A DNA stretch of 57,832 nt from Candidatus Epulonipiscium sp. (GTDB taxonomy: Bacteria > Bacillota > Clostridia > Lachnospirales > JAAYNZ01): NCBI GenBank assembly GCA_012524135.1, contig JAAYSE010000127.1, positions 1-57,832 of the forward strand, read 5' to 3'. Shown in pieces: positions 1 to 57,832 of the stretch. The notes beneath the pieces are model-generated. The model searched no databases and was not told the origin of the DNA. It saw only the letters and a program-made list of their open reading frames with translations. Position numbers and translations under genes: made by a program. The first letter of the stretch is position 1, and every line of letters begins with the position of its first letter.

Positions 1-1494
1 ATTACATTATTAGGAATTATTACCATATCCCTACTTCCTGTATTTGTATTTATGATACGATCTAGTATTAATGAAGAACAACGATTTGTTGCTTATCAAT
101 TGGCATTAAGCCAATTGGAATGGTTAAAAACTTTAGATTACAATGAAGAATTAGGATTAAAAAAGGATCATTATCAACCTCATGGTATTGTAGAAGAAAC
201 TCTTTTTATGAATGAGAACAACAGCAATCCCTATGTTATCGATGGAACTCCTTATCGTATGCATACTCGGATTTATTGGGAAAAAGCTCAATCGTATACT
301 AAAGATATGATAGCAAATGCAATGAAAAAAGCAGAAGTAACCGTATATACCCGTAATCCTTTTACGGGAAAAGAAACAAAAGTGGCTACTGTCGGTTCTC
401 TTATTTCTTTTGAAGGTGAAAGAGAACCAACTACACCAGGATATATTGAAGTATATGCTTTTTGGTGGGATCGTCAAAAAAAAGAAAGTACAGCGGAAAA
501 AAATGTTGGTGTAGATTTAAAAGGACCAGCTATTGGTACCGTTTATTCCGATGATCAAGGGAAGGCTATTTTTGGAGAACTATCTCCAGGTTCTTATACT
601 GTTGACATTACTTCTTGGGATCGTGGGGAATTGATGGTTCAGCCTTCTGGTGTTATAGGTTCAATTCCTTATCAGAAATATCAAACCATTCAAACAATAG
701 AGGTTCCGGATTGGAAGAAAGAGACAACAGAATATCCTTCACTCAATTTTTATGTAGATTGGCCTGTCAAGTTATCTTTAGATAAATATCCTAAAGAAGC
801 TATTTTAGAAATTCAACCTACTACAAGCTCTTGTCCATTACCAGAAGGTACTCCTTATGATTTTATGCAATTAAGTATTCAATTACAAAATTTATCCAAA
901 ACGAGTTTTTGGTGGAATTGGCAATATGACTATCGTATTTATCATGAAGATGAAGAATATTTTTTGTCTATGAAAGATCAAGAAAAAGAATGGGATGGAA
1001 CATTTCAACCACCTGCTTCCAGAACGGATTATTATGATATGGTATTATATGGCGGCTTAGTAAAAGAAGGAATACTTACAAAAGAAAATCTTAACCAAAA
1101 GGATGTAAATAAATCAATTATTATAGTGGAATTAGATACTTCTTGTTATGTAAAAGGATGGGAAGATGTTGAATTTCAAATTAATGAAGGAGAAACACTA
1201 TTATCAAAAAATACCTTTCCTTTTTATGACACAAAGGAATCTTTTTTAGAAGCGGTATATGCAGAAGATCATGTAGAGAACGTAGGATATTTTATTGAAA
1301 CCATAAATCCTAGTGAGATGAATAGAGATTTTCATAAAAAAGTTAAAATATGGATTTATGATTCTCTTCATATATTACCTTTTATAGAAGAACAAGAAAA
1401 TAGTATTAGTATTCAAAATCCACAAGTGTTAAAAAATGTTTATGGAAATACTATTGCACCCTATTATCATGTATCTTATTTACAATGGAAATAA
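1..1494 (+). CDS. Large minor-pilin/pseudopilin-like protein, 5' end cut by the window edge
   Basis: The reading frame is open from nt 1. Codons 1-51 read ITLLGIITISLLPVFVF, a hydrophobic helix like the N-terminal helix of type IV pilins, so the M at 52 is probably internal. It is followed by pilin genes. One segment (about nt 503-620, VGVDLKGPAIGTVYSDDQGKAIFGELSPGSYTVD) fits the generic Cna-B/carboxypeptidase-regulatory beta-sandwich pattern. Confidence 0.5.
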   Translation: MTLLGIITISLLPVFVFMIRSSINEEQRFVAYQLALSQLEWLKTLDYNEELGLKKDHYQPHGIVEETLFMNENNSNPYVIDGTPYRMHTRIYWEKAQSYTKDMIANAMKKAEVTVYTRNPFTGKETKVATVGSLISFEGEREPTTPGYIEVYAFWWDRQKKESTAEKNVGVDLKGPAIGTVYSDDQGKAIFGELSPGSYTVDITSWDRGELMVQPSGVIGSIPYQKYQTIQTIEVPDWKKETTEYPSLNFYVDWPVKLSLDKYPKEAILEIQPTTSSCPLPEGTPYDFMQLSIQLQNLSKTSFWWNWQYDYRIYHEDEEYFLSMKDQEKEWDGTFQPPASRTDYYDMVLYGGLVKEGILTKENLNQKDVNKSIIIVELDTSCYVKGWEDVEFQINEGETLLSKNTFPFYDTKESFLEAVYAEDHVENVGYFIETINPSEMNRDFHKKVKIWIYDSLHILPFIEEQENSISIQNPQVLKNVYGNTIAPYYHVSYLQWK

Positions 1495-1515
1495 ATATAG
1501 AAAAGAGGAAAAACC

Positions 1516-2115
1516 ATGAAAAAAATAAATTCATTGATATTTTATAGACATTCAAATCATGGCTATACTCTTTTGGAATTATTGATTGTATTGGGTTTTA
1601 TGGGCATTTTATTCGTACTTGCGTATCAATTATTATTTTTTAGTAATCAATCATTTCAGACAATGTCTAATCAAGCTATTTTTATGGATGAAGCAAGAAA
1701 AACAATACGTCAATTAGAACAAGAAATTAGAAGGGCAAGAAAAGCTACGGATATTTTTGATGAATATGGTATTGTTTCTATTTCGGAACAAGAAATAAAA
1801 GTATATGTAGATATTAATAAGGATGATATTCCTGAATGCCTTCGATATCGAGTACATCAAGGAAAACTTAAAAAAAGTATTTCTTATGCTACCAATGATC
1901 AATATCCTTATTTATATGGATCTTTTTCAAAAGAAGAAATAATTATGTCAGGTATTACAAATACCGATGTATTTACAAAATTAGAAAAAGTATCAAAAGA
2001 AAATAAAAAAGATCAAAGACAAAAGATACAAATTAAATTTGTATTACAAAATCAAAACGATACGATGGAAATCATTCGTTATGCAATGTCAAAAAGTAGA
2101 GAAAAATCGGATTAA
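1516..2115 (+). CDS. Minor pilin with a prepilin-type N-terminal cleavage/methylation motif
   Basis: N-terminus is ...HSNHG|YTLLELLIVLGFMGILFVLAY: Gly at -1, Glu at +5, then a hydrophobic helix. RBS AGAGGAAAA lies upstream. Confidence 0.7.
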   Translation: MKKINSLIFYRHSNHGYTLLELLIVLGFMGILFVLAYQLLFFSNQSFQTMSNQAIFMDEARKTIRQLEQEIRRARKATDIFDEYGIVSISEQEIKVYVDINKDDIPECLRYRVHQGKLKKSISYATNDQYPYLYGSFSKEEIIMSGITNTDVFTKLEKVSKENKKDQRQKIQIKFVLQNQNDTMEIIRYAMSKSREKSD

Positions 2116-2136
2116 TTATAGAATAGGAGGGGGAAA

Positions 2137-3801
2137 ATGCAAAAATATTCAAATCAAGGTAGTGTAACACCGATGATTTTGATTGTTTTTATTGTGATGC
2201 TTATATTAGGAGGAGTAGGAATTTTTATCACAAAAAGTCATTTAAAAATGAATACCCAGTATATTGCAGAAGAAAAAGCCCTCCAATATGCAGAAGCCGG
2301 ATTTAATAATTATTTATGGCATTTGAATGACGATGTAAATTTTTATAGCCGATCAGAAAGTGAAGCGATGCAAAAGTCCCCTCAGTCTTTTCAAGATGGT
2401 TATTATCTTTTAAAGATCACGAAACCCAGTGATTTAGAGCGATATGTTACCATTCGTTCTACGGGATGGTTAAAAACATCACCCGATATAAAAAGAACTG
2501 TTGAAGTAAAAATTCGTAAAAAACAATTTGTGCATCATGTTTATGTTAGTGAAAGTGAAGGTAACAATATTTGGTGGACGACAGGAGATGAAACTCATGG
2601 ACCGTATCATACCAATGGTGTTTTAAGGGTTCAGGGAAATCCTAAATTTTTTGATACAGTAACGTATGCAAAAGATTATAACCATAGAAATGGAAAGCCA
2701 GATTATAAGATGGGTTCCCCTCAACAAGTAGGACGTTTAGAATTTCCTAAGACTAATTCTAAATTAAAATATTGGGCGGAATTAGATGATGCAGTCTATA
2801 CAGGTCGAACTTGTATTTACCTTATGGATGATCGCATAAAAATTCGAAAAAACGATGGTATTATAGAAGAAAGAAAGATTCCATCTAATAAAGTGATTTA
2901 TATTGATGGAGAAGAAAAACCTGGTGATAAATGGGGATTAGATACAGCTAATGTTTTTGTATCGGGTACATTGTCAGGAGAGCTAACGATTGCTGCAAAA
3001 AATAATATTTATATTATGTATGCTGATCCTACAGAATGGTATGAAGATAGAGGATATGTAGATGGATATTATGGGTCTGAACCTCCTCATCCACCTAGAA
3101 ATTTTGATCATCCCAATAAATACGATCCACAATCATATCCATATAAAGGTGGTATTTTTTATAAAAATACGACCTTTGGTGATCCTAATAATCCTTCTAT
3201 TTATGATGAAGAGTTGGGCATTTATGTTCGGCAGGCAAAGGGACCCGATATGCTAGGATTGGTGGCCAATCATAATGTATGGATTTCACATTATGGTTGG
3301 CCTAAAAATCCAAATGATGGAGGAAAATCTTATTGGGATTATACATGGGAATGGGAATCTAGAGCAATCGTTAATAGTCGAGGAAGGGTTATAGGATATC
3401 AAAATGGTTGGTTTAAAAAACAACAGATAGAATATTTACCGAAATATGATGAGAATGGATATGCTATTGTAGATCGAAGAGGAAGACCAATATATGAGTA
3501 TTATAATACTACTTATGATATAGCTCCTTATAACATAACGATTCATGCTGCTATTTTTGCTGTTCAAGGAGGCTTTGGTTATGAGAACTATCACTATGGT
3601 CCTAAAAAAGGAGATATTATACTTTGGGGTAATTTAACACAGTATATACGACGCCCTGTTGGTATTATTCAAACAACTGGCTATACGAAAAAATATGCAC
3701 ATGATCGTAGAATGTTTTATGATTACCCTCCTCATATTTTAGAGCCAACCAATGTGGGATGGGAAATTCGGGATTGGCATGAAATTTCTGATTCTGAATA
3801 A
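2137..3801 (+). CDS. Large (554 aa) PilX-N-like minor pilin / putative tip-associated protein
   Basis: N-terminus NQGSVTPMILIVFIVMLILGGVGIF resembles PilX_N-type pseudopilins, which lack the canonical G/F-E5 site. Strong RBS GGAGGGGG. Sits within the pilin gene run. Function of the large C-terminal part is unknown. Confidence 0.5.
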   Translation: MQKYSNQGSVTPMILIVFIVMLILGGVGIFITKSHLKMNTQYIAEEKALQYAEAGFNNYLWHLNDDVNFYSRSESEAMQKSPQSFQDGYYLLKITKPSDLERYVTIRSTGWLKTSPDIKRTVEVKIRKKQFVHHVYVSESEGNNIWWTTGDETHGPYHTNGVLRVQGNPKFFDTVTYAKDYNHRNGKPDYKMGSPQQVGRLEFPKTNSKLKYWAELDDAVYTGRTCIYLMDDRIKIRKNDGIIEERKIPSNKVIYIDGEEKPGDKWGLDTANVFVSGTLSGELTIAAKNNIYIMYADPTEWYEDRGYVDGYYGSEPPHPPRNFDHPNKYDPQSYPYKGGIFYKNTTFGDPNNPSIYDEELGIYVRQAKGPDMLGLVANHNVWISHYGWPKNPNDGGKSYWDYTWEWESRAIVNSRGRVIGYQNGWFKKQQIEYLPKYDENGYAIVDRRGRPIYEYYNTTYDIAPYNITIHAAIFAVQGGFGYENYHYGPKKGDIILWGNLTQYIRRPVGIIQTTGYTKKYAHDRRMFYDYPPHILEPTNVGWEIRDWHEISDSE

Positions 3802-3844
3802 AAAAAGATTAACTATGGATCTATGAAAACAAGGGGAGGACAAA

Positions 3845-4915
3845 ATGAAAAAATGGAATTGGTTATGGTCGAATCAAGCATTATCTATTGACATAGGATC
3901 TTATTGTACGAAATTTGTTGTTGGGAAACAAAAACAAGGAAAAATTATTATTGAACAAGCTTTTTCTGTTCCGACTCCATTAGAAAGTTATAAAGATGGT
4001 AAAATATCAAATGTTCAATCTTTATTTAAGAATTTATCACAAGCATTACAAAATCAAAAAGTTAAAGTAAAATCAGTAATGTGTACGATAGAAAGTACTG
4101 CTATTATTTATCGTGAGCTATTCCTTCCGATAAGTAAACCAAAAGTCCTAAATCAAATGTTAAAAATAGAAGTACAACAAAATTTACCGATTGAACTGGA
4201 ACAATATATTATACAGGGTAGAATTTTAGAAAAAATTCAAGAGGAATCCACCTTTAAATATCGAGTATTAGTAGCAGCAGTCCCTAAGAATATTGTAAAA
4301 AGTTATATTCAACTTTTAGAGCTTTTAAATCTTAAACCGATTGCCATTGATCTTCATTCTAATGGTATTAGTAAATTAGTTAAAAATAGTAATACCATTA
4401 ATGATCAAGTTATGATTCAAAATAAAACAATTGCAATCATAGATATTGGATATTCTATGATGAATGTTGTTATTTTAGAAAATGGTATTTTTAGATTTAA
4501 TCGATTGCTTCCTATAGGTAGTCAAGAAATTGACATGAATATTGCTAATTCTTTTAATCTAACACTGGAGGAAGCGGAAAAGAAAAAAATGGATTTACAA
4601 CAATACAAAGAAAAAGAAAAAATGCCTAATTCTTTGGATTGGCTTCAAAAAAGCATGGAAATAACCTTGGAATATTGGGCAAAAGAAATTGAAAAAGTCT
4701 TTCGTTATTATACTAGTCGTTCTTTTACGCATGTAATAGATGCTATATATTTACATGGGGGTAGTGCTTCTATGGAAACAGTTCTTTCTTATTTTCAAGT
4801 TTTTTTTAATCTGCCTGTAGAAAGAATGCAAAAAATGGATTGTATTCAATGGGGAAATTCATCTCAAGAATTATATCAATATATCAATGCAGTAGCAACA
4901 TTGTTACGAAAATAA
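3845..4915 (+). CDS. pilM: Type IV pilus assembly protein PilM (actin-like ATPase fold)
   Basis: LSIDIGSYCTKFVVGK phosphate-1-like motif, IAIIDIGYSMMNVVI second motif, and size of 356 aa. Followed by pilN/pilO-like genes. RBS GGGGAGGA. Confidence 0.8.
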   Translation: MKKWNWLWSNQALSIDIGSYCTKFVVGKQKQGKIIIEQAFSVPTPLESYKDGKISNVQSLFKNLSQALQNQKVKVKSVMCTIESTAIIYRELFLPISKPKVLNQMLKIEVQQNLPIELEQYIIQGRILEKIQEESTFKYRVLVAAVPKNIVKSYIQLLELLNLKPIAIDLHSNGISKLVKNSNTINDQVMIQNKTIAIIDIGYSMMNVVILENGIFRFNRLLPIGSQEIDMNIANSFNLTLEEAEKKKMDLQQYKEKEKMPNSLDWLQKSMEITLEYWAKEIEKVFRYYTSRSFTHVIDAIYLHGGSASMETVLSYFQVFFNLPVERMQKMDCIQWGNSSQELYQYINAVATLLRK

Positions 4916-4927
4916 AGGAGGACTTTT

Positions 4928-5497
4928 ATGGATGATTTTAATTTTCTTGTTTATGAAGACGATAATTTTAAAAAAAATATTCGAGAATTACAGATTTTTT
5001 TATGGATCGGAATATTTATTCTGTTTCTAAGTTTTATAGGTGGATTTTGGTTCTATCGATGGAGACAGATTAAAAAGGTGGAAAAAGTCATTGAAACTAT
5101 TTCTTGTGAATTAACTTCTGCGGAGCTACTTGAACAATTATCGGAAATTGAAAAGCAAAAACAAGAGGTAGAAAGATTAGAACAACAATTTAGTTATATA
5201 GAAGATATAGAAAAATATTTAAAACAAAAAGATCGGTATCTATTTCAATTATTTTATGAAATATCTCAACAAGTGCCAAAAGGTATATTTCTTCAATCGA
5301 TAGAAATGGATGATCAAATTATTAGAATTCAGGGATATGGATCAGATGAAAAAGTGATTGCTGTTTTTAAACATAGTATAGAACAGTTAGAAAAATTTAC
5401 TATGATTTATATTCCACAAGTATCAAAAGATGAAAATGTAAGTTATTTTACCATGAACATGCAATATAAGGACGGGGAAAACAATGAAACTCAGTAA
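4928..5497 (+). CDS. pilN: PilN-like bitopic pilus assembly protein
   Basis: Short cytoplasmic N-terminus (DDFNFLV), a single TM (IFLWIGIFILFLSFIGGFWFY), then a coiled-coil and periplasmic-type domain. Positioned between pilM and pilO. RBS AGGAGGA. Confidence 0.6.
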   Translation: MDDFNFLVYEDDNFKKNIRELQIFLWIGIFILFLSFIGGFWFYRWRQIKKVEKVIETISCELTSAELLEQLSEIEKQKQEVERLEQQFSYIEDIEKYLKQKDRYLFQLFYEISQQVPKGIFLQSIEMDDQIIRIQGYGSDEKVIAVFKHSIEQLEKFTMIYIPQVSKDENVSYFTMNMQYKDGENNETQ

Positions 5498-6683
5498 GAG
5501 AGAAAAAATAGGATTAGGTATTTTAGGTATTTTATTAATAGGGTTTATTTACTATCGTTGGATTTTTATTCCCCAAACAAATACATTAGAGCTTTTAAAA
5601 ATAGAGCAAAAAAATCAAGAAGATGAAAAAAAACGTGTGCAGAGTATTTTAGATATGCAGCCTATATTTCAAGAAAAATCACAAGTGCTTACAAAAAAGT
5701 GGCAAAATTTTTCTGTTCCTTTTTTTACAAATATTCATCAACAAGATGTTATTTTATTATTACAAGAATTGGATAACCCTTTTCCTTTTGAAATTGTAGA
5801 AATGTCTTTTTCTGAAATAAATCCGATTACTTGGATCGATAAAGATCAAGAAGAAAAAATAGGACAAGATCTTACCGTATCACTTCAGTATGAAGGAACT
5901 TATGATGGAATTATGCATTTTTTAAAAAAATTAGAGGATTATCCTAAAAAAATTATAGTAGATCAAATTCGTTTACAGCAAGTATCTAATTCTAGCCAAT
6001 TAGGTGGGAATATTGTTTTGCATTTCTATGGTTTCCCCGAAATTGAAAAAGAGGATTTGTTGTTTCATTGGGAACAAAATACTATTTTAACACAGCAAAA
6101 TCTAGCTATTCCATGGATTCAAAATATTCCTGTAGAAACAGAGATGAATGAAGAACAAAGCGATACCTGGGAAGAGTTTATTGAAAACAATGGACAAAGT
6201 ATAGATGAAAAATCCATAGTACAAAAATTAAAGAGTAAAACAATTTTTCAATTTCATCCTCAATTGGTTTTTTGTGTAGGAGAACCAAAAGAGGTGCAGG
6301 GTACCATTCGCTTATTTGAAGAAGATTTATTATTGGAATATCACTTTTTGAAAGATATTGGTCAGCGTAGAGTAAATATAGTAGTAGAAGAATCGTCAGC
6401 GATTATTTCTTCTCAGCCATTACAAGTGATCATACCTATTTATGCATTTGCTAATGAAAAACATGGTGTAGGGATGGTCATTCGAGATGCTTTAGGTAAG
6501 GAGAAAGAGATTCTTTTAGCGGATCAAATTAATTGGTTAGGATGGAAAACACTTCAAACAGAGCTACCTGTTGATATTACATATCCTATAGTAATTCAAA
6601 GAATCTATATAGAAGCACCGTCTCAGTCATCGTATGGAGCAACAGGAAAGTTGCTGTTTGATCGAATTGATATTGTAGAATAG
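5484..6683 (+). CDS. pilO: PilO-like protein with an extra C-terminal domain of about 200 aa
   Basis: N-terminal TM (IGLGILGILLIGFIYY), a coiled-coil and a PilO-sized domain (about 190 aa). An acidic linker and an additional domain of unknown function follow. Overlaps pilN by 14 nt. Confidence 0.55.
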   Translation: MKLSKREKIGLGILGILLIGFIYYRWIFIPQTNTLELLKIEQKNQEDEKKRVQSILDMQPIFQEKSQVLTKKWQNFSVPFFTNIHQQDVILLLQELDNPFPFEIVEMSFSEINPITWIDKDQEEKIGQDLTVSLQYEGTYDGIMHFLKKLEDYPKKIIVDQIRLQQVSNSSQLGGNIVLHFYGFPEIEKEDLLFHWEQNTILTQQNLAIPWIQNIPVETEMNEEQSDTWEEFIENNGQSIDEKSIVQKLKSKTIFQFHPQLVFCVGEPKEVQGTIRLFEEDLLLEYHFLKDIGQRRVNIVVEESSAIISSQPLQVIIPIYAFANEKHGVGMVIRDALGKEKEILLADQINWLGWKTLQTELPVDITYPIVIQRIYIEAPSQSSYGATGKLLFDRIDIVE

Positions 6684-6701
6684 GAATAGGAGGTATGAAA
6701 T

Positions 6702-8528
6702 ATGAGTCATAGAAAGGGAAAAATATCATTATTCGGTTTCTTTTTTTTAGTATATATAAGTTGTATTTTTCTTTTTTTTCCACAAAATTTAGTTTTCGCT
6801 CAATCTGAATCCAAAGAAGGGTATAAAGAAGGGTATGAGGCGGGGGAAGATGTAGGAAATTTTTATGGAGAAAAAGATCGTCAAAATGAAAAAAAATCAG
6901 ATTGGAGAACATCTTATAAAAAAGAAAAGCAATATATAGATGATGATTATGATTTACGTTCTTATACATCTTCTTATCGTCGTGACTTTTATCAAGGCTT
7001 TGAAGAAGGGTTTAGAGATGCATATAAAAAAGCATATAAGCGTGAAGATACAGATAAAAACTACTCCGATACGGATAGGGGTTTATCAGATGGAAAAAGT
7101 ATGGGGGATTTATTAGGTAAGATTCAAGGAACGAAAGATGCAAGAGAAGGAAAATCTAATAATTGGGAACGTAAAGTTTTTACCAAAAAACAAATTGAAT
7201 ATAGATATGAACTAGGGCAAGATTCAAAAGAATATAGTCGTAACTTTGTACAAGGTTTTTTAGAAGCATATGAATTAGCTTATGTTACAGCTTATAGAAA
7301 AATGAAAGTAGAAAATGCTTCTCTTTCTATTCAACAAGCTTATGAACATGGGATGAGTTTGGGAACTCAAGCAGGTACTTTATGGGGACAAAGACACTGG
7401 GAAGAAAAGGAGTTTTATGATTGGGAATGGGCCTTACAATTATATGAGAAAGAAATTCCTCTTAATCAACGATATTATTTAAATTTAGAATTAGAAGAAT
7501 ATCAAGTAGAATTTATAAATGGGTTTCATGTTGGTTTTAGAAATGCTTATAGGGATGTTTTTCAAAAAAATCATGTTACTTATGGAACAGAGAATATGAA
7601 TTATTATTGGATTAATCAAAAAGATGTAGAAATTCAACTAGAAGATACCATTGTTCATATTTTGAAAGGAGAACCCGTAGAAGAAACACAAACCATTGCA
7701 AAGCTTTTTGTTCCTACCCATGCATTTTGGGGTAAATTTTATTTGGGGATATCTAAAGATAGGAGTGATATATATACATTGTATAGTCCATATCGAACAC
7801 TTAGTGATTCTATTTATATTCGAGTTTCTAACAAAAATACGACTATAAAAAATGTAAAACCTTTAAAACTTTCTTTTCCTTGGTATGGAGAAGAAAGAGC
7901 CGGAATTTATGAATTGAAAAATAATCAATGGCGTTATATTTATAGTGTGATGGAAAATGAAACTATTACAGCTTCTATTTGGCTAGATAAAAATTTAGAA
8001 GGTCATTATATGGTGATGGTAGATGATAATTACAAAGAAATATCGGATCTTTATGGTCATTGGGCTCAAAAAGAATTATATACTTTCTTACGTCGTGGTT
8101 ATATAAAAGGTAATGATAAACGACTTTATCACCCAGATCAAACGATGACTAGAGGTGATTTTTTATTACTTTTAAGTAAAATGCAAAATTGGTCTTCATA
8201 TTCTAAAAATAATAATTTATTTAATTTTTTAGATCAAGATACTTTTGGAGAATATGCAAATGTAATCCAATATGCTACGTTACAAGGTTATGTATCTGGT
8301 TATGCGGATAATCATTTTCGTCCATATCAAGCTATTACTTATCAAGAAATAGAATGGATTTTAAAAAAAGTTTTAAAAAAATCTGATTTTCAATGGGAAG
8401 TCATCGCAGAAAAGTTAAAGTATGAAAAATTTACACAATCTAAAAGTCGGTACGGCAAAAATCAATCGATACCTAAAGGAGAAATAATTTTTGCATTATA
8501 TGTATTACAAGAAAAAGGATTACTATAA
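6702..8528 (+). CDS. Secreted repeat protein with C-terminal S-layer homology (SLH) domains
   Basis: Signal peptide ISLFGFFFLVYISCIFLFFPQNLVFA|QSE. C-terminal SLH matches are GHWAQKELYTFLRRGYIKGNDKRLYHPDQTMTRGDFLLLL and FLDQDTFGEYANVIQYATLQGYVSGYADNHFRPYQAITYQEIEWIL. The N-terminal half carries three copies of an aromatic F-x2-GF-x2-(G/A)(F/Y)-x2-AY motif. Confidence 0.75.
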   Translation: MSHRKGKISLFGFFFLVYISCIFLFFPQNLVFAQSESKEGYKEGYEAGEDVGNFYGEKDRQNEKKSDWRTSYKKEKQYIDDDYDLRSYTSSYRRDFYQGFEEGFRDAYKKAYKREDTDKNYSDTDRGLSDGKSMGDLLGKIQGTKDAREGKSNNWERKVFTKKQIEYRYELGQDSKEYSRNFVQGFLEAYELAYVTAYRKMKVENASLSIQQAYEHGMSLGTQAGTLWGQRHWEEKEFYDWEWALQLYEKEIPLNQRYYLNLELEEYQVEFINGFHVGFRNAYRDVFQKNHVTYGTENMNYYWINQKDVEIQLEDTIVHILKGEPVEETQTIAKLFVPTHAFWGKFYLGISKDRSDIYTLYSPYRTLSDSIYIRVSNKNTTIKNVKPLKLSFPWYGEERAGIYELKNNQWRYIYSVMENETITASIWLDKNLEGHYMVMVDDNYKEISDLYGHWAQKELYTFLRRGYIKGNDKRLYHPDQTMTRGDFLLLLSKMQNWSSYSKNNNLFNFLDQDTFGEYANVIQYATLQGYVSGYADNHFRPYQAITYQEIEWILKKVLKKSDFQWEVIAEKLKYEKFTQSKSRYGKNQSIPKGEIIFALYVLQEKGLL

Positions 8529-8558
8529 AATAAAATTATTGTAATAAAAACAAAATAA

Positions 8559-8587
8559 TTGCAAAATAAAAAAGGGTTTTGTATAAA
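8559..8587 (+). promoter_or_regulatory. Candidate sigma-A promoter for the pilB operon
   Basis: TTGCAA (8559-8564), 17-nt spacer, TATAAA (8582-8587), inside a 112-nt AT-rich intergenic gap. Chance matches are common in AT-rich DNA. Confidence 0.35.
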
Positions 8588-8652
8588 AATAGAGAATATT
8601 ACAATATATAAAAAATTTATCATTTTACAATATAAAATAAATGGAGGAAAGG

Positions 8653-10173
8653 ATGAAAGAATATAATGAAATTTTAAATTGTGAAGTCGATCTACAAGCG
8701 GTTGACAAAATTAATTATCACTTTGCTAAATTGCATCAATTGATTCCTATTGGAATGGAACAAAATACTTTACATGTAGCTATCGTTGATCCCTTTAATT
8801 TTGTAGCTATAGATAATCTACGCCATATGACAGGAATGGAAATTGATATTATTCCGTTTTCACAAGAACAGATGGAACAGGTTATTGATTTTTATTATGA
8901 AAAACAAAGAGTGGAGGAAGCAGCTCAATTATTTCAACAAAATACAATTTCTAGTGATCATTTTAAAGTACATGAACATACAGAAGAAGACCAGATTAGT
9001 GATGCTCCTATTGTCAAAATTGTAGATGGTATTTTAAAGCAAGGTTTTCGATTACAAGCCAGTGATATTCATATTGAACCTTTATCGCAAACGATACGTG
9101 TTCGTTATCGTATTCATGGTGATTTAAAAACAGTAATGAATTATGATATTCAACTTTTAAGTTCTATTGCAACACGTATTAAGGTGATGGCAGGGCTTAA
9201 TATTGCAGAACAAAGAAAACCTCAAGATGGAAAAATTGTTTTACCTATTCAAAATTCATTAAAAGAATTGAGAGTATCCACTATTCCTACCATTCATGGC
9301 GAAAAGATTGTTTTACGACTAATGAAAAAAGATACTATATATCAAGATATGAAAAAGCTAGGTTTTTTTACTAAAGATTTAAAACTATTTCAATCGATGT
9401 TGGAACAACCACATGGTATTTGTTTGATTTCAGGTCCTACTGGATGTGGAAAGTCTACTACATTATATGCGGCACTTTCTAAATTAAATCAAGAAGAAAG
9501 TAATATTGTTACTATAGAGGATCCAGTAGAAGCAGACATAGAAGGCATTAACCAAATGCAAATTAATCCTAAATCAGGATTAGAATTTGTTTCTGCTTTA
9601 CGATATGTATTACGACAAGATCCAGATATTATTATGGTGGGCGAAATTCGTGATAAAGAAACAGCTCAGCTTTCTATTAAGGCTGCTTTAACAGGACATT
9701 TAGTTCTTAGTACACTTCATACAAACGATGCTGTTAGTACAATTGTGCGCCTTTTAGATATGGGTATAGATCCTTTTTTAATCGGGAGCACTTTACTAGG
9801 AGTGGTTTCTCAACGATTAATTCGATGTTTGTGTCCTAAATGTAAAATAGCGTACTATCCTTCTAAAGAAGAAATAGATTTTTTACAAATTACTAAAAGT
9901 GATAAAATTACTAATTTGTTTCAAGCAAAAGGTTGTAGTTATTGCCATTTTACGGGGTATAAGGAACGTACTGGAGTTTATGAAACGCTTTTTATTTCTC
10001 CTACCATTCGTCAAATGATTTATGAAAAACAATTGCCAGATATCATACGCAATCAAGCTTTACAAGAAGGAATGACAACATTATTTCAGCATGGACGATA
10101 TTTAGTATTTCAAGGAGTTACAACAGTAGATGAACTTATTCACATTGCGTACTCTTTGGATGAAAAAAAATAA
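8653..10173 (+). CDS. pilB: Type IV pilus assembly ATPase PilB (GspE family)
   Basis: T2SSE N-terminal domain, Walker A GPTGCGKST, Walker B/Asp box IIMVGEIRD, His box LVLSTLHTND, and a tetracysteine CPKC...CSYC. The ATG at 8653 follows GGAGGA; the ATG at 8641 is an alternative start. Confidence 0.9.
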   Translation: MKEYNEILNCEVDLQAVDKINYHFAKLHQLIPIGMEQNTLHVAIVDPFNFVAIDNLRHMTGMEIDIIPFSQEQMEQVIDFYYEKQRVEEAAQLFQQNTISSDHFKVHEHTEEDQISDAPIVKIVDGILKQGFRLQASDIHIEPLSQTIRVRYRIHGDLKTVMNYDIQLLSSIATRIKVMAGLNIAEQRKPQDGKIVLPIQNSLKELRVSTIPTIHGEKIVLRLMKKDTIYQDMKKLGFFTKDLKLFQSMLEQPHGICLISGPTGCGKSTTLYAALSKLNQEESNIVTIEDPVEADIEGINQMQINPKSGLEFVSALRYVLRQDPDIIMVGEIRDKETAQLSIKAALTGHLVLSTLHTNDAVSTIVRLLDMGIDPFLIGSTLLGVVSQRLIRCLCPKCKIAYYPSKEEIDFLQITKSDKITNLFQAKGCSYCHFTGYKERTGVYETLFISPTIRQMIYEKQLPDIIRNQALQEGMTTLFQHGRYLVFQGVTTVDELIHIAYSLDEKK

Positions 10174-10189
10174 CATAAAGGAGATCAAA

Positions 10190-11410
10190 ATGTTAAAACA
10201 GTATCGATATCGTGGGAAAAATTCACAGGGAGAAACGGTTCGTGGAGTAATGAAACATTATACAGAAGATCACGTTATTCGTTATTTAAAGCAAAAAGAA
10301 ATATGGATTTCTCATATTCAAGAAAGGCATCCTATTTGGAATAGTATAGAAGGTATTCCTTTTCAAAAGAAAATTTCTAAAAAAGATTTGTCTATGTTTT
10401 TTTTCCAACTCTCTACAATGTTATCGATTGGAGTTTCTATGTTAGAAGCTTTAGAAACGATACAAGAGCAAATGAAACCTATTTCATTGCGCTATGCAAT
10501 AGAAGAAATATATATGCTTGTTCAACAAGGATATCCTTTATCTTTGTCTATGAAAATTCAAGGAAAATTTCCTTCTTTCTCGATTTACAGTATAGAAGTA
10601 GGAGAGAAAAGTGGAGGATTAGAACATATAGTAAGAGATTTGGGGAAATATTATGAGCAATCCAACGATATGTTCCATCAAGTAAAAACAGCATTAACTT
10701 ATCCTATCTTTGTTATAATTACTACCCTTCTTATTTTTATTGCCTTTTTGTATTTTTTACTACCCATTTTTTGCGATTTATTAAACTCAGTAACAGATTC
10801 GATTCCGCCCTATACACGTAAATTACTCCAATGGATGGAGTTTATCCAAAGAACGGGGTGGATGTGGGGAATTGGATGCGCTTTTCTAATTTTAAGTATC
10901 TTTTTATATACTAAAACAAAGAAAGGTACTCAGAGATGGCATTGTTTTTTGTTACACGTACCTATTATAGGATCTTTAAAAATTCAATGGATGATTGTTC
11001 ATTTTGCAAAAACATTAGAAATTTTATTAGGTAGTGGTATTCCTTTGTTGTCTGCTCTAGAACAATCTATAGGGATGTTACAAAATCCTTATGTGGAATT
11101 TAAATTTAGAAAAAGTATACAGAATGTTCGGGCAGGTAATATATTATCAAAAGAAATGCAGGAATATTCTTTTTTTCCTAAAACATTTATTCAAATGGTT
11201 GCTTTAGGAGAAAAAACAGGGGATTTAGAGGGAATGATGAGGAAAGCCTCTAATTTATATGAACAAGAGATGAATCGAAATTTTAAACAATTAATCGTTT
11301 TGCTAGAACCAATTTTAATTGTATTTGTTGCTTGTTTAGTAGGAAGTATGATTTTTATTGTTATTCAACCTGTTTTACAACTTTTAAATACCATTGGGGA
11401 GGTATTGTAA
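10190..11410 (+). CDS. pilC: Type IV pilus platform protein PilC (GspF family)
   Basis: Two GspF-type repeats, polytopic TM topology, and position after pilB. The ATG at 10190 is preceded by AAGGAGA. The track start at 10130 would overlap pilB. Confidence 0.9.
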   Translation: MLKQYRYRGKNSQGETVRGVMKHYTEDHVIRYLKQKEIWISHIQERHPIWNSIEGIPFQKKISKKDLSMFFFQLSTMLSIGVSMLEALETIQEQMKPISLRYAIEEIYMLVQQGYPLSLSMKIQGKFPSFSIYSIEVGEKSGGLEHIVRDLGKYYEQSNDMFHQVKTALTYPIFVIITTLLIFIAFLYFLLPIFCDLLNSVTDSIPPYTRKLLQWMEFIQRTGWMWGIGCAFLILSIFLYTKTKKGTQRWHCFLLHVPIIGSLKIQWMIVHFAKTLEILLGSGIPLLSALEQSIGMLQNPYVEFKFRKSIQNVRAGNILSKEMQEYSFFPKTFIQMVALGEKTGDLEGMMRKASNLYEQEMNRNFKQLIVLLEPILIVFVACLVGSMIFIVIQPVLQLLNTIGEVL

Positions 11411-11817
11411 TGAAAAATAAAGGTTTTACCCTTATAGAAATAGCAATAGTATTATGTATTTTAGGATTATTAACGGCTATTGGTATTCCTAATCTTACTG
11501 GTTATATGCAAACCACTTATAGTAAATTAGATTTGGTTACAGGAACATTAATAGCAGAAGGAATGCTACAAGCTATGACAGAAGGATATAAAATTCAACC
11601 GACATACGATACTTACATAGAAATTAAAGAAGAAGGAATTTTGTTAGATAAGAACCAACAGTCTATTTCTCTTACTCATTATATTTCTGAAATTCCTATA
11701 CCAAAAGAAAAACATTATACTCATTTTGCGTATCAGTATACTAGCACAGGAGCTTTACGTATTGTTAAAATTCATTCAGATTCTTCGAAAGTTCAAGTAT
11801 ATCCTTTTATTCAATAA
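11410..11817 (+). CDS. pilA: Type IV major pilin candidate (prepilin, 135 aa)
   Basis: MKNKG|FTLIEIAIVLCILGLLTAIGIP is a canonical short basic leader with G-1, F+1 and E+5. The ATG overlaps the pilC stop (GTAATG). Small size and position after pilB-pilC support the call. Confidence 0.8.
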   Translation: MKNKGFTLIEIAIVLCILGLLTAIGIPNLTGYMQTTYSKLDLVTGTLIAEGMLQAMTEGYKIQPTYDTYIEIKEEGILLDKNQQSISLTHYISEIPIPKEKHYTHFAYQYTSTGALRIVKIHSDSSKVQVYPFIQ

Positions 11818-11858
11818 AAGATATAAAATATAAAAATAAGAAAGGCAAGAATGGTAAA

Positions 11859-13283
11859 ATGAGGAAGAAAATTTATGGTATTCTTCATATCAGTAATTAT
11901 TGGATTACGGGAATGATAATAGAAAGAAAAAAACATGAAACTATAATACTTTCGTCACAAAAATGGGAAATATGCCAATCTACCGATAAACTAGAAGATC
12001 AGTTAGCAGAAAGTACCAAAAAAGTTTTACTTTCATTTTTAACTACATTATCCAATAAAAAGGTCAAAATTATTTTAACATTTTCACATTCTGACATTTT
12101 AACAAGAGAAATTGAATTACCGAAGACATCTAAAAAAGAAAGAGATCATATGTTACAAATTCATTTAAAATCTGTTTTACCCACTACCATTCATCAATAC
12201 TTAATTCATTCTACAAAAATTCCTAATATAGATTTTAATTTAAAACTTACGGATAAATGGCTAATTATCGCTTTACCATATACGATGGTCAAACCTTATA
12301 TTCTCTTTGTGGAAGATCAAGGGTTTCGTATTGAGAAAATTGATTATATGGGATATGATTTTCAGCAAACTCTTTTTGAGAATATAGATATTTCCAAATG
12401 TAGCACATCGTATATAGCTTTTATAGAAAAAAGAGTAGGAGAAATGAATATCTATTTATATTATAAACAACTACTTTGTTTTAGTCGTCACTATGCTTAT
12501 GAAGATAAAAATGAAGAATCGTGCTTGAACCATTTAAAGTATTTCTTAGAATTTTTTTATCATCGTATTTCTAATACTCCCTTATCTCTTATATTTATTT
12601 CTGATGAAAAAAATAAAGAAAAACATTCTTTATTTCAATTATTGGAAAGTAAAGAATATCCAATAGATAGTTACCAGCAATATGATTATCATTTATTATT
12701 TAATAATAGTTTAATAAAGGTGGATAAACCTAATGTGTTATGGACTTTTTTATCTACAAATTCTAAAAAAATTGTTGAGGATAGTTTTTTCTTTTCAAAA
12801 AGGAAGAAAAAGTTATGTTTATTTTTAATATTTTTTATGCTATTAACAGGAAGTTCTGCAATAGGACATTATTATCTATTTCAATATGAAAAATATATGG
12901 TGTCGGTTATCAAAGATTTTCATATCGAACAACAAGACTATGATTATTTTCTTCTATTGAAAAATATTTTACATAAACAGCAAACAGCTATTCATTATGT
13001 GGACATACAGCATTCGCCTAATATTGCTTTATTCGAATCGATTTCTTGGATTATAAAACAAAATGATGTTCAAATTAATACTTTAAATTATTCTAATCAT
13101 ATATGGGAAATAGAAGGCGAAGCCTTAGAATACGACTCTATTCTTCAATTTTTTCAACATTTAGAAGAAGTAGTTGTAAATCAAAAATTTTTTTTACAAA
13201 GTATTTGGAAAGATGAATCAAAGGAAAGTTACAAGAATCGATATAAGTTTCGATTTATAATATTTGAAAAGGAGGATTTATAA
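11859..13283 (+). CDS. PilM-PilN fusion-like assembly protein
   Basis: The N-terminal 300 aa or so sit in the PilM position (weak similarity). There is an internal TM (LCLFLIFFMLLTGSSAIGHYYLF) and a C-terminal PilN-sized domain. This organisation is like the pilMN fusions reported in Clostridioides T4P clusters. The RBS is weak. Confidence 0.5.
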   Translation: MRKKIYGILHISNYWITGMIIERKKHETIILSSQKWEICQSTDKLEDQLAESTKKVLLSFLTTLSNKKVKIILTFSHSDILTREIELPKTSKKERDHMLQIHLKSVLPTTIHQYLIHSTKIPNIDFNLKLTDKWLIIALPYTMVKPYILFVEDQGFRIEKIDYMGYDFQQTLFENIDISKCSTSYIAFIEKRVGEMNIYLYYKQLLCFSRHYAYEDKNEESCLNHLKYFLEFFYHRISNTPLSLIFISDEKNKEKHSLFQLLESKEYPIDSYQQYDYHLLFNNSLIKVDKPNVLWTFLSTNSKKIVEDSFFFSKRKKKLCLFLIFFMLLTGSSAIGHYYLFQYEKYMVSVIKDFHIEQQDYDYFLLLKNILHKQQTAIHYVDIQHSPNIALFESISWIIKQNDVQINTLNYSNHIWEIEGEALEYDSILQFFQHLEEVVVNQKFFLQSIWKDESKESYKNRYKFRFIIFEKEDL

Positions 13284-13289
13284 AATATT

Positions 13290-13883
13290 ATGAAAAGAAA
13301 GATAAATAAAAAATTTTATAGGATAGATGTATTATTATTTATGATTGGTATGATATTTCTTTTTATCAATTGTCAGAATATACAAATGTGTAAAAACATT
13401 TATTCCTATAAAAAACAAAGTAAACAGTGGGAAAGAGAAGGTCTAAAAAGAGGATTTGTTTTAAAAGATCAAATTCAATTATTACAAGAAGAATATGAAA
13501 ATAAAGAGAAATTACTTCCATTATTTTTTAAACAAAAAGATATTATTCAGGTTATTCAAGAATTAGAACAAAAAATACATATCATATTTACATCTATTTA
13601 TTTTCACGATATAGAATCTTGTTCAATACAAAAAGATATTATATTAAATAATCAAAAGGTAGATTTATCTTTTGTAGGTACTACGGATCAATTTCAAAAT
13701 TTATGTTATGAAATACAACATATGAATTTACCAGTAAAGATAGAATATTGTTATCTATCACAGGAAGCAGATAAACAAATAAGGGGAACATTAAACTGTA
13801 CTTTTTATGGATTTGACAATTTAACACTAGGGGAGAGTGTACAAAATGTATCTGCAAAATGTGAAAAAGCAAACGAACAATAG
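13290..13883 (+). CDS. PilO-like bitopic assembly protein
   Basis: N-terminal TM (IDVLLFMIGMIFLFI), a coiled-coil segment, 197 aa, and position after pilMN. RBS AAGGAGGA. Confidence 0.45.
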   Translation: MKRKINKKFYRIDVLLFMIGMIFLFINCQNIQMCKNIYSYKKQSKQWEREGLKRGFVLKDQIQLLQEEYENKEKLLPLFFKQKDIIQVIQELEQKIHIIFTSIYFHDIESCSIQKDIILNNQKVDLSFVGTTDQFQNLCYEIQHMNLPVKIEYCYLSQEADKQIRGTLNCTFYGFDNLTLGESVQNVSAKCEKANEQ

Positions 13884-14223
13884 AGGATTTATTTTAGTGG
13901 AGTTAGCTATTGGTATCGCTACTGCTTTAGTAGTAGTTTTATTTTTACATCGATTATGCCTTACAATTTGTTATTTAAATCAAGAAGCAAAATATAAAAT
14001 GGAAGCTCATTTTATTGCTCAACAATATATGGAACGAATAAAAGCAACTGGTTTATTCTATGATGAAGAAACACAATATATAGATATAAAAGATGGATGG
14101 GAGATATCTATTGTACTTCAACCTATAAAACATGTGTCAAATTCTTTATATGCAATAGGTTTAAAAGTATCAAGAGAAGAAAAGAATTATATGTCTTTAG
14201 TTTCAATGGTCATACAAGAATAG
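13846..14223 (+). CDS. Minor pilin with a prepilin-type N-terminus
   Basis: MYLQNVKKQTNNRG|FILVELAIGIATALVVVLFL. The ATG at 13846 is preceded by GGGGAGAG. It overlaps the preceding gene by 38 nt. Confidence 0.65.
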   Translation: MYLQNVKKQTNNRGFILVELAIGIATALVVVLFLHRLCLTICYLNQEAKYKMEAHFIAQQYMERIKATGLFYDEETQYIDIKDGWEISIVLQPIKHVSNSLYAIGLKVSREEKNYMSLVSMVIQE

Positions 14224-14230
14224 ATAATAG

Positions 14231-15025
14231 GTGAAAAAGATGAATCAAAATCAAAAACAGAGCGAAAAAGGTAGTATATTAATTTGGATTATGCTTTGGG
14301 CTTGTATTGCTATCTTTATGGGTATTACTATAGTAGCTGTTGGTATGGAAAGTCATGAGCAAAAGATTCATCATCAACAAGGTAAAATGGCTTTTTATAT
14401 AGGAGAAGGTGCTTGTACTTATACTTATGCACAATTAGAGTATATTGTAGAGCAAGCTATTTTAAATGGATATCAGGAAGCGATAAAAGATATGCTTGTT
14501 GCTTTAAACGATGAGAAACAACGGAGAGATGATTGGTTAATGGAAGAGGATGGGGAAGAAAACTTGAATTGTAGATGGGGAAGCTTTGATTATGATTCTA
14601 TTATTCAAAAAGGATTTGTTTATGGTTATACTTCGTATATTCAACAGTTCTTTAATAATAAAAAGGCAAGAGATGAACTTTTATTTTTATTAGAAAATGA
14701 ATTTTGGGATCAATATATCGAAAATTGGTTGATAAAATCAAAAATAGAAAAAGTTTATTTTTATCCAAAAGAAAAAGAAGTTTTATGTTATTTTACAATG
14801 AGAACAAATAGTTATGTAGATCAAGTTTTTCGTACTTTTCAATCTCTTTATACGATTTATATACCAGATAGTAGTACTATTTCTTATAAAGTAAAATGGT
14901 CGTTAATTCCTACTGTAGAAGGGATTAGATGTGAATTTGATTTTGATTTAGATCAAGATCCACAACTTTTTGCTCCTTATTCTCAATGGATTACGATGAA
15001 AGTGAGTAATCAATATGAAAGTTAA
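14231..15025 (+). CDS. PilX-N-like minor pilin
   Basis: SEKGSILIWIMLWACIAIFMGITIVAVG is a hydrophobic N-terminus without a canonical cleavage motif. Start is GTG 14231 or ATG 14240. Confidence 0.45.
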   Translation: MKKMNQNQKQSEKGSILIWIMLWACIAIFMGITIVAVGMESHEQKIHHQQGKMAFYIGEGACTYTYAQLEYIVEQAILNGYQEAIKDMLVALNDEKQRRDDWLMEEDGEENLNCRWGSFDYDSIIQKGFVYGYTSYIQQFFNNKKARDELLFLLENEFWDQYIENWLIKSKIEKVYFYPKEKEVLCYFTMRTNSYVDQVFRTFQSLYTIYIPDSSTISYKVKWSLIPTVEGIRCEFDFDLDQDPQLFAPYSQWITMKVSNQYES

Positions 15026-15470
15026 ATTAAAATCAAAAGGAATGACTTTAATCGAAGTTATAATTGTAGTAGCTATTATTGGTATTGTTATTGGAATGAT
15101 ACTACCTAATCAATTATTTTACCAACATTACAGGCTAAAAATTTATGCAAAACAATTGTGTAATGATATACGTTATGTTAGAGATTGGAATATGAATTAT
15201 AAAGAATCTTGTGCTCTTACTCTTCAAACAGATGGTTATTCTATTATAAAAAATAATAGAGTTTATAAAAAAAATCCTACTTCTTCTTTATTTGTTATCG
15301 CTTATGATCAAAAACATTCCATAATACAATTTACAATGGAAGGTGTACCTAAAATGGGTGGTACAACTATTACAGTAAGTACTAAAAAGAAAGATTATTA
15401 TATGGAAATTACGATTGTCCCAGCAAGTGGAAGGGTGTTTTTGAAGGATGAGATTCAAAAAATCAAATAA
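15015..15470 (+). CDS. GspH/FimT-like minor pilin (prepilin-type)
   Basis: MKVKLKSKG|MTLIEVIIVVAIIGIVIGMILP, with G-1 and E+5. Confidence 0.7.
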   Translation: MKVKLKSKGMTLIEVIIVVAIIGIVIGMILPNQLFYQHYRLKIYAKQLCNDIRYVRDWNMNYKESCALTLQTDGYSIIKNNRVYKKNPTSSLFVIAYDQKHSIIQFTMEGVPKMGGTTITVSTKKKDYYMEITIVPASGRVFLKDEIQKIK

Positions 15471-15969
15471 AGGATTGTCATTAATAGAAGTAATAATAGG
15501 ATGGATGTTTTTAGTATTTTTCTTTTTATTTTTTGGTAGTGTTTTTTTTAGATACATAAAGGAATTTAGAAAATTAGAAGATGAAATAACAGTACAATAT
15601 AATTTAGAAGAAGTTATGGAAAGATGGGGAAGGGGGATTTATGAATCACAAAAAATTATTGATATCGAAAGTATTAATCGAGAGAATATATTATATCAAT
15701 CCGGTTCTTATCAAATTAGAATGATTGGTTTTGATAATAAGCTATATTTTCGCCATGGACAAACATTGAATCGTTTTTATTATGGAGAAAAAAAAGCTTA
15801 TATTAATACTTTATGCGGAGATTACATTGAAGCTGTTTTTCTTACACCGTTGCCAGAAGAAAGTACTTTTTTAAATTGTAAAGGAATAAAAGTACGGTTA
15901 AAAGGATCAAAAAATAAAACTTCTCTTTTTTTAGAAACTGAATTTTATTTTCGTTTTGTAGAGGAATAA
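15448..15969 (+). CDS. Minor pilin (prepilin-type N-terminus)
   Basis: MRFKKSNKG|LSLIEVIIGWMFLVFFFLFFG. Last gene of the pilus cluster. Confidence 0.6.
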   Translation: MRFKKSNKGLSLIEVIIGWMFLVFFFLFFGSVFFRYIKEFRKLEDEITVQYNLEEVMERWGRGIYESQKIIDIESINRENILYQSGSYQIRMIGFDNKLYFRHGQTLNRFYYGEKKAYINTLCGDYIEAVFLTPLPEESTFLNCKGIKVRLKGSKNKTSLFLETEFYFRFVEE

Positions 15970-15970
15970 G

Positions 15971-15999
15971 TTGTCAAATATCTATAACATTGATATAAT
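15971..15999 (+). promoter_or_regulatory. Candidate sigma-A promoter (yqeG-aro operon)
   Basis: TTGTCA, 17 nt, TATAAT, with extended -10 TGa. Confidence 0.45.
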
Positions 16000-16074
16000 T
16001 TTATCTGCAGACCCATACTAAAGAATAATGCCTTAAAAAAGATACATAATCTATGGACAAGTGAGGTTTTTTGT

Positions 16075-16587
16075 ATGTTAAAAAGGTTTTTCCCAGATTT
16101 ATATGTAAGTTCTATTTATGAAATTCCTTATCATCAATTAAAAGATACAAAAATAAAAGGTTTAATTTTTGATATTGATAATACATTAGTTCCTTTTGAT
16201 GTAACAGTAGGAGATGCTAAACTTGTTGATCATTTTCAGTTTTTAACAGATATTGGATTTCAAATTTGTTTGGTATCTAATAATTCGAAAGAACGAGTGA
16301 GGGTTTTTAATAAAAATTTAGGAGTACATGCTATATATAAGGCCAAAAAACCATTGGCTAAAAGTTTTAAAAAAGCAATGAAAATGATGAATACCATTCC
16401 TTCACAAACAGCTATTATTGGAGATCAGGTTTTTACAGATGTATGGGGTGGAAATCGTATTGGAATCACAACGATTTTAGTTCAACCAGTAGTAAATCGT
16501 GATGAGTGGATTACAAGAATAAAACGAGGTTTAGAACAAAAAGTAATAAATATTTACTTAAAACAAAAAAAGGAGATTAAAAAATGA
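16075..16587 (+). CDS. yqeG: YqeG-family HAD-IIIA phosphatase
   Basis: FDIDNTLVPF (HAD motif I), VSNNS (motif II) and GDQVFTDVWGGNRIG (motif IV). Position before aroE matches B. subtilis. Confidence 0.75.
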   Translation: MLKRFFPDLYVSSIYEIPYHQLKDTKIKGLIFDIDNTLVPFDVTVGDAKLVDHFQFLTDIGFQICLVSNNSKERVRVFNKNLGVHAIYKAKKPLAKSFKKAMKMMNTIPSQTAIIGDQVFTDVWGGNRIGITTILVQPVVNRDEWITRIKRGLEQKVINIYLKQKKEIKK

Positions 16588-17477
16588 GTAATCAAATTAC
16601 AGGGAAAACATCTATTTATGGAGTTCTTGGATATCCGATTGAACACTCTTTGTCTCCTTTAATTCATAATTATATTGCTTCATATCTTCAACATGATTTA
16701 GTATATGTGCCTTTTTCTACACATCCAACAACATTAGAAAGAGCAATACAAGGAGCTTGGTCTTTGGGGATAGAAGGATTAAATGTAACAATTCCCTATA
16801 AAGAAAAAGTTATTCCATATCTTGTGGGAGTAGATTCTTTTGCTAGTCAAATGGGAGCAGTAAATACATTAAAGAGAACCTCAAAAGGTTATGTAGGTTA
16901 TAATACAGATGGGGTAGGTTTATTACAATCTTTAAAGCAACATGGCGTAGAGATAAAAGGGAAAACATTGATGATTTTAGGAGCAGGAGGAGCAGCTAGA
17001 GCTGCAGCTATGATAGCAGCCCATCATGGAATTACTAATTTATGGGTGATCAATCGAACATTACAACATGCTGATAAACTTATAAAAGATGTTAAAAAAT
17101 TTTATTCCATAAAAGGTCAGGCTATGTCTTGGAATCAATTACAAAATTTAAAAGAATACCCCACTATAGATATATGTATTCAAACAACACCTATTGGTAT
17201 GTATCCTAATATACAAATAAGTCCCATTAATGATATTGATTTTTTTAAGCAAATTCAAACAGTTGTTGATTTAATTTATAATCCTTTAGAAACAAAATTT
17301 TTATCGTTAGCTAAACAATCAGGTTGTCAAACGATGAACGGTTTAGAAATGCTTGTATTTCAAGGAATTAAGGCTTATGAATTATGGTTAGAATGTCAAG
17401 TTCCCTCTTCCTTGCAAGAACAGGTAGTAATAAAAATGGAACAATATTTTAAGGTAAAGGATGATAAAGTTCAATGA
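16584..17477 (+). CDS. aroE: Shikimate dehydrogenase
   Basis: GVLGYPIEHSLSPLIHN, NVTIPYKE, GAVNT, YNTDGVG and GAGGAARA. Confidence 0.9.
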   Translation: MSNQITGKTSIYGVLGYPIEHSLSPLIHNYIASYLQHDLVYVPFSTHPTTLERAIQGAWSLGIEGLNVTIPYKEKVIPYLVGVDSFASQMGAVNTLKRTSKGYVGYNTDGVGLLQSLKQHGVEIKGKTLMILGAGGAARAAAMIAAHHGITNLWVINRTLQHADKLIKDVKKFYSIKGQAMSWNQLQNLKEYPTIDICIQTTPIGMYPNIQISPINDIDFFKQIQTVVDLIYNPLETKFLSLAKQSGCQTMNGLEMLVFQGIKAYELWLECQVPSSLQEQVVIKMEQYFKVKDDKVQ

Positions 17478-18010
17478 AGAAATCCAATATTGCATTAATA
17501 GGGTTTATGGGATGCGGGAAAACAACCATTGGAAAAAATTTAGCTATCCTTCTTACATATCCATTTATTGATTCAGATAAAGAAATTGAAAAGCAAGAAG
17601 GAAAATCAATTTCAGCTATTTTTGCTCATGCTGGCGAAAGTTATTTTCGAAAAGTAGAAAAAAGAATTATAGAAAAAATTGCTAAAGGACAACATCAAGT
17701 AATTGCAACTGGTGGAGGAATTATAAAATCAAAAGATAATATCTGTATCTTACAATCAACAAGTATTTTAGTGTATTTACGAGGATCTCCAGAACAAATA
17801 TATAAAAATATAAAAGATGATAAAACACGACCATTGCTTCAAGGAAAAAATAAACAACAAATCATTAATGAAATGTTAGAAGAAAGAGAACACTTATATA
17901 AAGAAGCTGCGGACCTTGTTATTTCTATTAATAATCGTTCTATAAAAGAAATTGTTGATGATATTTATGATCAAATAGCTTCGTTGAATAGGATAGAATT
18001 CATAGATTGA
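17474..18010 (+). CDS. aroK: Shikimate kinase
   Basis: Walker [18 protein letters not shown] motif, 178 aa. Confidence 0.9.
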
Positions 18011-18038
18011 AACGATGATGGTAGGGAGTGAAGAAAGA

Positions 18039-18464
18039 ATGAAAGAAATATGGGTGTTACATGGGCCTAACTTAAACTTTTTAGGTATTCGAGAACCTTC
18101 TATATATGGCTTTGAGACATTAGAATCAATGAATCAGCGTATGAAAGCAGAAGGTGATAATAAAAATTTATCTATTCAATGCTATCAATCCAATCATGAA
18201 GGAGATTTAATTGATAAATTACAGGAAGCTCATCAAAAAGGGATTCATGGTATTATTATTAATCCAGGTGCATTTACTCATTATAGTTATGCCCTTCGAG
18301 ATGCCATTGCATCCATATCTATTCCTGTTATTGAAGTTCATTTATCTAACATTTATCAGCGTGAAAATTTTCGTCATGCATCTGTTATAGCTCCTGTTTG
18401 TGTTGGTCAAATATGTGGATTTGGTTCTAAAGGGTATCTATTAGCATTAGAAGCTTTAAAATAA
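18039..18464 (+). CDS. aroQ: Type II 3-dehydroquinate dehydratase
   Basis: [36 protein letters not shown] and [15 protein letters not shown]. Start chosen at MKEIW; the track start is 18015. Confidence 0.9.
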
Positions 18465-18628
18465 AATTTATGATATAGTTCTTAAATTTAATATTTAACT
18501 TTCATAAGTAAATTATATCAACGTATTTTCAATAAAATTTAAGTTTGAGTAAATATAGGTATTTGTTAGAAAGTATTTTTATCTATAAGATAGAATATCT
18601 ATATAAAATATAGAAAGAGGGTATCATT

Positions 18629-19699
18629 TTGAATATAAGAATTGAACAATTACGTAAAAAAATGAATAAAGAGCAAGTAGACGGGTTAATTATACAAAGT
18701 GTAGCCAATCGAAAGTATATGAGTTTATTTACAGGAAGTTCAGCGTTTCTATATATTTCACAACAACAACAAGTGTTATTAACAGATTTTCGATATGTAG
18801 AACAAGCTAATATACAATCACCTAATTATCAAGTAATTGATTATGGTAAAAAAGGATTATATACAACGCTTAATGAATTATTAAAAAAAGATCAAGTTAT
18901 ACGTTTAGGATTTGAGGCAGAAGGAATTACCTATGCTCAATATGATCAATACAAAGAAAAATTAGAAGTAAAAGAGCTAGTTCCTATTTGCAATTGGATT
19001 GAATCTCTTCGAATGATTAAATCAGAAGATGAAATTCGATGTATCCAAAAGGCAGCTTCTATTGCGGATCAGGCTTTTACTCATATTTTATCGTTTATTA
19101 AAGTAGGAGTAAGCGAAAAAGATATTGCTTTAGAATTAGAGTTTTTCATGAAAAAACAAGGAGCTGAAAATCTTTCTTTTGATACGATTGTTGCTTCTGG
19201 TGTTCGTTCATCTCTTCCTCATGGAGCACCAACAGATAAAAAAATTCAATCTGGAGATTTTGTTACAATGGATTTTGGTTGTATTTATCAAGGTTACTGT
19301 TCTGACATGACAAGAACAGTTGTTGTAGGAAAAGCAAATGAAAAACAAAAGAAAATTTATCATATTGTATTAGAAGCTCAAGAAAAGGCATTAAAAAATT
19401 TAAAAGCTCAAAAAACAGGCAAAGAAATTGATACAATTGCTAGAAATATCATTAGTGAACAAGGATATGGAGATTATTTTGGACATGGATTAGGACATAG
19501 TGTAGGTTTAGAAATACACGAATCTCCTAGATTATCCATTAACGAAGAAACTATACTAAAACCAAATATGTCAATGACAGTGGAACCTGGAATTTATATT
19601 CCGGATTTTGGTGGAGTTCGTATTGAAGATTTAGTTATTATTACAGAGGATGGAGTTTGTAATTTAACTACATCTTCAAAAGAATTGATTGAGCTATAA
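18629..19699 (+). CDS. M24-family Xaa-Pro aminopeptidase/dipeptidase
   Basis: Creatinase-like N-terminal domain. Metal ligands are in DFGCIYQGYCSDMTRT, HGLGHSVGLEIHE and VEPGIY...GGVRIED. TTG start after AGAGGG. Syntenic with B. subtilis yqhT next to efp. Confidence 0.85.
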   Translation: MNIRIEQLRKKMNKEQVDGLIIQSVANRKYMSLFTGSSAFLYISQQQQVLLTDFRYVEQANIQSPNYQVIDYGKKGLYTTLNELLKKDQVIRLGFEAEGITYAQYDQYKEKLEVKELVPICNWIESLRMIKSEDEIRCIQKAASIADQAFTHILSFIKVGVSEKDIALELEFFMKKQGAENLSFDTIVASGVRSSLPHGAPTDKKIQSGDFVTMDFGCIYQGYCSDMTRTVVVGKANEKQKKIYHIVLEAQEKALKNLKAQKTGKEIDTIARNIISEQGYGDYFGHGLGHSVGLEIHESPRLSINEETILKPNMSMTVEPGIYIPDFGGVRIEDLVIITEDGVCNLTTSSKELIEL

Positions 19700-19774
19700 A
19701 AGAAAAAAGGATATTGAAAAAATCACTTTTTTGGTTTAAACTATACAAGAAATGTTTCAAAGGAGGAAAATATA

Positions 19775-20332
19775 ATGATATCAGCAGGAGAATTTAGAAA
19801 TGGCGTCACCATTGAATATGAAGGTGATATTTATGTTGTTATGGAGTTTCAACATGTAAAGCCAGGAAAAGGTGCGGCGTTTGTACGAACAAAATTAAGA
19901 AATTTAAAAACAGGTACTATTGTTGAAAAAACATTTAGACCTAATGAAAAAATGCCTCGAGCTCATATTGAAAGAAAAGATATGCAATATTTATATTCGG
20001 ATGGAGAATTATTTCACTTTATGGATATTGAAACATATGATCAAATTGCTCTTAATCAAGAACAATTAGGAGATGCATTAACTTTTGTAAAAGAAAATGA
20101 TATGGTTAAGGTTTTATCTCATAAAGGAATTGTATTTGGAGTTGAACCACCTTTATTTGTAGAATTAGAAATTACAGCTACAGAACCTGGTTTTAAAGGA
20201 GATACCGCTACAGGAGCTACTAAACCAGCTACTGTAGAAACAGGAGCTACTGTACAAGTTCCTTTATTTATTGAAAATGGTGAAAAAATTAAAATTGACA
20301 CTCGTACGGGTGAATATTTAGGTCGAGCTTAG
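19775..20332 (+). CDS. efp: Elongation factor P
   Basis: [44 protein letters not shown], a near-invariant EF-P N-terminus including the modified-Lys loop. Confidence 0.95.
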
Positions 20333-20372
20333 GCTATACTGATAGATATAATATCTTAAAGGAGGGATTGCC

Positions 20373-20705
20373 ATGTCTCTCATAAATGAGCAGGTGGCAT
20401 ATTTACAAGGACTTGTTAATGGTTTAGAGCTTGACGAAGAAACAAAAGAAGGAAAAGTACTAATGGCTATTATTGATGTGTTAGAAGATATGGCTTTAGT
20501 TATTTCAGATCTAGAAACATTTGTTGATGATTGGTTTCAGATGGATGAAGATCCTAGTGAAATATATTCCTATTATTGTCCAAATTGTGGGGCTCCCATT
20601 GAAGTAGAAGAGGAAACAATAGAAAATGAACAATCTTTGGTTTGTCCAAAATGTGGCGATCCCATTCATATATCTATTGCTTGTTGCGACCACGATCATG
20701 CTTAA
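20373..20705 (+). CDS. Acidic zinc-ribbon protein (CD1247 N-terminal-domain-like)
   Basis: CPNCGAPI...CPKCGDPI forms a four-Cys ribbon after a very acidic helical N-terminus. Strong RBS AGGAGGG. An intrinsic terminator follows. Confidence 0.55.
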   Translation: MSLINEQVAYLQGLVNGLELDEETKEGKVLMAIIDVLEDMALVISDLETFVDDWFQMDEDPSEIYSYYCPNCGAPIEVEEETIENEQSLVCPKCGDPIHISIACCDHDHA

Positions 20706-20736
20706 CTGTGTATAATTTTTATACACAGTTTTTTTT
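20706..20736 (+). terminator. Rho-independent terminator
   Basis: 9-bp stem CTGTGTATA/TATACACAG, 5-nt loop, 8 T residues (20729-20736). Confidence 0.75.
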
Positions 20737-20800
20737 ACGTAAAATTGTGTTCTACTTTTGGACATCCCTTCATAGATATGAGATAAAAGGAGGGAATAAG

Positions 20801-21757
20801 ATGAATATAAAAAATCATCTACTACAAGTTTGTAGCCCAACAATACAAAATATTCTTAATACTATTTCGTATCAACAATTTGAGAAAATCGAAGAGATTC
20901 GTATAAGAGTTAATCAACCTCTTTTTATTAAAAATGCAAAAGAAGAACAGTTTATAACTCCATATGGGAAATGGACTTCATATCCAACGGAAGGTTATAT
21001 TTGTGTTTTAGAAGATATTTCATTGACATTAGAATTAATGAGTGATTATTCTTTATATGCTTTTGAAGAAGAAATTAAACATGGTTATTTAACTCTTCCA
21101 GGTGGACATAGAGTAGGATTAACAGGAAGAGTCATTATAGAAAATGGACAAGTTAAAAATTTAAAATATATAAATGGATTAAATATTCGTATATCTCATG
21201 AAAAGATTGGTTGTGCTGATCCTATTATTCCTTATGTAATTAGTGGCAATTCAGTTTATCATACTTTAATTGTATCACCACCAGGATGTGGAAAAACTAC
21301 TTTATTGAGAGATTTAATACGTCAAATCAGTAATGGTATTCCTAAACAAAGTAAAGGTTATACCGTAGGAGTAGTAGATGAAAGATCAGAAATTGCAGGA
21401 TGTTATCAAGGGCTTCCACAAAAAAATATAGGATTTCGTACAGATGTTTTAGATGGCTGTCCTAAAGTAGAAGGAATGATGATGTTATTACGTTCTATGG
21501 CACCTGAAATTATTGCGGTTGATGAGATTGGAAGTGAAGAGGATATCTATGCTATTGAAAATGTATTAAACGCAGGTTGTAAAATTTTTTGTACAGTTCA
21601 TGGAAACTCTATAGAAGATTTGAAAACAAAACCAGTGTTATCGGCCTTATTACATAAAAAAATTTTTGAAAGAATTATTTTTTTAAGTCATCGTTGTGGA
21701 CCAGGAACCTTAGAAAAAATTATGGATGGTACTAATTGGGAAAGGACGATATTATGA
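20801..21757 (+). CDS. spoIIIAA: Stage III sporulation protein AA (ATPase)
   Basis: Walker A SPPGCGKTTLLRD and Walker B IIAVDEIG. ATG 20801 follows AAGGAGGGA. The track start 20642 would run across the upstream terminator. Confidence 0.9.
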   Translation: MNIKNHLLQVCSPTIQNILNTISYQQFEKIEEIRIRVNQPLFIKNAKEEQFITPYGKWTSYPTEGYICVLEDISLTLELMSDYSLYAFEEEIKHGYLTLPGGHRVGLTGRVIIENGQVKNLKYINGLNIRISHEKIGCADPIIPYVISGNSVYHTLIVSPPGCGKTTLLRDLIRQISNGIPKQSKGYTVGVVDERSEIAGCYQGLPQKNIGFRTDVLDGCPKVEGMMMLLRSMAPEIIAVDEIGSEEDIYAIENVLNAGCKIFCTVHGNSIEDLKTKPVLSALLHKKIFERIIFLSHRCGPGTLEKIMDGTNWERTIL

Positions 21758-22272
21758 TAAAAATAATAGGTATCTTACTCATTTTAATATCTTCTGCCTT
21801 AATAGGAACTTATTTTTTAAAAAGACATTTATATTATGTGGAAGATTTACAAATGTTATACAAGGGGCTGACTATGTTAGAAAGTGAAATTTATTATTCA
21901 AAATCTCCTTTACCCATAGCATTAGAACAAATAGGTATACGTTTAGAAACCAATGTACGATTATTTTTTATAGAAACAACAAAAGAGTTAAAGAAAAAAA
22001 CGGGAAAAAGTATTTCAGTTATTTGGGAAGATATAATTAAGAAAAATATAGAATATACTTATTTAACTTCAGAAGAAGAAAGACTATTAGTTTCTTTTGG
22101 AAAAACTTTAGGGTACTTAGATCGAGAAATGCAAATAAAAAATATTATGCTAATTAAATCTTATTTAGAAGAACAAATTCAACAAGCGATTAATTATAAA
22201 AACCAACAAGCAAAATTATATCAACGTTTAGGTATTTTAGGAGGACTTTTAATTTCCATTATTTTATTTTAA
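21754..22272 (+). CDS. spoIIIAB: Stage III sporulation protein AB
   Basis: N-terminal TM MIKIIGILLILISSALIG and C-terminal TM. ATGA overlap with the spoIIIAA stop. Operon position fits. Confidence 0.8.
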   Translation: MIKIIGILLILISSALIGTYFLKRHLYYVEDLQMLYKGLTMLESEIYYSKSPLPIALEQIGIRLETNVRLFFIETTKELKKKTGKSISVIWEDIIKKNIEYTYLTSEEERLLVSFGKTLGYLDREMQIKNIMLIKSYLEEQIQQAINYKNQQAKLYQRLGILGGLLISIILF

Positions 22273-22336
22273 ACAATAGCATATCAAAATTATTTGTTTT
22301 ATATCATTTATATATCAAAATAAAGGGAGGAGTTTT

Positions 22337-22531
22337 ATGGATATTCAAATTGTATTTAAGATTGCTGCTGTTGGTATTTTAGTATCTGTATTAAATCAAG
22401 TACTTATACGTTCTGGACGAGAAGAGCAAGCGATGATGACAACTTTAGCTGGGTTAGTAGTTGTTTTATTTTGGGTTATTCACTATATTAGTGATTTGTT
22501 TCAAACTGTTCAAACGTTATTTCAATTGTAG
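22337..22531 (+). CDS. spoIIIAC: Stage III sporulation protein AC
   Basis: 64 aa, two TM segments, FKIAAVGILVSVLNQVLIRSGREEQA. Operon position fits. Confidence 0.85.
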   Translation: MDIQIVFKIAAVGILVSVLNQVLIRSGREEQAMMTTLAGLVVVLFWVIHYISDLFQTVQTLFQL

Positions 22532-22551
22532 AAAATACAAAAAGGACGATT

Positions 22552-22941
22552 ATGATGGATATAATACAAATTGTTGTTTTAGGATTAGTAGCTACTATAT
22601 TAAGTTTAATATTAAAAAAACAAAATCCAGAATTTAGTCTTTATATCAGTATAGTAACAGGCATTTTAATTTTCTTTATGACTTTAAATAAACTTTCGAT
22701 TGTATTAGATATGATTAAAAAAATTACTCAAGAGATAGAAATAAGTTCTGTTTATATTCAAATTATTTTTAAGATTATAGGCATTTCTTATATTGCAGAA
22801 TTTGGGTCTCAATTATGTAAAGATGCTGGAGAAAATGCCATTAGTTCTAAAATAGAATTTGCAGGCAAAATCCTTATCATGGTTATATCCGCTCCAATAA
22901 TAATAACATTAATGGATCTTATTACAAATTTATTAACCTAG
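22552..22941 (+). CDS. spoIIIAD: Stage III sporulation protein AD
   Basis: 129 aa polytopic membrane protein in the conserved position. Confidence 0.85.
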   Translation: MMDIIQIVVLGLVATILSLILKKQNPEFSLYISIVTGILIFFMTLNKLSIVLDMIKKITQEIEISSVYIQIIFKIIGISYIAEFGSQLCKDAGENAISSKIEFAGKILIMVISAPIIITLMDLITNLLT

Positions 22942-22951
22942 AGGTGTAGGT

Positions 22952-24118
22952 ATGAAAAGAAAACCAATAATCTTAATTTTATTGATCTTTATAGTAGGAC
23001 ATACCCTATTAATATATGCAGAAGAAACAAGTAATCTTATAGAAAATCAAATGAAGGATATAAATTTTCAAGAAATGGAAGAACTTCTGTATAATTTAAA
23101 ACAGCAGTCTTATATAAACTATCTTCAAGATTTAAATTTTAAAGAAATAGTAAAACAAGTTGCTTTCGGTCAAATTTCTATTTCGACACCAGAAGTGATA
23201 AATATATTAATTACTATTATCTTTAAGGAATTTTATTATCAAAAGAAATTAATAGGTAAATTTATTATAATCAGTATTGTTTCTGCTATAATGAAAAATT
23301 TTACAGAATCCTTTAAAAATAAGGGAGTTGCAGAGATGGGATTTTATACTATTTATCTTGTTTTTATTCTTTTACTTTTTCAATCTTTTGAAGTAGCTGT
23401 AATCGTAACAAAAGAAACAACGGAAACATTGATTTTAATTATGCAATCTTTAGTGCCTACGTTAATGAGTTTTATGTTTCTATCAGGCAGTATTTCATCA
23501 TCATCTATTTTTCATCCTATTATTCTTGTATCTGTTCAAACTATGGGAATATTAATTCAAAATATTTTTATTCCTGGTATTTTTTTCATGACAATATTAG
23601 CTCTTATTAATCAACTTTCTAAAAAACAAGTATTAAAACAATGGATTCAATTACTGAAGAAAGGAATTCAATGGGGTTTAAAAGCTGTGGCAGGTATATT
23701 TATTACTGTATTAGGGCTGCAGAGTCTAACGCTTCCTATTTTAGATAATTTTATACATAAGACAACGCAACATGCTCTTGGGAGTATTCCAGTAGTGGGA
23801 AATGTATTAACAGGTGCTGTTGATACGGTTTTAAATTGTTCTATTTTGATTAAGCAAGCGGTAGGGATAGGAGGAATTATAGTATTAGGTGTTTTTTGTA
23901 TTACACCTATTTTAAAATTAGTTTCCTTTGTTTTGTTATATAAATTAACAGCAGCTATGATACAACCTTTAGGAGAGCAAAGAATTGTACATTGTATGAA
24001 TTATGTAGGGGAAAGTTGTCAGTTATTATTAAGTTGTTTATCCATATTAACTATTCTATTTATTGTTAGTATTACAATGATGGTTGGTATGACAAATATA
24101 GGAGCTATCATTCGATAA
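22952..24118 (+). CDS. spoIIIAE: Stage III sporulation protein AE
   Basis: Signal peptide plus a multi-TM permease-like body, 388 aa, in the conserved position. Confidence 0.85.
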   Translation: MKRKPIILILLIFIVGHTLLIYAEETSNLIENQMKDINFQEMEELLYNLKQQSYINYLQDLNFKEIVKQVAFGQISISTPEVINILITIIFKEFYYQKKLIGKFIIISIVSAIMKNFTESFKNKGVAEMGFYTIYLVFILLLFQSFEVAVIVTKETTETLILIMQSLVPTLMSFMFLSGSISSSSIFHPIILVSVQTMGILIQNIFIPGIFFMTILALINQLSKKQVLKQWIQLLKKGIQWGLKAVAGIFITVLGLQSLTLPILDNFIHKTTQHALGSIPVVGNVLTGAVDTVLNCSILIKQAVGIGGIIVLGVFCITPILKLVSFVLLYKLTAAMIQPLGEQRIVHCMNYVGESCQLLLSCLSILTILFIVSITMMVGMTNIGAIIR

Positions 24119-24146
24119 GATATTAAGGTACAGTGAGGAGGGTTAT

Positions 24147-24773
24147 ATGATAAGTTTTATTAAAGAATGGGTATTAAATATTAGTTTATTTTTAATTGTA
24201 ATTTCATTTATAGAACAAATTTTACCAAGATCACATTTCCAGAAATATATAAAATTTTTTATGGGATTCTTGTTAATGATTATTTTAATTACTCCGTTAC
24301 AAAATTGGCTTACTAGTAAAGATCCTTTAAGTATTCCTATTTTTGATAAAAGTTTAGAAATTGAAAAAAAATCAATTTTACAAAATTCAATTAATTACAA
24401 AGAAAAACAACAAAAATGGATTGTAGAAACATATAAAGAAAATTTAAAACAACAAATAGGTCAACTATTTGAAAATAAACAATCTTTTACCATAAGTGAT
24501 ATTCAAATAAAAATAATAGAAGATATAAATAATTCTAAGTTTGGGGAAATTCTTCAAATACAAATGAATATTTTCATAAATACAATACCTAAGAAAAAAA
24601 AAATTAATCATATATACATAGAAAAAATTAGGATTTCTCAAAAATCAAAAGAGCCTGATTATACGGTTGTAGATAACGAAGAACTTTTATTGATAAAAGA
24701 TATAAAAAATACCTTATCAAACTTCTATAATATGTCCGATGATAATATATATATTACTATACAAAAGAAATAG
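24147..24773 (+). CDS. spoIIIAF: Stage III sporulation protein AF
   Basis: Two N-terminal TM segments plus a soluble domain. Operon position fits. Confidence 0.75.
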   Translation: MISFIKEWVLNISLFLIVISFIEQILPRSHFQKYIKFFMGFLLMIILITPLQNWLTSKDPLSIPIFDKSLEIEKKSILQNSINYKEKQQKWIVETYKENLKQQIGQLFENKQSFTISDIQIKIIEDINNSKFGEILQIQMNIFINTIPKKKKINHIYIEKIRISQKSKEPDYTVVDNEELLLIKDIKNTLSNFYNMSDDNIYITIQKK

Positions 24774-24785
24774 GAGTGTGATGAA

Positions 24786-25382
24786 ATGAACTGGTTTGAT
24801 GAATTATTTAGAAAAACAGAAAAAGGCAATCATAAAAAACTGACTCATTTAATATTTATATTAGGACTAGGGATTATTTTTATTTACATTTCTAATCATT
24901 TTTTTAGTCCTACTGTTTCTCCTATAACGAAAGAAGAACAAACTAAAACATCTACTACTTCTGATATAAAAGATCAATCCCAAGAATCATTTGAGAAACA
25001 ATTAGAAAAAAGATTAATTGAGAGTTTAGGTAAAATTGAAGGGGTTGGTAAAGTTGATGCAATGATTACTTTAGAATCTAGTAAAGAAATTGTCATTAAT
25101 AAAGATACACCTTTTACAGAATCAACAACAAGAGAAGAAGATGGGGAAGGAGGGAATAGATATATCTCCAATCGTGATATAGAAGAAAAAACAATTATGA
25201 AAAATACAGGTAATGGGATTACAGAGCCTATTGTAATTATGGAAAATGAACCCATTATAAAAGGAATTATTATTATTGCAGAGGGAGGAAATGATCCATA
25301 CATAAAAAATCAACTTATTAAAGCATCAGAGGTATTATTAGGAATTTCTAGTAATAAAGTTCAAGTGTTTAAAATGAAATAA
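24786..25382 (+). CDS. spoIIIAG: Stage III sporulation protein AG
   Basis: Single TM, then the ring-building-motif region GVGKVDAMITLESSKEIVINKD. Confidence 0.8.
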   Translation: MNWFDELFRKTEKGNHKKLTHLIFILGLGIIFIYISNHFFSPTVSPITKEEQTKTSTTSDIKDQSQESFEKQLEKRLIESLGKIEGVGKVDAMITLESSKEIVINKDTPFTESTTREEDGEGGNRYISNRDIEEKTIMKNTGNGITEPIVIMENEPIIKGIIIIAEGGNDPYIKNQLIKASEVLLGISSNKVQVFKMK

Positions 25383-25398
25383 AAGAGGAGGAAATAGA

Positions 25399-26115
25399 AT
25401 GCATGTTTTTAAAAGAAATCAAATTATTGTAACATCGTTAGTTATTATGATAGCTATTGCTGCTTATTTAAATTATGTAGACAGAAAACCTTCAGAAGGG
25501 GATTTAGTATTTCAAAACGATGAAAATATGACAATGAGTACATTAGTACCAAATGAAGAAGAAGATTATTATGTTGATATTGATTTAGCGGAAATGGATG
25601 AAATAGATTTAGATATAGCAGAAGTAGATACAACCGGTATAGAAGCGGGAGAAAAAGGAGAAAACAATAATATAACAATAATTGAAAATACAACATCAGA
25701 TGGCGATAAAAAAGAAGAACCTGGTGCAGCAATTTTTGTAAATAGTCATTCGGTAAATACACCTTATTTTATTACAGCAAAAATTGAAAGAGAACAATCC
25801 AGAGCTCAACAAAGAGATCTTTTAGCAGAATGTATTAATAATAAAAACTTTCCTAAGGAAGAAAAAGCTCAGGCTTCTCAAGATTTATTAACTCTCCGAA
25901 AACGAATTGAACAAGAATCTGCATCAGAAGCAATGATTGAAGCCAAAGGTTTTGAAGAAGTATTTGTACGTATGGGTGATGATACAGTAGATGTAGTAAT
26001 TCATTCAGAAGGTTTATCAGAAGCAGAAGCAGCTCAAATTTTAGATATTGTAAATCGTCAAACCGGTGTAAGCTTAGATAAAATCTATATTAGTCCTCTA
26101 AAAACCAAAAATTAG
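25399..26115 (+). CDS. spoIIIAH: Stage III sporulation protein AH
   Basis: N-terminal TM, acidic linker, C-terminal SpoIIIAH-like domain (FITAKIEREQSRAQQRDLL...). Last gene of the operon. Confidence 0.75.
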   Translation: MHVFKRNQIIVTSLVIMIAIAAYLNYVDRKPSEGDLVFQNDENMTMSTLVPNEEEDYYVDIDLAEMDEIDLDIAEVDTTGIEAGEKGENNNITIIENTTSDGDKKEEPGAAIFVNSHSVNTPYFITAKIEREQSRAQQRDLLAECINNKNFPKEEKAQASQDLLTLRKRIEQESASEAMIEAKGFEEVFVRMGDDTVDVVIHSEGLSEAEAAQILDIVNRQTGVSLDKIYISPLKTKN

Positions 26116-26116
26116 T

Positions 26117-26144
26117 TTGCAAAAAGCCGTATATTTGTTATAAT
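26117..26144 (+). promoter_or_regulatory. Candidate sigma-A promoter
   Basis: TTGCAA, 16 nt, TATAAT, with extended -10 TGt. Confidence 0.4.
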
Positions 26145-26222
26145 TAAAATGTAAAAATATAGGGATACAAAAGTTAAACGATTTATAAAATATACGTTAT
26201 GATAGTTATAGGAGGTAAATAT

Positions 26223-26630
26223 ATGGAGGGCAATAAAGCAGTTACAATACAAGGAACGGAAAAAGTAGGTCAAGTACAGATTGCTGATGAAGTTGTGGCT
26301 ATTATTGCAGGTTTAGCTGCTATTGAAGTAGAAGGTATCGCAGGAATGGCAGGAAATTTTACAGGAGATTTAGTAGAAATTTTAGGCATAAAGAATTTAT
26401 CCAAAGGAGTTACTGTTGCAGTCGGTAATGAAGATGTTGCTGTTGATTTAGATATTGTTATACAATTCGGAGTGAAAATTCCAGAAGTAGCCAAAGCAGT
26501 TCAACAAAAAGTAAAAAATTCTATTGAGACGATGACTGGTTTAACGGTTACAGAAGTAAATCTTCATATTACAGGGATTCACTTTGAAAAAATGAAACAG
26601 AAAAAAGTAGAAAACATAGAAGAAAGATAG
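26223..26630 (+). CDS. Asp23/Gls24-family alkaline shock protein
   Basis: VQIADEVVAIIAGLAAIEVEGIAGM. ATG 26223 follows GGAGG. Same position as B. subtilis yqhY, after spoIIIAH. Confidence 0.85.
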   Translation: MEGNKAVTIQGTEKVGQVQIADEVVAIIAGLAAIEVEGIAGMAGNFTGDLVEILGIKNLSKGVTVAVGNEDVAVDLDIVIQFGVKIPEVAKAVQQKVKNSIETMTGLTVTEVNLHITGIHFEKMKQKKVENIEER

Positions 26631-26646
26631 GGACAATTATTCATTT

Positions 26647-26684
26647 AACCCTTAGATATTGTACTTTATATCTAAGGGTTATTA
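26647..26684 (+). terminator. Hairpin / probable terminator
   Basis: 13-bp perfect stem AACCCTTAGATAT/ATATCTAAGGGTT with an 8-nt loop. The U-tract is weak (ATTAT). Confidence 0.45.
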
Positions 26685-26742
26685 TCGTAAGTATGCATTA
26701 TAAGAATAAAAATATACTAGTAAATCCTTAGGAGGACAAAAG

Positions 26743-27168
26743 ATGAGCAGACGTTTAGCTCGAGAAGAAGTTTTTAAGCTTGTATTTCAAATAGATTTTG
26801 TACAAAATTCAGACGAAAAACGTGAACAAATTGAATTATATTTTTCTCAAAATCCAAAGTTAGAAAAACTAGATACTCGTTTTATTATAGAAGAAGTAGA
26901 GGGTATACAATCTTATCAAAAACAAATTGATGCTATTTTGGAACAGTATGCAGAAGGATGGAAAATTTCTCGAATGGGAAAAGTAGATTTAGCTATTTTA
27001 CGATTGGCTGTGTATGAAATATTTTATGCTTTGGATATCCCAATTAGAGTAAGTATTAATGAAGCAGTAGAATTAGCTAAAAAATTTGGTGAAGAGTCTT
27101 CTCCTGCTTTTGTTAATGGCGTATTAGGAAAAATTGTTTCTCAAGAGCAGGTAGATGCAGATGATTAA
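26743..27168 (+). CDS. nusB: Transcription antitermination factor NusB
   Basis: RRLAREEVFKLVFQ, 141 aa, NusB fold signature ...INEAVELAKKFG...FVNGVL. Confidence 0.9.
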   Translation: MSRRLAREEVFKLVFQIDFVQNSDEKREQIELYFSQNPKLEKLDTRFIIEEVEGIQSYQKQIDAILEQYAEGWKISRMGKVDLAILRLAVYEIFYALDIPIRVSINEAVELAKKFGEESSPAFVNGVLGKIVSQEQVDADD

Positions 27169-28381
27169 TCAACGTATTTTTACTGTTAGTGAAATTAATC
27201 GGTATATAAAAGGTATCTTTGAAGAAGATATTTTATTAAGTGGATTATTAATAAAAGGAGAAATTTCCAATTTCAAACCTCATCGTTCAGGACATATTTA
27301 TTTTACTCTAAAAGATGAAGGAGGAGCTGTATCTTGTGTTATGTTTCGTAGTTATGCACAACATTTGATGTTTGTTCCGGAAAATGGTATGTCTATTATC
27401 ATTAAAGGCTATGTTTCTTTATATGAAAAATCAGGACAATATCAGGTATATGTTCAAAGTATGGATCCAGCGGGTAAAGGAACATTACAATTAGCTTATG
27501 AACAATTAAAAAACAAACTACAACAAAAAGGTTATTTTGATGAGGAGAGGAAAAAGAATATTCCCTTTTATCCCAATACAATAGGAATTATTACATCAGG
27601 TACAGGAGCTGCTATTCGTGATATTATTCAAATTGCAAAACGTAGAAATCCATCCATATCTTTGGTGGTATATCCCGTACTCGTACAAGGAAATGAAGCT
27701 GCTGCAAGTATTGCAAATGGTATTAGGCAATTTAATCGTTGGGGGCAGGCAGATGTATTGATTATTGGAAGAGGTGGAGGTTCCTTAGAAGATTTATGGG
27801 CCTTTAATGAAGAAGTAGTAGCTCATGCTATTTTTGAATCTAAAATTCCGATTATATCAGCTGTTGGACATGAAACTGATTTTACCATTTCGGATTTTGT
27901 GGCTGATTTGCGAGCGCCTACTCCCTCAGCAGCAGCAGAATTAGCAGTTCCTTCTAAAATGGAACTGGTAACTCAAATACATGCACAAAAAAAACGTTTA
28001 GATACTTTAATGCAGTATAAATTAAATAGTTTGATAGAACAATTATATTCACTTAAAAATCGTTCTTTTTTTCGTCACCCTCTAGAATTGATTCATCCTT
28101 ATCAGCAATATATGGATCAAATAGAAAGAGCTCTTTATAAAAATATAAATAACTTATTAAAAGATTTTCGTACTCAGTTATTGCAAATGATGGATAAATT
28201 GGAGCTTTTATCTCCGTTATCTCATTTACAGCGTGGATATAGTATTATATTAAATAAAGATAATTCGTTAATAACTTCAGTTAATCAAATTAAGAAAGAG
28301 GATCTATTATCTCTTAAGATCCACGATGGAACAGCTAATGTTTGTGTAATCAATGTTCATAAGGAGAGTGAGAATGAATGA
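27155..28381 (+). CDS. xseA: Exodeoxyribonuclease VII large subunit
   Basis: FTVSEINRYIKGIFEEDILLSGLLIKGEISNFKPHRSGHIYFTLKD (OB-fold N-terminus) and GRGGGSLEDLWAFNEE. Confidence 0.9.
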   Translation: MQMINQRIFTVSEINRYIKGIFEEDILLSGLLIKGEISNFKPHRSGHIYFTLKDEGGAVSCVMFRSYAQHLMFVPENGMSIIIKGYVSLYEKSGQYQVYVQSMDPAGKGTLQLAYEQLKNKLQQKGYFDEERKKNIPFYPNTIGIITSGTGAAIRDIIQIAKRRNPSISLVVYPVLVQGNEAAASIANGIRQFNRWGQADVLIIGRGGGSLEDLWAFNEEVVAHAIFESKIPIISAVGHETDFTISDFVADLRAPTPSAAAELAVPSKMELVTQIHAQKKRLDTLMQYKLNSLIEQLYSLKNRSFFRHPLELIHPYQQYMDQIERALYKNINNLLKDFRTQLLQMMDKLELLSPLSHLQRGYSIILNKDNSLITSVNQIKKEDLLSLKIHDGTANVCVINVHKESENE

Positions 28382-28623
28382 AAGAACAAGAAAGCATGAG
28401 TTTTGAAAAAGCACTAAAAAAATTAGAGGAGATTGTTGAACACTTAGAAAAAGGAGATACTTCTTTAGAAGAGTCATTAAAATATTATCAAGAAGGAGTT
28501 ATATTAGCAAATTTTTGTACTAAGCAATTAGAGAAAGCAGAAAAACAAGTTTTAGTATTACAAGAAGAAAACAATGGAGAGTTTAAGACAGATTTATTTT
28601 TAGAAAAGGAGAGTTCTTATTGA
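28378..28623 (+). CDS. xseB: Exodeoxyribonuclease VII small subunit
   Basis: SFEKALKKLEEIVEHLEKGDTSLEESLKYYQEG, 81 aa, coupled to xseA. Confidence 0.9.
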   Translation: MKEQESMSFEKALKKLEEIVEHLEKGDTSLEESLKYYQEGVILANFCTKQLEKAEKQVLVLQEENNGEFKTDLFLEKESSY

Positions 28624-29504
28624 ATATAGAATCTATGTTAGCTAACAAAATACAAAAAGTAGACAAGCTGTTAAAGAATTATTTAACCCCTAATTCAGAG
28701 TATGAAGAAAAAATTTATGAAGCCATGAAATATAGTATTTTCGCTGGCGGAAAGAGAATTCGTCCTATTTTAATGATAGAAGCATATAATGTGTTAAATA
28801 ATTATGAAAAAGCTGTCGAACCTTTTGCTGTAGCTATTGAAATGATCCATACATATTCCTTGATTCATGATGACTTACCAGCTATGGATGATGATGATTA
28901 TCGTCGTGGAAAATTAACAAATCATAAAGTATATGGAGACGGGATTGCAATTTTAGCAGGGGATGCACTATTAAACTTAGCTTTTGAAATCATGATAGAA
29001 GGATCTTTACAAAATGATATGAAATTAGGGTTACAGGCTATGAAAATTCTTGGTGAAAGATCTGGAGTTCATGGAATGATTGGTGGACAAGTCATAGATC
29101 TTTTATCTGAAAACAGAGAAATATCAATAGAAACAGTAACTTACATACATGAGCATAAAACAGCAGCTTTAATTCATGCAGCAGTAGAAGTAGGTGTTCT
29201 TTTAGCAGGAGGAACAAAAGAACAACTAGAAAAAATGAAAAAATTTGGATATTATCTAGGTATGGCTTTTCAAATTCAAGATGATATTTTAGATAAAATT
29301 GGTAAACAAGAAATTTTAGGTAAGTCAATAGATAGTGACGAAAAAAACAAAAAGGCAACATACGTGTCTTTTTATGGATTAGAAAAATCAAAAGAACAAG
29401 TTATATTGTTATCAAAAAAAGCTTTTGAGTGTTTAAACTATTTTGGAGAATCTGCTGACTTTCTTAAGCAATTAACAAAATATTTGATGGATCGAAATTA
29501 TTAG
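28620..29504 (+). CDS. ispA: Farnesyl/geranyl diphosphate synthase (polyprenyl synthetase)
   Basis: First Asp-rich motif LIHDDLPAMDDDDYRRGK and second motif FQIQDDILD. TTG start after AAGGAGAG. Confidence 0.9.
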   Translation: MNIESMLANKIQKVDKLLKNYLTPNSEYEEKIYEAMKYSIFAGGKRIRPILMIEAYNVLNNYEKAVEPFAVAIEMIHTYSLIHDDLPAMDDDDYRRGKLTNHKVYGDGIAILAGDALLNLAFEIMIEGSLQNDMKLGLQAMKILGERSGVHGMIGGQVIDLLSENREISIETVTYIHEHKTAALIHAAVEVGVLLAGGTKEQLEKMKKFGYYLGMAFQIQDDILDKIGKQEILGKSIDSDEKNKKATYVSFYGLEKSKEQVILLSKKAFECLNYFGESADFLKQLTKYLMDRNY

Positions 29505-29515
29505 GGAGGTGCCAA

Positions 29516-29956
29516 ATGAAAGAATGGAGTTTTTATGGATATAATTATGTACTTAGTGTATCCATTATTTCATGGTTTGTGGCACAATTATTCAAAGTTT
29601 TTTTAGTTCTTATTCAAACAAAAAAAATTGATTTTTCTCGATTTATTGGTTCTGGAGGAATGCCTAGTTCTCATTCAGCTTTTGTTAGCGCTATGGCTAT
29701 ATCAGTAGGTAGACAGGAAGGATTTCATTCACCATTATTTGCGGTATGTTCTGTTTTGGGTCTTATTGTTATGTATGATGCTGCAGGAGTTAGAAGAGCA
29801 GCAGGAAAACAGGCTACGGTTTTAAATAAAATTATTGATGAGTTTGGTGATTCAAATTTAAAATTAGAAGAACGATTAAAAGAATTATTAGGACATACAC
29901 CTTTTGAAGTTATTGCAGGAGCTATTTTGGGAATGATTATAGGTTTTGTCTTGTAA
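29516..29956 (+). CDS. Divergent PAP2-family membrane protein (YuiD/DUF212-like)
   Basis: GGMPSSHSAFVSAMA...YDAAGVRRAAGKQA...LGHTPFEV, a PAP2-like motif set, about 4 TM segments, 146 aa. Confidence 0.7.
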   Translation: MKEWSFYGYNYVLSVSIISWFVAQLFKVFLVLIQTKKIDFSRFIGSGGMPSSHSAFVSAMAISVGRQEGFHSPLFAVCSVLGLIVMYDAAGVRRAAGKQATVLNKIIDEFGDSNLKLEERLKELLGHTPFEVIAGAILGMIIGFVL

Positions 29957-29989
29957 TATTTAAGATTTTAAGTATCCAATTTATTGATA

Positions 29990-30018
29990 TTGAATTTTTA
30001 TGATAACTCTGTTATAAT
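29990..30018 (+). promoter_or_regulatory. Candidate sigma-A promoter immediately upstream of the structured RNA region
   Basis: TTGAAT (29990-29995), 17 nt, TATAAT (30013-30018), with extended -10 TGt. The predicted start near 30025 would give an RNA of about 600 nt before the oapA RBS. Confidence 0.5.
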
Positions 30019-30024
30019 ATTTTA

Positions 30025-30640
30025 CACAAGACTTTCTCAAAATTGAAGATGCAGTATTCTAGTCAGTCTTTTTAATTCTGAAGACGGGCCTAAAAATCCG
30101 TTTAAGGGCATATCGATGAAGTTCCTGGTGTTGGCTGGTGACGCCCAGTTGCGGGCTGATGCTGGGAGTTAAGATTGGAGGGCGATCCACAATGGCATGT
30201 GGGCGTTGACCCTTCTTTCGTGGAGACTTATGTATGTGGATATAGTGGATATCTACAACATAAGAATAAACCTGTCATGCGGTTTAATAAGCTGTGGACA
30301 GTGTAGCCTGCCTTGCGTAAAAAGTGGAGGATATTGATTTACACAAATTTTTTTTGGCCAAGAAAAATTTGTGACTGTCAATAAAAACCCTTTTTGCAAA
30401 AGAGGCTAGGAATTAAAAATACTGTTGAGGAAAACTCCTAGACTGTTCGATTAGAGATATATATAGGATTACAGTGCGGCTAATCGGTGATCTAGCTCTA
30501 TTGTTGGCAACACAATAGGAATTTATTTAAAGGGAAACCACTTTTTTGGTGACAAAAAAGTATAGATTCGGGAAAACCTGCTAGACCTTAAGCTGCAAAA
30601 TTTACTATATATATTATCTTTAATTTTGAGAATTTATTGA
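30025..30640 (+). ncRNA. ole: Candidate OLE (ornate, large, extremophilic) RNA; the ends are approximate
   Basis: No ORF of 60 aa or more in any frame across 29957-30652. GC rises sharply: I count 35/60 G+C in 30121-30180 against 10/60 in 30661-30720. Many local helices are visible (30187-30202, 30227-30264, 30342-30373, 30406-30441, 30498-30518, 30540-30561). The context xseA-xseB-ispA-[RNA]-4TM protein-dxs-tlyA-nadK-argR-recN matches the published ole locus. Confidence 0.7.
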
Positions 30641-30652
30641 AGGAGATTTAGT

Positions 30653-31270
30653 TTGAATAAAAAATCATCCAATCAGAAAAATAAAATTAAATTTAAAACA
30701 ACTTACCATAAATCTATTAACTATTCATGGCTAGTGGGAATTACGATAGGAACTTTATTGTTAGCCATTTTATTTGGTTATATATCTTTGATTTTTATGG
30801 AAAAATTAAATGTTATTGGTGCTTCTTTGATTTTATTTCTTTTAATTTTTATTGGGGTTTTTTTTGATATTTTAGGAATTGCAGTAACAGCTGCTGATGA
30901 GGTTCCCTTTCACTCTATGGCTTCAAATAAAGTATCTGGTGCGAAAGAAAGTATTTTTTTAATTCGTAATGCAGGTATCGTGGCTAATTTTTGTAATGAT
31001 GTTATTGGAGATATTTCGGGAATTATTTCTGGTACAGCAACAGGAGCAATTATACTAAAAGTAAATCAAATTTATTCTATTAATTCTGTATTATGGAGCA
31101 TACTTTTAACAGCCATGGTAGCTGGAATAACTGTAGGCGGAAAAGCCTTAGGGAAAGAATTAGCATTAAAAAAAGCAAATGAAATTATATATCAATTAGG
31201 TATGATTTTACATATATATTCGCTTTTGAAAAAAGCTATTGTTAAAAAAAGCAATGAAAATAACATATAA
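30653..31270 (+). CDS. oapA: OLE-associated protein A-like four-TM membrane protein
   Basis: 205 aa with four hydrophobic helices and Asp-containing motifs FFDILGIAVTAADE and NFCNDVIGDISG. TTG start after AAGGAGA. Lies immediately 3' of the candidate OLE RNA and 5' of dxs. Confidence 0.65.
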   Translation: MNKKSSNQKNKIKFKTTYHKSINYSWLVGITIGTLLLAILFGYISLIFMEKLNVIGASLILFLLIFIGVFFDILGIAVTAADEVPFHSMASNKVSGAKESIFLIRNAGIVANFCNDVIGDISGIISGTATGAIILKVNQIYSINSVLWSILLTAMVAGITVGGKALGKELALKKANEIIYQLGMILHIYSLLKKAIVKKSNENNI

Positions 31271-31308
31271 AGTGACAATCCTTTTAAATAGAGGGTTGTC
31301 ACTTTTTT
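31271..31308 (+). terminator. Rho-independent terminator after oapA
   Basis: 12-bp stem AGTGACAATCCT/AGGGTTGTCACT (one G-U pair), 9-nt loop, T6 tract. Confidence 0.7.
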
Positions 31309-31382
31309 AAAAAAATATGTTAAAACAAAGAAAAATATGGTATGATATAGACATGTTTGGATTTTATAAAGAAGGTGAAAAT

Positions 31383-33284
31383 GTGAAAAATCAATTAGAA
31401 CAAATTCATTCACCGAAAGATCTCAAAACATATAATATAAAACAATTAGAAGCGTTAGCTAAAGAGATACGAAGTTTTTTACTACAGTCCATTAGTCAAA
31501 CAGGTGGACACTTAGGTTCTAATTTGGGTGTTGTAGAATTAACACTAGCTTTACATTATTGTTTTGACTCTCCTAAGGACAAGCTGATTTGGGATGTAGG
31601 TCATCAATCTTATGTTCATAAAATAGTAACAGGTCGAAAAGATTTTTTTTCTACTTTGAGACAAACAGATGGACTGAGTGGCTTTCCTAAAACAGTGGAA
31701 AGTAGTCATGATATCTTTAATACAGGTCATAGTTCTACGTCTATTTCAGCTGGTTTAGGTTTAGCTAAAGCAAGAGACTTAGCCAAAAAAGATTTTTCTG
31801 TTATTTCTATTATTGGAGATGGATCTTTAACAGGTGGCATGGCATTTGAAGCACTAAATGATGCAGGAAGAGGGAATACAAATTTGATTGTCGTTTTAAA
31901 TGATAATCAAATGTCTATTTCTCGAAATGTAGGAGGTTTATCTCAACATTTAAGTAAAATAAGAACAGAACCTATATATCTTGAAATAAAAGATGATATG
32001 GAACAAATATTAAAAAAGATTCCAGGTATTGGACCAGGTTTAATTCAAACTATGGGAAAAGCTAAAGAAAGTATTAAGTATTTTTTTATTCCAGGTATTT
32101 TATTTGAAGAATTAGGTTTTACTTATGTAGGCCCTATTGATGGTCATAACCTAGAATCATTAATTACTGTCTTTAAAAAAGTGAAGAATATGAAAGGTCC
32201 TATCTTTGTTCATGTAAAAACAATTAAAGGGAAAGGGTATCATCCAGCAGAAACGAAGCCTTGTAATTATCATGGTGTAAGTCCATTTTCTTTAAAAACT
32301 GGGAAACCGATACAAGATTCAAAACAAGAAACTTATTCTGAAGTTTTTGGGAAAACATTAGTACGTTTGGCACATAAGAATAAAAAAATAGTAACCATTA
32401 CAGCAGCTATGCCAGAAGGAACAGGATTAGGTTTTTTTTCAAAGATGTATCCTCAACGTTTTTTTGATGTAGGTATTGCAGAACAACATGCGGTAACTTT
32501 TGCAGCTGGTTTAGCTACAGGAGGATATAAGCCGGTGGTAGCTATTTATTCATCCTTTTTACAAAGAAGTTATGATCAAATTCTTCATGATGTTTGTTTA
32601 CAAAATCTTCCTGTTGTTTTTGCTATTGATCGTGCTGGCATTGTAGGAGCCGATGGAGAAACACATCAAGGAATATTTGATTTATCTTATTTATCGCATA
32701 TTCCTAATTTAGCTTTAATGGCACCTAAAAATAAAATAGAATTTATACAAATGTTAGAATATGCTATTTCCTATCAGGGTCCTATAGCTATTCGTTATCC
32801 ACGAGGAAGTGTTTCTAATATTTGTTCCACCATACAAACTCCTATTTATCATGGAAAAGTTGAATACTTATTAAAAGGAGAAGATATTGGAATTATTGCT
32901 ATTGGGAAAATGGTTGATACAGCTTGGAATGTAGTAGAAAAATTACATAAAAGAGGATTTCATCCATCTTTAATTAATGCGAGATTTGTATCACCTATAG
33001 ATGAAAAAGCTATTTTACAAATAGCCAATCAAAATTCTTACTTATTTACTATAGAAGATAATATTATATCTGGTGGCTTTGGTATGAAAGTATTAGAAAT
33101 TTTAATGAAATATGAAATAAATCACATTTCATTTCACGCTTTTGGATTTCCTAAAAAATTTATTGAACAAGGAAATTGTGAACAACTTTATCTTAAATAT
33201 GGTTTGGACTCAGATAGTATAGCAAGGGAAATGATAATGCGATGTAAAAAAAATAGAATTAAAGGTGATGTGAAAAATGGATAA
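31383..33284 (+). CDS. dxs: 1-deoxy-D-xylulose-5-phosphate synthase
   Basis: GGHLGSNLGVVELTLALHY and the ThDP motif GDGSLTGGMAFEALN, plus transketolase-like domains. GTG 31383 after GAAGGTG gives the usual N-terminus (..QLEQIHSPKDLK). The track start 31317 begins only 9 nt after the terminator's T-tract. Confidence 0.9.
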   Translation: MKNQLEQIHSPKDLKTYNIKQLEALAKEIRSFLLQSISQTGGHLGSNLGVVELTLALHYCFDSPKDKLIWDVGHQSYVHKIVTGRKDFFSTLRQTDGLSGFPKTVESSHDIFNTGHSSTSISAGLGLAKARDLAKKDFSVISIIGDGSLTGGMAFEALNDAGRGNTNLIVVLNDNQMSISRNVGGLSQHLSKIRTEPIYLEIKDDMEQILKKIPGIGPGLIQTMGKAKESIKYFFIPGILFEELGFTYVGPIDGHNLESLITVFKKVKNMKGPIFVHVKTIKGKGYHPAETKPCNYHGVSPFSLKTGKPIQDSKQETYSEVFGKTLVRLAHKNKKIVTITAAMPEGTGLGFFSKMYPQRFFDVGIAEQHAVTFAAGLATGGYKPVVAIYSSFLQRSYDQILHDVCLQNLPVVFAIDRAGIVGADGETHQGIFDLSYLSHIPNLALMAPKNKIEFIQMLEYAISYQGPIAIRYPRGSVSNICSTIQTPIYHGKVEYLLKGEDIGIIAIGKMVDTAWNVVEKLHKRGFHPSLINARFVSPIDEKAILQIANQNSYLFTIEDNIISGGFGMKVLEILMKYEINHISFHAFGFPKKFIEQGNCEQLYLKYGLDSDSIAREMIMRCKKNRIKGDVKNG

Positions 33285-34107
33285 GCAACCAAAAGAAAGA
33301 CTTGATATACTTTTGGTAAACAATCATTTAGCGTCTTCTCGAGAACAAGCAAAAGCTTTTATAATGGCTGGACAAGTTTATGTAGAGGATCAAAGAGAAG
33401 ATAAACCAGGGGCGAAATTTGCTACAGATGTAAATATTATTTTAAAGCAAAATCAAAAACCGTATGCAAGTAGAGGTGGGTATAAATTAGAAAAGGCATT
33501 ACAATCTTTTCCTATTTCTTTAAATAATAAAGTTGCTTTAGATATAGGAGCTTCAACTGGAGGGTTTACGGATTGTATGCTTCAAAATGGAGCTAAAAAA
33601 GTATATGCAATAGATGTAGGATATGGTCAACTAGCTTGGGAATTACGACAAGATTCTAGGGTAATCACCATGGAAAAGACGAATATACGTTATGTACAGC
33701 CAGAAGATATACCAGAAAAAGCAGATTTTGCTTCGATTGATGTATCTTTTATTTCTCTGACAAAAGTATTACCAGCTGTAAAGCATCTTTTGAAAGATAA
33801 TGGTGAAATTGTATCTTTAATTAAACCTCAATTTGAAGCAGGTAGGGAGAAAGTAGGGAAAAAAGGAGTAGTTAAGGATCCTAAAATTCATAAACAAGTA
33901 ATTTTAAATATTATTAATTTTGTTCATTCACAAGGCTTATTTGTTTATCAATTAGATTATTCACCTATTAAAGGACCAAAAGGAAATATTGAATATTTAT
34001 TATATATTGGTTTAACTCCTTTAGTATCAAAATCAGATTTAAATATAGATGACTGTAAAGATCAAGTACAACAGATTGTACAAATGGCTCATGAAAACCT
34101 TAAATAA
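33277..34107 (+). CDS. tlyA: TlyA-family rRNA 2'-O-methyltransferase
   Basis: S4 domain RLDILLVNNHLASSREQAKAFIMAGQVYV and SAM motif DIGASTGGFTDCMLQNGAKKVYAIDVG. Confidence 0.85.
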   Translation: MDKQPKERLDILLVNNHLASSREQAKAFIMAGQVYVEDQREDKPGAKFATDVNIILKQNQKPYASRGGYKLEKALQSFPISLNNKVALDIGASTGGFTDCMLQNGAKKVYAIDVGYGQLAWELRQDSRVITMEKTNIRYVQPEDIPEKADFASIDVSFISLTKVLPAVKHLLKDNGEIVSLIKPQFEAGREKVGKKGVVKDPKIHKQVILNIINFVHSQGLFVYQLDYSPIKGPKGNIEYLLYIGLTPLVSKSDLNIDDCKDQVQQIVQMAHENLK

Positions 34108-34118
34108 GGAGGAGTGAG

Positions 34119-35018
34119 ATGAAAATTATAGGACTTGTTCCTAATTTAAAAAAGGATATTGATTTACAACATACTCGGTCTTTAATTCAATGGTTAGAAC
34201 AAAAAAAGATACAAGTAAAAATTCCTCAAACTATAGGTGGTATTTTAGGACGAATAGATTTAGAGTGTTCGATAGAACTTTTATATCAACAAGCTGACTT
34301 TTTGGTTGCTTTAGGTGGTGATGGAACTATTTTAAGTACAGCTCGTCAGGCAGCTCCTTTTTCCAAACCTATTCTAGGAGTGAATTTGGGCAAATTAGGT
34401 TTTTTAGCAGAAGTAGAAAAAACAGCTTCGTTTACTGCTTTAGAACAAATATTGCAAGGTCATTATACAATTGAAAAACGTATGATGTTGGATGCCATCA
34501 TCATTTCTCAAAATAAAATTTTATCAGATCCCTTTATTGCTTTAAATGATGCAGTGATTACAAGAGGATCTTTTTCACGAATGGCTGATTTATATATTTA
34601 TGTTAATAATGAATTTGTAAATCGTTTTTCAGCAGATGGAATTATTATTTCTACACCTACAGGTTCTACAGGATACAATTTATCTGCTGGAGGACCTATT
34701 ATACATCCTTCAACAGAAGCAATGGTTATTACTCCTATTTGTTCTCACTCTTTATATGCTAGATCTTTTGTTGTTTCCCAACAAGATATTGTTACAATTC
34801 ATATTGGTGGACAGTATATAGATCAAGAAAATAATAAAATAGAAGAAGAGATTCCCCATGAAATGATGTTAACCTTAGATGGACAATTGGGATATAGTTT
34901 ACAAAGAGAGGATAAAATTGTTATTCAAAAATCATCTTACTATACTCATCTTATTAAAACAACAGAACAAAATTTTTACGATATTGTAAGGAAAAAAATC
35001 GTAGGAGGTAGAAAGTGA
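34119..35018 (+). CDS. nadK: NAD kinase
   Basis: GGDGT motif and ADGIIISTPTGSTGYNLSAGGPI. Confidence 0.9.
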   Translation: MKIIGLVPNLKKDIDLQHTRSLIQWLEQKKIQVKIPQTIGGILGRIDLECSIELLYQQADFLVALGGDGTILSTARQAAPFSKPILGVNLGKLGFLAEVEKTASFTALEQILQGHYTIEKRMMLDAIIISQNKILSDPFIALNDAVITRGSFSRMADLYIYVNNEFVNRFSADGIIISTPTGSTGYNLSAGGPIIHPSTEAMVITPICSHSLYARSFVVSQQDIVTIHIGGQYIDQENNKIEEEIPHEMMLTLDGQLGYSLQREDKIVIQKSSYYTHLIKTTEQNFYDIVRKKIVGGRK

Positions 35019-35027
35019 GAGATAACA

Positions 35028-35492
35028 ATGAAAGCAGAAAGACAATCTAAAATTTTACAGTTAATCAAAAAATACGAAATTGAAACTCAAGAAGAACTTG
35101 CAAATCAATTAATTGCTAGTGGATTTCAAGTTACTCAAGCAACTATTTCAAGAGATATTAGAGAGTTGAAACTTACCAAAATTACAACTTCTACAGGTGG
35201 ACAAAAATACGCTGTATTAAATCCACAGGAACAACATATATCAAACAAACTGATTCGTGTATTTAGAGATGCTTTTGTTTCCATGGATCGTGCTCAAAAT
35301 ATTTTGGTTATTAAAACATTAACAGGGATGGCTATGGCAGTGGCTGCTGCCTTAGATGCTATGAATTTCCATGAAATTATTGGTTGTATTGCTGGAGATG
35401 ATACTATTTTTTGTGCTATTCGAACAGAAGAAGATACTCTTGAAGTCATGAAAAAATTACAACGCTTAACGACTATACGTGTCTTGGATTAA
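35028..35492 (+). CDS. argR: Arginine repressor
   Basis: Winged-helix ...ETQEELANQLIASGFQVTQATISRDIRELKL and the C-terminal GCIAGDDTIF motif. Confidence 0.9.
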   Translation: MKAERQSKILQLIKKYEIETQEELANQLIASGFQVTQATISRDIRELKLTKITTSTGGQKYAVLNPQEQHISNKLIRVFRDAFVSMDRAQNILVIKTLTGMAMAVAAALDAMNFHEIIGCIAGDDTIFCAIRTEEDTLEVMKKLQRLTTIRVLD

Positions 35493-35519
35493 ATTCTATT
35501 ATTAGATGGGAGGAAATGG

Positions 35520-37220
35520 ATGCTAATCCATCTATATATTAAAAATATTGCATTAATTGATGAAATTCATCTTGATCTTCATGAATCTTTTAATATTTTA
35601 ACAGGTGAAACAGGTGCAGGAAAGTCTATATTAATTGATTCTATTAATTTAGCTCTTGGTGGTCGAGTGAATAGAGAACTTATCCGAAATAAAGAGGAAG
35701 AGGCAGTAGTAGAATTGCTTTTTCAAATTCATAATGAGACCACCTTGAAAATACTAGAAAAGTTTGGTTTATCCACAGATGAAGAACAATGCTTATTAGT
35801 TTCTAGAACAATTCAAAAAACTGGTAGAAGTTTATCTCGTATTAATGGTAGGTTAGTAACTTTAAGCATGCTAAAAGAGATTACAGCACATTTAATTGAT
35901 GTACATGGGCAACACGAACATCAATCTTTGCTCAATACGAGTATGCATATAGAATTATTAGATCAATTTTGTCCTAAAGAATTAAAAGAATTAAAACAAC
36001 AACTTTCTATATTATATCAAAAATATAGTCAATTTAAACATCAACTTAATCGATTTAGTTTTAATGAACAAGAAAAAATAAGACAATTGGATTTATTAGA
36101 ATTTCAGCTTAACGAAATAAATCAAGCTAATTTAAGAGAAGAAGAAGAAGAAAAATTATTAGTTAAGCGAAAAATTTATTCCAATGCTCAAAAAATATCT
36201 ACAGGACTTTATCAAGTATATCAATTATTACAAGGTGAAAATCAACAAACTAAATCGGTAATTGAACAATTAGGTGAAGTAATTAGTATTTTGGGGGAAT
36301 TAAGTACAATAGATCCCTCTCTAAATTCATTGTATCAAAATATAGAAACCATTCATATTCAGTTACAAGAGTATAATCGTGATTTATCAACTTATTTAGT
36401 CGAAATAGAAAATGATCCTCATATATTAGATCAAATAGAAAATCGTTTACATATTATTTATAATTTAAAACGGAAATATGGTTCTTCTATTACAGAAATT
36501 TTGCGATATAAAAAACAACTTGAATCTGAAATTGAAATCTTACAACATAGTCAAGAGCATAATGAATATATTCGTAAAGAAATGAATAAAATCCAAAAAC
36601 AAATGGAAGAATTATGTCATAGTATAACAATTATAAGAAAAAAAACAGGACTTCAATTAGAGCAACAGATTGAAAAGCATCTTCAATCTCTTCAATTAAA
36701 AGATTCTAAATTTAAAATTTCTATCGAAAATAAGATCAATATTTCATCTAATGGCTGGGATAAAGTGGAGTTTCTAATTTCAACGAATATAGGGGAACCT
36801 GTAAAACCTTTGACCAAAATTGCCTCTGGTGGAGAAATGTCTCGTATTATGTTAGCTATAAAAACAGTATTGGCTGATGTAGATGATATTGAAACCCTTA
36901 TTTTTGATGAAATAGATACGGGAATTAGTGGTCGAACAGCACAAAAAGTAGCAGAAAAATTAATGTTTATTGCAAAACAACATCAAATAATTTGTATTAC
37001 TCATTTACCTCAAATTGCTGCTATGGCAGATCGGCATTATTTAATTCAAAAAACAACAAAAAATACTCATACAACTACATATATTCATTTATTATCAGAT
37101 GAACAAATTATACAAGAATTAGCTCGTTTGGTTGGAGGAGCAGTTATTACTTCAACTACTTTAAAAAACGCAAAAGAAATGAAGCAATTAGCGAATCAAT
37201 TAAAAGTCAATAAAAACTAA
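35520..37220 (+). CDS. recN: DNA repair protein RecN
   Basis: Walker A LTGETGAGKSILIDS, long coiled-coil, signature ASGGEMSRIMLAIK and Walker B LIFDEIDTG. Confidence 0.9.
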   Translation: MLIHLYIKNIALIDEIHLDLHESFNILTGETGAGKSILIDSINLALGGRVNRELIRNKEEEAVVELLFQIHNETTLKILEKFGLSTDEEQCLLVSRTIQKTGRSLSRINGRLVTLSMLKEITAHLIDVHGQHEHQSLLNTSMHIELLDQFCPKELKELKQQLSILYQKYSQFKHQLNRFSFNEQEKIRQLDLLEFQLNEINQANLREEEEEKLLVKRKIYSNAQKISTGLYQVYQLLQGENQQTKSVIEQLGEVISILGELSTIDPSLNSLYQNIETIHIQLQEYNRDLSTYLVEIENDPHILDQIENRLHIIYNLKRKYGSSITEILRYKKQLESEIEILQHSQEHNEYIRKEMNKIQKQMEELCHSITIIRKKTGLQLEQQIEKHLQSLQLKDSKFKISIENKINISSNGWDKVEFLISTNIGEPVKPLTKIASGGEMSRIMLAIKTVLADVDDIETLIFDEIDTGISGRTAQKVAEKLMFIAKQHQIICITHLPQIAAMADRHYLIQKTTKNTHTTTYIHLLSDEQIIQELARLVGGAVITSTTLKNAKEMKQLANQLKVNKN

Positions 37221-37350
37221 GTATATTTTTCCACTTTTTATTATTCCTAAGTATTTGTTTTTTTAAGATAAATTGGCTTGTATAATCCTACTTCAAAAAG
37301 GATATTTTAAAGATATAAAAGATAGCTTTGGAGTTAGGAAGTGGGAAAGT

Positions 37351-38676
37351 ATGACATCAAAAATAAAACCTAAAAAAAGGATATTAAAAACTATTGTTTC
37401 TTTTTTTCTTCTTGTGATCGTTGTTGCAATTTTTTCAGTTCCTTTATTTTTAGTTCCTGAAGAGTTACGAATGATAGCAGGTATCGATCATAAATTTCAG
37501 CTAAATCTTCCAGTACAAGCTAAAATTATACCTGCAAAAGAAGGAGTATTAAAAGTAAATAATAAACCTGTAACAGATAATATTAATATTAGTTTACGTA
37601 AACCTTTTATTATGGAATCTTCTGAAACAGGTACACTAGATATGTATCTTCATTTATTTGGAATGATTCCCATTAAAAAAATGACGGTCGACATCATGCC
37701 TAATATAAAATTAATTCCTTGTGGAAAAACAGTAGCTGTACGCATTCAGACAGATGGAATTATGGTTTTAGGTACTGGAGTTGTTCATGGTTCAAATGGT
37801 GAAATTTATGAACCAAGTAAAGGAATTTTAGAATCTGGAGATCTAATATTAGAGATAAATGAGATTCCAATAAATACAATACAACAATTAATTGAAATGA
37901 TTAATAACTCTTCTGAAAAGCCTTTAAAAATAAAAATAAAAAGAGAAGAAGAATTGATTGAAACATTGATTCAGCCTGTAAAAAGTGAAGATCAACGAAC
38001 ATACAAACTTGGAGTTTGGGTTCGAGATAGTACTCAAGGAATTGGTACCGTTACTTATATTAATCCTAATACAATGACATATGGAGCATTAGGACATGGA
38101 ATTACTGATATTGATACAAAACAATTAATACCTATTCGCACAGGAACAATTATGGAAACGGAAATTACATCTATTCGCAAAGGTAAGAAAGGATTACCAG
38201 GAGAATTAAGTGGAACAATTATAGAAACTTCAGACACAATACTTGGTAATGTTGATGCAAATACTCAGCAAGGAATTTTTGGTGTTTTAAATTTAGATCA
38301 AGAAGATGTTTTAGATTATTCTTGTTATCCTATTGGTTTACAACATGAAGTAGAAGAGGGACCGGCTATTATACGTACCAACATATCCGGAAGCACTATT
38401 GAAGAATTTACAATTGATATTCAAAAAATTATTCGATATCATGATAATATAGGAAAAGGAATGATTATTAAGATTACGGATCCACGGTTATTAAGTCAAA
38501 CTAATGGTATAATACAAGGAATGAGTGGGAGTCCTATTATCCAAAATGATAAAATTATTGGTGCTGTTACTCATGTATTTGTTCAAGAACCATCGAAAGG
38601 ATATGGTATATTTATTGAAAATATGCTTAAAAGGGAGAAAGATATGGAAAATACTGGTAAAATTGCAATTAAGTAA
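37351..38676 (+). CDS. spoIVB: SpoIVB signalling serine peptidase (S55)
   Basis: N-terminal TM, PDZ-like ESGDLILEINEIPINTIQQL, and catalytic region GMSGSPIIQNDKIIGAVTHVF. ATG 37351 chosen over TTG 37273. Confidence 0.85.
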   Translation: MTSKIKPKKRILKTIVSFFLLVIVVAIFSVPLFLVPEELRMIAGIDHKFQLNLPVQAKIIPAKEGVLKVNNKPVTDNINISLRKPFIMESSETGTLDMYLHLFGMIPIKKMTVDIMPNIKLIPCGKTVAVRIQTDGIMVLGTGVVHGSNGEIYEPSKGILESGDLILEINEIPINTIQQLIEMINNSSEKPLKIKIKREEELIETLIQPVKSEDQRTYKLGVWVRDSTQGIGTVTYINPNTMTYGALGHGITDIDTKQLIPIRTGTIMETEITSIRKGKKGLPGELSGTIIETSDTILGNVDANTQQGIFGVLNLDQEDVLDYSCYPIGLQHEVEEGPAIIRTNISGSTIEEFTIDIQKIIRYHDNIGKGMIIKITDPRLLSQTNGIIQGMSGSPIIQNDKIIGAVTHVFVQEPSKGYGIFIENMLKREKDMENTGKIAIK

Positions 38677-38707
38677 GTAAAACGTCTAAAGCAGCCGATA
38701 TTTCTTA

Positions 38708-38736
38708 TTGATTTTATTAGACTTCAAACGTATAAT
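38708..38736 (+). promoter_or_regulatory. Candidate sigma-A-type promoter upstream of spo0A
   Basis: TTGATT, 17 nt, TATAAT. Confidence 0.45.
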
Positions 38737-38810
38737 ATACATTGATGTGTAAAAAAGTAATTTTATTACTTTTGAAATAATTTATACAAAAGAATGAGGG
38801 GGATTTTGAA

Positions 38811-39611
38811 GTGAAAAATAATTGTATTCGTATTGTTGTAGCAGATGATAACCAAGATTTTTGTGAAGTTTTGACGGAATATTTAAACAATCAAGAGGAC
38901 ATGAAAGTAGTAGGAATTGCTTCAAATGGCTTAGAAGCTTGTGATTTGATTGTGAATGAACAACCAGATGTAGTCATTTTAGATATTATTATGCCTCATT
39001 TAGATGGAATTGGTGTATTAGAAAAAATGAGAGATTTAAATCTTCAAAAACGACCTGTTTCTATTATTTTATCTGCTGTTGGACAAGATAAAATTACAGA
39101 AAGAGCCCTTAATTTAGGTGCAGAATATTATATTATTAAACCTTTTGATATGGAAACATTAATGACTCGTATACGCCAATTAAAAGGGAAACATGAAATT
39201 ATTCGTAGTAGTAGTACCATTCTTCATTCAAATAAGAATTCTTATATACCATCTGCGCGTAGTTTAGAAACAGAAGTTACAAATATTATTCATGAGATTG
39301 GTATTCCTGCTCATATTAAAGGCTATCAATATTTACGTGATGCAATTATTATGGCAATTAATGATATGGATATTTTAAATTCGATTACTAAGCAGTTGTA
39401 TCCTTCCATTGCAAAACAATATAATACAACTCCTAGTAGAGTAGAACGCGCTATTCGACATGCAATAGAAGTTGCTTGGAGTAGGGGAAAAGTAGATACT
39501 ATTGATCGTTTATTTGGATATACAGTAAATAATGGTAAAGGGAAACCTACGAATAGCGAATTTATCGCTTTAATATCAGATCGATTACGATTGGAATTAA
39601 ATGTAGGATAA
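38811..39611 (+). CDS. spo0A: Sporulation master regulator Spo0A
   Basis: Receiver domain IRIVVADDN...[14 protein letters not shown] and the hallmark C-terminal DNA-binding region [15 protein letters not shown]...[18 protein letters not shown] start after GAGGGGGA. Confidence 0.95.
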
Positions 39612-39761
39612 GATAGGAATTATAAGGATTTTAAGACATGGATATATTTTACACATAATCGTATATACCAATAAAGAATAATTGGATATCTATAAATAAC
39701 TTTTTGAATAGCAATAAATAATTTTCTTTATTACAAATAACTTTTTTATTTAGTTAAAATA

Positions 39762-39836
39762 AAAAAGGTTCTATAAAAAATGTTGACGAGATAAAGTTTG
39801 TTTTATTTACTCCAACGTTTATTATAGAACCTTTTT
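39762..39836. terminator. Long inverted repeat / bidirectional terminator between convergent spo0A and rqcH
   Basis: 15-nt perfect arms AAAAAGGTTCTATAA (39762-39776) and TTATAGAACCTTTTT (39822-39836). Further imperfect pairing lies inside. A-run and T-run flanks fit either strand. Confidence 0.45.
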
Positions 39837-39847
39837 AATTTATTATT

Positions 39848-41608
39848 TTATAGAACCAGTAAGTGATTAACTAAAAATTCATCGGGAGTAACATAAATAG
39901 TTTTATTTTTTTCATAAATAACAAAGCCTGGTTTTGAACCATTTGGTTTTTTTACAAATTTACGAAAGGTATAATCAACAGGTACATTACTTGAATTTTT
40001 AGCTTTACTATAATAGGCTGCAATATGTGCGGCTTGTAGAATGGTATTTTCAGGTATTTCACGTTGATTTGTTTTTACAATCACATGAGAACCTGGAATA
40101 TCTTTCGTGTGAAGCCATAAGTCAGTCATATGAGCTAATTTCATTGTTAATTCATCATTTTGATAGTTGTTTTTTCCAACCCATATTTCAAAACCTTCAG
40201 TAGATTTAAAATGCAATGGTTTTCCTTTTGTCTTTCTTTGTTTTTGATTCTTTTTTTTCTTTTTTCGTATATATCCTTGTTCCAGTAGTTCTTGACGAAT
40301 TTGTAATATATCTCCTTCTTCGGTGGCGGATTGTATAGAATTTAGAATACTTTCTAGATATTGAATTTCTTCTTCTGTTTCTTTTAATTGTTTTGTAGTA
40401 GCTGCAAAAGTTCTTTTAGCTTTATTATATTTAGAAAAATATTTTTGAGCATTTTGTGCAGGTGTTAGAGTGGGATCTAATGAAATAGTGATATTCTCTT
40501 GATTTTCATCATAATAATTCCTAACGACAATGGAAGAAGAACCAGATACAATTTGATAAATATTAGCAGTTAATAATTCTCCTTTTACTTTCCATTCATT
40601 TCTACGTTTAGTATCATGGAGTTTCTGTAATTGTAAATCTTTTTTCTTAAAACACCGTTCAAGATTTGTATGAATGTTTTTCTTTAAATCAGATGTTTTT
40701 TGTTGAAGACGGGTTTGTAAATCTTTTTTTAGATAAAAATGTTCGACTACTTCAGATATATTATTTTTATACGAAATTTCATATGGAGTATAATGATATA
40801 ATGAGAACGAAGCAAATTCAATCATTTGTCCTTTTTCATTTTGAATTAAATTGGGTTGAAAAATGTTTGCTTTTATTTGTGACATAAGATCAATAAAATG
40901 TTTTGTTATTTGATGTTTTTGTTCTTCGTTTAATTGTGAAACTAAAATAGATCCATCTATTTGAGAACGAAAACAGATTTCAGAAGCAACGACAGGACTG
41001 ATTCCAGAATAAGACTGATAAATGGCTTTTTGAATAGGAACATTTTGTTTTTGTTCAATCTTATTAAAAAATGTTTGTTTAGTAGATTTTAATGGATTCT
41101 CTTTATTTTGAGACGGAGGTAAGGTATAATAAGAATTAGGTAGAACTTGGCGAATAGAGCTCATTTCTTTTGTAACATGTTTAATGCTGTCAAGGATTTT
41201 GTTATTTTGATCAATAAGAATAATATTACTATGTCTACCCATCATTTCGATAATTAATTCTTTAGAACAAAGATCTCCTAATTCATTAAAGCCTTCTACG
41301 ATTATTTTAATAATTCTTTCAAAAGAAGGTTGTTGAATATCTGTAATTGTATATCCAATTAAATGTTTGCGTAAAAGCATACAAAACATAGGAGGGTTCA
41401 TAGGATTTTCTTTGTTTTGTGTAGTTAAATGAATGCGAGGATGATTAGGTTGTGCTGTTAAAAGTAATCGATATTGTTTGCCTTTTTGTCGAAGTAATAA
41501 AATTATTTCTTCTGATTCAGGTTGGTATACTTTATCAATTCTTGCATTTAATAATTTATTTTGTAATTCCCATTTTATATTTGATAGAACGATACCATCT
41601 AATGCCAT
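39848..41608 (-). CDS. rqcH: NFACT-family ribosome quality-control protein RqcH (FbpA-like)
   Basis: NFACT-N MALDGIVLSNIKWELQNKLLNARIDKVYQP, a coiled-coil middle, and NFACT-R/DUF814 DLWLHTKDIPGSHVIV. Confidence 0.85.
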   Translation of the reverse strand: MALDGIVLSNIKWELQNKLLNARIDKVYQPESEEIILLLRQKGKQYRLLLTAQPNHPRIHLTTQNKENPMNPPMFCMLLRKHLIGYTITDIQQPSFERIIKIIVEGFNELGDLCSKELIIEMMGRHSNIILIDQNNKILDSIKHVTKEMSSIRQVLPNSYYTLPPSQNKENPLKSTKQTFFNKIEQKQNVPIQKAIYQSYSGISPVVASEICFRSQIDGSILVSQLNEEQKHQITKHFIDLMSQIKANIFQPNLIQNEKGQMIEFASFSLYHYTPYEISYKNNISEVVEHFYLKKDLQTRLQQKTSDLKKNIHTNLERCFKKKDLQLQKLHDTKRRNEWKVKGELLTANIYQIVSGSSSIVVRNYYDENQENITISLDPTLTPAQNAQKYFSKYNKAKRTFAATTKQLKETEEEIQYLESILNSIQSATEEGDILQIRQELLEQGYIRKKKKKNQKQRKTKGKPLHFKSTEGFEIWVGKNNYQNDELTMKLAHMTDLWLHTKDIPGSHVIVKTNQREIPENTILQAAHIAAYYSKAKNSSNVPVDYTFRKFVKKPNGSKPGFVIYEKNKTIYVTPDEFLVNHLLVL

Positions 41609-41732
41609 AGTTATTCCTCCAATTTTATATTAAACAACATGGACGGATGAAAAACTGACTCAATCCATGATAAGGTTAGTATATCATTTTTTACAAATAG
41701 ATAAAAGTACTTTTCAATTCGATTGGCAGATA

Positions 41733-41761
41733 TTGACTTACTTTAATGAGTAGGTTATAAT
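41733..41761 (+). promoter_or_regulatory. Candidate sigma-A promoter (yicC-remA-gmk-rpoZ)
   Basis: TTGACT, 17 nt, TATAAT, about 40 nt upstream of the yicC start. Confidence 0.5.
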
Positions 41762-41800
41762 ACCACAATAGAATTGATCTATTCAGAAAGAGATGATATG

Positions 41801-42679
41801 ATGATTCGAAGTATGACTGGATTTGGTAGGGGCGAATATAATAAAGATCAACGAAAGTTTACTGTTGAAATACGAACCGTAAATCATAGGTATGGTGATA
41901 TTAATATTAAATTACCTAAAACTATGGTATCTCTTGAAGAAAATATACGTAATTATATAAAAGAGAAAATAACTCGTGGGAAAATAGATATTTATGTTGG
42001 ATTTGAAAGTTATTCCAAAGAAGATATCGAATTGAAATTAAACACTGCTTTAGCCGATATTTATACCGATAAATTAAATGAAATTAAACAAAGATATAAA
42101 ATTTCTGATGATATTACACTATCATTGGTTGCTAAATTTCCAGATGTTATTACTGTTGAACATACTGTAGGTAATAAAGAATGGTTGTGGGATCTATTAC
42201 AACCTGCTTTATATGATGCATTAAATGAATGCATGAGTATGCGAGAAAAAGAAGGAACTTTATTAAAAAATAATATTTTAAACAAACTTGTAATCATACA
42301 AGAAACATTAAATAAAATAAAAAAGCAAGCTCCTCTTGTTGTATTAGAATATAGACAAAAATTAGAAAATCGTTTAAAAGAACTTATTCATGATCAAGAT
42401 ATTGATGACAGTCGATTAGCTACAGAAATAGCTTTATTTGCTGATCGTTGTAGTATTGATGAAGAAATTGTAAGATTAGAAAGTCATATTCTTCAAATGA
42501 ACGATATTTTAAATACTGGAGATATTGTAGGCCGAAAATTAGATTTTTTAGCACAAGAAATGAATCGAGAAGCTAATACAATTGCTTCTAAAGCGAATAA
42601 TATTTTAATCACAAAAGGTGCTATTGATTTAAAAAATGAAATTGAAAAAATTCGAGAACAAATCCAGAATATCGAGTAA
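41801..42679 (+). CDS. yicC: YicC-family stress-induced protein (YloC-like)
   Basis: MIRSMTGFGRGE N-terminus and C-terminal LDFLAQEMNREANTIASKA. Alternative starts are 41798 and TTG 41774. Confidence 0.85.
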   Translation: MIRSMTGFGRGEYNKDQRKFTVEIRTVNHRYGDINIKLPKTMVSLEENIRNYIKEKITRGKIDIYVGFESYSKEDIELKLNTALADIYTDKLNEIKQRYKISDDITLSLVAKFPDVITVEHTVGNKEWLWDLLQPALYDALNECMSMREKEGTLLKNNILNKLVIIQETLNKIKKQAPLVVLEYRQKLENRLKELIHDQDIDDSRLATEIALFADRCSIDEEIVRLESHILQMNDILNTGDIVGRKLDFLAQEMNREANTIASKANNILITKGAIDLKNEIEKIREQIQNIE

Positions 42680-42718
42680 ATCAATAAAATATAAAACAAA
42701 AAACAAGGAGGCATTAGT

Positions 42719-42994
42719 ATGGAAATTAAATTAATTAATATTGGGTTTGGAAATATTGTATCAGCAAATCGCTTAGTAGCCATTGTAAGCCCCGAGTCAG
42801 CACCTATTAAACGTATTATCCAAGAAGCTAGAGATAAAGGTATGTTGATTGATGCTACCTATGGTAGAAGAACAAGAGCAGTTATTATTACAGATAGTGA
42901 ACATATTATTTTATCAGCCGTGCAACCAGAAACAGTAGCACATCGTTTAAATTTTAAAAATCAAGATACAGATGCAGAAGAAATTGAAGAATAG
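42719..42994 (+). CDS. remA: RemA/DUF370-family biofilm regulator
   Basis: [56 protein letters not shown]. Confidence 0.85.
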
Positions 42995-43008
42995 ACAGGT
43001 GATTTAGA

Positions 43009-43620
43009 GTGCAGAATAGTCATAAAGGAATTCTTATTGTTATATCGGGGTTTTCAGGATCAGGAAAAGGAACCGTTATTCATGAACTGATGAAAAATCC
43101 TAGATATGCTCTTTCCATTTCTGCTACGACTCGTAAACCACGCGTTGGGGAAGAGGAAGGTGTTCATTATTTTTTTAAAAGTAAACAGGAATTTCAATCG
43201 ATGATTGAACATAAAGAATTACTAGAGTGGGCAATATTTTGTGATAATTATTATGGAACACCTAGACAATATGTAGAAGAGCAGCTGTTTAATGGAAAAG
43301 ATGTAATATTAGAAATTGAAGTACAGGGAGCTTTGCAGATAAAGGAAATTTTTCCTGAATGCGTTTTAGTTTTTCTCACTCCTCCTAGTTTTGATATATT
43401 AAGACAACGCTTAGAACAACGAAAGACAGAAAATGCTTCTATAATTGAAAAACGTTTATATCGTGCAAAAGAGGAACTGGAATTTATGTATGATTATGAT
43501 TATATTGTAATTAATGATATTCTTTCCGAAACGATTATAAATGTTAAAAATATTATACAAGCAGAACATTGTAAAACTGCTAGAAATCAAATATTTATAG
43601 AAAAATTAAAAGGAGAGTGA
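43009..43620 (+). CDS. gmk: Guanylate kinase
   Basis: P-loop GFSGSGKGTV and ATTRKPRVGEEEGVHYFF. GTG start after AGGTGA. Confidence 0.9.
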   Translation: MQNSHKGILIVISGFSGSGKGTVIHELMKNPRYALSISATTRKPRVGEEEGVHYFFKSKQEFQSMIEHKELLEWAIFCDNYYGTPRQYVEEQLFNGKDVILEIEVQGALQIKEIFPECVLVFLTPPSFDILRQRLEQRKTENASIIEKRLYRAKEELEFMYDYDYIVINDILSETIINVKNIIQAEHCKTARNQIFIEKLKGE

Positions 43621-43626
43621 TATTTG

Positions 43627-43860
43627 ATGCTAAGACCTTCTTACGCTGATTTAATGGATGTTTTAAATAAAAGTAATCAAAAGGAACATCATCCTATGAT
43701 TAATAGTAGGTATTCAGTTGTTATTGCAGCTGCAAAAAGAGCTAGACAACTAATTGATGGAAGTAAATCACCTATTGCTGATGAAATAAAAAAACCCTTA
43801 TCTACAGCTATTCAAGAATTATATGAAGGACATGTTCAGGTAATAATTAAAGATAAATAA
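43627..43860 (+). CDS. rpoZ: RNA polymerase omega subunit
   Basis: MLRPSYADLMD...NSRYSVVIAAAKRARQL. TTG 43624 is an alternative start. Confidence 0.9.
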   Translation: MLRPSYADLMDVLNKSNQKEHHPMINSRYSVVIAAAKRARQLIDGSKSPIADEIKKPLSTAIQELYEGHVQVIIKDK

Positions 43861-43877
43861 ATCAGGACTATAATAAA

Positions 43878-43905
43878 ACACCCATCTTTTCATAGGGTGT
43901 TTTTA
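43878..43905 (+). terminator. Rho-independent terminator after rpoZ
   Basis: Stem ACACCC/GGGTGT, extendable through the flanking A/T runs, with a T-tract. Confidence 0.6.
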
Positions 43906-43927
43906 CCTTATAAAGGATGAATTAATA

Positions 43928-46399
43928 ATGAGTCAAAAACTTTATGCAGAAGTTATTGTAGATATTGCTCATGAAAAAGTAGATCGCATTTTTCATTATT
44001 CTATTCCTGAAACTTTCCAATTTTTAATACAGATAGGAATGAGAGTTTTAGTACCTTTTGGACGATCTAATAAAAAAATGGAAGGCTATGTTTTAGGATT
44101 TACTTCTCAAAGTAATGTAGAAACCAAAAAAATAAAAAATATTTTACAAGTTGTTGACGATGTCCCAATTTTGAATTCAGAAATGATAGAATTGGTAAAA
44201 TGGATGAAAGAACAATATCAATGTACGTTAATTGAATGTATTCATTGTATACTTCCTTCTGGAATCCAAGTTAAAAGTCAGTGGGTTATTGTATTGCCTA
44301 AAAATATTTCTCTTTTTAAAAGTGAGATTTTACAGCTTCCAACGAAAGCCCAATTAGTTTTAAAATATATTTATGAACAAGGTAATGAAGTTCCATTAAA
44401 AGATTTAGAAAATATATTTGGCCCCTCTATTAATAATATCATTTATACTTTACGAAAAAAGAAACTACTTTTTCAAAAATCTATTCCTAAAGTAAAAAAT
44501 TTAAAGAAAAAAATAAAAGTAGCTTCTTTGATATCTCTTAAAATAGCAAGAAAAGCATATCAAGAATGTAAAGAAAAAAAATATTTTGCCCAAGCAAGAA
44601 TTTTAGATTTTTTAATTCAAAATAATCAGGCTCCTTTAAGTGAAATTAAACAAGTATTACAAGTTTCTGATTCTTCCTTTCGTTCTTTAGAAAAAAAGGG
44701 AGTAATTATGATTGAAGAGGTAGAAGTAAAACGTGTACCTTATTTAGGTGGACCTAAGATAGAAGAACAAAATTTTATTCCTACTCAAGAGCAACAAAAT
44801 GTGATACAATATATAGAAAAAGAATTGGATAGAGACAAGTCAAAAACAATACTTTTACATGGTGTTACAGGTAGTGGAAAAACAGAAGTATATTTGCAAA
44901 TTATTGATAAATTGTTGCAACAAGGAAAGCAAGCGATTGTTCTAGTCCCTGAAATTTCATTGACTCCACAGATTACCCAACGTTTTATTCAACGTTTTGG
45001 GGAACAAGTAGCTTTTACTCATAGTAAATTATCAATAGGAGAACGATATGATCAATGGAGAAGAGCAAAAGAAGGGGAAGTATCTATTATGGTAGGTCCA
45101 CGTTCTGCAGTATTTACTCCTTTTTCTTCTTTAGGGCTTATTATTATAGATGAAGAACATGAGACAACATATAAGTCGGAGACAACTCCTAAATACCATG
45201 CTAGAGAAATTGCACAAAAGCGTTGTGAAATAAATCATGGAATTGTTTTATTAGGTTCAGCAACTCCAACTATGGAAAGTTATTTTTTAGCAAAAAAAGG
45301 ATGCTATCAATTATTGACTATGAAAAAAAGAGCTACCATTCATTCGCTTCCAGATGTTCATATCGTAGATATGCGTGAAGAATTAATGGAAGGAAATCGC
45401 TCGATGTTTAGTAAAGATTTATATAAGAATATTAAAACAAACTTAGAAAATAAAGAACAAACCATTCTTTTTTTAAATCGTCGAGGACATTCGACTTTTA
45501 TTTCTTGTAGAAATTGTGGATTTGTCGCAAAATGTTCAAAATGTAATATTGCTTACACTTATCATACTTCTGGATCTTTATTAAAATGTCATTATTGTGG
45601 AGAACAAAAGAAAAGTCCTCGTATTTGTCCTCAATGTGGCTCGAGTTATATACGTTTTTTTGGTACAGGAACCCAAAAAGTGGAAGAAGAAACAAAAAAA
45701 TTATTTCCTAAAGCTCGTATTTTACGTATGGATCTAGATACTACTGCAGGGAAATATGGACATACAAAAATTCTAAGTCAATTTTATAGAGGTGAGGGAG
45801 ATATTTTAATTGGTACTCAGATGATTGCAAAAGGACATGATTTTCCTAAAGTAACATTAGTAGGTGTTTTAGCTGCAGATACTATGTTGTATATGGAAGA
45901 TTTTAGGAGTTCGGAAAGAACCTTTCAGCTGTTAACTCAAGTTTCGGGTAGAGCAGGACGAGGAAATCAAAAGGGACGGGTATATATACAAACGTATACA
46001 CCTGAACATTATAGTATTCAAACAGCAAAAGATCAAAATTATGAAAAATTTTATGAACATGAACTTATATTCAGGCAAGAAATGGAGTACCCTCCCTATA
46101 GTTATTTATATTCTATATTATTATCCGGTAAAAAAGAAAAAAAAGTTATTCAAACAGCTTTTCGTTTAGCTGAATTCTTTCATAGTTATGATCCAAAACA
46201 AGAATATCAAATTATTGGACCTAGTCCAGCAGTATTATCGAAAATTAATAATGAATATCGTTGGCGCATTATAATTAAACATAAAAATCAAACTTTATTG
46301 TCAAAATATGCGTATAATGGTATTAATCAATATTTACAAACCGAAAATATACAAGATGTTCAAATTTATAGAGATTTGAATCCTGTAATAATGTATTAG
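43928..46399 (+). CDS. priA: Primosomal replication-restart helicase PriA
   Basis: Walker A GVTGSGKTEVY, DEEHE box, and Cys-rich Zn region CRNCG..C.KC...C.YCG...CP.CG. Confidence 0.9.
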   Translation: MSQKLYAEVIVDIAHEKVDRIFHYSIPETFQFLIQIGMRVLVPFGRSNKKMEGYVLGFTSQSNVETKKIKNILQVVDDVPILNSEMIELVKWMKEQYQCTLIECIHCILPSGIQVKSQWVIVLPKNISLFKSEILQLPTKAQLVLKYIYEQGNEVPLKDLENIFGPSINNIIYTLRKKKLLFQKSIPKVKNLKKKIKVASLISLKIARKAYQECKEKKYFAQARILDFLIQNNQAPLSEIKQVLQVSDSSFRSLEKKGVIMIEEVEVKRVPYLGGPKIEEQNFIPTQEQQNVIQYIEKELDRDKSKTILLHGVTGSGKTEVYLQIIDKLLQQGKQAIVLVPEISLTPQITQRFIQRFGEQVAFTHSKLSIGERYDQWRRAKEGEVSIMVGPRSAVFTPFSSLGLIIIDEEHETTYKSETTPKYHAREIAQKRCEINHGIVLLGSATPTMESYFLAKKGCYQLLTMKKRATIHSLPDVHIVDMREELMEGNRSMFSKDLYKNIKTNLENKEQTILFLNRRGHSTFISCRNCGFVAKCSKCNIAYTYHTSGSLLKCHYCGEQKKSPRICPQCGSSYIRFFGTGTQKVEEETKKLFPKARILRMDLDTTAGKYGHTKILSQFYRGEGDILIGTQMIAKGHDFPKVTLVGVLAADTMLYMEDFRSSERTFQLLTQVSGRAGRGNQKGRVYIQTYTPEHYSIQTAKDQNYEKFYEHELIFRQEMEYPPYSYLYSILLSGKKEKKVIQTAFRLAEFFHSYDPKQEYQIIGPSPAVLSKINNEYRWRIIIKHKNQTLLSKYAYNGINQYLQTENIQDVQIYRDLNPVIMY

Positions 46400-46421
46400 A
46401 ATTAGAATAGGAGGAAAATAA

Positions 46422-46874
46422 ATGGCATTACGAAATATTCGTGTGGATGAGGATGTAATTTTAAGAAAACGTTCAAGAGAAGTAGAAAAAATTACTTCCA
46501 ATATTTTAACATTGGTGGATGATATGATTGAAACTATGCATGAAGCGGATGGAGTAGGATTAGCAGCTCCTCAAGTAGGTATTTTAAAACGTATTATTAT
46601 TGTTGATATAGGTGAAGGTCCTATTGCTTTGATTAATCCTGAAATTATTAAGAAAAATGGAGAACAAATAGGTTCTGAAGGATGCTTAAGTGTTCCTGGA
46701 ACCTATGGAGAAGTAAAACGTCCTCAAACAATTATCGTAGAAGGTTTAAATCTTCAAGGTGAAAAGATTCAAATAAAAGCGGAGGATTTTTTAGCTAGGG
46801 CTTTTTGCCATGAGATAGATCATTTAAATGGTATTTTATTTACAGATAAAGTTATTCGATATATGGAAGACTAA
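46422..46874 (+). CDS. def: Peptide deformylase
   Basis: [16 protein letters not shown] and HEIDHLNG. Confidence 0.95.
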
Positions 46875-46957
46875 GAGAAATAGTATATATAATGAATACT
46901 ATATTTGTTAAAAAAATTTGTGAATACAAATTTTTAGTAAATAAAGGAGAGAATCAA

Positions 46958-47917
46958 ATGAATGTTATATTTATGGGGACCCCAGAATTTGCAGTGCCTT
47001 GTTTGCAAATGTTATTGGATTCACATCATAAAGTAACCGCTGTATTTACTCAACCAGATCGCCCAAAAGGACGAGGTAGACAATTAACTCCTCCACCAGT
47101 AAAAATATTAGCTCAACAACATCAGATTCCTATTTTTCAACCAGTAAAAATTAAAGATTCTGATATAGTGAAACAGTTACAAAATTTAAAACCAGATGTA
47201 ATAGTTGTAGTTGCTTATGGACAAATTTTATCTAAAGAAATTTTAGAAATACCATCTTATGGTTGTATTAATGTTCATGCTTCTTTACTTCCTAAATATC
47301 GTGGTGCTGCTCCCATTCAATGGGCTATTATCAATGGAGAAACTTCTACAGGAATTACTACTATGTATATGGATATAGGTTTAGATACAGGAGATATCAT
47401 TTTTCAAAAAAGTATTCCTATTACCTCAGATGATACAGCAGGTTCTTTACATGATAAACTAGCTAATGTAGGAGCAGAAGTATTGCATAATACTCTGTTA
47501 CAGGTAGAAGCAGGAACAGCTCCTAGAACAAAACAACAAGAAGAAGAGGCAACATACGCATCTATTTTGAAAAAATCTACTGGTCTTATTAATTGGAATC
47601 AATCAGCTTTACAGATTCAAAATTTTATTCGTGGATTGTCTCCTTGGCCCAGTGCCTATACTTATTATAAGAATAATATGATGAAAATTTGGGATGTCAA
47701 AATTACAAATAAAATAAATGAAAATAAAAATGTTCCAGGGCAAATTATTAATATTACAGAACAAGAAGTAGAAGTACAAACAGGAAATGGTACATTAATT
47801 TTAAAAGAAGTTCAATTACAAGGAAAACGTCGAATGACTATCCAAGAATTTCTAAGGGGTAATACAATAGAAATAAATACTGTTTTAGGCAAGAATAAAC
47901 ATGGATCAACAAAGTAA
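46958..47917 (+). CDS. fmt: Methionyl-tRNA formyltransferase
   Basis: MNVIFMGTPEFAVP and NVHASLLPKYRGAAPIQWAIINGE. ATG 46958 follows AAGGAGAG. Confidence 0.9.
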   Translation: MNVIFMGTPEFAVPCLQMLLDSHHKVTAVFTQPDRPKGRGRQLTPPPVKILAQQHQIPIFQPVKIKDSDIVKQLQNLKPDVIVVVAYGQILSKEILEIPSYGCINVHASLLPKYRGAAPIQWAIINGETSTGITTMYMDIGLDTGDIIFQKSIPITSDDTAGSLHDKLANVGAEVLHNTLLQVEAGTAPRTKQQEEEATYASILKKSTGLINWNQSALQIQNFIRGLSPWPSAYTYYKNNMMKIWDVKITNKINENKNVPGQIINITEQEVEVQTGNGTLILKEVQLQGKRRMTIQEFLRGNTIEINTVLGKNKHGSTK

Positions 47918-48644
47918 GAGTTTTATTCATAGTATTTTTTTTATGATGGGTTTTTTCGCTCTTGGAATTGTAATTACTTTAGGGATACATTTTTTTGCAT
48001 CTATAAAGATGTATGATATTTTATTTTTTATATTTATTTTCTTATTGGTTTTGGGTATAATATCCTTACTTATTATTATTGTATTATATTTAAGGATTTA
48101 TAATTCTCAAAAAGTTTTTGGCAATCCAACTTGGTTTTTAAAAGGTCTTCGTTTTTTATATCCTTTTATGAATTTTATATGTCGTTTTTTTCAAATACCT
48201 CTTATTCCTTTACAACATTTTTGTATACAAATTAATAATAAATGTATTGAAACTACAAAAATAAAGATTTCTAAAAAGGATATTTTAGTATTAACACCTC
48301 ATTGTATACAAAATAGTTCTTGTTCTATTAAAATAACTCATAATCCTAACCTTTGTAAACATTGTGGAAAGTGTCCTGTAGATGATTTACTTGATATAAA
48401 AAATAGATATTCCATATCTTTGGCCATTGTAACAGGAGGAACCTTAGCACGAGTTGCAGTTAAACAATATCAGCCTAAAATGATTATAGCTGTTGCCTGT
48501 GAAAGAGATTTAATAAGTGGTATGATGGATATTTCTCAAATTCCTGTTATAGGGATTTTGAATCAAAGACCTTATGGTCCTTGTAGGGATACTTACGTAG
48601 ATGTAAATAAAATTGAATATTATATTCAAAAATATTCATACTAA
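47901..48644 (+). CDS. DUF116-family membrane protein with a Cys-rich C-terminal domain
   Basis: Two N-terminal TM segments, HCIQNSSC...CKHCGKCPV cluster, ...AVACERDL. Confidence 0.6.
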   Translation: MDQQSKSFIHSIFFMMGFFALGIVITLGIHFFASIKMYDILFFIFIFLLVLGIISLLIIIVLYLRIYNSQKVFGNPTWFLKGLRFLYPFMNFICRFFQIPLIPLQHFCIQINNKCIETTKIKISKKDILVLTPHCIQNSSCSIKITHNPNLCKHCGKCPVDDLLDIKNRYSISLAIVTGGTLARVAVKQYQPKMIIAVACERDLISGMMDISQIPVIGILNQRPYGPCRDTYVDVNKIEYYIQKYSY

Positions 48645-48663
48645 AAAAAAGGGGAGATCAAGA

Positions 48664-49383
48664 ATGTATGGTTATTTAGGTATTGATCCTATTTCTATTA
48701 TTATTTTATTTCCTGCCATGATCCTTTCTTTATATGCACAGACTAAAGTGAATAGTACATTTCAAAGATATTTAAAAGTACCCAACTCACAAGGATATAC
48801 AGGTGCAGAAGTTGCAAAACGAATTTTAGATATTGCAGGTGTTAGAGATGTTCGAGTGGAACCTATATCAGGTTCCTTAACGGATCATTATGATCCTAGA
48901 TCAAAAGTATTACGACTTTCTGAATCTGTTTTTCAAGGACGTTCTGTTGCTGCTTTAGGAGTTGCAGCTCATGAAGCAGGGCATGCTATACAACATCATG
49001 AAGGATATATTTTTCTCAATATTCGTAGTGCTATTGTGCCTATTGTTAATATTGGTTCTCGTTTAGCAATGCCTTTAATATTATTAGGTGTATTTTTAGG
49101 AGCTATGGCAAGTTCTTTTGGTGCTATTTTTATACAATTAGGAATTTATTTATTTGCAGGTGTTGTTTTGTTTCAACTAGTGACTTTGCCAGTTGAATTT
49201 AATGCATCTAGTCGTGCAATCACTTTTTTAGATTCTTATGGTTTTTTAACCAATAGAGAAGTAAAACCAGCGAAAAAAGTTTTAAGTGCTGCTGCCCTTA
49301 CCTACGTAGCTTCTGCTGCCGTAGCATTAGCGAATTTGCTTCGATTTATTGTATTATTTAGTGGCGGACGACGTAGAGATTAA
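48664..49383 (+). CDS. Membrane zinc metallopeptidase (Zn_peptidase_2-like)
   Basis: HEAGHAIQH motif, TM segments at the N-terminus and in the C-terminal half. ATG 48664 follows GGGGAGA. Confidence 0.75.
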   Translation: MYGYLGIDPISIIILFPAMILSLYAQTKVNSTFQRYLKVPNSQGYTGAEVAKRILDIAGVRDVRVEPISGSLTDHYDPRSKVLRLSESVFQGRSVAALGVAAHEAGHAIQHHEGYIFLNIRSAIVPIVNIGSRLAMPLILLGVFLGAMASSFGAIFIQLGIYLFAGVVLFQLVTLPVEFNASSRAITFLDSYGFLTNREVKPAKKVLSAAALTYVASAAVALANLLRFIVLFSGGRRRD

Positions 49384-49408
49384 AAGCGTTACATCGTAAC
49401 GCTTTTTT
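49384..49408 (+). terminator. Rho-independent terminator
   Basis: Stem AGCGTTAC/GTAACGCT, 3-nt loop, T-tract. Confidence 0.75.
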
Positions 49409-49526
49409 AATGAAAATAATTTTTAGAGTTTGTTTTTAAATTTATTAAAACGGTAAATTATACGTTTTGAGGTTATAATAAAAATAAAATTATTGTGAGT
49501 ATTATGGATAAAAATAAGGAGAAAGT

Positions 49527-50888
49527 ATGAACAAAAACAGTAAAGTAAATCCAAGAAAAATTGCTGTATCTATTTTATGTGAAATTGATGAAGAGGGCAA
49601 ATATGAAAATCTTATTTTACAAAAAAATCTTTCACAGTATAAAAAATTAACATCTTTAGACAAAGCTTTTATTACAGAATTAGTAAAAGGAGCTTTAGAA
49701 AATAAAATTCATATTGATTATATTATTAATCAATATTCCAAAATGAAAACAAACAAAATGAAACCTTGGATCTTAAATGTCCTTAGAATAGGAGTCTATC
49801 AAATAAAATTTTTAACCAAAGTTCCTGTATCTGCTGCATGCAATGAATCTGTTAAAATAACAAAACAGCGGGGATATCATTTTTTATCTAGTTTTGTAAA
49901 TGGAGTTTTACGTAATATTAGTAGAAATATAGATCAAATTAAATATCCTAATGAGAAAACATATCCGATTCAATATTTAAGTATTTTATATTCTTATCCA
50001 ACTTGGATTATTGAATATTGGTTAGAACAATATCCATATTCCTTTGTAAAAGCTCTATGTGAAGCAGGAAATGAAACTCCTAATGTGACTATTCGTTGTA
50101 ATAAATTAAAAAGTAACCCTAAAATTCTTCAACAAATATTACAATTAGAAGGAGTTGAAGTAAAAACAGGACATTATATACCTCAAGCGTTACAACTAAC
50201 AAAAACTTCTTCTATTGTAGATCTTCCTTCTTTTCAAAAAGGATTTTTTCAAGTTCAAGATGAAAGTTCGATGTTAGTTGCTATTATTTTAGATCCTAAA
50301 CCAGGTGATACAATTATAGATCTTTGTTCAGCACCTGGAGGTAAGGCTACACATTGTGCTGAGAGAATGAACAATCAAGGAATTATTGTTGCTCGAGATA
50401 TTTATGATTATAAACTTCATATGATACAAGATACTGCAAAACGGCTAGGAATTAATATTATAGAAACCGAGAATAAAGATGCTACGTTACAAGATAAAAA
50501 TAGTATTGAAAAAGCAGATAAAATTTTAATTGATGCTCCTTGTTCTGGACTTGGTATTATTCGAAAAAAACCAGATATTAAATTTCAAAAAACGAGAAAA
50601 GATATTCAAAAGTTAGTAGTTCTTCAGCGAGAAATTTTAAAAAATTCTTGGCAATATGTAAAACCAGGAGGTATTCTTGTTTATAGTACTTGTACTATTA
50701 CGTCCGAAGAAAATATAGAAAATATATTATGGTTTACCCAACATTATCCTTTTGTATTAGAAGATATCTCAAATTTTTTACCAAGTACATTACAAGATGA
50801 AAATACAAAAAAAGGATACTTACAATTATATCCTCATCTTCATCAAACGGATGGATTTTTTATTGCTCGTTTACGTAGAAAGGAGTAA
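49527..50888 (+). CDS. rsmB: 16S rRNA (cytosine967-C5)-methyltransferase
   Basis: NusB-like N-terminal domain, DLCSAPGGKATH, DAPCSGLG and YSTCTI. Confidence 0.9.
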   Translation: MNKNSKVNPRKIAVSILCEIDEEGKYENLILQKNLSQYKKLTSLDKAFITELVKGALENKIHIDYIINQYSKMKTNKMKPWILNVLRIGVYQIKFLTKVPVSAACNESVKITKQRGYHFLSSFVNGVLRNISRNIDQIKYPNEKTYPIQYLSILYSYPTWIIEYWLEQYPYSFVKALCEAGNETPNVTIRCNKLKSNPKILQQILQLEGVEVKTGHYIPQALQLTKTSSIVDLPSFQKGFFQVQDESSMLVAIILDPKPGDTIIDLCSAPGGKATHCAERMNNQGIIVARDIYDYKLHMIQDTAKRLGINIIETENKDATLQDKNSIEKADKILIDAPCSGLGIIRKKPDIKFQKTRKDIQKLVVLQREILKNSWQYVKPGGILVYSTCTITSEENIENILWFTQHYPFVLEDISNFLPSTLQDENTKKGYLQLYPHLHQTDGFFIARLRRKE

Positions 50889-50891
50889 AAA

Positions 50892-51935
50892 ATGAAACAA
50901 TACCAAGACCTACAATCTATGTCATTAGCGGATATAGAACAAGTAATGCTTCAATTAGGTGAAAAATCTTATCGTGCTAAACAAATTTTTCAATGGCTTC
51001 ATAAACATTGTATTGATCATATAGACAAAATGAATAATATACCAAAACATACTCGGAAACAATTAATAGAAATAGCACCTTGGTGTAAAATTCAGTTATT
51101 AAAAAAATATAAATCACAAAAAGATGATACAATAAAATACTTGTTTACATTATCAGATCATAATATAATAGAATGTGTTTTTATGAAATATAGACATGGA
51201 AATACAGTTTGTATTTCTTCTCAAGTAGGATGTCGAATGGGCTGTCATTTTTGTGCTTCTACTTTAGAAGGATTAGTTAGACATTTAACACCTGGTGAAA
51301 TGCTATCTCAAGTATATGAGATACAAAAAGATGTAGGAGAGAGAATATCGAATATCGTTATTATGGGAAGTGGTGAACCTTTGGATAATATGATGTCGGC
51401 TACTACTTTTATAGACACCATTACTTCACCGATAGGGCTTAATATTAGTCAGAGAAATATTACGCTCTCTACTTGTGGATTAGTTCAGCAAATATATCAA
51501 TTAGCAAAATTACAATATCAAATTACACTGGCTATATCTTTACATGCACCAAATGATGACATTCGAAAACAAATTATGCCTATTGCATATAAATATTCTT
51601 TTGAAGAATTAATCAAAGCTTGTACTTATTATATTCAACATACAAAAAGAAGAATTACTTTTGAATATGCTTTAATTGAAGGACTTAATGATCAAGTACG
51701 TCATGCAAAAGAACTTAGTCAAAAATTAAAAGAATTATTGTGCCATGTAAATTTAATACCTATTAATGAAATAGAAGAAAGATCGTATGAAAGTACTTCA
51801 TTATCTCATGCTAAACAATTTCAATCTATTTTGCAAAGAAATGGTATTCCAACTACTATTCGAAGAAAATTAGGAGAAGATATTGAAGCAGCTTGTGGGC
51901 AATTACGAAGAGGATATTTGTCTCAACAAGAATAA
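50892..51935 (+). CDS. rlmN: Radical-SAM 23S rRNA/tRNA A2503 methyltransferase
   Basis: CISSQVGCRMGCHFCAS (CxxxCxxC) and C-terminal ...AACGQL. Confidence 0.9.
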   Translation: MKQYQDLQSMSLADIEQVMLQLGEKSYRAKQIFQWLHKHCIDHIDKMNNIPKHTRKQLIEIAPWCKIQLLKKYKSQKDDTIKYLFTLSDHNIIECVFMKYRHGNTVCISSQVGCRMGCHFCASTLEGLVRHLTPGEMLSQVYEIQKDVGERISNIVIMGSGEPLDNMMSATTFIDTITSPIGLNISQRNITLSTCGLVQQIYQLAKLQYQITLAISLHAPNDDIRKQIMPIAYKYSFEELIKACTYYIQHTKRRITFEYALIEGLNDQVRHAKELSQKLKELLCHVNLIPINEIEERSYESTSLSHAKQFQSILQRNGIPTTIRRKLGEDIEAACGQLRRGYLSQQE

Positions 51936-51956
51936 TAAGTGGTCGAGGTGAAAAAA

Positions 51957-52712
51957 ATGAAAGCTACAGGGCTAAGTGATATTGGTAGACAAAGAGATAA
52001 AAATGAAGATGCAATATTTATGAGCTTAAAATCTTTGGGTAAATTACCAAATTTATTTATTATAGCCGATGGTATGGGTGGGCATCAAGGTGGGGAATAT
52101 GCGTCTCAATTTGCTATTCATTACTTTAATGATTTTATTAGAGAAAAGGATTTTTATTTATCTGATCAAACTATATTGGATATTTTAGTCGAAGGTGTTT
52201 TATATGCAAATGAAAAATTATATATCACATCGAGAAAAGAAGAAACACTAAGGGGTATGGGTACGACTTTTATTGTTTCTACTATTATTCATAATCATAT
52301 TTATATTGCCAATGTAGGTGATAGTCGATTATATTTAATGGATAAAGATATAAAAAAAATTACTTGTGATCACTCTTTAGTAGAAGAAATGTGGCGTAAG
52401 GGAAATTTATCTAAAGAAGAAATTAAAAATCATCCTAATAAAAATATTATTACTCGAGCTGTTGGGACAGAAAAAACAGTGAAAGTGGATACCTATAAAG
52501 TGGATTTGTTACCCTATCAATATATTCTTATGTGCTCGGATGGATTGACTAATATGTTGTCGGATAAAGAGATGGTAGATATTTTATTATCCAATAATAA
52601 ATTGGGAAAAAAAGCACAGCATCTCATCGATAAAGCTAATGAACAGGGTGGATTTGATAATATATCTGTTATTATAATTGATTGGAAATCAAAGGAGGTG
52701 ACTGCATCATGA
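51957..52712 (+). CDS. prpC: PP2C-family Ser/Thr phosphatase
   Basis: GLSDIGRQRDKNEDA, ADGMGGHQGGEYAS and GGFDNISVI. ATG 51957 follows GAGGTG. Confidence 0.9.
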   Translation: MKATGLSDIGRQRDKNEDAIFMSLKSLGKLPNLFIIADGMGGHQGGEYASQFAIHYFNDFIREKDFYLSDQTILDILVEGVLYANEKLYITSRKEETLRGMGTTFIVSTIIHNHIYIANVGDSRLYLMDKDIKKITCDHSLVEEMWRKGNLSKEEIKNHPNKNIITRAVGTEKTVKVDTYKVDLLPYQYILMCSDGLTNMLSDKEMVDILLSNNKLGKKAQHLIDKANEQGGFDNISVIIIDWKSKEVTAS

Positions 52713-54676
52713 TACTACAATCAGGGACTATTTTAGGAAATCGATATGAAATTATAGAAAAAATTGGGGCAGGAGGTATGTCCATTGTTTATAAAGCCCG
52801 CTGTAATAAACTACAACGTTATGTTGCTATTAAAATCTTACGGGAAGAATTTATTACGGATGAAGAATTTGTAAAACGTTTTCGAATTGAAGCACAAGCA
52901 GCAGCAAGTCTTTCTCATCCTAATATTGTAAATGTATATGATGTAGGTAATGAAAAGGATATATATTATATTGTAATGGAATATATTCAAGGTAAAACTT
53001 TAAAACAATGGATTCAAGAAAAAGGTATTTTATCTTCAAAAGAAATATTAAATATAGCAATACCTATAGCAAATGCACTAAATCATGCTCATAAGCATCA
53101 TATTATACATAGAGATATTAAACCTCAAAATATTTTAGTGACAGATGAAGGTATGGTTAAGGTTACAGATTTTGGTATTGCTAGAGCGACTACGAATTCT
53201 ACAGTAACAGCTATGGGAAATGCTATAGGATCTGTACATTATTTTTCACCGGAGCAAGCTAGAGGTGGTTATGTAGATGAAAAGAGTGATATTTATTCTT
53301 TAGGAATTACCATGTATGAAATGGCAACCAATACTTTACCTTTTCAAGCAGATAGTCCTGTATCTGTAGCATTGCAACATATAAATGAAGATCTACCAAA
53401 ACCTAGTACGATTAATGAAAATCTTGCTAAGAGTCTAGAGGGAATTATTATAAAAGCAACACAAAAACGTCCCGAGCTTCGTTATCAAACAGTAGAAGAA
53501 CTATTAAAGGATATGAAAAAAGCATTATTAAATCCAGATGAAAATTTTGTTCTTTTACCTGACATTGAAAATTCACCTACAGTTCAAATTTCTGAAGAAG
53601 AAATGATGAAAATTAAATCTCATAGTCATACATCTAAGCAAGCAAAAAGTACCTATCGTTTAAAAGAGGATGAAAAATATGATGAAGAAGGCGAATGGAT
53701 AGAAAAGAAAAAAGAGCGATGGGTTGTTGCTGGAGCCATTTTTACTTCTATGATCATTATTGCCATAATTAGTTTTTTTGGTTGGAACAGCTTAAAAGAA
53801 TATACCAAACCAAAACATGCAGAAGTTCCTAATCTTATGAATAAGACTTATGAAGAGGCACAAAAAATAGCAGAAGAACGCGGGTTACTTTTGGAAAAGG
53901 TAGGAGAACAATATAATGATACTATCGCACTAGGTCATATTGTATCTCAGCAACCAGAAAAAGATGTAATTATAGGCATTGGATCTACTATTGAAGTAGA
54001 AATTAGTAAAGGAGAACAGTTATTTGAAGTACCGAATGTTTTAGATCTCGAATATACAGAAGGGGAACAAAAGGTTGAACATGCTAATTTAGTTCCTGAA
54101 GTAGAATCCGTTTATAACGAATCTGTTCCTTTAGGTATTATTTTTGACCAACAACCAGCAAGTGGTACAAAATTAAAACGAGAAGAAAAAGTAATACTTT
54201 TTGCTAGTTTAGGAAAGGAAGAAAAAATAGTCATTGTTCCTGATGTTAGAAATGAGTCTGAAGCTGAGGCTAAGAAAAAATTAGAGGGAAATAAGCTTAC
54301 AGTTGGTACCGTTACACCTATTGAAAGTGCAGAAGTAGAAAAAGGGCATATTATAAGTCAAACAGTGTCACCTGGGCAAGAAGTAAAAGAAGGCTATGTA
54401 GTAGACTTAGTTGTAAGTACAGGTAAAAAAGAAGAGAAACCTAAAACAGTATCTATTACGATACCCAATATTTTTCCCAATGATCAGGAAGAAGGAACTA
54501 TTATTGTTATAATGGAAAATCAAGATTTACGTATGAAAATATATGAAAGTAAACATAAAAAAGAGGAAATGCCATTAACTATTCCAATACAAGGAATAGG
54601 CCGAGCAAAAATAGAAATATTATTAGATGGAACATTAAAATCTGAAGGAGAGATTCATTTCGATGAGGTGAGTTAA
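52709..54676 (+). CDS. prkC: PASTA-domain Ser/Thr kinase
   Basis: GAGGMSIVYKA, HRDIKPQNIL, DFGIAR, one TM, three PASTA repeats and a C-terminal beta domain. ATGA overlap with the phosphatase stop. Confidence 0.9.
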   Translation: MILQSGTILGNRYEIIEKIGAGGMSIVYKARCNKLQRYVAIKILREEFITDEEFVKRFRIEAQAAASLSHPNIVNVYDVGNEKDIYYIVMEYIQGKTLKQWIQEKGILSSKEILNIAIPIANALNHAHKHHIIHRDIKPQNILVTDEGMVKVTDFGIARATTNSTVTAMGNAIGSVHYFSPEQARGGYVDEKSDIYSLGITMYEMATNTLPFQADSPVSVALQHINEDLPKPSTINENLAKSLEGIIIKATQKRPELRYQTVEELLKDMKKALLNPDENFVLLPDIENSPTVQISEEEMMKIKSHSHTSKQAKSTYRLKEDEKYDEEGEWIEKKKERWVVAGAIFTSMIIIAIISFFGWNSLKEYTKPKHAEVPNLMNKTYEEAQKIAEERGLLLEKVGEQYNDTIALGHIVSQQPEKDVIIGIGSTIEVEISKGEQLFEVPNVLDLEYTEGEQKVEHANLVPEVESVYNESVPLGIIFDQQPASGTKLKREEKVILFASLGKEEKIVIVPDVRNESEAEAKKKLEGNKLTVGTVTPIESAEVEKGHIISQTVSPGQEVKEGYVVDLVVSTGKKEEKPKTVSITIPNIFPNDQEEGTIIVIMENQDLRMKIYESKHKKEEMPLTIPIQGIGRAKIEILLDGTLKSEGEIHFDEVS

Positions 54677-55554
54677 TGATATTTAAAGGAACCATTATAA
54701 AAGGAATTGGTGGTTTTTATTATGTATTAGTCGAAAATAAAGTATATGAATGTAAAGCAAGAGGAATATTTCGTAAAGATGATATTATACCCGTAATAGG
54801 AGATACTGTATCGATTGAAGTTCCATCTCAAGATGATGTAGGTAATATTATTAAAATCTATCCTAGGAAAAATATATTAATTCGTCCTACTGTTTCAAAT
54901 GTAGATCAAGCTATAATTGTTTTTTCTATTACCCAACCGGATCCTAATTCATATCTTTTAGATCGCTTTTTGTTGCTAGTAGAAGAACAAAAACTACCAG
55001 TTTATATTTGTTTTAATAAAATAGATTTAGATCATCAAAATCAAGTGTGCCAATTAAAAAAAATATACAAAAAGGCTGGATATGATGTTCTTTTAACAAG
55101 TACTTCTACTCAAGAAGGCATACCTTTAATATTCGATTTATTAAAGGATAAAATTACAGTATTTGCAGGTCCCTCTGGGGTTGGAAAGTCTAGTATTTTA
55201 AATAAAATAGAACCTTCCTTACAATTAAAAACAGGAGGAATTAGTGATAAATTAAAAAGAGGAAAACATACTACAAGACATGTAGAATTAATACCTTTAA
55301 AAACAGGGGGATTCGTTATTGATACACCTGGGTTTACGTCTTTACAATTAGATCATATACAATTAGAAGATGTGTCTTATTATTATCGAGAATTTAGGCC
55401 TTATCTTTCATCTTGTAAATTTCCGCATTGTTCTCATATCCATGAGCCACAATGTGGAATAAAAACAGCAGTCCAACAAGGACATATTGCTTTACAAAGA
55501 TATAAAAATTATATATCCATTTATACTGAAATTCAAAAACAAAGGAGATGGTAA
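54676..55554 (+). CDS. rsgA: Ribosome small-subunit biogenesis GTPase
   Basis: Circularly permuted GTPase with NKIDL, then FAGPSGVGKSSILN, then DTPGF. C-terminal Cys/His zinc knuckle. Confidence 0.9.
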   Translation: MIFKGTIIKGIGGFYYVLVENKVYECKARGIFRKDDIIPVIGDTVSIEVPSQDDVGNIIKIYPRKNILIRPTVSNVDQAIIVFSITQPDPNSYLLDRFLLLVEEQKLPVYICFNKIDLDHQNQVCQLKKIYKKAGYDVLLTSTSTQEGIPLIFDLLKDKITVFAGPSGVGKSSILNKIEPSLQLKTGGISDKLKRGKHTTRHVELIPLKTGGFVIDTPGFTSLQLDHIQLEDVSYYYREFRPYLSSCKFPHCSHIHEPQCGIKTAVQQGHIALQRYKNYISIYTEIQKQRRW

Positions 55555-55555
55555 T

Positions 55556-56209
55556 ATGATAAAATTAGCTCCCTCTATTTTGGCAGCTGATTTTGCAAGA
55601 TTAAAAGAAGAAATAGCAATAGTAGAAGAGGCTGGATGTGATTATATACATATTGATGTTATGGATGGTCATTTTGTACCCAATATCACATTAGGACCAC
55701 CGGTTATCCGATGTATTGCTAAATATGCAAAAAAACCCTTAGATGTACATTTAATGATTACAGAACCAGAAAAATATATTCCTTTATTTGTAGATGCGGG
55801 AGCAGACATTATTACTGTTCATGTAGAAACTTGTACTCATTTACATCGTACGATACAACAGATTAAAGATTTAAAGGTAAAGGCAGCCGTTGCATTAAAT
55901 CCATCAACTCCTCTGAATACTTTAGATTATATTTTAGAGGATATAGATATGGTACTGATTATGAGTGTGAATCCAGGATTTGGAGGCCAAAGTTTTATTC
56001 CTTCTTCGCTTTTAAAAATTAAACAACTTCGATATAAAATTGAGTCAAAAGGTCTAAAGACTATGATAGAAGTTGATGGTGGAGTTAATTTAGATACTTT
56101 ACCTCCTATTCTTGAAGCAGGTGCAAATGTAATTGTAGCTGGTTCTGCAATTTATGGACAAGATCCTATACAATCTGTTCGACAGTTCAAACAAATTTTT
56201 AATAAATGA
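55556..56209 (+). CDS. rpe: Ribulose-phosphate 3-epimerase
   Basis: APSILAADF, HIDVMDGHFVPN, MSVNPGFGGQ and VDGG. ATG 55556 follows AAGGAGATGG. Confidence 0.9.
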   Translation: MIKLAPSILAADFARLKEEIAIVEEAGCDYIHIDVMDGHFVPNITLGPPVIRCIAKYAKKPLDVHLMITEPEKYIPLFVDAGADIITVHVETCTHLHRTIQQIKDLKVKAAVALNPSTPLNTLDYILEDIDMVLIMSVNPGFGGQSFIPSSLLKIKQLRYKIESKGLKTMIEVDGGVNLDTLPPILEAGANVIVAGSAIYGQDPIQSVRQFKQIFNK

Positions 56210-56221
56210 GGTATCAATTTT

Positions 56222-56857
56222 ATGAAAACCTTAATCATTGTAAATGGGATGATTGAAAATTATAAATTTTATTTTCCGTGGATTACAGAATTTGATTATA
56301 TTATTTGTGCAGATGGTGGAGTAACACATGCAAGGAATTTTGGAATTATACCTAATATCATTATTGGAGATTTAGATTCCGCATCATTAAAGGATATACA
56401 TTTTTTTAAAAATCAAAATGTTCCTATACAAGTATTTCCCACCCAAAAAGATAAAACAGATACTCAACTAGCTTTAGAATTTGCTATTGAAAAAGGAGCT
56501 TCTCATATTACTATTGTTGGGGCATTAGGAACACGTTTTGATCATACGTTAGCTAATGTTCATTTATTAGATATCAGTCTTCAAAAAAAGGTTCCTTCTG
56601 TGTTAGTTAATGAGTATAATTGTATTTATATGATACAAGATAGTATTCATCTTACTAAAAAATTAGGATCAATAGTGTCTTTGATCCCCTTTACTTCTCA
56701 GGTAACTGGAGTTTGTACTGAAGGTTTATTCTATTCCTTAAAAAATGCTACATTATTGTCTGGTAATTCTTATGGGATTAGTAATGAAATGACTGAAAGT
56801 GAAGCAAATATTTCTATTGATAAAGGAAAATTACTAGTAATTCAAGTGCATGAATAG
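56222..56857 (+). CDS. thiN: Thiamine pyrophosphokinase
   Basis: ADGG...IIGDLDS...KDKTD...GALGTRFDHTLAN. Confidence 0.85.
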   Translation: MKTLIIVNGMIENYKFYFPWITEFDYIICADGGVTHARNFGIIPNIIIGDLDSASLKDIHFFKNQNVPIQVFPTQKDKTDTQLALEFAIEKGASHITIVGALGTRFDHTLANVHLLDISLQKKVPSVLVNEYNCIYMIQDSIHLTKKLGSIVSLIPFTSQVTGVCTEGLFYSLKNATLLSGNSYGISNEMTESEANISIDKGKLLVIQVHE

Positions 56858-56921
56858 TCACAACTAAATACTAGATCGAATATATTGTATTATATATAGA
56901 TAAATAAAGGGGGAAAGGGTT

Positions 56922-57068
56922 ATGTCTCGAAGAAAAAAAGCAATAGGACTTACCCTTTTTTCAGTGGGAGTAGGAATGCTAATTGTATTAATTATTCCAG
57001 GATGGGGATGGTTATTAGTATCATCACTCATTTTACTAATATCCGGTTTTTTCCTTATTAAAAAATAG
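56922..57068 (+). CDS. Small (48 aa) two-TM membrane peptide, absent from the supplied track
   Basis: MSRRKKAIGLTLFSVGVGMLIVLIIPGWGWLLVSSLILLISGFFLIKK. RBS AAAGGGGGAAAGGG is 8 nt or less upstream. Its stop lies within the RBS of the next small ORF. Confidence 0.5.
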   Translation: MSRRKKAIGLTLFSVGVGMLIVLIIPGWGWLLVSSLILLISGFFLIKK

Positions 57069-57081
57069 GAGGTGGGATTAA

Positions 57082-57162
57082 TTGACATTTAAGGTTTTTA
57101 AATTGCCTAAGCCAATTGGTACAATTATACGAAAAATATTTGGATTAAATTACGAAAGATAA
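57082..57162 (+). CDS. spoVM: SpoVM-like 26-aa sporulation peptide, absent from the supplied track
   Basis: (M)TFKVFKLPKPIGTIIRKIFGLNYER compares with my recollection of B. subtilis SpoVM, MKFYTIKLPKFLGGIVRAMLGSFRKD: same length, shared KLPK-x-x-G-x-I-x-R. RBS AGGAGGTGGG, TTG start preceded by an in-frame TAA. Synteny thiN-spoVM-rpmB matches B. subtilis. Confidence 0.65.
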   Translation: MTFKVFKLPKPIGTIIRKIFGLNYER

Positions 57163-57165
57163 AAA

Positions 57166-57221
57166 TGCATTATAATTAAAAAACAAAGTTCTTAAGAACT
57201 TTGTTTTTTAATTATAATGCA
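57166..57221. terminator. Perfect 56-nt palindrome; bidirectional terminator between convergent spoVM and rpmB
   Basis: TGCATTATAATTAAAAAACAAAGTTCTT|AAGAACTTTGTTTTTTAATTATAATGCA. I checked it base by base and found no mismatch. The core stem AACAAAGTTC/GAACTTTGTT is flanked by A6 and T6. The right arm overlaps the rpmB stop codon. Confidence 0.7.
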
Positions 57222-57400
57222 CGTGTTACTTTATTCGATTTTAAACATTGAGTACAAACATGAATTCGTTTTGGTGAACCATCAACAATTGCTTTCACTT
57301 TTTTGATATTAGGTTTCCATTGTTTATTTGATCTTCTATGAGAGTGGCTCATTTTAATACCAAAGTATACGCCTTTGTCACAAATAGCACATTTAGCCAT
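57212..57400 (-). CDS. rpmB: 50S ribosomal protein L28
   Basis: MAKCAICDKGVYFGIKMSHSHRRSNKQWKPNIKKVKAIVDG..., 62 aa, RBS AAAGGAGGTG. Confidence 0.95.
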   Translation of the reverse strand: MAKCAICDKGVYFGIKMSHSHRRSNKQWKPNIKKVKAIVDGSPKRIHVCTQCLKSNKVTRAL

Positions 57401-57451
57401 GGATTACACCTCCTTTTAAATAGGTTTTTCCATTGTACACATAACGTAAAT

Positions 57452-57480
57452 ATTTTAACAGAAGTAAGGTAATATTGCAA
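57452..57480 (-). promoter_or_regulatory. Candidate sigma-A promoter for rpmB
   Basis: On the minus strand: TTGCAA (57480-57475), 17 nt, TAAAAT (57457-57452), with extended -10 TGt. Confidence 0.45.
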
Positions 57481-57643
57481 GAGTATTATATAAATAATTC
57501 TTTTTAAATATCAAACATCAAAAAGTATAAAATTAAAGCTTTAAAAACAGTTAAAAAATGATATAATAAAGAACAAGAGTAGATTTTATGAATTGGACAT
57601 TTTTATTAAAGTATATTATATTTAAGATATAGGAGGGCTTAAT

Positions 57644-57832
57644 ATGGCTGGAAAACTAACGAATGAATTAGGAACTGTTCTAATAGAAAACGAAGTTATT
57701 TCACGTATTGCTGGTTTAGCAGCTATAGAATGTTATGGCGTAGTAGGTATGGCAGCTAAAAATATGACTGATGGATTAGTTCAGTTATTAAAAAGAGAAA
57801 GTTTAACAAAAGGAATTAAAATTTTAATGACA
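57644..57832 (+). CDS. Asp23/Gls24-family protein (YloU-like), 3' end cut by the window edge
   Basis: MAGKLTNELGTVLIENEVISRIAGLAAIECYGVVGMAAK. RBS AGGAGGG. Divergent from rpmB, as in B. subtilis yloU. Confidence 0.8.
   Translation, partial: MAGKLTNELGTVLIENEVISRIAGLAAIECYGVVGMAAKNMTDGLVQLLKRESLTKGIKILMT

Follow-up and report, generated by a model that had tools for sequence, protein, structure and literature searches.

Introduction

Few conserved bacterial RNAs with a chemistry still to be worked out are as large as OLE, which makes individual representatives useful for comparative and structural work. The family has already been catalogued extensively, with 2,822 OLE RNAs in GTDB Bacillota (PMC11332333) and a set of 8,585 non-redundant sequences (PMC12286853). 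In Bacillus halodurans, the proximal promoter is active and lifts OLE expression more than 100-fold, with 5' ends mapping near P1 (PMC3413148), and 3' processing of the RNA has been reported in the same organism (PMC11332333). Full-length OLE RNAs have been defined against variants, with P7 and P8 marking the full-length type vs. variant 2 (PMC11332333).

Several protein and RNA contacts of this RNA have been described. OapA, of which a DxxxD motif is the hallmark (PMC11332333), associates with OLE RNA in a 2:1 ratio and brings it to the membrane, according to Block et al. 2011 as related in PMC12265935. [quoted passage not shown] In cryo-EM OLE dimers, the A-rich loop L4 forms the A-A bridge B1 (PMC12286853, PMC12265935), the L5 and L6 loops form bridge B2 while the k-turn comprises the OapC/bS21 sites (PMC9723947, PMC12054373, PMC12286853), and the palindromic L9 makes a symmetric kissing loop as bridge B3 (PMC12286853); one such cryo-EM structure, PDB 9LCR, is cited in PMC12265935. 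The stem formed by P3 and P3.1 has been proposed to span the membrane (PMC12265935). Here we analyze a stretch of 57,832 nt, the whole of which we call the window, in which an OLE homolog had been proposed from inspection of the letters.

Materials and methods

The whole window was scanned against Rfam at the gathering threshold. To collect relatives, a single genome of each GTDB species was scanned for the conserved OLE motif AAGGGCANATCGATGAAG (18 nt, of which 17 are specified), which yielded at least 120 loci; with the window sequence as query, nhmmer detected OLE in about 110 of these, 93 of them full length. In nine of the motif loci (Roseateles, Acidobacteriota, Alistipes, Streptomyces and others) nhmmer detected no OLE, and these were set aside as chance matches. 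The motif without a detectable OLE in non-Bacillota was seen at L014, L023, L049, L076, L082, L101, L102 and L117, which were taken as chance matches; the genomes carrying only the motif belong to Desulfobacterales, Roseateles, Acidobacteriota, Alistipes, Azonexus, Neptunomonas and Streptomyces. The 93 OLE copies from the matches listed were aligned together with the window copy (94 sequences) by MAFFT L-INS-i, and the Rfam structure was projected onto the alignment, with slid-partner controls. By construction, 17 alignment columns are conserved, as they are fixed by the search motif. Stem names follow PMC12265935, as interpreted here.

Results

Identity of the OLE RNA gene

The scan yielded RF01071 (OLE) as the sole Rfam match in the window, at 30030-30636 on the + strand (607 nt), with a score of 512.2 bits against a cut-off of 50 and an E-value of 2.2e-147; the match spans positions 1-616 of the 616-position model and is not truncated. 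This was the covariance-model check that the original prediction had proposed, and its claim of an OLE homolog is borne out by the end-to-end match together with covariation in orthologous loci and the expected flanking genes. Projection of the consensus structure showed that ole has 158 of the 159 model pairs, 148 of them (~94%) as standard pairs and 10 as non-standard ones.

What had been read directly from the letters also held. Six-frame analysis lists no ORF of at least 60 aa overlapping 29957-30652, the largest one inside being 48 aa; the G+C counts (35 of 60 in 30121-30180 and 10 of 60 in 30661-30720) are exact, and the OLE span, at 38.0% G+C vs. 29.4% for the window, is the G+C-richest 607-nt block of all 57.8 kb. 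The six self-complementary segments listed are all present, and five of them are family helices, namely P6.1 (30187-30202), P7 (30227-30264), the tip of P9 (30342-30373), P13 (30498-30518) and P14.1 (30540-30561). The sixth, CTAGGA/TCCTAG at 30406-30441, was rejected as a local stem because both of its arms are used by other helices, the left one by the P9 base and the 3' strand of P3, and the right one by a small GAG/CUC hairpin and the 3' strand of P2.

The minimum free energy (MFE) of the ole + strand is -211.3 kcal/mol (z = -8.8 vs. dinucleotide-preserving shuffles) and that of the - strand only -151.2 kcal/mol; this advantage of 60 kcal/mol fits an RNA read from the + strand, which is the strand of all flanking genes.

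Gene neighbourhood and host

The gene order xseA-xseB-ispA-(DUF212)-ole-oapA-dxs-tlyA-nadK-argR-recN, recognized in the original prediction, was confirmed by Pfam and NCBIfam. The features of the locus are as follows.

27155-28381, + strand: xseA (Pfam/NCBIfam)
28378-28623, + strand: xseB (Pfam/NCBIfam)
28620-29504, + strand: ispA, FPP synthase (Pfam/NCBIfam)
29516-29956, + strand: DUF212 (divergent PAP2) membrane protein gene, between ispA and ole (PF02681, E 1e-51)
29990-30018, + strand: putative ole-proximal sigma-A promoter (consensus scan)
30030-30636, + strand: ole (RF01071)
30640-31270, + strand: oapA, with RBS AAGGAGA at 30640-30646 and a TTG start at 30653, for a 205-aa membrane protein
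31317-37220, + strand: dxs, tlyA, nadK, argR and recN, downstream of oapA

Beyond this cluster, nusB lies 5' of xseA, spoIVB and spo0A lie 3' of recN, and the spoIIIA operon and a yqhY/Asp23 gene are found upstream. The yqhY/Asp23-family gene (26199-26630) is situated directly 5' of nusB-xseA, and yqhY ranks highly in a published list of genes associated with ole (PMC12265935); just past the right end of the window, the parent contig carries another Asp23 gene (L126 20753-21026). Neither an OapB nor an OapC gene was found within the 58-kb window. The start codons of two genes show ordinary ambiguity: spoIVB, with a TTG at 37273 (37273-38676, 467 aa), has a public call of 441 aa, and ispA, with a TTG at 28620 (294 aa), is called at 289 aa on one contig. 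Farther upstream, 2137-15969 harbors a type IV pilus-like cluster (PilM, PilN, T2SSE ATPase, T2SSF and N-methyl prepilin) interleaved with a 608-aa protein that weakly matches the SLH domain, another that weakly matches DUF4900, and some 8 ORFs without a Pfam hit.

The sporulation genes encoded in the window (spoIIIA, spoIVB, spo0A), the presence of proteins identical to those of the window on several biogas-fermenter metagenome contigs (up to 218 kb), and the nearest OapA and OLE relatives in Natranaerovirga, Vallitaleaceae and Cellulosilyticum (for OLE, among the matches listed) together point to an uncultured spore-forming anaerobic member of the Clostridia, close to these three lineages, as host, which falls within the anaerobic or extremophilic Bacillota that carry the OLE family.

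The DUF212 gene between ispA and ole had been regarded as a local variation of the locus, and this did not stand. Among the matches listed, 65 loci have ispA no more than 1.5 kb upstream, and in 15 of these DUF212 is the gene that separates it from ole (L013, L022, L027, L029, L037, L039, L043, L055, L062, L068, L077, L090, L092, L116 and L118), so that the arrangement is recurrent rather than specific to the window. In that same set, all 15 loci are Clostridia-type and none is from Bacilli, with lineages comprising Thermincola, Caloramator, Alkaliphilus, Cellulosilyticum, Vallitaleaceae, Oscillospiraceae and others. In Symbiobacterium (L095), DUF212 still adjoins ispA while ole is 2.3 kb away, which suggests that DUF212 travels with ispA and not with ole. 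Across three loci (L095, L107 and L111), ole is found 2.3-5.3 kb from ispA (or ispA-DUF212), vs. a usual gap of less than 0.5 kb; insertions into the cluster are a possible cause of this spacing. We found no mention of an association of OLE with DUF212/PAP2 in the full-text searchable literature. One might propose that the Clostridia-type DUF212 phosphatase is a lineage-specific partner of OLE-OapA, linking the RNP to turnover of isoprenoid or lipid-carrier phosphates, and we consider this improbable; the DUF212 gene of the window is taken here as a neighbour of ole.

Expression signals and oapA

The candidate promoter upstream of ole comprises a -35 element TTGAAT (29990-29995), a 17-nt spacer and an extended -10 element TGtTATAAT (30010-30018; TGnTATAAT), from which a transcript start at about 30025 is predicted, in agreement with the left boundary drawn in the original prediction. 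A single match of this kind means little because the DNA is A/T-rich; as a counterweight, TGNTANAAT occurs within -70 to +12 of OLE in 67 of 108 loci among the matches listed (62%), vs. 1.4% of other 82-nt windows of the same loci, a 44-fold enrichment (binomial p ~1e-95). The sequence around this upstream promoter element is not conserved across the OLE loci among the matches listed. An extended -10 promoter directly 5' of ole is a family-wide feature (62% among the matches listed), of small practical value.

Downstream, the RBS of oapA starts 4 nt after the end of the Rfam match, and no terminator-like site was found between ole and oapA in a scan of the window locus. Two things follow from this layout: 1) ole and oapA must share transcripts; 2) the 3' end of ole must come from processing.

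The product of 30653-31270 matched no Pfam or NCBIfam family at default thresholds. Its homologs in the database number over 4,500, CorB or CNNM-TM being the label of some, and it is 48-77% identical to the aligned database relatives. At a relaxed E-value, a sub-threshold match to PF01595 (CNNM) was seen (16.9 bits vs. a cut-off of 28.4, E 0.005). The AlphaFold2 model (mean pLDDT 79) comprises four long helices (residues 24-51, 54-83, 97-137 and 143-203) with which the hydropathy peaks coincide, and the best six Foldseek PDB matches of this model are all CorB/CorC CNNM domains (7M1T, 7M1U, 7CFG, 7CFF), with weak scores (E 0.05-1.3, TM 0.41). The sequence DVIGD occupies residues 116-120, and both aspartates, D116 and D120, are retained in every one of the 91 ole-downstream proteins among the matches listed. 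From synteny, the DxxxD motif, the weak CNNM match and the four predicted helices, we judge that this product is OapA. It resembles known OapA in its position after ole, its length of about 200 aa, its four long hydrophobic helices and its invariant DxxxD, and its kinship with the CNNM/CorB/MpfA transmembrane domain would be a distant one, the published relationship between OapA and CorB being reproduced here, weakly.

An OapA homolog lies 3' of ole in 82 of the 84 loci with room for one, among the matches listed. Two full-length OLE copies lack an OapA homolog within 1.3 kb downstream: an Ammoniphilus MAG (L015), where dxs is directly 3' of ole, and the Clostridiales MAG Gsp477_bin49 (L106), where none of the usual neighbour genes is present.

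The shared transcripts and the closeness of the oapA RBS also raise the reading that the region amounts to no more than a long structured 5' leader, riboswitch-like or an attenuator, that regulates oapA-dxs in cis, rather than a discrete trans-acting RNA. We regard this as very improbable, given that the same architecture in B. halodurans yields a single, very stable and highly abundant processed OLE (PMC3413148), that conservation extends over 600 nt and takes in loops for protein binding and dimerisation that have nothing to do with the RBS, and that neither the model projection nor the MFE fold contains a structure sequestering the RBS.

Helices, protein sites and conservation

Besides the helices of the Rfam consensus, a search for conserved antiparallel stacks in the 94 sequences (among the matches listed) recovered four long-range stems, P1, P2, P3.1 and P3, which are absent from that consensus; P1 and P3 were recovered independently by the MFE fold. 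The elements of the RNA are listed below.

30045-30050 with 30616-30621, + strand: P1, with strong covariation
30051-30055 with 30442-30446, and 30059-30062 with 30438-30441, + strand: P2, 99% paired and nearly invariant
30064-30067 with 30421-30424, + strand: P3.1
30069-30078 with 30410-30419, + strand: P3, 10 perfect A/U-rich bp, of which the inner five covary strongly
30083-30102, + strand: P4 hairpin, with the A-rich loop CCUAAAAA at 30089-30096
30115-30121, + strand: k-turn strand GAUGAAG
30122-30168, + strand: P5/P5.1, with loop GCCCA at 30143-30147
30173-30219, + strand: P6/P6.1, with loop AUGGCA at 30192-30197
30219-30226, + strand: J6/7 k-turn strand CGUGGAGA
30227-30264, + strand: P7, with a loop 6 nt shorter
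30272-30301, + strand: P8
30310-30406, + strand: long P9 arm, with palindromic loop UGGCCA at 30355-30360 (GGCC at 30356-30359)
30456-30615, + strand: 3' domain, P12 to P15 region
30498-30518, + strand: P13, CUAUUG-U-UG[GCAA]CACAAUAG, with GNRA loop GCAA at 30507-30510 and a one-nucleotide bulge
30519-30569, + strand: P14/P14.1, with GNRA loop GUGA at 30549-30552

In the window, P3 and P3.1 together make 14 bp, with one C/U mismatch between the two parts. Among the matches listed, L4 reads CCTAAAAA in 64 of the 94 aligned sequences, the k-turn strand reads GATGAAG in 94 of 94 and the P5.1 loop GCCCA is found in 90 of 94; in the same alignment, the dimer-bridge loops CCUAAAAA, GCCCA, AUGGCA and UGGCCA are the majority forms of the family. 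With all bridge loops at consensus, the window OLE would be expected to dimerise. The P13 hairpin carries both features required of an OapB site, a GNRA cap and a one-nucleotide bulge. As P7, P8, the long P9 and the OapB site of P13 are all present, the window OLE is not a reduced variant.

Relatives among the matches listed are on average 63% identical to the window ole (93 copies), the closest one at 79% being from an Eubacteriales MAG, followed by Cellulosilyticum and Vallitaleaceae. Covariation was strong: in the 94 sequences among the matches listed, standard pairs fill 86.9% of the pair cells vs. 41-44% in controls with the 3' partner displaced by 1-3 columns, a figure that, with alignment by MAFFT and not by covariance model, understates pairing if anything. 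Compensatory changes on both sides were seen at 140 of 158 pairs in that same set, and all 17 Rfam helices are supported. In the 93 relatives among the matches listed, 137 columns are at least 97% conserved, 17 of them fixed by the search motif; this share of about 23% of the 607 positions matches the published figure of about 25% of OLE nucleotides being more than 97% conserved (PMC12265935). The window ole agrees at all 137 near-invariant columns (the 17 motif-fixed ones included), among which are positions in the dimer-bridge loops, the k-turn strands and the OapB site with its GNRA loop and bulge. It departs from the relatives among the matches listed at six positions with a conservation of at least 90%.

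A decaying, non-functional OLE remnant might be suspected from the 10 non-standard pairs, the shortened P7 loop and the very A/U-rich stems of the window copy. We find this less likely still than a cis-acting leader, since the match is full length at 512 bits with all helices present and 137 of 137 invariant positions retained, the promoter and oapA with its invariant motif are intact, the A/U-rich stems fit a genome of 29% G+C, and the identical sequence recurs on contigs from several independent biogas metagenomes. That the region encodes one or more small proteins, e.g. the 48-aa - strand ORF called on a JGI contig, is scarcely credible, as the ORFs of 43-48 aa that exist on both strands inside the ole region, including one gene call inside OLE at locus L002, are no longer than expected for 600 nt, the substitutions among relatives (among the matches listed) are compensatory in helices and not codon-patterned, and the conservation is explained without any protein family match. 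The public gene call in question (L002 4786-5083, - strand, 48-aa product), equivalent to the window ORF 30253-30399 (- strand), is almost certainly an artefact of protein prediction on a structured RNA.

Discussion

Our analysis of the window leads us to conclude that 30030-30636 on the + strand is, as judged from sequence, a genuine and complete ole gene, close to the family consensus and accompanied by its partner oapA in the canonical locus. The three rivals weighed above, a cis-acting leader, a relic and a small-protein gene, are all poorly supported; very probably, the region is the ole gene of a spore-forming anaerobic member of the Clostridia, specifying a full-length OLE RNA that acts as in the characterised hosts.

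By homology with Halalkalibacterium halodurans and two Clostridium species (PMC3413148, PMC7936274, PMC9723947, PMC10898510, PMC11332333, PMC12054373, PMC12286853, PMC12265935), we surmise how this RNA may function. The ole gene would be transcribed from its own proximal promoter and by read-through from xseA-ispA, with 3' trimming giving rise to a very stable OLE RNA of about 600 nt. This RNA would form a homodimer via the P4 A-rich loop, the P5.1/P6.1 loops and the palindromic P9 loop (bridges B1-B3), and OapA dimers would bind it near P2/P4a at the membrane, where the P3 stem may tether OLE to the membrane or thread through it, the transmembrane-RNA model being a hypothesis in the literature. 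OapB would dock on the P13 hairpin with its GNRA loop and bulge, while the k-turn would be bound by OapC or bS21. The RNP so formed would help the cell against cold, short-chain alcohols, excess Mg2+ and poor carbon sources, with OLE RNA probably modulating a CNNM-like ion-transport or signalling activity of OapA.

The window ole is an element of an already known kind with no distinctive variation; it brings neither a new substructure nor an unusual partner, lacks none of the elements, and would be annotated by a routine Rfam scan. Its addition gives the family one more consensus-like sequence, from biogas-reactor Clostridia, and leaves the question of the family's biochemical function unchanged. 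The recurrent clostridial arrangement ispA-DUF212-ole is a candidate for inclusion in gene-association lists.

GOLLD, ROOL and the raiA motif are likewise large, highly structured RNAs with a function that is unresolved or partly resolved; GOLLD and ROOL form homo-oligomers and are found in phage or prophage contexts, and to our knowledge none of the three has a membrane protein partner. OLE shares with them its large and ornate structure and differs in genomic context, and no Rfam match to GOLLD, ROOL or the raiA motif occurred anywhere in the window. Compared with OLE variant 1 (TANB77) and variant 2 (RF39) (PMC11332333), the window RNA shares the conserved core and, unlike them, keeps full P7, P8, the long P9 and the OapB site of P13. 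With the OLE RNAs of Clostridium acetobutylicum and C. botulinum, known as cryo-EM homodimers, it has in common the consensus L4, L5, L6 and L9 bridge loops and the J4a/5 and J6/7 k-turn strands, as compared via the family consensus only. The most extensive likeness is to the OLE of Halalkalibacterium (Bacillus) halodurans C-125. Some differences are evident: 1) the host of the window is a low-G+C anaerobic Clostridia MAG and not an alkaliphilic Bacillus; 2) its stems are A/U-rich; 3) DUF212 intervenes between ispA and ole. The two loci nevertheless have the same RNA of about 600 nt with helices P1-P15, the same invariant nucleotides, a proximal promoter, oapA directly downstream, and the same xseA-xseB-ispA ... 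dxs-tlyA-nadK-argR-recN neighbourhood.
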